Positions 1 to 64,000 of a stretch of 64,000 nt of DNA are shown piece after piece. Positions within the stretch are counted from its first letter, which is position 1. Each line of letters begins with the position of its first letter. The DNA is from Tubulanus polymorphus (taxonomy: Eukaryota > Animalia > Nemertea): NCBI RefSeq assembly GCF_964204645.1, contig NC_134031.1, positions 10,044,001 to 10,108,000 on the forward strand, given 5' to 3'. The translations under genes were made by a program, and so were the position numbers. Under the pieces are notes generated by a model, which ran no database searches, was not told where the DNA came from, and saw nothing but the letters and a program-made list of their open reading frames with translations.

Positions 1-106
1 TTGTTTCACATCAAAGGTTGAACGGTCGGAAAATAAATTCGAGTGTGCGAGAATTTATTTTTCCACAGTTCGACCTTTGGTATGAAACAACTTACTCCCT
101 ATTACT

Positions 107-249
107 CGCGCACACACGCAGCCCCTCGATCCCGGCCACTCTATATAAGGGTAATCCACGCACACATGCAGCCCCTCGATCCCGGCCACTCTATATAAGC
201 GTAATCCACGCACACACGCAGCCCCTCGAACCCAGCCACTCTATATAAG
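107..249. repeat. ~50-bp tandem repeat, about 3 copies
   Basis: Unit cacgcacacacgcagcccctcgatcccggccactctatataagggtaatc recurs at ~107, ~157 and ~207. Confidence 0.9.
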
Positions 250-250
250 A

Positions 251-537
251 TTGTAGACATTGTCGACGAGTAAAATCGGTCGACAATCGGGGTTGTAGAA
301 ATTGTCGACGAGTAAAATCAGTCGACAATCAGGATTGCAGACATTGTCGACGAGTAGAATCGGTCAACAATCAGGGTTGTAGACATTGTCGACGAGTAGA
401 ATCCGATGACAATCGGGGTTGTAGACATTGTCGACGAGTAGAATCGGACATCAATCGGGGTTGTAGACATTGTCGACGAGTAGAATCGGACGACAATCGG
501 GTTTGTAGACATTGTCGACGAGTAGAATCGGACGACA
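251..537. repeat. 42-bp minisatellite, about 7 copies, units internally palindromic
   Basis: Unit ttgtagacattgtcgacgagtagaatcggtcgacaatcgggg starts at 251, 293, 335, 377, 419, 461 and 503; intact units contain inverted ATTGTCGAC...GTCGACAAT. Confidence 0.92.
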
Positions 538-1776
538 TATAGGATTGATAGATCTCTACTTTACCTGTTCTGGAGTTGAGCCGCACGTCCTATGGCGTAA
601 TGTCGTAAGATTCAATCAGTCCAATATTGACGGATTAATTCCAAATACCAGTCCAATGTGATAAGTCTCTGCTGGAACTATTTAATGCTATAATGGACTT
701 GAGCCGTAAATTTATACTACAAACTCAGTGAGAAAGCAGATCATCCAATGATCATTTTCGGATATCGAGTTCAAATTGCATTCTAAATGAACTGATTTTT
801 CTCAACGAAGAGCCCAGTGTTTTGTTTCGCCACCTGGTGAGTGCAGGTGTCCCATTGCTAAGAGTCCATAAAGTAGGAAGAAACTGTGTTTTAAAAATGT
901 GGTTTTCTTCTTGTCACTTTATTGTAAATACTCAAATAATGTAATCATTATGGAAAAATAAACACTGCTGAATTCAATTGAAATATATGATAATAGATAT
1001 GCCAGGGCCACGATTCATAAAAAAGATTTAATCATTTTAAGATAAACTGAATCATAAGCAGATCAAACAGTCTTGTGAAACTGCACACTGGTCATCCCTA
1101 AATTTAAATAAAGCAAGGATTTAAGATCAGCATAATGTCTGAGAAAGGGGACATGTACACTAGCACTGATGGAAAATCAGTGCACTAAAATATTGGTGTG
1201 AATACTTTAATTTACATATTTAAGACTTTATGTTATTGTGGATTTTACACAGAATGTAGCATTTACACTTTTGTAACCTGGTTTGGTTTGACCTAGCTCT
1301 TACAAAACCCTTTTATAAACAAAAAGGTCCTGTAAAGTAAGCGATGTTTATTCATTCTTTTTTCGGGTTGAAGGACTAATGTAGACGGTCCATCTGGTAT
1401 GAACAAACTAATATAGATGCAACACTGTATGCTTATAAGCATGATAAGTAAAAACCTGACAAAATGAGTCAAACTCATCTAATTTGGATCAGTTGGTACT
1501 AAAGAATTCGATCAAGTTAAATACCAAATCTAACTTCATATTAAAAACATCAAAGTATATAGGTGGACTACAAGCAATATCCATATTAGATCAAAATCCG
1601 GAGAAAACTTTTCCGAGTTGAGCTGGTTCAATTGTACATGCTCGTATTTCGTGAACCGATTGGTTGCGATGAATCAACCTGGAAGTCACATGATGCAACA
1701 AAAACATGTTTATTCTATGATGCTGAGTATAGAAAGGAATAATCTATCGTTCTTAAGACAAATACATTTTAGACAT

Positions 1777-2011
1777 TTAAGCTTGGTACTGATAATAGCC
1801 ATATTCATCGTGACATCCATATTTATTTTCATCTGGTCTAGTACCATTTATGGTTGCAGAATAATTTCCGCTATTTGGTCGAGCGTAAGCACCGTACACT
1901 GCCTGTCCATATTCATCCATAGTCACAGGATCGATAGGATTTCCGTATTCCTCACCTTGCCGATCCATCGCAAACCCCATGTGATTCTCAGGTCGTTGGA
2001 ATGGGTCGTAT
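1777..2011 (-). CDS. KIFAP3: KIFAP3 terminal coding exon (Tyr/Gly-rich C-terminal tail)
   Basis: AG acceptor at 2013-2012; phase 2 matches the donor at 22544 (GG|A = Gly). Reads YDPFQRPENHMGFAMDRQ...MDEYGQAV...RPDENKYGCHDEYGYYQYQA* with stop TAA at 1779-1777. MDxxGQxV and RPDE resemble the vertebrate KIFAP3 tail. Confidence 0.8.
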
Positions 2012-2629
2012 CTGCAATATAATGGTACACTGGTGGTAACTAAACTAGAATGTCGCTGAAGACGACTGATGCCCCCACATCAGGTGAAACACCTGAGTGT
2101 AAAATACACCCCGAGCGTATGTCGACCCGTTTATGAAGGCAGGTTTTGAAAAATACATAACGGCTTTTAATCACACATTCACGGTCTCAAGGGTAACCCA
2201 TCCATGAAACCACTTACATGGTTTAATCCATTCTTACTTCCTTTTTGGACACATGCTTTGAGAGATGGATGCATATAATTCTGTAGGTACATTTTTATTA
2301 ATTTTTCTCTTAATTTCTGAAATTTGTAGTTACTTAGGATATTTAGGATTTTTAATTTTGTAGGAACCGCTATATAGCCCTGATAAGAGAGTTGTCTGAT
2401 TTGATATTGTTGATAATAAATCTCATTATATATGTCAATGAATTTTCATTTTATAAACCTCCTGGGGGTGAAGCATGTTTGGAAAAGCGTCCTTACAGTC
2501 ATGATTACCAACCCATCTGACACGGCTACAAGCGGTATTTCCTTGCTTTCAGAAAGCCTGTCTCAAGCTCAAACCGAGAAAATACTCACTTTTCCAACGG
2601 CGCCTCAAGTTCTTGGGGCACATAGTATT

Positions 2630-3032
2630 TCATTAAGGATTTCGCAATTCATCAAGGATTTCGCCCACATGACAGCCCTGTTCAACCGTCTCACGAGGAA
2701 AAATGAACCATTTGTATGGACGCCCAAGCAACAAGCGTTTGATGAACTGACTGACCAGCTCCCCTATCCTGGCATTCCTAGATTTCTCCGAGGGCAGTGG
2801 AGAGTTCATCTTGGACTGTGATCCCTCTAACTGGGCTATCGGAGGGGTGCTGTCACAGTTCAAACAGGATGGTTCCGAGAGAGTGATACAGTAGCTGCAC
2901 TCTGGTGAGAACTAGTGCGCCACAAGGCGAAATGTTGGGCTTGGTTGACATGATTGAGCACTTCCGCTACAACTTACTGGGCAGGAAATTTAAAGTTCGT
3001 ACTGACCACACAGCACTCAAGTGGCTACAAAC
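2630..3032 (+). pseudogene. Gypsy/Ty3 LTR retrotransposon pol remnant (RT connection / RNase H)
   Basis: Frameshifted motifs FIKDFAHMTALFNRLTRKNEPFVWT, FILDCDPSNWAIGGVLSQ and HFRYNLLGRKFKVRTDHTALKWL. Confidence 0.85.
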
Positions 3033-3035
3033 CTT

Positions 3036-3200
3036 AAACAAGAGCCCCAAGGGGCACTATGGCCAGCCTGTCAGCTTTTCATAAAATGGCAAATGATGCA
3101 TTCTGTAGGTTAAATTTGTCCAAATACACTCCCAGCTCAGACACGTCAATCCCAGGATTAACAGAATAACAAGACGGTTTCAACGAAACTCAGAAAACTC
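3036..3200 (-). mobile_element. Helentron-type non-autonomous element (HINE family A), terminal fragment
   Basis: aacaagagccccaaggggcactatggccagcctgtcagc hairpin/sub-TIR end shared with copies at 14011, 34177 and 58555. Confidence 0.7.
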
Positions 3201-3334
3201 AAACAACAAACAACAAATAAAATTCATGGCATCTAGTATGATGAAAAATACCGAACTGGGTCAAGTTTCTGTGCAATGCAGAAAGGATTGTACCATGAAC
3301 AGACTGCTGCGGCCAAAGCTGCGGCAATAATATA

Positions 3335-4126
3335 CAGTAGACTCCGCATACCTCGGAGTCATACACCTCGGAATATTGCATAGCTCAGAACAAATCTGAA
3401 ATATTTTTCTTAATGCAATTATTTCTCAAATGAAAATCTCCGAGTAGCTCGGAGTTGCATACATCGGAATATCGCATACCTCAGAATGATTTTTTTAATA
3501 AATTGAGTCCTAAAATCGTGTACCTCGGAAATTCTGAACATCCTCCCGACAATATCTTTTTCAAAAATGCATCCCTAGCCTACTGCATTGTATTATTTTT
3601 CCTTAAAGGGGCTGTTGCAAGAATGCATATAATCAGCAGATAATCATAAAAATTGGAAGCGTGCCAGTCGCGCTAGTTCTCGGCTGTCTTAAATACGAAA
3701 AGCCAATTGAATGGATGTAGACGGAGCTATAGACTTGTCACTGCACATCAAACCCACATGTTTTTAAATTCTCTCAACTGGAAAGGAGGGGCTTTACTTG
3801 GTGTACTACAGTACGATGTTTTGATTGAAAAGATGACAAGTCAAATCTCCCGGGGGATATGAGGTTTTGATTGAAATAACAATAAAAGCCTGTCAGATAT
3901 GGTACATATACAATGTTTAATTCAACATAGATTAGTATAAGAAGGATAATTTAAGCACACATGTCAGCAACAATTTTTTTATGACAAAATTAGTGGATCT
4001 TATATACCTCGGAAATCGCATACCTCAGAAAAAATTATTAAAAAAGAAAGAATAAAAATTATAATAAATTTTAAAAAAAATTTTATCATAAAAAAGAAAG
4101 AATTCCGAGGTAAGCGGAGTCTACTG
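3335..4126. mobile_element. Tc1/mariner-type (pogo/Tigger-like) MITE
   Basis: TIRs cagtagactccgcatacctcgga / tccgaggtaagcggagtctactg, TA on both sides, internal subterminal repeats atacctcggaa. Confidence 0.85.
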
Positions 4127-4372
4127 TACTGAATGATGTTTTTTTTCTTTGAATACCATGTTTTTGAAGATGATTAAGCAAGTTTGCCGCGACAACCCGT
4201 CCAAAAACGGTATTTGGCCGCAGCAATCAAAACTTGCTTCCAATGCGCCTGATGAAAGAGAAATTGATATGTGAAAATTTTGTAATATAGACCAACTGAA
4301 ACTTATTATATAATACTGGTTTTTATTGATGTGTAACATATTACCTTATCAATTGAGAATATGTAGTCCCAC

Positions 4373-4568
4373 TGTTGTTGAAGGAATATTTCTACTGTTA
4401 CATGGAAATTGGTCATGGTGATGGTGAATAGTTTTTTGAACCTTGTATAACCTTATGTTTTATGTATCTGTTTTTGTCAGTCGAGAATAAAACGTCAAAG
4501 TAGATAGACATCCGTTGTTTTGCGTTCTTCCTTGGTAGCTGCGTTACATTATTTACTCTGTAACAACT
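4373..4568 (+). repeat. Copia 5' LTR
   Basis: Begins tgttgttg; roughly 18 mismatches (counted by eye) to the 3' LTR. Confidence 0.92.
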
Positions 4569-4788
4569 ACATGGTTGAATGCTTTTGAGGACTAAGTCTT
4601 GGTGCTACATGAATTGACGTGGTTTGCTCAGTCTGTTCTGGTGAATTTGAAACTCGTTTGAATTGTGAACTTTTATGATGGCTGAAGAAAGGACCATTGA
4701 AAAACATACTGGTGAAAACTGGTCTACGTGGAGCTTTCAGACTCGGCACATACTATGTTCATGTTAGTATGTTGATGGGTCGGAAAAA

Positions 4789-5210
4789 TTGGCAGACGAC
4801 GCTAATGACCGTACGAAGAATGAATTTGAATTGAAAAAGGCGAAAGCGATTGGTTTAATTGTAATGTCAATTGCGCCATCGCAGATTTGTTTGAATACTT
4901 CCACGGAGTTACCCGAAGTAGCATGGAAATTACTCGAAGAACATTTCCAGAACGACTCCCTTAACAATAGAATTTATCTGAAGAAAAAATACTCCAGAAT
5001 GTAGATGAAGGAAGGGACGTCAGTCGAAGAGCATTTCAAAGAAATGAAACAGCTAACGGATAGACTAGCAGCTATGAACAGTCCAATTGACAAGGAAGAT
5101 GAAGTTGTGACTATCCTCGGTAGCTTGCCCAGGAGTTATGCAACATTGGTGACGGCTCTAGAAGCGCGAAATGATCTGCTGAAATGGTCGGCTGTGCAGC
5201 AAGCCCTCAT
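4789..5210 (+). pseudogene. Copia gag (UBN2-like) remnant
   Basis: KAKAIGLIVMSI...AWKLLEEHFQ...MKEGTSVEEHFKEMKQLTDRLAAM...ILGSLPRSYATLVTALEAR; internal stop at 5002-5004. Confidence 0.88.
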
Positions 5211-5934
5211 CCTTTCTCTCTAAAGTGCTCGAGAGAGTTGTTGCTGCACGATTAACAGCATACATGGATGCAAACGGTCTACACGATTCGCTTCAGTCTG
5301 CATACAAACCAGGTCATAGTACTGAAAGGGCTCTTTTAAAAGTGCAAAGTGACTTACGCTCCATGGTTGACAAGCATGGCGTGGCCGTCCTTATCCTGCT
5401 TGACTTAAGCGTGGCATTCGACACTGTCGATCATTCCATTCTTATCAAACGGCTACAGATCGTTTAAGGTGTGACAGGTACTGCCTTAAAGTGGTTCCAG
5501 TCATACCTGTCTAACCGCAGTGTGTTGATTTAAATGGCCATCATTCTGAATCTAAAGTACTCGAGTGTGGCATGCCCCAAGGGTTAGTACTCGGCCCTTT
5601 ACTGTTTCTTGTGTACATTCTTCCTCTAGCCCCTGTGTATTTGCATGATCTGCTCATTCGATATCTACCGACACGTTCACTTAGATCCAGTTCTTGCAAT
5701 CTTCTAACCATCTTAAAACCTTTGGTGGACGTAGCTCCAACTCAGTGGAACTTTCTCGACGCAAATATACGGAATATAACTGAAATCAACACTTTCAAAC
5801 AGAGAGTAAAAACATTTGCTTTTCTGCAAAGCCTAAGCTCTGTGAATTCAGCACCACTACCTTACAAAGCGCTGGTGAACATTATTATTAGTGAAACAGG
5901 CGCTATATAAATGTGACATTATTATTATTATTAT
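5211..5934 (+). mobile_element. 5'-truncated, internally deleted L2/CR1-clade LINE inserted in Copia gag
   Basis: RT motifs QSAYKPGHSTE, LLDLSVAFDTVDH and PQGLVLGPLLF; (ATT)n tail; Copia reading resumes QALI|HEQ with atcc duplicated at the junctions. Confidence 0.88.
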
Positions 5935-7490
5935 CCATGAGCAGATGAAGCTGAGAGAAAACGACGAGACGCCAGCTATCAGCAGGGCCTCAGCGCTAGT
6001 GGGAGCAGAAAATAAATATTGCCGCAAGCATCCAGGGAAGCAAAACTAAACCTGAACAACAAATGAAAAGTCGCGAATGGCTGATTGATTCAGGCACATC
6101 ACTGGAATAAAAATGTCTTATTGGACTATATAGAATTCAATGAACCACAGTGAGTGGGTCTTGGCGATGGACAACCGATATGTGCCGAGGTCATAGAAGA
6201 GTTAAGTTGACGACCCTCTTGGAAAATGGAGCCAGTGGGAGCGAGGTCAGGAGATATGATCTCCATGTTCCAGACTTTACCTGTAATCTATTTTCTGTGC
6301 GAGCAGTGATAAACAAAGGTTTTTTTATCTTAAAATAGGGATTGTCCCCGTTATTCATTTATTAGGCTGGGAAATTTCGTTTGATTTTTCGATTGAGTGT
6401 CCCTTACAGACCCACCACACCTGCCGGGAGTAAAACGGGGGGTTTGATTTTGAAATCAGAAATCGAAGTGCAGATATAGTTGTGTGATCGGCAGTCGAGT
6501 TAACAGAATTTTCTTAAAATCGAAGTACATAATTGGAAATTCAGTTCCGGTTCATCCAAACAATCTTCCATTCAGTCTGACCTGGCAAGCGACTGATTGG
6601 GATGAATTTTTCTGGCTGCCTAATTTAATACATCGAGATTCTGTAAATAGCTATAATACAAGGTTGAAGATCATTTTGTCCATTTTAATAATTTTTTGGT
6701 CGTTTTCTACATGTAAAGTCTGATTTATTGTAGTTTTTTCTCGGGTAGATGTTGATGTAGAAGTCCTTTAAATTGATGATCCTGCGTGTTGACTAGATAA
6801 GAAGAAAGCACATTTCGAAACGCAAATTTTCTAGATGAGAGTATGGCCCTGGGGTATCCGAAGTGTAGTTGTATGACATCAACGGTGCAGCTCCGATGAG
6901 GATGGGTTTCTCCCTCAAGGGGTGCGAAGTTGGTACTTCGCATTTGGTGCTGAATTTGCCTAAAAGTAAAAGTTATACACTGGGAGCAGTTTTGTGTTTC
7001 TAATATACAGTGCATAGTTAGGTCCGTGAATATATCGCAATCAAACAGACAGTGCTATGCGCATTGTTAGACCGTCAGTAAGAAAGCGGCACAGACACGT
7101 GAATATTGAATACATGTTTGTAATCTTACATATATAGTCTTGATCGGGTTTTATTTACATTGTCACGATATAGGTTTTTGGTAGTTTTTAATGAGACTGA
7201 TGTCAAGAGGCAACTTTCCAGTCACCATTGCGCGTAGATAGACTGAGCTTGCTATCCTAAGGCCAAAAACGTTGCAGCGTTCCAGCTATCGCGGCAATGA
7301 GACTGAGTTTACAGTCAAAACATCAGAAACAGTAAACTAATGCGTATGTGATGATATAGAGCAAAAGTGGTCAGACAGTTCTATGCGTATTGATAGACCG
7401 TCATCCCTGTTCGATCTAAAGCAGAACATACCTCAAGTGTCAAAGTCGGGATATGTAGGTGAAAGTAATAAGAAATGGCGTTGAGTTTAA

Positions 7491-10400
7491 TTAATAGACT
7501 ACGCTAATGGTGTCGAATGTGATTCTGTTTACTACGTTCAGTCCGCTTGTGTCCCGGTGAATAAGTATATTGTTAAGACTCCAAATATGAATGTTTTGTT
7601 GAAGCATGATTTCTTGGTTTAGGTGATCTTTTAGTGAGTTTTTGAAATAAATTATAGTGTTGATGCGGCCAGAGCCTTGTTCTAGATTAAAATGATTTCT
7701 GTACAAAATGGATTGTGCGAGAAACAAAAGGTAGTTCGCGAGTGTGCGTTTGAAAAAATCTCTCTATTGTTTTAGTAATTCCTGTGTAGACAATGTTTTG
7801 AGTGATATTTATAGGTGTGTTTAGTATGAGTTGAAAGATTTGTTGTATAGATGAATATAATTGCTGTGCTTCTGTGCATGAGTATACTACATGGTCATTT
7901 GTTGCCGCGTATCCACAAATTTATTTTCCAAAGTACTAGTTTCAAAGCTGTTACACGAGTATTATGTAGTAATTTCCAATGAATATCACTAAATCTTCTA
8001 TCAATATGTTTATTATTAACCTCATTCCAAATTTCCGGCCGGTTCAGATCAGTATTTAACATTTCGTTAATTTTGGTTTGCCCTATCGGTGTGATTTGAT
8101 GGAGATTTTTTAATAATAGAATTCCATAAATTTGAGATGATAAAAGTTTTCCAATAGTACACTCTACATTACCAAATTGCACATAGATTATTGGTAATTT
8201 ATCAGGATCTAAATTTTGGTCCGATAGAATTAGTTTCCAATGTTGCAGTATCGCATTGTATATACATGTGTGTTTAAATTTATTTGTTAATGGAGTTTCG
8301 TTAAATGCTTTGTAGTTGCCACGATTATCGAATAAATGTCATAGATTGATTATACCGTGATGTATGTATTCTTCGAAATTGGTTTTCTTGTTGAGCTTAA
8401 TTTTTGGGTTGCCAAAATAGGTTTTTGCAGAATTTCAGTAATGGTCTCAGTTGTAACTAGATGTTGTTGAAAAACTGTCCATGATTTTATTAAACGTGTG
8501 TAGTAGTCATTTGTAATGACTTTTTTGGGTATTTCATTGCGAATGATGTTTGAAATATTCAAGCCTGGGCCTAGATATTTTTGCAGATTGTAGTTGATAA
8601 GTGGTTTCCAGTGTGTTGGTTTTAGAGCGTGGTTTATTATTGTCTTAATTGCCTGTGTTTGTTGTCTGTATTTAGACCTCCGTGTTCGATTTTTTAATGT
8701 ATTAAGTCTTTACTGAGAAATGCGTTATTGGAAATTGATGATTTTTGGTTCAAAGATGCAATATATTTATCTGGAATTGGAAAAATCTCAGAAGTGTACC
8801 ATAATAAAGGTAGTATAAAAGAGTTTATGACAACGTTTTTGGCATGTAAAGATAATTTAGTTTGGGGCCAAAGATTTATAATATTTTGAATTTTATTTAT
8901 TTTCGGATTCCAGTCTATATCATCAGTGTTCTCATTTCTGAAACGAATTCCATAAATTTTCATTGATTTCTTCCAATTTAAGTCCAAAGGTTTATCGTTT
9001 CTAGCTTTCCAAGATCCTAACCACATACACTCAGTTTTATCTTTATTAATTTTTGCACCCGATGTAAAGACTTGGTTCAACGATTCTAAGTCGGTTAGAC
9101 ATAGCGTGGTGTCATCTGCGTATTGTTTGATTTTAATTTCTGTGTCGTCTGGTAATTTCACTCCTTTAATGTTGTTGTTTTCGCGTATTTTGATTGCTAA
9201 TGGTTCCTATTATGTAGAGTATTGTGCTCATGAGACACCCCTGTCTTACGCCTCTTTCTAAAGTGAATGGTTTAGTTAAGAAGCCATTACTTTTAATTCT
9301 GGATTTTGGATTTGAGTAGCAAGTTTTGATATACCGAATTAGATTTTCTCCAAAGCCGAAAGATTCTAAAGTTTTAAACATAAATTGCCAGTCAACGCGA
9401 TCAAAAGCTTTCATTTGGTCAATGGTTACTAAAAATGCTTCTAAATTATCATCATTAACGTAATCAATTAAGTCTCCAATTATATGGCCATTGTCTTGGA
9501 TTCGATGTCCCTTTACGCTACATGTCTGATCTGGGTGTATTATGTCTGTTAGACAGATAATTAATCTGTTAGCGAGAACTTTTGTGAATATTTTGTAATC
9601 TACGTATACACAGTAACGAGATTGGTCTCCAATTTTTCAAAAACTGTTTTGTCATTCTTCTTATGAATTAATGATATAATACCGGTTTGCATTGATTTCG
9701 AAAGCCTATTTTCTTGTATACACGCAGTCACTACTTGTAGGAAGTCATTTTGGAGAGTATGCAAAAATATTCTATAAAATTCAATAGATAGTCCGTCTAT
9801 ACCCGGAGATTATTTTGAAAAGATTTCAATGAGTTTGTTAACTCTTCAATATCGATTTCAGATTCATGTTTAAGTTTCTTTTGGATAGAGATTTGAGGTA
9901 AATTATTCAGGAATAGATTTTGAGTTTCTAAGTCAGTCACTTCTTTTCTATATAAATCTTTATAGAATCTGAGTTGAATTTTTTCAATTTCGTTCTGGCC
10001 AGTTTTAATTTCGCCTAAACGGTTTTTGAGTCCTGATGTGATTCGCTTTAGCGCGTTGTTTTTCATAATTTGCAAAGAAGGTACTTGTTTTCTCTCCGAA
10101 TTCTCTCCACTCAATTTTAGATCTAATCATCGCACTTTTTGCTTTTTCAATTTCAAAGTCACGAATACGCTTGGTAAGATGTTCAATTTGATTTTGGTTA
10201 GCATATATGCCCAAATCAGAAAGTTTTTCGAGGATAAATAATTCAGATTCTAAAGTTTTCCTAAGATTGTTTTTAATTTTTTGGAGTTGTGAAGCAAATT
10301 TTATGGATCTGTTTTTATTTGAATTTTAACCTCTTCCCACCACTCAATGATTGAGTCATAGAACTGTTTGTGATTTTGCCATTGTGTCCAAAAGTCTGTT

Positions 10401-11166
10401 ATCATAGTGATGTAGTTAGGGTTTTTAAGTAGTTCTTTGTTGAGATGCCAGTATCCTTTGCCTGTTAATTCAATGATTTTGTGATTGGAATGAATAGAGT
10501 TGATATGTTTCACGTGCTCTACATAGAATCGGTCTATTCTTGTCTTAGTGACATTATTGTTTCGTTTTGCTGGAGAAAGCTGGTGTTTGCATTTTTAGAT
10601 CTATAGGCATCTGCTAATCTGTATTATTGACATAAATTTGCTAATTGTTCTGAACCACTTCGAATTGACGAATTGATGGATATTGAATCTTGATCTATGG
10701 GACTTTCTATACAATATAAGTCACCAGCTATAATCATATGCTCATTAGGGTAGACGTGAAGATAATTACTGATACTGTTTATGAAAACTTTCCTATCACG
10801 TTCTTTATTCGGAGCATAAATATTAACGATATTGTAAATTTTGCCAGACAAAATACTTTTCAAAGATATTAGTCTGCCTTGTCTATCTATAGATATATCC
10901 AAAATTGAAATATCTAAAGATTTTCTAATGCAAATTGTAACTCCACATTTTCTTTCATTTGTAAAGTTTGATATCATTTCTAAATTCTTCATGAAGGGTT
11001 TAAATATTTTTTGAATTTCGTAATCGTTAGTTAATTGAGTTTCTTGTAATAGAATAATGTCATGGTTTTTGAGCTTCTCAAAGGTGTTAATAGTTCGAGA
11101 GTTTGAGTAAGCTAAGCCATTACAATTTAGAGATAAAAATCTAATATTTCCTAAGGTATTCGCCAT
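7491..11166 (-). pseudogene. L1/Tx1 ORF2 (APE endonuclease, reverse transcriptase, C-terminal region), frameshifted
   Basis: SLNCNGL, ILLQET, NIYAPN, IIAGD (endonuclease); KAFDRVDW, RGVRQGC, QYADDTT (RT); IHWKLLHN. Confidence 0.92.
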
Positions 11167-11253
11167 TTTTGTTTCATTTCTACCTACATGATAAGAGGAA
11201 CGCATATATCACCTAAAGTGGCTTTCTTGTTTTTCGGTTTTTCCGTTCTTCGA

Positions 11254-12142
11254 TTAAGTTTTTTTCTTGGATCGATCCGTCGATGTGAATCTTGATCTCG
11301 CCGATCTCTTTTCCTCTGCAGTTTTGGCGACAGGAGCAACCTCATCTTCATCCCGATCATCTGTCTCAGGATCTTCGGTTTCTGTTGATATCTGTGTCTG
11401 TTCGGGGGATCTTTCATTTTTATCCGGTGAAGACGTAGTGAGTTTGTGTGACTTCTTTGGAGTCTGTGGCGATTCTGTTGGAGGTGGCCTTTTTCGGGAT
11501 TGTTCAGTCGTCTTAATATTCTCTGCTTTTGCTGGCGTTGGGTTGCATTTTTTTGCGTGCTGTTGTGCCAAACTTATGATAAATTTGGCGGCAGCGATCT
11601 GGTGTATGAATCGGATGTGAGCACGAAACATGGCATTCAACCCATGTGTGGTTGAAACCTCCACATATAGCGCAATGTTCTGGTTGGCCATTGTGATACA
11701 CACGAATGAGTAACAAGCCATACTCTTTGTGTTCCAGAGTCGTGTTCCTCGGAATTGGTGAAGTTATAGCCACCTCTAAAACACGTTTCTCACCATTTTT
11801 GAAGTTCGTTAGTATATTTCCATACGGTTTTATCATCTTGTCGATTACTCCATGGGGGCATACTGCTAGAACTCCTTCCACTCCAACAATCTTTGGAGTT
11901 TCCAGAGCAGAACGAAAGCTTAACGTAGCCCCTCGGAAAATGATCTTGTGAGTTTTCAGAATCTCATATTTTTCGGCGGAACCACAAAAAACTCCCACGT
12001 TGTAGGAATTAAAGTTGATGATTTTTTCTACGCATTCTCGCGCGGTAACGTCATTGGACAGAATCTCGCAAATCTGTGTCATTTGGAGTTTGCTGTACTG
12101 TATCTTTGGAATCAGTAAAAAGTTACATAATCCTTTCGCCAT
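11254..12142 (-). pseudogene. L1/Tx1 ORF1 (gag-like, CCHC zinc knuckle)
   Basis: VYHNGQPEHCAICGGFNHTWVEC knuckle followed by a basic low-complexity tail; frameshifted. Confidence 0.8.
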
Positions 12143-12411
12143 CGTGCTGTTGTCTATGAAAGCCTTTGCGTGTTAAATATCCATCGTAGATTGTATGGCA
12201 CGAGCCGAAAATATAGGAGCGAGCCGAAAGTACTTCTGTACTGTAGCGCAGTCACCGTAGGTGGTTTTACTGTTGAGTTCAAGAGCACAAAGTGTCATCT
12301 TCAGGATAAAATGGGGCATGTGAAAGCTATCGGTTTACTGTCTGATAAACTGTTTGAACTGCTGTGTGTTACTGCTGATGTTTCGGTTAACGGTCTAAAT
12401 AATGAGATGGA

Positions 12412-12781
12412 CAGGGATGAAAACGGCCCATACTGAAAAAGTCGGAAAATATTTTCAAAAAAAAAGAATTTTGTTGGGGAACAAAAATCAGTAACTTTTA
12501 GCCAAAAAACTTACTTCCTTTTGGTCAAAATGTTAATAGTTTGGGCCTGAATTAGAGCCGCTTTTTGAATGAGACACCATATTGGTTTCTCCGACTCCAC
12601 AGTTGTGCTAACAACTGCCGAAAACCGTCTTAAGGAGCACTCCTAACTACGGAGTGCTTCGATGTGACGCCCGTGATTTAGGTGATTAAAGCGATTGAGG
12701 TGATTTACACTGCTCTCGGGAATAAAGAAAATGTTAGAAAAGGTCGGAAATCCGTCTATGGTCGGAAGATTTGCATCCCTG
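12412..12781. mobile_element. CAGGGATG-ended MITE (hAT-like) with 6-bp TSD
   Basis: TIR cagggatgaaaa / tttgcatccctg; gatgga duplicated at 12406-12411 and 12782-12787. Confidence 0.85.
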
Positions 12782-12892
12782 GATGGAACTGAGGCATCAG
12801 AGACTCGCCCATATCAACCCCAACTACTCATGCGTGTTGCGAAAGACAGTCTTGTGAAAGAGTTTTGTCACATTCACAGATGATTACAGTCG

Positions 12893-13595
12893 ATGTTCAC
12901 TAGTGTATTTCATGCAAGAAAAGTCGGGGAGTTCGAAAGATTCAAAGAGTTTGAAGCGGCCATGTGTAATGAGAGCGGAAATCGCATAGGCACCCTGAGA
13001 TCCGATACCGGTGGGGAATATATCTCGAGCAAGTTTTTGAGGTACTTGAAAGAGAAGGGTATACGTCACGACACCCTCTTTGCCATATTCTCCAGAGCAA
13101 AATGGTGTTGCTGAAAGGTTGAATCGTTCTGTATGCGAAAAAGCGTGCTCAATAGTCGCTCATGCAGGATTGCCTAAATCATATTAGGCTGAAGCAATCG
13201 CCACTGCTGTGTATGTGAAAAATTGACTACCGACTAGAACTCTAAATGGGAATGTAACCCCACATGAACTCTGGTATGAACGAAGACCAGATCTTAGTCA
13301 CGTGAAAGTGTTTAGGTATACCCCGTATGCTATGATTCCCGATAAAAATCATAAAAAGCTAGATGATAAGGTCGTCACGATACGATCATGAATCAAAAGG
13401 CTACTGCCTGATCAATGATAAAACACGAATGGTTTACAAACGTCCTGATGTGGCCTTCAACGAGTACGACTTCGGACACTATGAGTCTGAACAGGACTTA
13501 AACAAAGATACTGTAATAATTGATGGGGAGAGTAATGTTGAACAGTCACGTGATCAATCACCACCGACTGAACTCAGAAGAAGCGACAGACCTAG
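12893..13595 (+). pseudogene. Copia integrase remnant
   Basis: IGTLRSDTGGEYIS, PEQNGVAERLNR, AEAIATAVY and HELWYERRPDLSH motifs with frameshifts and stops. Confidence 0.9.
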
Positions 13596-14010
13596 AAAAA
13601 TCTTAGTTCCAAAAATTGTAATATTTCCGTCGAGTACTGTACCCTTTCCTATGGTTTTTGCTAGACTAGCCTAGCACAAGGATGGTGGGAAAGGTAGATA
13701 GAAAAACCACCGCTCAAACGCAAGGTAAGAGGGAAGCACTCACCCAAGCACGGAATGGAGCACTGTAGCACAGGAGAGACCGGTTGGCCACAGTGAGTCC
13801 GTCCAGCTCAGGGGCCCCCTCGAATTTTGCAAAATTAATACTTGCAAACATGAGCTCAAACTATGTACATGGATACACCCCTTGTGATCCTGATAATGCA
13901 AACATAAAAATTATACGCTAAAGAGTCCGATCTGAAAGAACGGACACCTTGAGCCTTAACAACAGGACGGAGTGATGCTAATGAGCCTAACTGGCCTGAA
14001 ACATTCCGTA

Positions 14011-14883
14011 AACAAGAGCCCCAAGGGGCAACTATGGCCAGCCTGTCAGCTTTTCATAAAATGGAAAATGATGATGCACTCTGTGGGTTAAATTTGTCAA
14101 AATACACTCCCAGCTCAGAGTCAATACCTAATAATTTACACAATACAATCGTAGCACAGACAGCGACTGGACCTGGCAGGAACAAATACCTCAGATAAAT
14201 CTTTTCCCTTGGTCTTATTGATTTTAATGCGGAATAGAATTGAATTTTCTGAAATTTGCTCAACAATACAAAATTGAATTGGACTTGATGTTTTTATTCG
14301 TTCAATAAAGTAAAATTGAATTGAATTTGATATTTTTTGCGGAATAAAATTTGATTGAATTTGTAGTTTGAGCACATGTCTAATTAGCATCATCTATCCG
14401 ATTCAAGAAAAAGCTATTTTTCCCGGACTTTGCACAATGGTCAATGATATTTTCTGTAGTGCTAATAAAAATATTCCTCCCAAAAACCAAATCAACTAAA
14501 GCTTTCACAGAAATCGATCTTGAAATACAATTTTAGATCTTAAAATAAAACCCGGAAGTAAAACGGAAGACGATACCGCGGGTTCACGTGAACACCTGCT
14601 GATTTCTGCGGCTAAGCCAATCATAGAGGAGTCTTGGCTTTCTGATTGGCTTTTGAAAACCAATATTTTTGCGATCAGATATTCACGAAAAAGCTCATAT
14701 AAATTTTAAGGACACCCTCTTTCAAAATTCAGCTACGTAGAATTTGGAGAAAGGATAATGCTTTAATGAATGATTTGTATGAATATATGCTCAGTTGCAC
14801 AGTAAAAGAGCCTTTGCTCTGGAAACCATGTCATTTAAATTCGCTCCATTTGTATAGTAATAGGCTCAGCCTAAGGCTGTCCT
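14011..14883 (-). mobile_element. HINE family A, complete copy inserted in the DIRS recombinase gene
   Basis: aacaagagccccaagggg...taggctcagcctaaggctgtccta; inserted at AA/TT; aligns end to end with the split copy at 34177/42725. Confidence 0.82.
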
Positions 14884-15700
14884 AATAAAATGATGTGATT
14901 GTTGATGGAGAATTCCAAAAGGCAGACAGACTTCTTCCAACGGAGCACCTGAAAAGGCTGCGCACGAAGTAGCCATAGACCTCACTTGAAGAGAAACAAC
15001 TCACCTCCGAGGAAAGATTCTCCTTCAATAAAATTTCCTTGATCAGTGAAGAGACCCATCGGGCCACTGTGTCTCGAGAAATATCACCGGTGATCCAGCA
15101 GCGGAATAAATAACCGCTCCCGCAAACCCCTTCGTGGAGCAGAGCGATCTAAATAGAAACACAATACCCGTACAGGACATACCTTCCTGTCCAGAAGACC
15201 CGCTTCCACTCGAGGGCTTCAATTTAGGGCTTCCACTTTAGGGCTTCAATTCGCCATTGACGACCAACCGAGCCTGGCCGTTGGTTCTTTGCCAAAAACT
15301 CCAAAGCAGGCCGCAGCGAAACAAATTCCTTTGCTGGCCCGAAGACAATATGACCTTGTCGCACTAAAAATGCATGAATCTCAGAAAGACGAGCCGATCA
15401 AGCCAAGAACAGCAAGAATACAGTCTTTTTTGACAAATTCACAAATGACCCTGCAGAAAGAGGTTCAAATGGAGCCTCCATTAACTTCTTCAAAATTGCA
15501 GACAGATCCCATGGTGGAACTATCCCCGGTACCCGAGGCCGGGAAACAGAAAACCCCGCAACAAGCTGGGATATCCGATGATCCCCTGTTACATTTGTCC
15601 AGAAGCACGCAATGTATGAGAAATCGCGGAGCAGTAACCTTTAACAGTTATAACCTGCAAACCTTTTACTACAAATAGATGCAGTAAAAAATCTGCCAAT
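14884..15700 (-). pseudogene. DIRS tyrosine recombinase remnant (continues ~13870-14010)
   Basis: Minus strand reads ...CPVRVLCFYLDRS...ISRDTVARWVSSLIKE..., typical of DIRS YR, downstream of RNase H. Confidence 0.7.
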
Positions 15701-15704
15701 TGAG

Positions 15705-16697
15705 CTACAGAGGGTAAGCATGGATCAATTTCCCCTGCAGCACACCAATCAGCAGAATGACCCTATTTGGCATCGTAAATGGTACTTGTTGATGGCCGCT
15801 TAGATCCTGCGATAAAAGAGGCAGCCTGTTCCAAAAAGCCTGGAGCTGACAAGGATCGCTGGACAATGGCCAGGCTAGCAGATTAAACCACTGGCTGTTA
15901 GGATGATGCCGAAAGTTCCCCTGAGACAGAAGCGATGGGAAATTCAGAGGAATCCTGGGGTTGTCGCACAGTAGGTTGAGAAGTGGTAGGAAACATTCCT
16001 GAGCCGGCCAACATGGTGCTACCAGAACTATGTTGCAATTGACTGGTGTGGGCGGGAACGGATACGCATGCATCCCCGACCAGTCCAGAGAGAAGTCATC
16101 GACCCCCCACGCTTCCGCGTCTGGAAACGGGGAAACAAACAGAGGACACCTCCGATTGATCCGGGTGGCAAACATATCCAGTAGCGGATTGCCAAACATG
16201 TCTTGAACACTATTGGCTACTTCTTGGTGGAGAACCCATTCTGTCGCAATAGCCTGACCTCGACGAGAAAGAGTATCGGCCATCACGTTCCTTTTACCTG
16301 CTAGATGTTCCACAGTCAGGGAAACGCTCTTTGCCTGGCACCAAAGAAGAATTTTGGCTGACAGATCCGTGAGGATTTCTGTTGGAGTGCCCCCTTGATT
16401 CTGAAGGTAAGCCCTCACTGTTGAATTGTTCATGGCTAACCAAATGTGGTGGCTGTCCACTCTCCTGTGAAAGAACTTCAGGGCCTTCCACACGGCCAGC
16501 ATTTCCAGGAAATTTATGTGGTTGGTGGCCTGGTAGCGAGACCACCTCCCGGCTTTGACTCGGTTCTCCAGATGTGCCCCCCACCCTTGGTGACTGCCAT
16601 CCGTGAATACCTGAACTGGAGCCTCTAACGGGGCTAGTGACATCCTTAGCCGAAGACGAGTAACGAGCTGTTCCCGGGGTCGTGGGCACTCCCGCAA
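15705..16697 (-). pseudogene. DIRS RNase H plus Dam-like methyltransferase domain
   Basis: VFTDGSHQGWGA, HINFLEMLAV, HLAGKRNVMADTLSR (RNase H); LDMFAT, DDFSLDW, AYPFPP, LVAPCWP (MT-like). Confidence 0.88.
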
Positions 16698-16710
16698 CAG
16701 CTTCTTGAAG

Positions 16711-17410
16711 TTAGGCTACTTGAGCCATGGATGGAAAGACTTTGCCGATTCTGAGATCGAAGTCCATGCCGAGATAAGTGAACTGTTGAGCCGGTGTCAA
16801 CTGAGAATTTTCCCTGTTTATCCGGAACCCTAGCTGATGGACTAAGTCCAAGACTGAGGTAAGTGCCTCCCGACATTCTTGAGCCGAGTTCGCGACAATT
16901 AACCAGTTGTCGAGATAAACGAACAGTCGAACACTCCTGGACTGGAGTACCTTCTGAACGGACTTGACCAACTTGGTGAAAACCACTGGGGCCGTACTGA
17001 GGCCAAATGGAAGGGACCTGAATTGGAACTGGCGGCCTTTGCCTTTATCCAGAGAAATCGCCGAGATTTTGGGTGAATTGGAACCTGAAAGTAAGCATCT
17101 TTCAGGTCCAATGAAGCCGTCCATTGACCTGGACGGAGCCCTTGAATCACGTCCTTGGGTTTGGTCATCCGGAACCTTGGAATGTCTAGGTGCTGATTGA
17201 GGGATGACAGATCTATCACCTTCCGTTGACCCCCTGTGGCCTTTGGTACCATGAATATTCGGGAAAACCGGCTGGGAGAAGTTTCGTTGCAAACTGGTTC
17301 TATCGCTCCCTTCTCGGCCAATTCCTTGCCTTAGAAAACAGAGAGGGTAGCCACGAGAGACGACCCGGGAGGACCAACTGTCTCCAGAAAGGTCGGACCA
17401 GTAGGTAACT
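16711..17410 (-). pseudogene. DIRS reverse transcriptase, frameshifted
   Basis: FSRIFMVPK, SLDLKDAYFQVPI, FQFRSLPFGLSTAP and YLDNWL (YLDD-derived). Confidence 0.9.
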
Positions 17411-20099
17411 GCCTGCTGCAGACAACCTCCCACTGGTCCCAAGAATTCATTTCGAGTTTTTCCGAAAGGAAGAGCCCCTTTTTGGAGCCTTCCCCTTGCC
17501 CCAATACGAACCGGAACTGTTATTACCAGACGAGGCTTGCTGCGATTGTTGAAGTTGCGTGCTAGTTCTCCAACCGAGAAAGCACTGAAGTTTGAGTTGG
17601 TCCGGTTTGCGTCCGTGTCGAACCTTGCGCCGCTGGCGTCCGACCTGAACGCTTTTTCCACGGAGTTCGGACGGTGGACTTGGTCTGGACCTCCCGAATC
17701 TTCCTAAGCTCGGCGGAAACAGGAGCGCACCAACCGGGGAAGAGATGTAAAGACGTCCCCAATGGAGCTCTCAGCAAAGTATTGGACACCATATCCGGTA
17801 GACGAGCTTTGGAGTCCATAACTGATTCAAGGGAGGCTAACACAAGATTAGCCTGACCCCGAACCGGCAATGTAATTACATGTGAACCAGACCAAGCCAA
17901 AGATTGGATAATCCGGTCCATTCCCTCTAGTTTTAGGGCATCTGACTCAGGGTCAGAGCCCCCATGGACGGTGGCGAGAGTTTCCAGAAGCTCACCTGTC
18001 AACCCCTTAAGTGCCAAATCCTGAAACGAACCAACCCTGGTAAGATTTCCAGGATTGGCGCCATGGCCACCAAACCGGACTTAGGTAAACGAATACCCGA
18101 CTGTGCTGAAACAGTATCTGGGCTGATCAAAGTATAATCAGCATCCAGGCAGCTATGACTATGATCCACAGCACCTGGAGTTGCATAATACGCCGAGCGA
18201 AATGCGCCTATATGTAGATCGGTTGAACTAAAATTTTCCAGATTTCATACCCCGTTCTGCAGGGGGAAACGAAAACGTTCCAGGGCGACATTCACCCCAT
18301 AATTGTGTAACTTATCGAGCCCATTCTCTTGAAACCGCTGACGATTCGCGTAAGACATTAAGATCAGAGTCCGGAGGGGGATAAGCTTCCATTAACTCTC
18401 CGAACAGAGGAGCTGCTATAGGCTGAGTGCGAGTTGCCCCGTGTTTGACAAAAAACTCAGTAATCATTGCTCTAAATGGCACGTCCCCCGCTGGTTCGGA
18501 TAAAACTGAACGGGACGGAGATACATTGCGAGCCAGGGAAGTCCCCATTGTATGGGGCAACCCAAAATTGCTTGAGGCAGGAACGGCCCCAGAAGGAATT
18601 TCCGGTTCTGGGACCGGATCCTCATTGGAATCAGACCCTACCCCAGCAATAAGGAATTCAGAGTCTGAATTCCGAATAACTGAGTGGGCTGGCGAACTTC
18701 TAACCAGACAATCAGGAATAGGCTTACCTGTTGTAGAAGTTGTAGCGACTTGTTGCGACGACGATAACAAGTTTAAAATTTTTTCTTCAAATACATGGAA
18801 ATCCTTCTGAGTCAGGAATTTCCCTGTATCCCGACGATCATGAAGACTTCGGTGACGGTCCCTCGAACGGGATCAATACCTGCTAGAAGAATCACCTTCT
18901 TCGCTTAACGACCTCGGTGAAGGACGGCGAAACTTTCTGCAATAACAATCATAATCCCTCTCGCGATCAATCCTTGATCTGCGAGAAGACCTGGCGCAAT
19001 TATTACCCTCACGGTGTCTGGACCTAGTGGGAGAGCAAGCTCTATCCCCGGAGCAACGATGACTATGATTCGAAACATCAGAATCAGACGATGTATAAAC
19101 CGGAAGTTTAGAACCAGGTGACATCTGGACCGGACCGGTGCCCGAACCAGACTGGACCGATACCGACCGAACCGGTGCCGACCGGCTTGTGCCGGTATAT
19201 TGACTACCGCGGCATGCGCTTGGTTCAGAACATATTGTCTGAACCGGATGAACCGGCTAAACCGGTGATCGACCAGCGACCGGTGCCGGAGAACTAGCGC
19301 TCCTTCCCTGTAGAACGGAGTTGGGAAGCTGACCGTGCAAGTACAATCGGGACCGCCTCGCTATACGATTTGAAATAGAATTAGAGATGTCGGTTGGCAC
19401 GCCAGAAACCGACGAATCCTGACTACCCGACGACGATCTTTCAGCTTCCAAGCCTTATCAGCCAGAATCCAAAGGTCCTCGGACCAAACCTCGCAAGTCT
19501 TGCAAGGATTACTCCTAGAACAGACTTGGCCAGATTTACGCCTACACGAGGCACACGAAACGTGGTCATCCCAGGCACCGAATAAATGTCCACATCCCTC
19601 ACCGCCACGATGCTGACCTTGGGAGAGGGGGCGGCATAATTATTCAATTAATCGGTCACAACAATGAATTAAATCAAATTAAATTAAATTAAATTAGTTA
19701 AATTATTTCGGGAAAAAAGAAACAAGGGATAGCCCCCAAACCGAACGGACTCACCATTACGAGTGATTACTCCCTTAACTTCCTAATCCCTTTGAATTTT
19801 TGGCGAAAAAATCCAACGCGTTCATATACAAGAACGCCAAGAAAAAAGATGGCGGATTTCGCTGGTGGCTTAACGCAATACCGCAGGGCCGGGTTGTATG
19901 AAAAAACCATTGGCGATCCATCCAAATTTAGAAAATATTGGCACAAACCATAGGAAAGGTTACAGTACTTGACAGAAATATCAGACCCCAGGACCATCTA
20001 GATGAAATGTGTGCCACCCATTTTACTGAAATTCGCGATAGGCAAATGGATTGGAAGCATGACGTCATCAGCTAGTGAAAGCAAAAGCAAACCACAGGT

Positions 20100-22070
20100 T
20101 CACTAAAAATCCTTGTATGGATTAAAGCAATCTCCCCAGGTGCTGGAATGCCGAATTTACACGTAATATTGAGTCGTAGGGTTTTCAGCAGAGCGCTGCT
20201 GACCCCTGTGCGTCTGTTAAGTTTAGAGATATCGGATTACTTATCGTAGCGGTTTATGTTGATGATCTGATAATAGCCTCACGTGTGTTATGTGAGCTAA
20301 ATAGTTTGAAAGGTGATCTTTCAAAACGATTCCAAATGAAAGATATGGGTGAACTCCATTTCTGTCTTAGAATAAGTGTTGTTCAAGGAAATGGCATAAT
20401 TAATTTGCATCAAAATCAGTATTTACAATGCCTTCTCAAAAAGTTTAGAATGTGTGATGCGAATCCGGTTTCAACACCGTTGGATGTAAATGTTAAGTTA
20501 GTGAAAATGATGGCGTGAGCAAACCCGTGAATAAAGTTCTCTATCAATCGATCGTTGGAAGTTTGCTCTATGCTGCCACAGCCATGCGTCCAGATATCGC
20601 TCAAGCTGTAAGCACAATATTGATATATTGTCAGTGTTGCCAGCACCTAGCTTTGCTATATCCGGAAGTATTTATTGACATACACAAACTTCCGAGCGCC
20701 GAAGGCGCGAAGCCATTTCGGGGGGTTTGGGGGTCCCCCCAAGAAAATTTCAGAAATTAGAAGCGTTTTCCGAGCACTTGGAGCGATCGTGAACCCATGA
20801 ACAACTTATTATATTCTGGAAGGTATTTCCAATGTGGCACATCCTCATTCATTGACGATCAGCATCTTCTCACGCATTACGGGCCGAGTCCTGAATTATT
20901 GCAGTTCAAATGCGCCGATGAACGCTCACAAATTCAAGATCAGAGCGCTTGAGCGCTTAGTTGGCAAGGAAATATTTAAAATTTCGTTAATAATCAATTT
21001 ATCCGTGAATATTATGCAACTCATTTTCCGGGGAACTATCGCATACGGGCCTATTGAAAATAAAAAAAATGGAACATTCAAAAAAGGACGGATCATAGAT
21101 AGTTTAGGCCTAAGCCTAGATGATCATAGATGTGTAACTTGAAGGGACGTACCTATGAGTGCTCTGATAAAGATGATCTAATACAAGCGCGGCGCATCAG
21201 CAAGTCAAGTCGTGGTTACAGTACAGAAGTTTATTGAACTCCAAAATTTTACAATACACATTCGAGTATAAAATCAATTAAGTTATAAGCACTACTCTGT
21301 ATACTTACACAAAAGCCGCTCGACCGCAGAGCTGTGCGGCGTCGTCATGACGATTGGTGGTGATGCAATCATCACAGCGAATGCGTATGGGTGGCCGTTC
21401 TAATAAAAATTAACGGCATTTTCGCGCAGTACGAAGAAAATTTCCGGATTTTTTTTTGAAAGTTTCGATTTCCGGAACTCCGGAAATTTCCGGAAGTCTG
21501 GCAACACTGTATTGTGGTGATCCGTCAGAAGCACACTTGACCGCTGCGAAACGCGTGTTGCGGTAATTGAAAGGAACCGCGGAATTATCCCTTGTTTACC
21601 GGAGATCTGAAATCAATGTCTGCGAGGATATTCAGATGTGAATAGGGGAAGCGACCTCGACGATCGAAGGTCAACAACCGGTAACGTGTTCATACTTGCC
21701 AGTAGTGCAATTAGCTGGTTAAGTAAAAGGCAACCTACTGTTGCACCCTCTACGATTGAAGCGGAATATATGGCGCTCAGTAGGGCAACGCAGGAAGCTG
21801 GTTGGTTACGTTGTTTTAGGTGCGACTCAGACGACTCCTACCGTAATAGCAGAGAATAACATAGGCTTTATTGCATTATCGAAAAATCCTGTAGGACACT
21901 GTTGTACAAAACACATTGATTTGCGTCATCATTTCTATTGTGAAGCTGTCGCTGATGGAACTATTAGTATTGAGTACTGTAAAACATTAGAAATGGTTGC
22001 TGACATTCTTAGAAAACTACTACCTCCAGTTCAATTTGATAAACTAAGACATAAAATGGGACTTGAGTAA
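20100..22070 (+). pseudogene. Copia RT-RNase H remnant, interrupted by a MITE
   Basis: SLYGLKQSP, VYVDDL, FQMKDMG, YQSIVGSLLYAA, DRRSTTG, STIEAEY, TKHIDLRHHF and EMVADIL. Confidence 0.92.
20632..21509. mobile_element. CAGTGTTGCCAG-ended non-autonomous DNA transposon (hAT-like) with 6-bp TSD
   Basis: TIR cagtgttgccag / ctggcaacactg; tattgt duplicated on both flanks. Confidence 0.88.
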
Positions 22071-22085
22071 AATTTTAAGTGGGAG

Positions 22086-22281
22086 TGTTGTTGAAGTAAT
22101 ATTTCTACTAATATTCGGAAATAGGTCATGGTGATGGTGAATAGTTTTTTGAACCTTGTATAACCTTATGGTTTATGTATCTGTTTTTGTCAGTTGAGAA
22201 TGAAACGTCAAAGTAGATTGACATCCGTTGTTTTGCTTTCTTCCTTGGTAGCTGTGTTACTTTACTTACCCTATAACAACA
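22086..22281 (+). repeat. Copia 3' LTR
   Basis: tgttgttg...taacaaca, preceded by a polypurine tract. Confidence 0.92.
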
Positions 22282-22543
22282 CACCAGTCGCTAGGTTTCT
22301 TTTTGAACTCAATTGAAATCACTTCGTAATTTTCTTATCAATGAATGATGAAAAAAGATTGCATAAACCCTAAAGATAAACCCTACGATAACCCTAGAGA
22401 CATTTAAAATCACGATGTATCTAATATATTATGATTTTGATCAAGTACGTCTGAAATTTTATTGGCACTAGTGCGCCTTGCTCTCATTGAAATAAGCATA
22501 GTCCTTTAACCCAAAATTGAAGAGTAGATATTTTAATACGTAC

Positions 22544-22688
22544 CCATCTGATGCAAAATTAACTCTATTTTGGGCACCTGGAGCGCCATAACCAGCCATG
22601 AAATCAGGGTTACCATTATACAAAGCGTGTTCATCTATGAATTCAGGTGTTATACACCCATCGACCAACATGCCTGGTTCATACCCCT
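22544..22688 (-). CDS. KIFAP3: KIFAP3 penultimate coding exon
   Basis: tttcag acceptor and gtacgt donor; phase 1 in, phase 2 out, matching both neighbours; EGYEPGMLVDGCITPEFIDEHALYNGNPDF...FASDG. Confidence 0.85.
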
Positions 22689-23297
22689 CTGAAATGAATA
22701 GTAGGAAGATGTTACACTAGAAATGGCACAGCAGAGCCAATTCTCCATCCTGGGGTTTAGATGTAACAAATCTGTTCGGACATCTGACAAAAAGCGAATG
22801 CAATGTTCAGCTGACTACTTTACTCCCAAGTGAGCTAAAAATGATGACTCCGACAATATCATAACCACCAGGACATGTTTATACTTAATAATCTTGTCAA
22901 TACGTAGTTCAGGGTCCATAGAAGAGTCCATATATCTTTAATCTTCCTATCTTTTCTTAAAGAAAAGCACATAGTGCATGAATTATATAACAATGACTAA
23001 TTGAATTGATCATATTGCCTTGTTAAATGAACTGAAGCGCCATACCACAGATTCTACATATATATTCTATATTTATTTTCTGAGCTCCACTATAAAATTA
23101 TCAATTTGTTGAACTAGCTTGCCCAGTAGGTCTAGACAATACCGGAGTTTTGCAATGATGTTGTAAACAATTATTGCAGCAATGGTAGCAACAGTTTTAT
23201 AAGATGCTTTTATGGTCTATTCATTCATTAAGTGTGGTACGATCTCAACTCTCATGAATATAACCACTATAACCACTTCATCAATCTAAAGAATGAT

Positions 23298-24230
23298 AAC
23301 AAGAGCTCCATGGGGTTTGACATGGCAGTTTCACAAATTATGAAAGATGTAAGACCTGTGCTTCAATCAATTCCAAGCATCAAACAAGGCAATTCAATAC
23401 TACGTATCTATGTCCCCCACGATAGCCAGTAGGGAATGAATGACCCCTGAAGACACTGAGCGTATCCAGGGATAACCATACTATGAAATATCATTTTCCT
23501 GCTATGAATTTTAAGCATTTATTCTATTGCAATTTAAGAATTGAGTATACAGGATTTTAGGCAAAAGACGTCTACCAACCTGGACCTTTGACCCTAGAAC
23601 TCCAAAATAACTAATGCACTAATGCACATCCTCTCCCCAGGGGTAATCATACTATGAAATAGCATTGTTCTGTTATCAATGGTTTTTCTTGAATCGTGTT
23701 TACAAGGTTTTATATGAATGATATCTACTGACCGTGACCTTTTTCCCAAAAATCAATGGGGCACATCCTCTCCCTAGGTGTAATCATGCAATGTAATATC
23801 ATTGTATTGCTATCAACAGATCTTTCTGAATCACATTCACGACACAAGGTTTCACATGAATGACCTGAAGTGACCTTGACCTTTGATGCTTGGAGCCCAG
23901 CATCAATAGGGCACATCCTCTCCCTAGGGGTAATCATACTACATAATATCATGGTACTGCTATCGACGGTTCTTCTTGAATCACATTCACAATGTATCAC
24001 ATGAATGACCTGTAGTGACCTTGACCTTTGGTCCTTGGACCCCAAAATCAATAGGGCACATCCTCTCCCTGGGGTAATCATACTGTGTAATATCATAGTC
24101 CTGCGATCAACGATTCTTCTTGAATCGGGTTCACAAGCTCATGCAGACGGACGGACGGACGGACGGACGGACGGACGCTACGACGGACGGACGAACAGAG
24201 GCGGATACCAAGTCCCCAATAAGGGCAGGT
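23298..24230 (-). mobile_element. HINE-type element with internal ~140-bp tandem repeats and (GACG)n microsatellite
   Basis: aacaagagctccatgggg end; repeated gggcacatcctctccctaggggtaatcat units; gacg run at ~24146-24195. Confidence 0.7.
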
Positions 24231-24260
24231 CGTAAGATCATTTCCAACTCCCAAGTAGTT

Positions 24261-25430
24261 AAACTAGGTGTCCATGGACACCATGCCCGCTTGGGAAGTG
24301 GTTTCAAATGCTCAAAAGTCTAACAATTTCAATATTCAACATCCCCTGGTGACCATATACAAAAACCAATGACCTTGAAACTCACAACAATCATAGAACA
24401 TGTCAGTAGCTACGATTTTGTAATGGATTGTGATAACAAAATATGCCTCGTTACGAATTTGATATGGAAATACTAAGTAATTCTACTATTCAACGCCCCC
24501 TGGTGACCATATGCAAAAGCTAATGACCTTAAAACTGACCACAATCATAGGACATATTCATGAGCTACCACTTTGCAATTGATCATGGTTACAAAATATG
24601 CCTAGGTAAGGAAATACTAAGTTATACTATATTCTTCTATTCAATGCCCCCTGGTGACGATATAGAATAACTAATGTCCTTAAAACTCACCACAATCTTC
24701 TGTTGGTAACAAAATATGCATACGTACAAATATAATATAGAAGTTTTTGTATTATTCAACGCCCCCTGGTGGCCATATACAAAAACCAATTACCTCGAAA
24801 CTCACGAAAACCATAGAACACATGGTTACAACTTTCCAATTGATTATAGTAACTCAATATGCTAAGGTATCAATTTAATGTGGAAAAACTTTTTCCCACC
24901 TACGAATGAGTACTGATGACACCCAAGATGGCTGCCAAATGGGTCATAATTGGCTGATCAAAAATACCTGTCTTAGGTATAAATATCCCTTTCCAAAGAA
25001 TACCCATCACAAATTGCAATGAGAAATGGCAAACCAGTAGGAAGCTATAGGACCCAAAATTCCGGCCAAAATTGACGTTTTTGGGCACTAAAAAGGTCAT
25101 AGGACGGCCATCTTGAGTCCGATCGACCCAATTTTTCAAGGTTGTGAATTCAAATATGTACGAATGATAAAGGTAATTGATCAAAGCGTCTTCAAAATTT
25201 CCCTCAAAAACTTCAAAAATGTGTAAAAAGTGCTCATTTTGGCAAACAACAATGGCTGCCAATCGGCCATCTTGATTCTGACAGGGCCAGTTTTTGGGCT
25301 GAATATGTGTCTAGGGTAGATACATGTATAAACCAAATATCAAGATATTACATTGAAGTGTCTTCAAAACTTCCCAAAATATTTGGATTCCGTCCACGGA
25401 TGGACGCATGGACGAACGAACGGACCCACT
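24261..25430 (-). mobile_element. HINE family B
   Basis: aactaggtgtccatggacacc hairpin end; four attcaacgccccctggtg-containing repeats; homologous to 40292-41482, 58700-59370 and 62752-63158. Confidence 0.8.
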
Positions 25431-26508
25431 AAAACAACTTATGGGATGATGCACTTCCGGGGTGAGTTAAAGGTACGGACAACACTTGTGAGGTTCACTT
25501 TTCTATTCTCGTAAGGGAGTCCTTGTGGGCTTCTGTCCAAAATTAGTGAGTAGTGAGAAGAAAGAAATTGCGAGTTGCACTGACCAAAATATAGAGATGC
25601 AAATTAGACAGAAACAGGATGACAAAGGCCACTGTGCGCCCTCTTATCATTTTGAGAGTCCACCATGATATTTGAGCTGCAAAACCAACACAAAGAAGTG
25701 GTTCACAAGTTCATTTAATGAGCAACCAATATTACTTCTCTTAAAAAACATGTACTTCCTTTCCTGCTGAATTCATCGTTAGCAATCTATAATTTTCCTT
25801 CTAACTGAAACTAAGGTACCTCATGATTTTTCTTTAATCTTAACTAATTATGCGTAGGAAATTGAGATTGTGTAGGAAATACTACCGTCACAATGCAAGT
25901 AACAAGCAGCTGCCTGAAAGAATAAAATTTGCGCAGCAATAAGTATAAGGAGAAAACAGTTAACAAATGAGACCTGTTTATAATGGTCAATTTTTGACTT
26001 AAAGCTTCAGTAACACATTCATGAGACAGCCTGTAGAATTTGAAAAAATACATCCTTACCACTCCAATTGTAACTTAACAATGTTGATAAGTAACATGTT
26101 GAAGACTTAACACAACCAAAGCAATCTTTCAGATTCAAAGTCATATAATCAACAAGTAGAAACATGGAGAATAGATGATATGATAAAAACACACTTTGTA
26201 CGAATTCTTAGATCTAAAATCAAGAATCTATCTAATGAAAAATATATTACCTGCCCCAATCCTGACACCAAGTTTCATATAAATCCATAAATTATTAGAG
26301 GCTGTATCATGCTAACAAAATTGGCTGCCGTAATGGCCATATTTGATGGCTGATGGCCTCCATTTTCATGGGCCAAACCAACTAACTAACTTTCATAAAA
26401 ATGCAACACTTAATTCCAGGTTTTTAAACTATACAAATCAGAACATAGAAGGTCTTTATTTAATCATATAATCCTAATTTTTCTGCATTTTGCAATTTGC
26501 ATTGTTGT

Positions 26509-26739
26509 TCACTTTCTTTTTGATAGTGTCCCTATTACGAGAATGAATGATGTCCTTGTTCTTGTTTTGCTCAATACTTTAGTCGCGTTCTCACAATCAC
26601 TGGCCACAGGGTTTTCACCTGTTTTGAAAAATTCTCGAAAATAATGTTTTAATCCTTTTTCCTCTTCTCGTGTCCAATTTCTTTTCTTTACATGGCACCT
26701 TTTCAGCCAGCACCTCTTTCTTTTTGGGCTGTATAACAT
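26509..26739 (-). pseudogene. Myb/SANT-like coding fragment, probably transposon-derived (possibly Crypton-like)
   Basis: KKRNWTREEEKGLKHYF...NPVASDCE after a tttcag acceptor; frameshifted; not KIFAP3-like. Confidence 0.35.
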
Positions 26740-28978
26740 CTGAAAGAAAGTATATGTTAAGGGAATATCTGGTATATATCCTAGCATTGGCAAGAGAAAC
26801 ATGGCATGCAAAGAAAATCCGTGTGTAATAATTAATTAAGAAGTCTGTAAATTTCCCGGAATTTATATTGGTCATACGAGAAAAGGTGTCTTTTTAGACA
26901 CAAGCTTGAAGTAACTTATGTCCATGGGTTTTGGGTTGCACGTCCAGTAAATTCCAAGGTGCTTATTTTAAGATCTATAAACATATGAGATAATTGTGAA
27001 CTGCTATAGTAACTAATGTCCATCGCTTTTGGGTTGCGTGTCCAGTGATTTCTAAAGTGCATCAAAAGGATCTTTTTAACATGTAAAACAATAGTGGGTT
27101 GCTAAAGTAAGTAATGTCCATCCAGTTCACGCATTCATTGATTCCTGAGGTACTCATTTCAAGCTCTTTAGAAATAATAGTAGGCTGCAATAAGTAATGT
27201 TCATCAGGGACACAAAGACCAACCCGCCATAATATTTAGGCTGGGTACATTTCGCCGCATGACATTTCATTTTCATATCAGATATGGCTTGCGACTGGCT
27301 AATTCTATGTGCAAGACTTAGAAAATTCTAAGAAAAGGTGAAGGAATGGTTTAACGAAAACAGAGCCAAGAGTTCGGTAAAGGGCCGTGCATCAAGTATG
27401 CACCCTAGACGTTTTAACCCCTTCCCCAAGTTCACTCGCTGTATGTTTTTTATAAACCTCCCCTTGCGTACATACTTCTATGATTGACTTTCCTCCATGT
27501 AAAAAAGAATTTTTCATGGCTTAAAAACGGCAAAATTCGGTTTCCTTGGTGTTTCATGCACAAAGTAAGTACTATTAAAATTAACCCCCCCCTTAGAAAA
27601 ACACATTAGCCCCCCTTAGAAAAGTATGTACGCTTTGAGCTCACCGCTCACTTCCCCCTATATATGGCAATACACCTAACCCCCATAACCCTAAGCATCT
27701 TGCTTCGTTAGAAGCAAGAACAATGGTTGGCAGGAAAAAATTCCTCAGATAAATTTTTCATCAAATCAAGAATAAATTGTATGAATAGAATTTAAATTGG
27801 ACTATTCTGTTGAACAAATACTGATTGAATTTGAATTTCCAGACCTGCTGCTTCAAGACTAAGATAATTTCTTACGAATACTTCATAAACATTTGCCAAA
27901 ACTTAACCTCTACCATCTAGATAATGTAACTCAAATCCTGAATTACAGTGATAGAGGATTTAAAACGATCACATAGGACGCCATCGGACGACTTAAAGGA
28001 TGTCACCCAGACCAGGAATGCACTGGGATGAAAGTTATCTCAGTGTTGACAACTAGGCCTATTTTTAGTTGCATCCAACTAGAAAGATTGTTTCTTAATT
28101 AAATTTTGAAAAACAAACACTACAGCAAAAGAAATATTAAGGAAAACACTGACCTTTTCAATAATAACTTACCTTGAAATGACACCATATTGAAAATCTA
28201 CGGGGTTCACAAGGAAATCGCATTTCATGGCAAGTAGCCAATGAATACACAGCATTTTATGAATAGGGCCTTTTGATTGGTTATTGTTGAAATTAATGCA
28301 TCAGTGAGCACTAGATGTCATTACCTCCACATACAGTAATGCACCATGGATGAAATGTGTCCATGGACATCTGATGTCCTTCATTAACCATTGCATGTCA
28401 ATCAATATCCACATGAATTATGAGGTGTGATGACTGTTTCACTTGTTACACCCCAGAAGTGATATTTTTTGTCCAACCACTGTGTCAATAATGAGGTGCA
28501 CCTCTCATTGAAAATTCACCCCACAAGTGTATACACGTTCTTGTGTGTCAACCCACAAGTGTTGAGGCGTGAGAACAGACGGACGATGGACGAAAAGTGA
28601 ACGCAATTGCCCGCTGGGACTTAAGTCCTAAGTGGGCTAAATTTTGGTCAGTGTGAACTTTTAATGATAACTGAGTTTTAACGAAAATGAAATCTTCGAA
28701 AAATTGATTATGGGCCTTTTGTCTGAACAAATGTTCATAATTGTAATACATCCCTTGAATGATGTAAAACAACTAAAACTATGAGTGACCCGATTACGAT
28801 ACAGTACAAATTTGGTGACAGCCTGGGTTTCATCGGAGGTTTTTTTCATTTTTATCATACGGACCAATCAGGACAGAAGCTCCCAAGTTCTTCAAATTTG
28901 AGGCCAGTGCCGGTTACTGACGAAACAAAGTTTATCGACTGACATGATTTTTAATAGTTTTACGATAGGATTGCTTAA

Positions 28979-29961
28979 CCCTTAAAATACCACTACCATA
29001 TGGCATACGGTACAAATTAACAAGCTAGCATACTCATACCGTATGTGATACGGTATCACTTAACCCATCTTCTAGAAGGGCATATCTATCAGTATCAGCC
29101 GGTGCTGCCATCTGCATAAAATCAAAGATGGCAACAGCCAGGAAAAAACAATTTGGCTGGATGAAACGGTTCAGCAGCTCGTATATGATGCTGACAGTAA
29201 TGCTGGTGACTTGGAATTTGGTAGTGAACAAATTGAGAGTGACAACGAATATGACAGCAGCAGTTCAGATGATGAGACTTAGTCAGAAAATAGGTTTATA
29301 TTGCCGGCTATGATTTTGATGATGAAAATGAAATCAGTGACAATTTTTTTAGACCCTGTTGATACGGTTGTCATGGCAACGGACACCAATAACAATAATG
29401 AAGAACCATAAACTGTCCATCCTCAAGGTCACATATATCAAAATAATTTGTCTTATTTGTAAGCCCAATGGTTATCAACACCATGGTATACAGTGTATCA
29501 GTGTAACAATTTTCTGAGGCCTGAAATTATACCCCAATGAAACCCCTTACATCTGGCCTTCCGACATACATATCATGGTAAATGAGTGGAAAAATAAATT
29601 TTTTAGTTGTTCTATTGCTTTGAAATTTTTACTACATAAAGTAAGGATATATGGCATACAATTCCAGTTGGAATTGAATAGATCAGTGCATTTTGCTGGG
29701 AGACAGAGCAGTTTATCTGAAACTTTATCGTGAATTTTTTTCATGGCGCCCATCTTGGAGTATGTGACCTTGACCTCAAGTTCACTTATATCCAAATTAT
29801 TTATGTCTACATTGTTGGCTCAAAAGTTATCAACAACATGCAATATAAATTTTCTGTGTCAGATACCTTGGTAACTATTCTATGAAGTTTCAAATATACC
29901 CCTATAAACCCCTAAATTCCCTCCGGTACAGCAGCGGAGACACTATGTGGTATTGAAAGGG
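28979..29961 (+). mobile_element. Non-autonomous piggyBac-like element
   Basis: TTAA|cccttaaaataccac...gtggtattgaaaggg|TCAA; acidic Ser/Asp-rich transposase-like N-terminal remnant from ATG 29128. Confidence 0.75.
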
Positions 29962-30905
29962 TCAAGTAGCTTACATCTTCACTCAGACAACTCGTTGTTA
30001 CGTGCCACCTACACCGTGGCGCGTGTACTCTAACTGATACATACACAGTGAACGCAAGAGTGTAAGGCTATATTGCCTATGCGACTGTACACGACTGTTT
30101 TCAATGCGAACGCTCCACTGTGCCGCAGTTAACAACCTAATATTATAATCAGGCTCCAAAACGGATCGCCAACGCGAATGTTAATAAAGTGACTTCAATT
30201 AATGATGATAAAACAAGTATTCCAGTCGTGTAAATATCAGACTCATCTCAAAAATCGATGCTATCAGTAAATCAGCCGTGTGGCGAACACAGAAGTAAAT
30301 TTCCGCATTTTGAAACCACATTTTCGTCAGATATCTTGATGCAACGTTACCTTATGCATATCAAAACTAGATGAATCATCAAACAAATCACACACAATAA
30401 ATAGTTATATCATACGCCTTGAATATCAGTATTCGCGCTAGAAATGATGAATATCAACCTATCCAATCGTGCCGCCATTGTGTTTGTGACATAACATGCA
30501 CCAGCAATGTACCCCTCGTCTTTGAAAGCCCATTACTACCGAACCAAGCTCGAATCTTGGCGATAAAAAGTTCTTCCGACGCAAATAGCATTGAATTTTA
30601 ACATGTGTTATTTTGACAGTTAAAGATGCTGCATAACAAGAGATCCACGGATCTTAATATCTCGGGCGCAGAATGTTATCTTTGTAATGTATAGGCGCCA
30701 TCTGATTGATGCATCTTTAAGGTTTTCCTTGAACACTTCATGGATGTGTAAAATCTGCTGATTTCGGTGAACAACATCATCGAAATCTAATCAGCAATCA
30801 TCGCGGCAATATGGCAAGTTCTTGAATTAATCATTTGATGGCACTAGTCAGAACCGGAAATGGAACCTAAATCCGCCATGCTCCAGTTCATTTGCAATGA
30901 AAATC

Positions 30906-31521
30906 TCTCGCTTCAAGTTTTCAATCAGCGATATTCTACTTACTATATATCGTCACGCGTAATCCTTTAAATATGATAACCTACCGTTATGATGGATATG
31001 ATAAAACCTCACTGCAAATGCTAGAAATCACTATAAGTGTCCTAAAATTATCAAAAAACATTTTGCAACGGCTGAAGATGTAAAGACTGGTTGCCAGGTA
31101 TCACATGGTGGCAGCACTTGACGATTGCTGGTTTGGCACTCCAATTTCGATTGCTGGTTCGAGTCCTGGTATTTTTCATATTTTTATTACGAATCTACAA
31201 GTGTAGTCCTTCAAAAATCAATTCTATTTCATAATATTATTTCATATTAATCAGTGTAGCCTGCAATAAATTCACCTTAAGAGTCTTGAACTCAACAACA
31301 AAGTGATGACACCCGGCACCAGTCATTACATCCGTTAGCTGCTTCGAGCGTCATCGCTAAATTTGTGATTTTTGGTAGTTTTTTTTACATTTCTAGTGAT
31401 CTTTAGCGTTCAAAGTGAGGTTTTATCAAATTCAACACATTGTCAGGATATCATACTGAAAGGATTATGCGTGCCGTTGTATAGTAAGTAAAATATCGCT
31501 ATTTAAAAACTTGAAGCGAGA
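30906..31521. mobile_element. MITE with ~130-bp imperfect terminal inverted repeats
   Basis: tctcgcttcaagtttt...gataaaacctcact...ctagaaatcacta is inverted as tagtgatcttta...agtgaggttttatc...aaaacttgaagcgaga. Confidence 0.75.
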
Positions 31522-32345
31522 CGAGGTTTGGGCCTATTCGATTGTGCGCGCATAATCTTCCGTGAAGTAGCGTATCGATTGAATCTTCGGTTATTTGCAT
31601 AATGAAATAGATATGGAGAGACGGAATCGATACTACGGCTATCAAATTAAAAATAAACATATAAGACTCTCCCATGACTGGGAAATGAGAAACTAGAACC
31701 GAGCAGATTAATAGATGAGATGATTAAAAGACCGGTTTGTCTGCGTCAATCGAATATGCCCTTACATTGATTGACAGCGGGAGCTCAGCCAAACGCAGGG
31801 AGCAGTTATTTTACTTCAATGTAACGTTGTACGTCGGCCTTCTAGCCGTTTTATGAAACAAAATGCTCCTTGAAATTTCTTGAAAAATCGCCACAAATTC
31901 GTCGATTTCTCTTAAATGTACGCAATATTCAAAATTCCATTTCCAACAGATTTTAGCCGCATGATCAAGCTACATTTTGCGCATAAACATAGTAGATTGC
32001 ATGACTTTGTGTAAAAGTTATAACCTCATTTGTCAGCAAAAATTCGATTTTTGGACCCATTACAACATCTCGGGCTTCGCCCGAGATAAAAAAAACATGC
32101 ATAAATCAAATTTTTTAATCTTTTTGATAAATTTCTCAAAAAATATGAAACCCACGGCTGTCAACTTTGCGCACCATTAAGAAAAAAGAAAAAAGTAGAA
32201 ATATATTTTTGCTTAATCCGTTCAATTCGCCCATTAGTAGTGAAATTACAGTCTACTAAAATTAGCTTTGAGGGTAGTGTATTAAGCATACAAATGATTA
32301 TCGATCGGCCAGACAGTTGACATAGGCAAAAATTGATCGTTCAAC

Positions 32346-32870
32346 TCACTCTCCTTCACGAAGAAATATAACACACGTAACAATTTTTCTAGACTTTGTT
32401 CCCCCACACGAAATGTTAGCACAATCTTTTTTGAACATCTTTTTGAAAAGTCGTGTAGCATGATCTGATACTGCAAAAGCTGTGTTGTGTTTCAACCAAA
32501 AATTAATAAACATCACCTCCGCCCTTAGGTTGACCAATTATTCTGCTGTTGGACTTGGAGTATTTGATGTGAAATAGCGAGTGATTTTAGACGATTTTAG
32601 ATTTTTGCCTTAGCTTCGTGACTTTTGCTTTCCTTACAATGTTTCCTGACATCCGTCAGCTTACCATGTGTAACAAGAAAATCAAGGTTACAGACAGTAC
32701 TCAATGCATAACTATTTGATATTTGAGATGGAAAAATGCATGGATAGTTGGACATTTATTCTGCTTAGAATTTTTGATTAGCGACACGGGCTTTTTTCAC
32801 GCTCGAGCGTAGTTTTTTCACCACTTCCGTAGCACCAGAGTTCTACTGGTGTTACTGCAGCAAATTCCGC
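32346..32870 (-). pseudogene. hAT-like transposase N-terminal remnant
   Basis: VCNLDFLVTHGKLTDVRKH (BED-like) and AEVMFINFWLKHNTAFAVSDHATRLFKKMF...SCGGTKS. Confidence 0.7.
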
Positions 32871-33309
32871 CGAAATCGGAGACATTGGCAGCCGTGAATG
32901 GCTAAAGCAAAAGTCCATGAAAAATGCAGCAAAACCATCATTGCTTGCCTTGGCTTTAAAGATAATTATGGAACAGGCCTAACTGTCCTACCAAAAATTA
33001 TGCCTGTGGAGAACACTGCTTCATGCCATATTTAATACTTGCACCAAGTTTCATCAAAACACAACTACAGATTTACGAGGAATCGCTGCGCAATATCTAC
33101 TACATGAAAAGATGGATGCCCCAATGGACAGGCGAAAGAGCTCATTACAGTATTCGTTGCGGGGTAAAACTGTACTTTTTACAGATGAACGAAAGATGGA
33201 TGGATGAAGAGCGAATGTAGTAGCCCACCTGGGCTTCACCCTTGATGGGCTGACAGAGAACATTGCCTTGTAGCTTTTTTGATACTTCGGTTCTTTTTTT
33301 TAAGTGTTA

Positions 33310-33510
<201 letters not shown>

Positions 33511-34176
33511 CTAAAATTAGCATCAAAATTCTTAGAATAAGCATCAAAATATCTAGCTATCAAGTGAGTTCAATGTGAATCCTTACTAGAGGACCAAAGG
33601 TCTTGTCCTCTCAAGATCTGGTTTTCACAATGTTTCCATATATTACTACTCTTTTAATTATGCATATTTTTCAACTTTTACAAGTGCCCTGGGGCAGGCC
33701 GGACCTTCATCCATTGTCTTCATAGACGGTATACCGATTGCAAAGATACAATATATGCTACACCGTGAAATTGCATTTTTCAACTAACACACAATAGTCG
33801 GCAGAAACACATTTTCACATCGGTTAGTATTTTCCTAGTTTACTGCATTGAATTGAATAAGCCCTATTTTTTTGGCTGATTGAAATTCAATGTAACTGGC
33901 GGCTTCAAGATTTAATTATATTAATACGACTCTTATGGCTTCATAGCGGTTTCTGAAACTAAAGTGGTATCATTTATAGCGTGTAACCTGACAAAAACAA
34001 AATTTGGGAGTAGGATATGGTTTAATTATGAAGTTGTAAGTTGAAAAACCCACATAAAAATGGGGAAACCCCAAAGAAACGAAGGCCAAAGGCCACTTGT
34101 ACCGGAGCGATAATGCAAAGAAGATGTAAGCTATTTTCAAGTTGCACAGAAGCAATTATAGACAACTGCAGGATAG

Positions 34177-34920
34177 AACAAGAGCCCCAAGGGGCACTAT
34201 GGCCAGCCTATCAGATTTTTATAAAATGGCAAATGATGCATTCTGTGGGTTAAATTTGTGTAAAAACATGCCCAGCTCGGATAGACTAGTCAATCCCAGG
34301 CTAATAATTTACACCATTCAATCGTGTTTTCATAAGTAGCATGGACAGCGACTGGAGCTGGCAGGAACAAATACCTCAGATCAATCTTTTCCCATGGTCT
34401 TATTGATTTGAATGCGGAATAGAATTGAATTTTCTGAAATTTGCTCCATAAAACAAAATTGAATTGGATTTAGTGCTTAACCTTGTTCGATAAAGTAAAA
34501 TTGAATTGGATTTGATATTTTTTGCAGAATAAAATTTGATTGAATTTGCAGTTTGCGCACATGGCTAAGTAGCATATCATGGTCATCCATCCGATTTGAG
34601 AAAAGCTATTTTTCCCCGGACTCTGCACAATTGTCAATTATATTTTCTGTAGTGCAAATAAAAATATTCCTCCCAAAAACCAAATCAACAAAAGATTTCA
34701 CAGAAATCGATATTGAAATACAATTTTAGACCTTAAAATAAAACCCTGAAGTAAACAGTAGATGAGACCGCGGGTTCACGTGAACACCTGCACATCTCTG
34801 CGGCTAAGCCAATCATAGAGGAGTCCTTGCTTTCTGATTGGCTTTTTAAAACAGTAATTTATGCGATCAGATTTTCGCGGAAAAGCTCATATAAATTTAA
34901 ACGAGGCCCTCTTTCAGAAT
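34177..34920 (-). mobile_element. HINE family A, left part (right part at 42569-42725)
   Basis: Colinear with 14011-14730; the remainder (...taggctcagcctatggctggccta) resumes right after 42568. Confidence 0.82.
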
Positions 34921-35582
34921 TGAAAGGCTGAATCCAAGAACATGTCTATCGCACTTTTGAGCCCAAACGTCAGACTTTTACTTAGTAGCCACTTGAGAAC
35001 AATAAGCAATTAACGATATCAGCCACTTTCCAGTAGCATACATTTCAAAACAGTCACTCCGAAATAGTATTCCTTTCAATTCAGTCGGTTTTATATAGTG
35101 GCTGTTTCGAAGAGTCTACTTTAGAAAAGTGACCATTTTAAAACATCTGGTTTCGATAGTGCACACTTGCAGTAGAGGTGACTGTAAAACCACCCGTCTG
35201 TAAACAGTGACTTTGTGATAGTAACTCCTACCATAGCAGCTACTCTGAAAACACATCGTTCCTAAAAGTCAACTATTGAAAAGTGACCATTTTGAGATGG
35301 CTTGGAAATTTCCTGTTCAAAATAGCAGCATCTGTTAAAGATTTGCAGCGATACGTGACAGGTACCGTTAAACCCTATATGCTTTGTATACAGAACTCTG
35401 TATGCTTTGAATACAGGTCTGTGAATAGAAAATCAAAGTTTTTGAGTTGCTAAGAATCCCCTAATTTATATTACGCTCAACAAAATGGCAATATACAATA
35501 GGAAAACTATTGATTTATATAACATCATCATAGATTAAATCCATTAATATTAATACATATTGTATAGTGCCAGTCCTAATTT

Positions 35583-35882
35583 CAGGGGCGGATCCAGGGG
35601 CATGTTGTGACCATGTCAACCAATAAAAGGGGCATATATTCTTAATTTAGGGCGGAAAGGCATATCAGCAAAATTTTTGAAATTTTACTATCATTTTAGA
35701 GCTTTCTGAGCATCTGAGAGGCATTAAGTCAAGAAACATAGGTTATATATCTAGGAAAAATATCTATAGTGTGTATCGGGTGGTTATTACGGCAAATTTT
35801 GATGCAGAGAAAAAAATAAAAAGGCACTTGAAATTCCGACCGTGTCGCCCGACACGGTCCACACGGTCTAACTCCGCCCCTG
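35583..35882. mobile_element. CAGGGGCGGA-ended MITE with 5-bp TSD
   Basis: TIR caggggcgga / tccgcccctg; aattt on both flanks. Confidence 0.85.
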
Positions 35883-38221
35883 AATTTAGAATTTTAAGAT
35901 TTTTGTTTTAGATTTGCGATTATAAAACATTATGGTGCGTTCATTAATCTTTGATTTTGTAGAAAATATAAAAGAATAAATTTGTCTTCTAGGCTTAGTT
36001 TGTTTATAAGGATATATGAGAGAGGAATATACAAATGAAATCATATGTTCATAAAATTAATTACGTCCTATTTATCTCATTATCTGGATGAAGACTACAC
36101 AAAATATTCCGAAAAATGCTTAGAATAAACCTTGAATTTATTGTTTACATTGATACAAATGATTTTTAAGTAATCCATGCTATGTTCACTTTGTCACGCT
36201 GTTCTCTGCTTGTTCGTTAATGAATATTGAATCATTATTGCTTGCTAGTAGTGATTCCCTGATCAAATAATTATACAGTTTGGTTGAAATGAATTACAAA
36301 CTTATTATAAAAGATCACACGATTAGGGTATAAAAGAACGGTGTTGAGATTTTCTCGTAGTTTTGCAATCAGCTTTTTCATTTGATAGAGAAAACTTTGT
36401 TTGGCTTAAGAAGTGAAAGAAATGTGATAGGCTATAATTTCAGTTTTATATACTTTCCTACTCTGTTGAGTAAATTATTTATATGGGTTATCAATAATTT
36501 GCCACAGACAAAGTGGTTTACCTCTCTACTATTGAGAAGAACGTACAATTATACATGTATTCATTTTGATTTCCACTTGCATTGTTGCTGCTAGTTTTGG
36601 TTTAGATATGTCCAGAAAACTATAAGGGCTCTGGGAAGCATGACACAAAATTTGATATTGGCTGTGTTTTGGCAATTCTTTGTATTTAACACAAAAATCC
36701 ATTAAGCCAATTGAACAGTTCCAAAATTCTCATTTTAGGCCTACCAGCTCATTTTCTTCCTGATGAATGTGGCAATATTTTCCTATAGGTTTAGATTTTG
36801 TTCAATGCTCTATCCAATCATTCCAGCCTTGAATGCAGAGAGGCCTAAAGTCTATCCCAGTGGTTATGATCGCGGTGCATCAAACAGTTCATATCATCGC
36901 AGATCTGGAACCCTGTGGTTTCTATGTGCTCAACCCTGCAAGTAACTGAGGTCAGGCAACTACTACATTCAAGAGTGAATAATACTTAAGTTTTCCCATC
37001 CTGGTCATTCACTTCTCTTTATTCCTCTAGATTTGGTTTTTTCTTGTATATTCTCAAAGAGAATTACTTAAAATGTATTTAAGCATGGAATTTCGTGGAT
37101 TAATTTCTTATTTTGTGCGCTTTACAAAGCTAGACATGCGCAAATATGTTAACAAATGACTATTTGTGGATTTGATTATTATCTCATGATTCGTACGTAC
37201 TGTGTTGCTATTTTGCTTAAACACCGTCCAAATATAATGTTTCAACTTGAAAATTAGTTCTGACACTTTCTTATGTAAACATTGACTTTGGTATCCTCGG
37301 AAAATATTCACTCTTGAATGCAATTAGACTTCAAAACTAATTTTTCCTTGCTAATTTCTTCATTTTCTTAGTGTAAGCTTCGAAAAGTTTTGCTCTTTAT
37401 TCACTCTTGCCTGTTACTATAGTAACAAGCAGCTGGGGTCCAGGGAGTCAGGGATGCTCATGGTGAGTTTGACCACTTACAGCTGTCAGTATCAATTAAA
37501 TTGTTGTTGATACTGGCTCTTTGAGAGTGGAAATGCCGCGATCATAACCGGATAGACTTTAGATGATGAGACAGCACAAAAACTCATCAGAAAGTGACAA
37601 ACAATGATTAATTGACGTTCTGAAATTGCCATATAATAAATTTTTAGAACAAATAAGCATTGAATATTTTATCATACGGGAGTCTCCTGCAATTTTGAGG
37701 TCTCTAAAAAATTTCAAGCTCGAACATTCCAAACTGAATATTATCTGAAAATAGATCAAAATTTAGTTCAAAAACAGAAAATGTCAAAACTTTATTGGCC
37801 GTTCTAGAAGATCTAAAAACCTTTTGAGTATGTCGAATTAAGTGGAGTAAATATACATTATTGTTATGGTTTTACGTCAAGGAGCGATTTTACCAGACCT
37901 TGACTAAGTTATATAATATTTTAAGGTTACCTTAAAATATTAATGTAAGTATCCATCGACAAAGTATCTAACGAAATTAAAAGAGGGACACAGTTATTTA
38001 TAGTTGCCACAGAAATAGTTCAAATGATTATCCACGACAATAAAGCGTTCCTAATAAAGCTTATTTCAATTAAAAACTTCTTAATTAGGAACAGACAGCG
38101 TATGACAGTATTTATAATACCCGCTAGGAGAGCGCAGTAGTGCAACGCACGGTTATACGTGAAAACAGAGTATACATACACTTTTCCATGCACTGCAGTG
38201 TGTATGTACGTACGTTAGATA

Positions 38222-38812
38222 CCGTATTTTCCGGCCAATAAGCCGAGGGCAGTTTTTTAGCCTAAAATACATGGATTTCATAAAGCTTCGCAAAATAAGC
38301 CGAGGCCCATCATCAGAGATTTTAATTCACTGATTTGTCAATAAGTTCGTCTTAATTGACGATTTAAGAGGCTGACAGTGTGTGAGAGTGCTGTGTATAC
38401 TATGCCGAGTGACTGTGCTATATATAGACTCACTCAGCTGTTTACTATACACACAGCCATGCACGCAGTACGCGGCTCACTGCTGATTTGCATATATACT
38501 AATGTATGAACTGACACGTGGTAGTACGATGAACTCGCGCGTTATATAAATGTATACCATTGCCACTGTGCAGTGATGGAACAATCAAAGTAAAAATAAA
38601 ATAGTTCAAAATAGATTATAATTGGTAGTAAATAATGACCTCAAATAAATATCGACCACTTTTCTTGATTTTGACGATCATTGAGAGCATTAGAGTGGCA
38701 TAGATCGTAAAGCGATTTTTTATGTCAGATCGTATCCGCCCCATAAGCCTATCACGATAATTTGGGTAAAAATCTGAGGCTAGAAAATCGGCTTATTGGC
38801 CGGAAAATACGG
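38222..38812. mobile_element. Tc1/mariner (Tc2/pogo-like) MITE
   Basis: Perfect TIR ccgtattttccggccaataagccga / tcggcttattggccggaaaatacgg; TA on both sides. Confidence 0.9.
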
Positions 38813-40221
38813 TATATGGATTACATACCAGCTGATTTACGTAGTGCACGAATTTTAACGTGTATGCGCTGTTAGGCGAAGGATGCCAATATACAGCAAA
38901 AACATCGGCAAGCACACTAATTAGCCTACGGCAATAGCAAATGAAAAAGCGCACACAACTGTGTGGAACCAATTAACTCTCATTTCAACAAAAACGATGC
39001 CAAACATTTGTCGACTGCCTCTCTCCAAAAACGCCAGGTCTGGGACTTGCGCCATCGTATATCACTCTTTCAAAGAAAGAATGTATTTTGTACGAGTCGG
39101 TCAAAATAAGACAATGACAAGACAAAGCAGGGCTAGGACTATAGAAATTGCTACACTTATTAAGTTCGAGATACTAAATTAGAAAGCTGACTCTATTATA
39201 ATCCTCACAACAGAACAAACTAACAGCAAACTAAGCTCGGCACGAATATAAAATGAATCGCTCGCCATTTTGTGACTCCCAAAATTACGTCAGAGGTGCC
39301 GAAATTCCCGGAAATTCCGAGAATTTTCTGTTTTTACGTCGGAAACTCAAATATAGGTCAACACAAGAAAAATATTGTATCATCCGTTCGAAGCTTACCG
39401 GCCTGACCTCCGCGCATCAATTCTACTTGCTTCACGATTAAAAGACAATCCATAAGTATTACCATTAAATTTTGTGCCGCGATTTAACGTACTCTTGGCA
39501 AACTGCCAATCAACAGCCATAACATAGGTAAACCAAAAACCCAGCAGCAGCTATCAGTCAGCAGGTCACTTACACTGGCTAACTAGACAGTGTTTGATGA
39601 ACAAATGAACAAACTGCATTGGCCACCAAAAGACCACAATCCAAAAGTTTTACCTCTTAGTAGTAATAAACTTAGCACCGCAATATCTCTACTTGACTTT
39701 ATTTCAAGCTGCCAATAAAATAATACGCCAAAATGTACAATGTTTGAACTTCGCTGAATCGATGAACCAATGAATCGCTGAATTATAAGATAATTATCAG
39801 TTTTTCCAACTAACCTCTTTTTCACAAATTGGCGTAAAATAATAACTACTAATATGTGGCACCATATTCGACGACAGAAGTGCATTCAGAGTAAGAATAA
39901 CGTTACCAATACTTGAATTTGGAAGCGAATGCGGGCTAGAACCAACAGAGGTACCGATTTAAGGTGCAGATATACAGGGAATCCCTATCATAGCAACCAA
40001 CATGGTTGTAAATTGCTTCCGTGCCGAAAAGTGAATAATTTTCGACCTGAACGACTACAAGACCCGAAGAAGTAGAATAAAATACTCTAATCCGTTAACT
40101 GTAAATAAATGAAATTTATCAAAGTTAAATCATGAAATTTATCAAAGTTAAACCACTCCGTTTTGGCTGTTGACTGACAGCCATCTGACTAAAAACCCTT
40201 CTCACTAGGAATGCCTACATT

Positions 40222-40263
40222 CCACCTGATGATAGCTGTTAGTCAACAGTCGAAACGTTGTGG
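40222..40263 (+). ncRNA. Minimal type I hammerhead ribozyme, Penelope-like
   Basis: ccac-CTGATGA-ta-gctgtt-agtc-aacagt-c-GAAA-cgtt-gtgg: stem I ccac/gtgg, stem II, palindromic acgt stem III; a degenerate inverted copy lies at 40151-40187. Confidence 0.6.
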
Positions 40264-40291
40264 TTTCACCTCAACAAATTTTATCATATTC

Positions 40292-41482
40292 AACTAGGGG
40301 TCCAGGGACACCATGCCCACTTGGGAAGAGGTTTCAAATGCTCAACAATCTAACAGTTTCAATATTCAACGCCCCCTGGTGACCAAATACAAAAACCAAT
40401 GACCTTGAAACTAACCACAATCATAGAACATGTCAGCAGCTACAATTTTGTAATTGATTGTCATAACAAAATATGCCTCGTTACCAATTTAATATGGAAA
40501 TACTAAGTTATTATATTATTCAATGCCCCCTGGTGACCATATTCAAAACCCAATGACCTTGAAACTCACCATAATCATAGAACATGTCATGAACTACATT
40601 TTTGCAATTGATCATGGTTACAAAATATGCCTAGGTATCAATATAATAAGGAAATACTAAGTTAATCTACTATTCAACGCCCCTGGTGACCATATAGAAT
40701 AACTAATGTCCTTAAATTGATTGTTGTTACAAAATATGCATTGGCACGAATATAATATAGAAATACTAAGATATTGTATTATTCAACGCCCCCTGGTGGC
40801 CATATACAAAAACCAATGACCTTGAAACTCACCACGATCATAGAACACATTATGAGCTATAACTTTCTAATTGATAGTGGGAATAAAAAACGCTTAGGTA
40901 TCAATATAATGTGGAAAAACTTTTTCCCACCTATGAATGCGTACTGATGACCCCAAGATGGCCGCCAATTGCGTCATAATTGGCTGATCAAAAATACTTG
41001 TCCCAGGTATAAAACACCCTTTTCCAAAGAATACCCATCACAAATTGCAATGAGAAATGGTAAACCAGTAGGAAGCAACAGGACTCAGAAATTGACATTT
41101 TTGGGCACTAAAAAGGTCATAGGACGACCATCTTGAGTCCGATCGACCCAATATTTGTTATGCTGATGGGCACTGGGGGGATTCACATATATCCAAAAGA
41201 TCAAGGTAACTGATCGAAGTGTCTTCCAAATTTCCCTCAAAAAGTTCAAAAATGTGTAAAAAGTGCTGATTTTGGCGAACAACAATGGCTGCCAGTCGGC
41301 CATCTTGATTTTGACAGGGCCAATTTTTGGGCTGAAGATGTGTGTAGGGTAGATACATGTGTTATATATAGTTACATTGAAGCGTCTTCAAAACTTCCCA
41401 AAATAACTGGATTCCGTCTACGCACTGACGGACGAACGACGGACGAAAAGTGAACGCAATAGCCCGCTGGGACTAAGTGGGC
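40292..41482 (-). mobile_element. HINE family B, complete copy
   Basis: aactaggggtccagggacacc hairpin, sub-TIR gcccactt / aagtgggc, central tandem repeats, gacg microsatellite, ends at an A-run. Confidence 0.85.
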
Positions 41483-41654
41483 TAAAAATCTATTACGGGA
41501 TTTCTTCATTCATGACCCCGGAGACGATCACCAAAGGCCGTTACTGTAATCCAAATGAAATCTTGAATACCATACAAAGTTTCTTATTGCCATTAAATTC
41601 GATCAAATATGGGCTCAATTTAGATGATTTCTTCAGAATGTTTAAAATCCACGT

Positions 41655-41656
<2 letters not shown>

Positions 41657-41725
<69 letters not shown>
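41657..41725. repeat. (AT)n microsatellite
   Basis: Pure AT dinucleotide run. Confidence 0.98.
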
Positions 41726-41728
<3 letters not shown>

Positions 41729-43732
41729 AATTCGAACACTCCGAAATGCACATTGTATTTAAGATGCAAAATAATCGCTGAAAATAAACTACCATTTCAA
41801 TAATGAGAGGTTAGCCTGAATGTATGATTGCGCTTTTAATTCAAAAATTTAAATCAAAAATAAATGCAGACCTATGCTTTGAAATAGCTTCATTTGTTAG
41901 AATTGAATTCTTCATTGAAATATATCGCCATGAAAAAAAAGGAAATTTAGATTTATCTTAAAACTACATAACTATGGACGATTTGTAAAAAAATTTAACT
42001 CCAATCTCGACTTTTATTGGTTAGAGTTGGGAATCACTCATTACATTTCACATACTCAAAGAGTATCTTCGATATCTTCAGATCTTAACTGAGTAACTCT
42101 AAATAGAACTATACCCAAAACTATAGCGTGTCAGTGAGTAGAGTTTTCACTGTAGTTTCTGAGTATGTTTATATTGTCACATTTCACTGCAAATCTGAAG
42201 CATATGTTGCTGCAGTGTATTTATAACAGGGAAACTGGCAAGCGATCTCAAAATGGTCACTTTTCAATAGTTGACTTTTAGGAACGATGTGTTTTGAGAG
42301 TAGCTGTTATGGTAGGAGTTACTATCACAAAGCCACTGTTATCAGGCGGGTGGTTTTACAGTCACCTCTACTGCTATTGTGCACTATCGAAACCAGATGT
42401 TTTAAAATGGTCACTTTTCAATAGTAGACTCTTCGAAACAGCCACTATAGAAAACCGACCGAATTGAAAGGAATACTATTTCAGAGTGACTGATTTGAAA
42501 TGTATACTACTGGAAAAGTACCCGATATCGTTAATTGCTTATTGTTCTCAAGTGGATTCAGCCTTTCCATATAGCTTCATAGGGGTTGGAGAATGGATAA
42601 TGCTCTAATGAATGATTTGTTTGAATATATGCTCAGTTGCACAGTCAATGGGCCTTTACTCTGGAAACCATGTCATTAAAATTTGCTCCATTTGTATAGC
42701 AATAGGCTCAGCCTATGGCTGGCCTAAAAATGAGGGGCACTATGTCCAGCCTGTCAGCTGTTCATAAAACAGCAAATGATGCATTCTGTGGGTTATATTT
42801 AAAGTGCTGATTCCTGCGAACGGTAAATGGCCACTTGTTGGCTATTTTGATTCTGATCAGACCTGCTTTTGAGCTGCAGATGTTTGCTTACATATATAAA
42901 CCAAATATCAGGAAAATCCACCCACAAGGCTTCAAAATTCCTAATTTCCGCCAATGGATGGACTAAATTCGTCAATGCATGGACTGATGAACAGATGGTT
43001 GACCCACTGGGGCTGAGCAAGCAGTTGGCTTAAAATGATCAAGGGATTTTTGTTCTATTAACCCTGGTACAAAATAAACATAGTTGTGTCCAAATGCACT
43101 TTTTCATAATATCATACATATACCATAGAAATTTCATGAAATTGTCTCAAACGGTTTTTTAGTTATTGTGTATACAGGAAGTTCCCGTGTCAAAAGGTGA
43201 AAAGTTGACTTCGAACAGAGGAATCCCCAAAGCAATAAGGTTTTTCATCATACTATCAAACACATACCATTAAAATTGTATGAAATTATCTAAAACAGTT
43301 TTTCAGTTATCATGAAGTTCAAAATATGCCATTTTGACCTTTAAGTTGGTCATAAGTAGGCGATTTCAAATAGGAAAATTCCCTAAAACGATAAGGGTCC
43401 TCTTCATATTATCATGAATATACTATTTAAATTTAATGAAATTTTCTCTAATGGTTTTTGAGTTATCACATTCACTGGCAGTTCACATGTCAAAGGCTAA
43501 GTCGGCCATCTTCAATGGTAGGTTCCTAAAAACAGTGAGAGTTTTTAGAGAAATTATCTCAAATGGTTTATCATGTAAACAGGAAGTTCCTGTGTCGAAA
43601 GTAGGTCATAAATTGGCCATGTAGAAATAGTTCAGTAAATAGGAAATGAAAAGCAGTATGCATCGTTCGCCTGACCACAATTGCAACAATTTTAGACAAA
43701 TTGGATCACAAATTTTCATGACAAGATTGTCA

Positions 43733-43876
<144 letters not shown>

Positions 43877-44824
43877 TTAGAAATACTTAGTTCAGGATTC
43901 AAACATCTGATAAATTGAGCAACACAATTACACAAATCCCTTGATTATTTACCATTGACCACAATAGTATTATTTAAATTGTTATAATTGTTATTCATAT
44001 ATTGCAGTGATATGTGCAATGATAATAGACACAATGTGTATCAGTTTCATGACCTCCCGTCAGCCTAAAGGTGGATTTACAAAGGTAACAAAATTCTTAA
44101 TATAGACATTCCTCAATTTACATGGTGTACGTTTAATCCAGTATCAAGATTTAATGTCAGTAAATGTACCCAACAGTTTGAGCAATTATAATGAATTCAT
44201 TATAGGCCTACTGCTTATTCTAAAGATTTAGGATATGCGCGCTTGCCGTTAGTGTTTACCACAGTGGCGCACAATTCAGGGTTCATTGTGCCATTCACTG
44301 CCCATGTTATTCCAAATTCACTGTCAACTACAGCAACTTTTTAAGAAATGAGCTAATCTTCAAGCTAGTTACCATATGTGACACGTATGCCATTTTGATT
44401 ATTTGGAGTACGGATTTTACCATAGCACTCATATCACATTGGACTGATAAATTTTGTCCAAATGGTATGATATCCGAATTATTTGCTCGCATTTGAATAG
44501 AAAGAACTTCCTGGAATTTAAGACCGATATTAGTGAAAATCCAAATAAAACCGATCCAAATTATCCACACATTCGGATCTAGTGATGGATTTTTAATTAA
44601 CATCGTGACAGGCGCCATTTATTGCACTGTGGTGCATACACTGATTCAAGCACCGCATGATAATAGGAGTGGGCCTTAAACTTGCCTCAGCAACTATGTG
44701 TGTAACGGCTTCAATGCACATGAATTGTTTCAGGGACTGTCATGATATCAGATTCTTCATCCCATCCACATCAGTTAGGGTGGAACTGTGGATGGAACAT
44801 TGTGATGGTGTTGTCGCTGGCGCA

Positions 44825-45019
44825 CTACTTGGCATGGACATGGTCGTCAAAGATGAATTTTTTTGTTGGTACCTGTGTCTGAACTCCGTTGTCTATTTTG
44901 TTCTTGAATGCAACCCATCTTTGTTGGAAGGTTTGGTTAGCTGAAATGGGCGTCCAATGGGTATTCAGTAGGGAATTGTTCATGGCTTTGTAGTTTCCTT
45001 TATGGTAGCAGCATTTCAT
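44825..45019 (-). pseudogene. CR1-clade LINE ORF2 fragment (EN-RT linker)
   Basis: YHKGNYKAMNNSLLNTHW...WVAFKNKIDNGVQTQVPTK. Confidence 0.6.
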
Positions 45020-45547
45020 TGTAGGTGGGCACTACCGAAGTTGACAGATAAAATCATATCTAACCGATCCCAGGCATGTATACAATGTCTTGACTGGTTA
45101 AAACGAGGTCCAGGATGTTGGGCAAATCGTTTACCTGGTACGATGGTTGACATGTTGAAACCATCTAGTGGTCCAGATCCAGAGTTTGGTAGAGTATCGA
45201 ACATTCGCTAATATCGCTACATTTCTCTCCTCCATTAAATCATAACGCTTCTTAATACATTACTACCAGGGATGAGAACCAGGGATTATGAAAAAAGCGG
45301 GACTTTTGATGAAAATTTCTGTTAATTACTGAACTTGCAGCTTAACTGCAACATAGCCACTAAGCTCGAAGTGCCCATCATGATTTCTTCAACAGCCTTG
45401 TTTCAAATCTAGATGGCAGCACGAACTGGTCATTTTTTTTTACTGTAGTTTATATTGGCAATACCAGATGGCAGCACATAACAAAGACGCCGAAACATAA
45501 TGCCAGACACAGCAAACATTCCACCTCCATCAATTTCTCAACGGATC

Positions 45548-45668
45548 AGTAATTGGAATATCAGGCGTTCAGACCAGAGTACGAAATTACGACACACACT
45601 CATCACCAAAAGAAATTTCTTTTTCCAAAAAAGATAAAGATAATTTTTTCCTATAATAAATGGGAGAG
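45548..45668 (+). repeat. Polinton left terminal inverted repeat
   Basis: First ~60 bp differ by one base from the reverse complement of the right end; imperfect match extends to taattttttcctataataaATGggaga. Confidence 0.92.
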
Positions 45669-48142
45669 AGTGAACAACATACAGAAAAAATTGATGTTAA
45701 TGAAAATCAATATTATTGTATATGTTGTAAAAAATACATTGATAAATCTAATAAATCTCATCATGAAAAATCTGCAAATCATAAAAAACTGTTATAGATT
45801 TAAACTCCAGAAAATTCCAATGAATGAAAAGAACGATTAGAAAATATGAATGTGGATGAAATAAAATGTAATGTTTGTAATGAATTTATAGTAAAAAGGA
45901 ATTATAAAAAAACGTCTGGAATCACAATAACACAAACAAAATTTAAATAAAAATATTTTAGGCACAGAATATTTTGATGATAAACCTCAACAAGTAAAAA
46001 ACCAGCTTCAAAAACTAAATCTATTTCAAATAAACCTTATATGGAAAGTGTTAGAAATTATATCGATTCACTAGAATTAAAAGATACAATTAAAATTTTA
46101 GAAAGATTACGTAGAAAAATTGGTCCTGCAGCTACTATATTAAGATTTATTAAAGGTACAACGATAGAAGATTCAAGTAAATTTATTGAAATAATGGAAA
46201 AAATAATGGACTTTGTTACAGATGTTGAATATCCAAAAATTAGTATTTCTGGAAAAGTAAGTTTTATAAAATCAGAAGAAAAAATGGATTATAATATTCA
46301 AACACATTCTGAAGAAATAATTTCAAAAACACAAATAAAAGAGAAGTTAAAAAAAATATTTAATGAATTTTAACGTCATATTGAGGGAAGATATTTTGAG
46401 GGTTCTGGTTTAACATTGAATGAAATTATATTTTTAGATTTAAATGTTAATAATACAAAAAGAAATAAAACATCAAAAAGTAATATAATGTTTAAAATGA
46501 TTCAAACTTCACAACAGAAAAGGATATTAAAGCATCAAGTTATGTTAAATTACCATTTACAACAAAAGCAGTAATAAATGTTCAAAATGAAGATAATAAG
46601 TGTTTTCTATGGTTAATTATTAGTTGTTTACACCCAACAGAAGATATTACGCATCGTTTTAGATTAACAGATTATCGAAAATATGAAACATTATACAAAA
46701 TTGATCAATATCCAGTAACTATAAAAATGATTCCTAAAATAGAAAAAGTGAATAATTCAAAAATAAATGTATTCGAATTAATGCAATTACCAGATACAAA
46801 AGGTGAAAATATTAAAGATTATACATTAAAAGATTTCTATTTAACAGAATATTATGATGATGAAAACGTTATAGATTTGTTATATTACAAAGAAGATGAA
46901 AATGAACATTTTATGTGGTTAAAACAAATAGATTTATTCTTTAGGACAGAAAGTGATCACCATAATAAGATTTATCTATGTAGAAAATGTTTGTCGAAAT
47001 TTATGACTGAGAATGCATTATTAAAACATAAAGAATTATGTGATAATGAAGACTTTTGCAAATTAATAATGCCAACAAAAAAAGATTGTAAGTTGAAATT
47101 TATCAATCATAAATTTAAAAATATAGTACCATTTGTAATTTATGGGGATTTTGAATCGTTGAATAAAGAATTAACTGATCAAGATAGAAAAGAAACATAT
47201 AACAAAAAGCAATTTCTAAAATCAATGGACAAAGGAAATGAATTAAATGAAGACATAATTCAAGACCCACCAATTATAAATACAATTAAAAAAGTTCATC
47301 AAAGAGCTGCTGCTTATAGAATTTATCTAAAATCAAATTATCCTGAATTATATGAAAGTCAATATATTTCTTTTAGAGGTGAAGATGTAGTAAATGAATT
47401 TTGTAATAAAATAATTGAAATAGAAAATAATTTTGCAAAATTATTAAACAAAAATAAAAGAATAGTTATGACAAAAGATAAAATTTATTTTAATTATGCA
47501 ACCCATTGTTGTTACTGTGAAAAACGTTTTTATTCATTTGATTAATATTGAATTAATTAAATCTAAACCAAATTGTTTTAATTTAAGGCAAGTAGAAAAA
47601 GAATTAACAGAAGAAGTTATATAACCAAACAGATTATGTTTATGATTTATCAACTGAAGATGGAACATTCAATTCTGGGTTCCCATTAATAGCAGTCAAT
47701 ACAGATGCATACATACTCAAGACAAATGACATAACAAAAGACTTAAATTAAAAACATTAAAACATCATTTTAATTTTAGCAATTATCCAAAAGATCATGA
47801 ATTATTTAGCAATGATAATAAAAAAAATTCCTGGTAAATTTAAAGATGAATTAGGGGGTGATGAAATGATTGAATTTGTTGGGATAAGAAGTAAAATGTA
47901 GAGTTATAGAACAAAAGATCATGAAGCTAAAAAGTTAAAAGGAATAACAAAGCATGTGGTTGATAAACATATAGAATTTCAAGATTATATAAAGTGTTTA
48001 TATAATTCAATTGTAATGAAACATAAAATGAATTGTTTAAGATCAGAAGTTGTACATTAATGAAGTTGAAAAACCAGATCCATTCGACGATAAAAGATAT
48101 ATTTTGGGTGATGGAATAAAAACATTACCGTATGGCCATTAA
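45660..48142 (+). pseudogene. Protein-primed family B DNA polymerase with N-terminal zinc fingers; frameshifted, large internal deletion
   Basis: SSYVKLP, INVQNEDNKCFLW, CRKCLSKF...HKELC, ExoI PFVIYGDFES, then a jump at ~47550-47690 to FSNYPKDH, PGKFKDEL, FVGIRSKM, KLKGI and PFDDKR...TLPYGH*. Confidence 0.92.
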
Positions 48143-48416
48143 AACAGAAAATCAATATCATCATACTCGAAATCACTATTGGTTTCTTCATATTCATTTA
48201 ATTGTTTAGGTTCTTACATTTCATTTTTCTCATTTAAACAATTCTATATTATTCCACATTTCATCTCGCTCTCTTTGTTTCTTTTTGTTTGTTAATTCAT
48301 CAAATGGAATTATAATATCGATGTTTAAAAAATTTACAATCTTATTTAAAAAGAATTCATAATTAATAATGTTTGTGAATGTTTCTTTTATATTTTCCAT
48401 ATCTTCTTTTGTTAAT

Positions 48417-49374
48417 TTAGGTTTTTAAATTTAAATACATTTTCTTTTCTTTTGTGTTACATGTTGATGGAATAATTGTTTTTATTATATCTTTCTTAGT
48501 TATTTCACCATTTTTATTTTCTATCATTTTCATTTTTTCAAGCCATTGCTTATATTCTGGTGTATGATCTTCCATAGAAAATATCTTAAAAATTTCATCT
48601 AGATATTTTAATTTTGGTTCTATAAGAATATCTCTAGTTTTTTCATCACCCCATAAATTTCTTTGCCATCCACATTCATTACAAAATATCACAGAATCTT
48701 CTTGTATTAAATACCTATAAATACATTGTGGGCATTTTTTTCTATCATATCTTGGTAATAGATCTTCATTAAGTTCTTGGTATCTTCTTACGTTTTCTTT
48801 ATGTTTTATTGTTTTATTATGTAGATTTGAATTACTTTTTGTAATAATCAATTTACAATATTTACAATAATATGATTTTCGTACTTATTCATCATATTGT
48901 TTTTCTAACTTTTCAAGTGTTTCTTTGTTATCTGGTAATGTTTTCTCGTATTTTATTTTTTCTTTCATTGAATTCTGTTTCAAATTTATTAGAAATTTTA
49001 TCTATATGTGCTTTACGAAATTGATGATTCTCCCAATCTTCTTTATTTTCAGGGTTATATCTTATTCGACAAGGCTCACAGAAATGAAATTTTATATTAT
49101 TTTTATCATAAAATAGAGTAGGTCTTTTCCAAATAATTTCAGGTTCAGTTTCAACAGAATTATTATTACTTTCGTTACTATCAACATTAGCCGTTGAGTC
49201 ATCAATTTTACACTTCTCTGAATGCTTTTTAACATAATTTCTTGAGAATAATTTATCACAATTTGGGCAGTTTATTCTAGGGGGTTTGTAATTTTTATCA
49301 CGATTTTTCATACGTCGAATCATATTACTTTTTCTTTGAAGTTCACCACAAATTTATCCTATCTTCTCATCCAT
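48417..49374 (-). pseudogene. Cys/His-rich zinc-finger gene(s) of the Polinton, function unknown
   Basis: CPNCDK...HSEKC, CEPC...HQFRKAH, CKYC...H, CPQC...CNECG; TAAATG start at 49374. Confidence 0.65.
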
Positions 49375-49443
49375 TTATTTAGGAAAATTTTTTATTAAAA
49401 TTAATTTTTAATGGTTCGAGGTAATTTTTTTGTGTTATAAATA

Positions 49444-50194
49444 ATGGTTGAAATTAAAGAATATAGAATATTTGTTGATAACAAATTATAAATCTCATAA
49501 TTTACAAGAACAATTAGATAGAGAATTTAAAAATTGTGTTGATCTAAAATTAGTTAATATAAGTTTATGTAACTCATTTTACAATATATCGGATAAAAGT
49601 CTAGAACATAGTTCCTTTATAATTTTAAATAAAAAAATTGATAAATGGTTTCGTATTTATCTAAAACCAGGATTATATAATTTAGAAACATTAACAAAAG
49701 AAATTAATAGAAGAGCCCAGCTTTTTTTAGGTGTGCTGGATTTAATATACAATTTCTAAAGGGTAATAGTTCTAATAAAATGAAAATAAAGTTAGATAAC
49801 TCAAATAAATATCTTTTCAAGGTTGGAAAACCTATAGCTAAACTGTTAGGTTTACCTCCATTTGATATTTTTTTCAATAGGAAGCTATGAAAAAGGTAAC
49901 ACAAATATAATACCCTTTACACACTTTTATATTTATTGCAATTCAATTGATCCTACAAAGACATTTGAAGCAACTAAAGATACAATTTGTAATTCTAGTT
50001 TATTCAATATTTTACCACTGAAGAATGTTAAACAATTTGGAACACAAATAAATTATAATTTAACTGAATGTGATTTCAAACCTTGTATTTCCAAATTTAA
50101 TAATTTTAAATTAGAAATAAGATATCATAATGGTTACTTAATTGATTTAAATAACTTTCCTGTGACATATGAATTAGTTATAAGATGTAGATAG
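49444..50194 (+). pseudogene. Minor capsid protein (penton, single jelly-roll), frameshifted
   Basis: NSFYNIS, LKPGLYNLETL, HFYIYCNSID...LFNILPL...FKLEIRYHNGYLIDLNNFPVTYELVIR pattern typical of Polinton minor capsid proteins. Confidence 0.72.
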
Positions 50195-50213
50195 TAATTT
50201 GTTTGATATATAA

Positions 50214-50553
50214 ATGAATATAACAGTAGGACCGAGTATATGTTTTGGATTTGATTTTAAACTTGAGAAAGAAATGAAATTTGACATTAATGATGTAATT
50301 ACACATATCAAAAATATTGCATTTTCTAATGAAACAACATTTGAATATGAAACAACAAATAAATAAAGAAACTTTTAACGTAGAAAAGATTACTGATTTA
50401 ATTAGAGTCTTTAAGATTTTATGGATTAGACGAAGATTTTATCATTAATGATATTAAAAAAATAATAACTGAAATATACGAAGATGAAACTAACAATATT
50501 ATAAATATTGAAATAATTATAACTAAGATAAAAAAATATTTTGAAGATAGTAA
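50214..50553 (+). pseudogene. Small hypothetical Polinton gene
   Basis: TAAATG start, coding-like sequence with a frameshift; no motif recognised. Confidence 0.45.
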
Positions 50554-50568
50554 TTTTTTTCTAAATAA

Positions 50569-50786
50569 ATAGCGGATCAGTAGTGGATAATAACTGGTTT
50601 ATATAATGGAGCATTATTATCAGTGGGAACTGTTGGTTATACAATGGTATTTAAAATGGGAAGTAGTAATGTTGATAAATTTGATATCAATGATATTTTA
50701 AAATTAACATTAGCAGTAACTTTATCTAATTTAAAAATTGATTATTTAGAAAAACAAAAATATATTCCTCCTATATAAATGCATAA
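50569..50786 (+). pseudogene. Small hydrophobic Polinton protein, start codon decayed (TAAATA)
   Basis: ITGLYNGALLSVGTVGYTMVF...ILKLTLAVTLSNLKIDYLEKQKYIPP. Confidence 0.55.
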
Positions 50787-50801
50787 TTTTTTACTAAATA
50801 A

Positions 50802-51180
50802 ATGGCATCTGCAATTATAACTATTATAGGATCAGCAATCGTTAACGCTTTAGCAATTACAGGTGGTGGTTATTTATTTAAGCATATTGATAAAAATAGT
50901 TCATTAGCAGAACAAAGAAGACATAACTTAGCATTAGAGAAATACAATAAAGCAGCAGAAGAATATAGAGAAAAAAGACAAAACTATATGGATTATATCA
51001 ATAAAGAATTATATAATCAGAAAAATACACATAGAGATTTTCAATCAGTTGATGAAGCTATGAGTTTACATAACGCAGTAACAAATAAAGAAAAATTACA
51101 TCTATATAAACCTAAATTATCAGATTATTATACACCAAGTAAAGAACAACAACAATATGAAATAATTTGGATTTTAGGTG
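50802..51180 (+). CDS. Polinton membrane/coiled-coil protein, 3' end broken by an insertion
   Basis: Hydrophobic N-terminus MASAIITIIGSAIVNALAITGGGYLF, helical EQRRHNLALEKY core, and the start of a second hydrophobic segment IIWILGG. Confidence 0.75.
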
Positions 51181-51975
51181 GAAGGCGTGATGATCAAAGC
51201 AAACATTTGAGCGTCAGCTGTTGCTCGGTTTTTGTATAGCGTGCGTGCTTGACTACGGACACGCCGATGACCTCAATTCATTTCTCTGCCTACAGAGACG
51301 CGGGTGACCTCGCGTGGAATCTAAGTACACAGTTGCAGTTTGATAAGACCCCTCCCTTTCCACAACGCGCACGTACTAAATGGATAAACCCAACTTACAT
51401 TTTTAGTAGTAGAGATTACTGCGATGTGAGCATTGGCTGTTGCTTGGTTTTCTACAGAGACGCAGGTGACCTCAATTCCCCTCTGCCTGGGGAATCTAAT
51501 AGTGGAGATTACTGTATGTATTTGAGCTCACCACAGCGCCAATCCCTTAACTAAGAAAAGAGCAAGCTCACCACAGCGCCACTTCCTTAACTAAGAAAAG
51601 CGTGCCAATCAATTCTTCTTAGAATCACCGAGATTTAATAGCCTGATTTGTCATTGTTGTCGGATTGAAAGGTATGAAAGAGTGTCATTCATTGACAGTC
51701 ATACGATGTCGTTGGGTCTTTAGAAGTCATGTTAAAAACCGTATTCAATTGTTCGGAATGGAAAATGAAACCAATTCAATACCCATGATCGTGTTACAGT
51801 ACTCACCCTTCAAAAACAAACAAAAACATAGTTTACAGCAAAATATTGTAATACTTTTTCTCCTCTTTGATATTTGTTTCTTACTTATAGTGTAGATTTC
51901 ACATCGACAAAAAAATGTTATATTATTTTTATCCACACCTTAGTGATTTATTATATTCCTGGCGGACGGGTACTT
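51181..51975. other. Higher-GC non-coding insertion of unknown class
   Basis: Abrupt composition change; internal direct repeats (ctacagagacgc.ggtgacctc; gctcaccacagcgcca...ccttaactaagaaaag). Ends approximate. Confidence 0.55.
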
Positions 51976-53471
51976 TGCTTGTTTAATATAAATATAAATA
52001 ATTCTGATTTTAGAACAAACATTGGAACAATAAGATCACTTCCTTGCCCTAAAAAAATTGCGGAATATTGTCCACCTTCCTTACCAATTAATAGTTTTTA
52101 CAATATATATAGTCATAAAATAGGTTATGGTAAAATAGAAACTTTGGATTTAAAAACATTAAATTTCAATAAATTACCGGAATTTTATGATAATTTAAAA
52201 CAAGAAAACAATAATGGTTGGGTTTTTTTATTTTAGAAAATAGTGAAAGTTTTACTAAATCAGGTATACAAAGAATAAATCAATCAATTAGAACTTATTT
52301 GATATGTATTCTAGGTGCACAAGTTGAAACAAGATCACCGATAATTGGAAATTTGAATACATCATTCGATACACAAAAACAATTTAAAGTTTTATTTGAA
52401 GATTCTATTCATAATGATAAAAATAGATCAATTCCAGAAAACGTTGTAAGATATCAAAATTATTTAGATAAATCACATGTAAGATTAAATTATTGTATAG
52501 GCCCTAATTTATTAATTATTTCTAATGATTTAGTATTAAAAATGGGAAATATAATTCATTATAATAATCTTATTAAAACTGCAACAATAAATAATAAGTT
52601 AGGATTAAATGATATAAATAAAAAGATTCCTTGCCCTAAAAAAATTGCGGAATATTGTCCACCTTCCTTACCAATTAATAGTTTTTACAATATATATTAG
52701 TCATAAAATAGGTTATGGTAAAATAGAAACTTTGGATTTAAAAACATTAAATTTCAATAAATTACCGGAATTTTATGATAATTTAAAACAAGAAAACAAT
52801 AATGGTTGGGTTTTTTTATTTTAGAAAATAGTGAAGGTTTTACTAAATCAGGTATACAAAGAATAAATCAATCAATTAGAACTTATTTGATATGTATTCT
52901 AGGTGCACAAGCTGAAACAAGATCACCAATAATTGGAAATTTGAATACATCATTCGATACACAAAAACAATTTAAAGTTTTATTTGAAGATTCTATTCAT
53001 AATGATAAAAATAGATCAATTCCAGAAAACGTTGTAAGATATCAAAATTATTTAGATAAATCACATGTTAGATTAAATTATTGTATAGGCCCTAATTTAT
53101 TAATTATTTCTAATGATTTAGTATTAAAAATGGGAAACATAATTCGTTATAATAATCCTATTAAAACTGCAACAATAAATAATAAGTTTGGATTAAATGA
53201 TATAAATAAAAAGATTATTACTGCTCCAAAACTAATGGAAGGTGAAAATATTAAAAAACATATTCAATCAACAGAAACTAAAACTAAGAATATTAAATTG
53301 AATAATGATTCTAAAATAAAAGATTACAATACTACAGAAAATATAAAAACTGATAATATTCAATATGAAATAATTAAAAGTGATAATGATAATAAATCAC
53401 ATGAAAATACTAAATTAGCTATTACGTGTATAGGAATTGTAATAGGAGGAATATTTTATATCAAATTTTAA
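51976..53471 (+). pseudogene. Hypothetical Polinton protein with C-terminal transmembrane segment; contains a ~588-bp tandem duplication
   Basis: FTKSGIQRINQSIRTYLICILGAQ...FDTQKQF occurs twice; ends HENTKLAITCIGIVIGGIFYIKF. Confidence 0.75.
52040..53216 (+). repeat. Tandem duplication, 2 x ~588 bp
   Basis: 52040-52626 is repeated from 52627 with few substitutions. Confidence 0.95.
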
Positions 53472-53487
53472 TTCTTTTATTATATAA

Positions 53488-56054
53488 ATGGATGTAGAAG
53501 GTGGAGAAGATATTGGAATGGATACTTTCGATGAACCCGGCATAACTGAAGAACAACACCTGATTTTAATGATACAAGTTTTAATGACGGTAATAAGCCA
53601 GAATATAATAATAATTTAAATATGCCTGATTATATTTAAAATGCAGAATCACAATTAGATCCTGAAAATTTAGATCCAGATTTAGTATAAGAAGATTTAG
53701 ATAATTCAAACAAAATACCTAAATTAGAACATATAATTGAAAATTCTAAACTTAACATAAATGATGAAGACGTTGGACCTTTAGCAGATCAATTAAAATT
53801 TTTAGATAATGGTAAATGGTATTATCATTTGAAAAGTGATTATTATATTGATATCACTTATAAAAATAATAAAAATAACATATTAACAAAATCAACTTTG
53901 AGTGATTTAGATCCAGATAGAATTAAAAGAATTAGTAATAGTAATGTAATAACTGATGTTTTAAAACAAGAATTAACTGATAATGATATAGACGTATTTA
54001 AACAAAGAAGTAATGAATTATTTGAAATAATCAAAAAGAAATCCGAAACAGAAACAACCTCTGAACGGAATATAACTTCCAAAACTAGTAAACTCAAATC
54101 AAATAAAGTTCCAATTGAAAAACTTTTACCGAATGGATTAATTGATGCAACGGATCGAGAATTAGAAGATTTAAATATATTTTCTGATAAAGCAATTAGA
54201 GAAATGATTGGTATAAGAAATGAAGCTGATAAATTTGCGCATGAAAAAAGTAAGAGATTTTAAAATAAGAACTTTAAAAAAAGAAAAAAACTGATAAAAT
54301 TAAAGAAATAGAACAATTAAAATAAGATAGACATAATAAAGTTATTGAAGATATTGAATTTAACAAGAGGACCATAAGGTCCATATGATCGAAGACAGAG
54401 CATGAGGAGATATCAGTTTTAGTGAAAGCAATTCACGTGTTTCCAGGGTTTCTTTTAACAATTATGGACATTTTCCCCCAGACAAAAGTGGTCCTATTTT
54501 CTCAATGTCATGAAAAATTCTTTGAGGAATTGTGAAAATAAACTGATTATTTTTTTTTCTAAAGACATTAAAGTGTTCTTATTTTAGTTTCTTTCAATAT
54601 AACGATCTTTTTCAAAAATAATATACGTGGATCTACATTCCCTAAAAAGCATAACGTAATCGTTCCAGACATCCTACCCACCCTATTTCCCATAATGGTA
54701 TAGTCCACGCGTTAACCAATGAAACTGTGTTCTCTGTGCGTATGATGCTTCAATGAATGAAATTCATGTGACAGGTACTACTACTAGTGGTAATTTTTAT
54801 TTACCAAAGACCACATGGTAACATAGGAATGCACTTTAAATGGCTCTAAAAATCCTCAAACTTTCCCCTTTGCCTTGGGCTTGACGGCTGATGTGCCGAC
54901 TTGGCATAGATACGCTTATACAATTTTTTCCAAATAAAGAGAACTGACATTTTTTAACAATCACAGAAGCCCTGCGTATCTCACTATATCTTTTTTTCTA
55001 GTACCATGCGCCGAACAGTTTATCTTTCGTCAGTCAATCTGAGTCGGCCTGTGTTTATACGAGGCGGGACACAGCCACTTGTCTCGCTGTGTGTATACAG
55101 CACTGCTGTCTCTAGTCTACTATTACATGTACTATAACTCACTCGTACTTAGTACGCGAGCACCTGTGAGGATAGTGATGGGGATAACACTTCATTGCTG
55201 AGTAAAATCGATATAGACAATTCACTGATATGGTTAGCCCTTGGTGCGCCTCAAAACTTTCTATAATTCATCACGATTTTGGGACCCTAGGTACAACAGG
55301 CTATGATGTTCATAGCTAGGATCATGCATATAGGCAAATGACGCGTTACAGACAACTTTTTATTGGATTATCAGTTCTATATCGATACAGCATTGTGGGA
55401 CTATATCCATGGCAACAGAGATACTACGGGTGTTGTTCGGTGAATGGCAGAATTTTTACCAGCGACGATCCCTATATGGTCTTCGACCATGAAAAAAGAA
55501 ATGCATATTTAGAAAAAAAAATTGATGATTTAGAATATAACATAGAATTTCAAAAAGAAGAAATAAAATTATTATTGAAATCATATGATTGTAATATTAA
55601 TAGATTAAAAGTTACTTTTAAAGATTTGTTGATAAAACCAAATTCTGAAATATCATTGGAAGATAGAATAAAATTATTATTTATTATTTAGAAGGTATCA
55701 CAATTCTTTCAATTCTAACAGCTGTAACTATGTTATTTACAACAATTGGTTTAGCTATTTCAAATTCATTAAAATCTACGCCTACACCCAATAAATCGGA
55801 TAAACCTCCTAGTCATAATAATTCTATAAAGGATAAAGTTAGAGATGGATTTAAAAAAATTAGCAAAATATTTATGGGAACTATCTAAAAAATCTGCTGC
55901 AGCTTTACCCGGAATTATTGCATCAATTGTTGGTTTTGTTTTAAAATCTGCTGGGAATACTCTTAACTTTGCTGCTGAACATATTACTTTATTTTTAATT
56001 ACAGTTGTAAGTGCTATTATTTTTGGGTTAGTGAATATGATAAAAAATAAATAA
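53488..56054 (+). pseudogene. Large acidic/coiled-coil protein with C-terminal membrane helices, interrupted by a HINE
   Basis: TAAATG start; acidic N-terminus; LEDRIKLLF...GITILSILTAVTMLFTTIGLAIS...SAAALPGIIASIVGFVL...AEHITLFLITVVSAIIFGLV. Confidence 0.72.
54362..55490 (-). mobile_element. HINE-type element (family C)
   Basis: aacaagaggaccataaggtcc hairpin; sub-TIR atgatcgaagac / gtcttcgaccat; inserted at AA/TT. Confidence 0.72.
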
Positions 56055-56074
56055 TTAATTTTTTTGTTAAATAA

Positions 56075-57669
56075 ATGAGTGGGAGTTATATAAATCCTTC
56101 TAAGAATTCTAGAATATCTAATGCTATTAAGGCAGAGAAATCTCATCATATAATTACTCATAATCCTTCTAATATTAATCCTGATGAAACTTTATATGTT
56201 AGAATCCCGAGATTAAATCAAAAGACCTTTTATGTTCCCAATAGTATCTATTTATCAGCTGATATAAAAGTAACTGATCATGATAATAATTATGTTGTTG
56301 ATAATGTTAGAAGATATTTGATTAAAAAATTAATTGTAAAGATTGGAACAGAAACAGTTTTTTCATTAGATGATTATAATTTATTTATGCATTATAAAGA
56401 TTTATGGTCAACAAAAGAAAATAGAAATAATATGATTTTTCAAGGCATCCAATCCTTAAATCAAAATAAATTAAGATCAGACGCTGATAACGCAATAGTA
56501 GCTAATGCTGTAGATAATTTAATAAAAAAGGTTTATGGTAGTAAATATAAAATTCCATTAGATTTTGAATTGATAAATAATAATGCACCTTTATATAAAT
56601 ATGTTATACAAGAAGATATTATATTTGAAATAACATTTGCTCCTGTTAATGAAATTGTATTTTCTAGCGTTGTTAAAGATATGGGTTATAAATTATCGAA
56701 TATATGTTTAGAATATGACACAGTAACTGATGAAAATATTGCTAGCATAATTCAAACTCAATATCATCAAGGATTTTCATTATTATATGATTATATTGTA
56801 ATAATATGATTTTTCAAGGCATCCAATCCTTAAATCAAAATAAATTAAGATCAGAGGCTGATAACGCAATAGTAGCTAATGCTGTAGATAATTCAATAAA
56901 AAAGGTTTATGGTAGTAAATATAAAATTCCATTAGATTTTGAATTGATAAATAATAATGCACCTTTATATAAATATGTTATACAAGAAGATATTATACTT
57001 GAAATAACATTTGCTTCTGTTAATGAAATTGTATTTTCTAGCGTTGTTAAAGATATGGGTTATAAATTATCGAATATATGTTTAGAATATGACACAGTAA
57101 CTGATGAAAATATTGCTAGCATAATTCAAACTCAATATCATCAAGGATTTTCATTATCATATGATTATGTTGAAAAATTTAAAATTGTAACTATTAAAGC
57201 AAATGATGAAATAATTAATGAGAATATTAACTTCCCAAGAAGATCTATTAAAGGCGTATTAATATTTTTTACCATTGCAACATATTCTAATGGTGCAATA
57301 AATGTTGATAATTATTATAATCCGGAAATATCAAAAGTAGAAATAACAATTGAAGGCATAGCAAATGAGATACTTTGCCAAGGAATGAGAATGATTTTAT
57401 GAATGAATAAGTAAAATCATTTGAAAATTGTAAAATTAATCAAATTGATTATTATACCGGTAATAAATACGCATTATGGTTAGATTTAAGAACAACAGAG
57501 GATAACTTATTACATGGTTCTGGGAAAAAATTACAAAATACAAAAGACGGGATACAATTATTCATGAAAAAGAAAAAAAGGAGGTTTAAATTATAAAATG
57601 CATATTTGTATTATATCTGACGCGCAATTAAATATTATAAATTCTCAATTAGATAGTATTCAATATTAA
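56075..57669 (+). pseudogene. Major capsid protein (double jelly-roll), disrupted by a 374-bp tandem duplication
   Basis: ITHNPSNINPDETLYVRIPRL, YKIPLDFELI, YKLSNICLEYDTV, YYNPEISKVEITIEG, KYALWLDLRT...LHGSG and ISDAQLNI; size and position fit a Polinton MCP. Confidence 0.8.
56426..57168 (+). repeat. Tandem duplication, 2 x ~374 bp
   Basis: aataatatgatttttcaaggc...atgattat at 56426 and again at 56800. Confidence 0.95.
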
Positions 57670-57699
57670 GAATATAAAGTTAAAATCAACGATGTATAA

Positions 57700-60600
57700 A
57701 TGGGGGATAAAAAAACTCGAAATACTAAAGAACAATATTTAAGAAATTTATATTATAACCCTGAGAGTTCAGTTGCTTATTCTTCTACCAAAAGTATATG
57801 GCGTCAAGTAAAACAAGATAAATTAGATAAGATAATCCCAAAAAATTTAGTTAAATATAAAGATATAAATGATTTTATGTTAGAACAACCAACATATACA
57901 ACACATAAAAAAATTGTTAGAAAATATAAAACTCGTAAAACTATGGTAAGTTATGTAGATCAACAGTGGCAAGGAGATTTAATTGACATGAAAAATCTTA
58001 AAAAAGATAATAATGATTATTGGTGGATATTGAATATAATTGATATTTTTAGTCGTTATGTATGGAGTTTTCCACTATTCAGAAAAGATGCAGTACAAAC
58101 ATCAAATGTTTTAAGAAAATTTCTTTTAGGTGGTAAAATAAAGCCAGAAAAAATACAATTTGATGATGGAAAAGAATTTTGTTATTCATCTGTTCATGAA
58201 CTCTTAGACTATCATAATATTAAAGATATTTCAACAAAATCGGATAAAAAAGCAGCAGATGTTTTACCGCAATTGATAGAAGGTTATAATAATTCTTATC
58301 ATTCTTCTATTGGAATGTACCTATTGATGCCAGAAAACCTGAAAATGCTGAAATTGTTTGGAATAATTTATATGGGGCATTTCTTTTAAAGTTGGTCAAA
58401 ATGTAAGAATTTCTAAGTATAAAAAGATATTTGATACGATCGTAATTTTACTAGAGAAATATATAAAATTTAGATGGTGAAGAAGTTGATGGGTACATTT
58501 ATGAAGAAGAATTAAGTTTAACTACTGAAAATCTAGAACAAGAATATAAAAATGAACAAGAGCCCCATGGGGCACAATGGCCAGCCAGTCAGATTTGCTT
58601 TTTATAAATGATGTAATCTGTGGGTTATATTTATCAATATACACTCCCTGCTCAATATCATTTACATAGTAAAATCGTGTGTTAACACAGACAGCAGGAA
58701 CGAATGTAATATAGAAATACTAAGTTATTGTATTGTTCAACGCCCCCTGGTGGCCATAAAAAAAAACAATGAGCTTGAAACTCACCTCGATCATAGAACA
58801 TGTCATGAGCTACAACTTTCCAATTGATTATAGTAGCAAAATATGCTTAAGTATCAATTATGATGTGGAAAAACTTTTTTTCCACCTACGAATGAGTACT
58901 GATGACCCCAAGATGGCTGCCAAGTGCGTCATAATTGCCTGGTCAAAAATACCCTCTCGGATATAAAAGATCCCTTTCCAAAGAATACCCATTACAAATT
59001 GCAATGAAACATGGCGCACCATTAGAAAGCTACAGTACTCAGAATTCAGGCCAAAATTGACATTTTTGGGAACAAAAAAGGTCACAGTACGGCCATCTTG
59101 AGTCCGATCGACTCAATTTTTCTCATGCCGATGGGCCCTCGGGGGATACAAATATATACGAATGATCAAGGTTATTGATAAAAGTGTCTTCAAAATTTCC
59201 CTCGAAAACTTCAAAAATGTGTAAAAAGTGCTGATTTTGGCGAACAACAATGGCTGCCAGTCGGCCATCTTGAATCTGACAGGGCCAGTTTTTGGCCTGA
59301 AGATGTGTCTAGTGTAGATACACGTATAAAACAAATATCAAGACATTACCTTGAAGCGTCTTCAAAACTTTGGAACTCTCACGAACTATCTAGATGGTTA
59401 TCTCTCGACCTCAATAGCTTCAAGACCCATCTCAAAACAACTTTGTTCCATGCAGCATACCATTAACTCTCGGAAAGCGAATTGTATTTAACATTTTTTG
59501 GCAGAATAAAATTTGATTGAATTTGCAATTCGGGCACATGGCTAATTAGCATATCAAGGTCACACACCCGATTTGGTAAAACCTTTTTTCGCGAACCTTG
59601 CGCAATTGTCAAGGATGAATTTTCTGTAGAGCAAATAAAATTCCTCCCAAACACCAAATCAACTAAAGATTTCATAGAAATCGATCTTGAAATACAATTT
59701 TAAATCTTAAAATAAAACCCGGAAGTAAAACAGTAGACGATACCGCGTATTCACGTGAACACCTGATTTCTGTAAACGAAATGTTGGTTGTGACAAAATT
59801 GTTCAGACGGTTTTAGGTGGTAATAAGTACGGAAACGTAACGACCATGGTCGACTTATTCGATGAAATCAGGCCTATGTGATATCCAAATTTTGACTTTT
59901 TTATTCTCCAGACCTCCCTGATATAGAAATAAAAAATTTTGGTGGTACGAAAGTGCAATCACAGCGCCGATGGGGACAGAGCCGTGTCAGAGATCGGCGG
60001 AGTGAAAATTGAGGTGGACGAACACGAAGAAGTAGGCTATTGCGCTACTTGAATCACGAAAACTCCTGGCGCGGCCCTGACGCTTTTCGTTGATTAAGTA
60101 ATACAAATATCATGCAATGGGTTTTCACAATCTACCGCTGGTATTTACCGGATTTCAATATCACTCCAAAATTCAAAGAAACCTCGAAATATCGAACCGG
60201 AACACTTCCGGTAGATATCCGCGGCTGCCCAACCGGGAAACTTATTTGTTTCAATAGATATTGATAGGATCCATCATCTTCACCCGTCAAGGGATTCGAA
60301 CCCACTAAGCTAAAGCCATGCCAGAATCGGCCGGGCCAATCACAGCGCTTGTTACAAACCACATTAGGCTTCTGTGGAATTTCCCAGTAAATGGGCCAAT
60401 CAGCGAACACGTAGCGAACGCGGAAGTATTGTCGCGTGTTGATACATGACGTCATGCGCAAAAGCGCCAGTAATGAAATCGCGATAATTCACGTGAACAG
60501 CTGCTGATATTTTCAGATAAACCAATCACAGGGAAGACACAACTTCCTGATTGGCTGATAAAAATTGAAATTTTCCCGATTTAACTTTCGTGAAAAATGC

Positions 60601-60900
60601 AGAAAACATTTTTATGAGACCCTATTTCAAAATTCTGCTCGCTACGATTCCGAGAATGGATTACGCTTAAATACGTGATTTGTTCGAATATGCCCTCACT
60701 TGGCAAGCAAAAGAGCCTTTTGTGTGGAAACCATGTCATTTAAATTCGCTCCATTTGTATAGTAATAGGCTCAGCCTACGGCTGGCCTAAAAAGTATTAA
60801 AAACAAAAACTGTTAATAGAAAAAAATATTCTTTAGTAAAATTGGTTGGATGGCCAGATAAATTCAATGAATGGATATTATCGAGTAAAATTAAATATAT
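57700..60900 (+). pseudogene. Retroviral-like (rve) integrase with C-terminal chromodomain, interrupted by a HINE
   Basis: LYYNP, WQGDLIDM, IDIFSRYVW, IQFDDGKEF, YNNSYHSSIGM; segment with the catalytic Glu is missing; LVKLVGWPDKFNEWI after 60790. Confidence 0.9.
58555..60789 (-). mobile_element. HINE family A composite with nested HINE-B fragment (~58700-59370) and L2 3' fragment (~59370-59465)
   Basis: aacaagagccccatggggc...taggctcagcctacggctggccta; internal segments match families A and B. Confidence 0.8.
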
Positions 60901-60904
60901 ATAA

Positions 60905-61867
<963 letters not shown>

Positions 61868-61869
61868 AC

Positions 61870-62041
61870 TCAACTAGCTTGTTAATCTATTATATCTTTA
61901 GTTACATTCTAGTTGAATTCTAGTTATTAGTAGTTGAAACAGAAATCAAATAAAATTCAACACGAAATAAATAAAAACAATAATATTTCAACTAGCTTGT
62001 TAATCTAGTATATTTTTAGTTACATTCTAGTTAAATTCTAG
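61870..62041. repeat. Two ~54-bp direct repeats with hairpin potential in a Polinton intergenic region
   Basis: tcaactagcttgttaatcta...tttagttacattctagtt.aattctag at 61870 and 61988; tcaactag / ctagttga inverted. Confidence 0.8.
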
Positions 62042-62075
62042 CTGTAACAACACAATTAATTTTTTTGTTATATAA

Positions 62076-62590
62076 ATGGGAGGTGGAAAGAAAATAAAAT
62101 CTAAAAATAGTGATGTTCCAATTGAAAAAACTTTGGATGATTTAGGTATTACAGAAACAAAATTAACACCAGATAATAATGGTGCGTTAAATGATATTAC
62201 TACAAACAATAATTATGAATATTATCTTTATTGCAAACATCAATTAGAAATGTTAATAGCATCTGGGAAATTAAAAAGTTTTATTATTAAAAATTTAACT
62301 TATAATGAATAAGATACAATAAAATTACTAAATTATTTAAGATTTATGAAACTGCGAGAATAGCTAGACTCAATGATGCGATATCAGAAACTGTATTAAA
62401 AGGTTATAGTAAATTATGTAAATATATGCTACCAATTCAAGATGAAAATAGATTATATTCCGATTTAAAAAATGATTATTAAGTTATGACTGAATCAAAT
62501 AAATGGATTGGATATTTATCATTTCAATTAGGTGGATTTATGACATTTATCAACTGGAGTTATAACATTTTCAAATATTGAAAGTAATAA
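62076..62590 (+). pseudogene. Hypothetical Polinton protein
   Basis: TAAATG start; LEMLIASGKLKSFI...IYETARIARLND...LPIQDENRLYSDLKND; stops and frameshift. Confidence 0.6.
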
Positions 62591-62604
62591 TTTTTCTACA
62601 ATAA

Positions 62605-63265
62605 ATGAGCAAAGTGGAAGAGGTGAAAGGATTAACTGTGAAGAAAAAACCGAGATCACAGAAACAAATTGAATGGTCTCGGCAATAAGGAAGGCAATAA
62701 GAGAATTTTAAAAAGCTATAAAAGAAAAAATAAATAAAGATATTAATAAGAATTTGGCCACTAAAAATGTCATAGGACGGCCATCTTGAGTCCGATCGAC
62801 CCAATTTTTCTTATGTTGATGGGCCCTTGGGGGATTCAAATAGATACAAACCAGCAATGTAATTGATAAAAGCGTCTTCAAAATTTTACTCGAAAACTTC
62901 GAAAATGTGTAAAAAGTGCTGATTTTGGGAAACAACAATGGCTGCCAGTCGGCCATCTTGAATCTGACAGGGCCAGTTTTTGGCCTGACGATGTATCTAG
63001 GGTAGATACATGTATAAACCAAATATCAAGACATTACCTTGAAGTGTCTTCAAAGCTTCCCAAAATAACTGGATTCCGTCTACGGACAGACGAACGCTAC
63101 GACGGACGGAAGAAAAGTGAACGCAATAGCCCGCTGGAACTAAAGTCCCAAGTGGGCTAATAAAAAATCAAATAAAGTTTACAATATTAATAATTCTGAA
63201 ACAACTACTATCAAAAATTAAAAATAAAAATTCCAAAATTTACCATAAAAAAATGGATTAATGTT
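62605..63265 (+). pseudogene. Small basic Polinton protein interrupted by a HINE-B fragment
   Basis: TAAATG start, MSKVEEVKGLTVKKKPRSQKQIEWSRQ; end approximate. Confidence 0.45.
62752..63158 (-). mobile_element. HINE family B fragment
   Basis: Matches ~41090-41482, including the gacg microsatellite and gcccgctgg...aagtgggcta end. Confidence 0.82.
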
Positions 63266-63528
63266 TCAGAAAAAAAGCGAAAAAAAAAAAATTTTCATTT
63301 TGTATCAATTAAATATCTCACTACTTTTGTCTATCTATGCGGAGCAATTTAATTGTCGAGATAAGTCATTTCGAATTCTTAATATTTAATTAATTTTATT
63401 ATCAATTTATTTTTTCAATCAACAATTTCTAAATCATGATGACCGTCTTCATTTTTTCCATGATAGATAATTCTAAATCCTTCTAAATCTTTTAATTCCT
63501 CTGTACTCAATGAAACCCATTTATAAGG

Positions 63529-63741
63529 TTAGAATACTTTAAATTCTCGCGTTGTACTAACATTACAGTAACTTAAATTTGCTGATATTTTATCTCCATA
63601 TTTAGTTTTTATCTTTTCTAATTTTAATATTTTATGTTCAATTTCTTTTGTAACATCAACTAACTTTTTTATTTCAAATTGTTTTTTTGCTGGTGTTATT
63701 CTGTTATTTATTGCCGCTAAGAATGCTTTTCTATCTCCCAT
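63529..63741 (-). CDS. Terminal inward-pointing Polinton ORF, unknown function (probably extends further left, decayed)
   Basis: MGDRKAFLAAINNRI...; start codon lies within the extended right TIR. Confidence 0.5.
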   Translation of the reverse strand: MGDRKAFLAAINNRITPAKKQFEIKKLVDVTKEIEHKILKLEKIKTKYGDKISANLSYCNVSTTREFKVF

Positions 63742-63856
63742 TCATTATAGGAAAAAATTACTTGTGGTGATCAGTGAGGAAAAAAAAATTACTTGTGGTG
63801 ATGAGTGTGTGTCGTACTTTCGTACTCTGGTCTGAACGCCTGATATTCCAATTACT
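63733..63856 (-). repeat. Polinton right terminal inverted repeat
   Basis: ...tggtgatgagtgtgtgtcgtactttcgtactctggtctgaacgcctgatattccaattact; contains a short internal duplication ggaaaaaa.ttacttgtggtgat. Confidence 0.92.
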
Positions 63857-64000
63857 CAAATCTGGACAATTTGGAAAGCTTGTCTTTTTTAATCATTTCT
63901 CATCACAAAAAGCGGGAAACTGCCAAAAAGCGGGAAATTCTCATCCCTGACTACAATCGTCAAAATTGGTAAATGTTCAAAGATGAAATGGTGATCATAA

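Follow-up and report, generated by a model that had tools for sequence, protein, structure and literature searches.

A conserved poxvirus-late-promoter-like start signal in a decayed Polinton-like element of the nemertean Tubulanus polymorphus

Polintons that reside in the genomes of multicellular organisms could be nuclear viruses acting autonomously or virophages that depend on a helper, and the locus described here raises this question in a concrete form: which RNA polymerase would read the genes of an integrated element whose start codons mostly lie within the hexamer TAAATG? The window, i.e., the whole stretch of 64,000 nucleotides that was analyzed, contains one decayed Polinton-like element (Table 1), whose ends were set by eye. 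Its inverted arms (45531–45626 and 63778–63873) are 96 nt long and 88% identical, the flanking 6-mers agree at 4/6 positions, and the only profile matches on the flanks are to a retroelement and a zinc ribbon. The element possesses the canonical Maverick/Polinton (Polintoviricetes) set of a B-family DNA polymerase primed by protein (pPolB), rve integrase, A32 ATPase, double jelly-roll capsid and terminal inverted repeats. The first of these is named from sequence motifs: We take the gene at 45660 to be pPolB, and it matched no Pfam polymerase family. Neither the window pieces nor the proteins of the relative L003 gave a Pfam match for an Ulp1/adenovirus-type cysteine protease, which a divergent protease could escape; likewise, no RNA polymerase gene was matched in the window pieces or among the 37 relatives' proteins, L003 being without the polymerase end of the element. 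A fourteenth gene, the start of which was destroyed by an insertion, corresponds to the 442-aa protein of L003, which has 1321 homologous clusters, matches no Pfam family and yielded a predicted model of too low confidence for use (pLDDT 44.7). Read depth over the element was ~110–910 in run X5 compared to ~5 on the flank, and in runs X6–X10 the element reads were short scattered pieces only, which says nothing on expression. The present copy is dead, and the mechanism proposed below applies to active ancestors and relatives.

Table 1. Features of the element, in window coordinates; matrix ranks refer to the 2546 ATGs of the window.
Position	Strand	Feature	Basis or state
45548..63856	.	decayed integrated Polinton-like element	host insertions; duplications within the element
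45641..45662	+	presumed polymerase gene start signal (T-core and TAAATG)	matrix rank 6/2546
45660..48140	+	broken gene, presumably protein-primed DNA polymerase B	tblastn, relative's C-terminal piece on 47748-48133
48233..49374	-	broken zinc-finger gene, last piece tentatively VLTF3-like	PF04947 on 48233-48424
49372..49393	-	start signal of the putative VLTF3-like gene	matrix rank 1/2546
49425..49446	+	near-match start signal	ahead of gene 49444-50191
49444-50191	+	candidate minor capsid gene	size and position alone
50195..50216	+	start signal, small conserved gene (~127 aa in relatives)	tblastn and matrix
50550..50571	+	near-match start signal, small conserved gene (~76 aa in relatives)	tblastn
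50783..50804	+	start signal, 140-aa gene with hydrophobic ends	matrix rank 2
51982..53471	+	broken conserved gene (442 aa in L003)	hydrophobic segment at the C-terminus; 588-bp internal duplication
53469..53490	+	start signal, predicted membrane-protein gene	gene 53488-56054, interrupted 54362-55492
56056..56077	+	major capsid gene start signal	matrix rank 5
56075..57669	+	broken double jelly-roll major capsid gene	374-bp duplication; homologues found
57681..57702	+	TAAATG without T-core at rve integrase start	matrix rank 157
57700-60901	+	rve integrase gene	PF00665, E=5.6e-11; interrupted 58554-60789
60886..60907	+	A-rich-core start signal, A32-type packaging ATPase	ahead of gene 60905-61867
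60905-61867	+	A32-type packaging ATPase gene	PF04665; microsatellite inside
62057..62078	+	start signal, conserved gene (~207 aa in relatives)	matrix rank 4
62586..62607	+	start signal, conserved gene (~131 aa in relatives)	matrix rank 7; host repeat interrupts gene
63739..63760	-	near-match start signal lying in the right end as a mirror of the polymerase start region	gene 63418-63741; matrix rank 19

The preliminary description had listed 13 gene starts, and these are the starts counted here in the window. Exact TAAATG is indeed found at 45660, 49374(-), 50214, 50802, 53488, 56075, 57700, 60905, 62076 and 62605, with near matches at 49444, 50569 (TAAATA) and 63741(-) (TGAATG). TAA precedes the ATG at 10/13 starts, compared to 22/481 other ATGs (p=7.5e-11). 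Four or more consecutive T within −24 to −8 are present at 9/13 versus 104/481, and the two features occur together at 7/13 versus 5/481. The enrichment over the AT-rich background is thus positional and not a matter of bulk: The 13,131 nt of element-derived DNA contain 32 copies of TAAATG, near the shuffle level of 24.9 ± 5.0. Several of the starts are anchored by homology, as tblastn matches from intact relatives begin at residue 1–4 for 50214, 50569, 50802, 56075, 60905 and 62076; the integrase match begins 27–30 nt inside 57700, and 45660 has no homology anchor. When 24 starts of distant clades were used to train a weight matrix, it placed 10 of the 12 ATG starts within the top 19 of the window's ATGs, the low-ranking ones being 57700 (157) and 49444 (874).

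The same arrangement recurs beyond the window. The counts on relatives leave out five loci with partial, decayed matches (L018–L022), the near-duplicates L002 and L013, and 23 ORFs that were shadows, 5'-open or short. In intact relatives, TAA stands before the ATG at 52/70 starts and at 81/2132 other ATGs, and the motif is conserved in three further well-supported capsid clades. A T occupies −12 in 49 of the 52 motif starts (94%) and −13 in 77%; C+G amounts to at most 4% per position at −18 to −12, compared to 17–31% at −11 to −8, cores occur in T-rich and A-rich variants, and a G directly follows the ATG in 73%. Translation context fails to explain the motif, as had been argued from the window: T is found at −3 in 52/61 starts. 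Where genes stand head to head, divergent spacers of only 19, 24, 28, 28 and 30 nt each accommodate two signals; that the footprint of the signal fits these 19–30 nt between ATGs was noted in support of a helper's polymerase as the reader. We conclude that most genes begin with a genuine and conserved two-part start signal, a T-rich or A/T stretch followed by TAAATG over the start codon. It is not universal among relatives: TAA|ATG is found at 0/8 starts of L015/L016, and a distant sublineage has TATA in its place. Among the starts counted above, TATAWA lies at −90 to −26 in 10/52, a raw count with no background. Nor is the start motif exclusive to poxviruses, since giant-virus-labelled contigs carry TAA|ATG at 12/46 starts in six loci, these loci having been chosen by pattern match.

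A conserved start signal need not be a promoter, and the motif might instead reflect coupling of stop and start codons, an AATAAA poly(A) signal that overlaps the start, a T-run acting as terminator or chance in AT-rich sequence. This explanation, to which we give very little credence, could draw on the near-shuffle bulk count, on the overlap of AATAAA with the start in 23/52 cases and on the depletion of TTTTTNT in coding strands (12 versus 36.8 ± 4.4 expected, ratio 0.33); A-runs, however, are depleted there as well (ratio 0.70–0.81). Stop–start coupling, poly(A) signals and AT-richness were rejected as causes of the motif: The TAA is the upstream gene's stop in 1/34 tandem pairs, AATAAA after stops is at null level (22/58 versus 18.8 ± 3.3; at convergent ends 3/12 versus 2.8 ± 1.5), and the signal is kept in loci of 36–44% GC (TAA|ATG at 9/11 starts versus 8/363). 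In the preliminary description, the signal was likened to a poxvirus late promoter and the T-run associated with the early terminator TTTTTNT. The former stands, as the signal is laid out like a post-replicative poxvirus promoter and is conserved, but the latter does not: The T-run, with T at −12, is present at 14/14 divergent starts, and just 2/12 convergent gene ends have a TTTTTNT within 60 nt. The T-run is promoter core rather than a TTTTTNT terminator.

As for the polymerase, we favor, at a probability of roughly one half, the reading that the signal is a large-DNA-virus late promoter read by the RNA polymerase of a co-infecting helper virus, as in virophages. The A/T-only stretch from −18 to −12 ending in T, the free spacer and TAAATG would together form the late promoter. 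By analogy to vaccinia, the first A of TAAAT would be the transcription start, slippage of the polymerase would add a 5' poly(A) leader, which would place an A instead of a T at −3 of the mRNA, and the mRNAs would have no defined terminator. The late-type signal stands before both the polymerase gene and the VLTF3-like gene, and none of the early motifs tried is enriched, so that the first round of transcription would need outside factors, like that of mavirus and Sputnik. Upstream of starts, AAAATTGA, ATNTGA, TCTA and DTAAG all show no enrichment. The VLTF3-like protein of the element may then bias or amplify the late machinery of the helper.

This putative VLTF3-like protein, however, also opens a route without any helper, because a fragment of the broken gene matches VLTF3 (PF04947, E=1.8e-6, 28.2 bits against a cut-off of 25). 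The fragment is new here, and the gene tentatively encodes a VLTF3-like late transcription factor: The intact homologue P0293 is 56% identical over the fragment and gave no PF04947 match, whole or in part, and neither the fragment nor P0293 found a VLTF3-like match in the PDB. Such a factor could steer the nuclear RNA polymerase II of the host onto the virus-type promoter, with the start made by packaged factor or leaky transcription. We regard this as possible, if somewhat unlikely. Mriyaviruses, which are described as presumably nuclear, carry VLTF2 and VLTF3 and no RNA polymerase (PMC11253617), and VLTF3 has been published for a subgroup of polintons; coral polintons, some of which carry VLTF3, are reported to be expressed in ordinary samples and may not be of the same family (PMC11131425). 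No VLTF2 was found among the 37 relatives' proteins, though, poly(A) signals are not enriched after stops as noted above, and the top-scoring motif copy of the VLTF3-like gene itself creates a start-up problem for such a route. Moreover, an initiator on the ATG requires a leader made by slippage, which is reported for viral polymerases and those of virus-like elements. Our tally against a helper comprises the VLTF3-like gene with its mriyavirus precedent, the reported expression of coral polintons, the motif in giant-virus-labelled loci, the integrase start without core and L015/L016.

A pattern scan for the helper virus itself returned 28 single-match loci, none at the motif density of the family. 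Zero relatives were found in viral contigs scanned with the capsid gene, the capsid alignment, the ATPase, the 442-aa protein, the integrase and the zinc-finger piece, in the capsid search of genome contigs or in the phage records scanned; genome contigs outside the capsid search contributed a single decayed GC-rich locus, L023. Instead of a virion-forming helper, the reader might be a linear element in the cytoplasm that encodes a pox-related polymerase of its own, like the yeast pGKL pair, whose promoters are described as using the initiator TAAAN and yielding poly(A) leaders by slippage (PMC6211774); ATNTGA, the upstream element of pGKL promoters, however, is not enriched (6/61 starts versus 213/1909), and we consider such a reader improbable. 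A bolder extension of the helper virus reading, which we put forward as doubtful, is that these elements constitute a new integrating virophage family, widespread in animal genomes, that has taken over the promoter code of a pox-like aquatic virus still to be discovered and hijacks this virus with its own late factor, one sublineage having adopted a TATA (asfarvirus-like) code, such that the helper could be predicted from the promoter. A signal of 20 nt for which an exact 5' end is predicted makes the Polinton question open to experiment, and the signal can guide the search for a large DNA virus that has so far escaped notice. Should the element instead rely on its own factor, a small integrating element would need just one factor of its own to have host polymerase serve a poxvirus-type promoter, which would be about equally informative on the origin of large-virus late transcription.

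Among known systems, the closest parallel to the signal is vaccinia. According to the published description, its late promoters have TAAAT(G) over the start codon and, as the 10th nucleotide upstream, a conserved T, while its intermediate promoters are AT-rich 15–19 nt upstream, followed by a T (PMC11980589). Both share with the element TAAAT(G) over the start codon and a 5–7 nt spacer (PMC11980589, PMC5294985), as well as an upstream A/T core in T-rich and A-rich variants and the conserved T ~10 nt before the initiator; in the element the T peaks 9–10 nt upstream of TAAAT, a position matched to the wording of PMC11980589 and not to vaccinia sequences. Unlike in vaccinia, the signal sits on an 18-kb integrating element in which no RNA polymerase gene was found, and it also marks the polymerase and integrase starts, with no early class detected. 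Mavirus, Sputnik and the Polinton-like virus (PLV) Gezel-14T/PgVV are likewise small double jelly-roll viruses with genes under a large virus's promoter, and promoter sharing with the helper is documented for all three (10.1101/2022.07.28.501842); their hosts are protists and their helpers Imitervirales, and the motif here is another, TCTA and AAAATTGA not being enriched. An intact capsid homologue was modelled with pLDDT 82, and Foldseek returned large-DNA-virus and virophage capsids at 8–14% identity, with large-DNA-virus capsids in first place and an adintovirus entry at rank 17; no solved or predicted structure is closely related to the capsid (at most 14% identity), which is only ~10% identical to that of mavirus. 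Mavirus also encodes pPolB and an rve integrase, as does the element. Both integrate (PMC10328495 for mavirus). In animals, the PLVs AHEV_PLV1/2, CBEV_PLV1 and Ca_PLV1, found in entomopoxvirus occlusion bodies, are proposed to be poxvirus parasites (PMC11296320), a paper in which the word "promoter" is absent; going by the descriptions there, all four encode a cysteine protease and no rve integrase is described, the reverse of the present element. Unlike Maverick/Polinton elements, the element shows no detected cysteine protease and several predicted membrane proteins, and two relatives encode a deoxynucleoside kinase, the homologues of which indicate no donor. With animal Mavericks/Polintons, including the VLTF3-bearing polintons of corals, it nonetheless shares terminal inverted repeats, pPolB, rve integrase, A32 ATPase, a double jelly-roll capsid and many copies (PMC11071308, PMC11131425).

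The signal at the gene starts of the decayed Polinton-like element is likely (probability about 0.88) a virus-type post-replicative promoter. All 13 start sites listed in the preliminary description were confirmed in the window. The DNA is AT-rich and TAAATG is frequent throughout it, with 32 occurrences compared with 24.9 ± 5.0 after shuffling, but at the starts TAA directly precedes ATG in 10 of 13 cases versus 22 of 481 other ATGs. The motif recurs in relatives: 22 related loci were fetched and 15 used, with starts called without the motif to avoid circularity, and TAA precedes 52 of 70 starts versus 81 of 2132 other ATGs (9/11 versus 8/363 in loci of 36-44% GC). Moreover, a weight matrix trained on 24 starts, all from clades outside the window's own, places 10 of 12 window ATG starts within the top 19 of 2546 ATGs.

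Among the 52 starts preceded by TAA, C and G are nearly absent from -18 to -12 (counted from ATG), with A at -18 in 79% and a T frequency that climbs to 94% at -12. A free spacer follows (-11 to -7), then A at -6 (75%) and -4 (85%), and finally TAA, ATG and G (73%). Because the ATG-to-ATG gaps of five head-to-head gene pairs are just 19, 24, 28, 28 and 30 nt and T at -12 is kept in 14/14 divergent starts, the functional unit would fit into about 19 nt adjoining the start codon. The A/T core is mostly T-rich at capsid starts (T count 4-6 in 9/11) and A-rich at ATPase starts (4/4). Two mundane readings were rejected: TAA is the upstream gene's stop in only 1/34 tandem pairs, which speaks against stop-start coupling, and AATAAA overlaps just 23/52 starts and is thus not the invariant; nor is it enriched downstream of stop codons. 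TTTTTNT, the poxvirus early terminator, is depleted in the coding strands of related loci L001-L014 (12 versus 36.8 ± 4.4 expected), its ratio of 0.33 being lower than in other T5 contexts (0.57-0.73), A-runs (0.70-0.81) and unrelated viral loci (0.74), but only 2/12 convergent gene ends have a copy at a distance of 60 nt or less, and we therefore do not read it as a terminator. T-runs of ≥5 in these strands reach about half the expected frequency, TTTTTNT about a third, and no 3' terminator matches this depletion.

The element (see table) has inverted ends of 96 nt with 88% identity and contains host insertions and duplications. Its polymerase gene was recognized by sequence comparison with a relative, its family name being presumed from motifs; an intact homologue of its capsid gene has a predicted double jelly roll fold. 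Reads of run X5, which carries the same species label, reach a depth of ~110-910 over the element versus ~5 outside it. Most of these reads show 85-95% identity, and a large number skip the insertions; the window element is therefore a single dead copy from a many-copy family. Its flanks yield matches to retroelements and zinc ribbons only, which indicates a eukaryotic host rich in repeats. Homologues of the 442-aa protein form 1321 clusters, a good part of them located on long contigs, yet a Pfam search assigned it to no family. The deoxynucleoside kinases of two relatives share only 27% identity, and the gene is absent from the window copy. The transmembrane segments predicted in relative L003 would fit a membrane-containing particle.

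Features of the window and of related loci (window positions unless a locus is named)
Feature	Coordinates	Strand	Remarks
Decayed Polinton-like element	45548-63856		inverted ends, rve integrase, A32 ATPase, polymerase gene, capsid gene
Insertions skipped by X5 reads	54362-55492; 58554-60789
Retroelement, presumably LINE-type	8694-12172	-	flank; RT, endonuclease, RNase H matches across both flank retroelements
Retroelement, presumably DIRS-like	15705-19360	-	flank; as preceding row
Very high-copy host repeat family	40298-41434; 58697-59370; 62753-63096		two copies inside element
442-aa protein	51982-53471; L003:2996-4324		C-terminal hydrophobic anchor, conserved core
Deoxynucleoside kinase genes (PF01712)	L003:10340-10981; L007:2895-3377	-	two relatives
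Predicted transmembrane segments	L003:2014-10343		in five of the real genes, one SLATT-like
Sublineage loci	L015:1-2488; L016:1-3179		share the family's gene set

Two points had been overlooked in the preliminary, sequence-only description. The first is a VLTF3-like gene: the terminal piece of the reverse-strand zinc-finger gene matches Pfam Pox_VLTF3 above cut-off (E=1.8e-6), and the intact homologue P0293 is 56% identical over this piece; since P0293 itself, whole or in parts, does not match the profile, the assignment is tentative. Some polintons are reported with VLTF3 in passages of PMC11131425, and mriyaviruses, described in passages of PMC11253617 as presumably nuclear, carry VLTF3 but lack an RNA polymerase. 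The second concerns loci L015 and L016, which sit on a long capsid branch (capsid tree, midpoint root only). TAA precedes ATG at 0/8 of their starts, and TATA lies within 20 nt at 7/7 distinct starts versus 27/206 (post hoc, small n); TATA is also contained in 26/52 TAAATG starts. A promoter switch may thus have occurred within the family.

There is an even chance that the polymerase for the element's genes would be supplied by a helper virus. This is favored because the polymerase and VLTF3-like genes bear the same late-type signal (matrix ranks 6 and 1), because neither the tested early motifs nor poly(A) signals are enriched, and because an ATG-overlapping initiator requires a leader made by slippage. 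An autonomous route, in which the element's own factor would act together with Pol II, appears rather unlikely.

At the family's starts, motifs of other systems show no enrichment, namely AAAATTGA, ATNTGA, TCTA and DTAAG, the last being the baculovirus motif. TAA precedes 12/46 other starts in six giant-virus-labelled loci versus 23/199 in 22 other viral loci, all loci having been chosen by one pattern match; the motif is therefore not pox-exclusive. Small DNA viruses sharing promoters with helpers are already known from parts of 10.1101/2022.07.28.501842 and PMC10328495, and poxvirus-associated PLVs are presented, in the portions of PMC11296320 seen, without promoter analysis. The word 'promoter' has 0 occurrences in PMC11131425, PMC8502044, 10.64898/2026.06.19.733378, 10.64898/2026.10.13.758929 and 10.1101/2024.03.23.586382, and literature surveyed mostly by title showed no title on a TAAATG motif in Polintons; subscription journals, Repbase and bioRxiv supplements, outside this scope, may contain the family or motif. 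Slippage at TAAAT-type initiators yields 5' poly(A) leaders (excerpts of PMC6211774). In vaccinia late promoters TAAAT lies on the start codon and in most cases has G as the next base, the 10th upstream nucleotide being a conserved T; intermediate promoters have an AT-rich stretch at 15-19 nt upstream and then a T (both from passages of PMC11980589). Part of PMC5294985 describes a T-containing core of ~20 bp, a spacer of 5-7 bp and then TAAAT(G/A). Compared with this published wording rather than with vaccinia sequences, the element's signal agrees to within one nucleotide.
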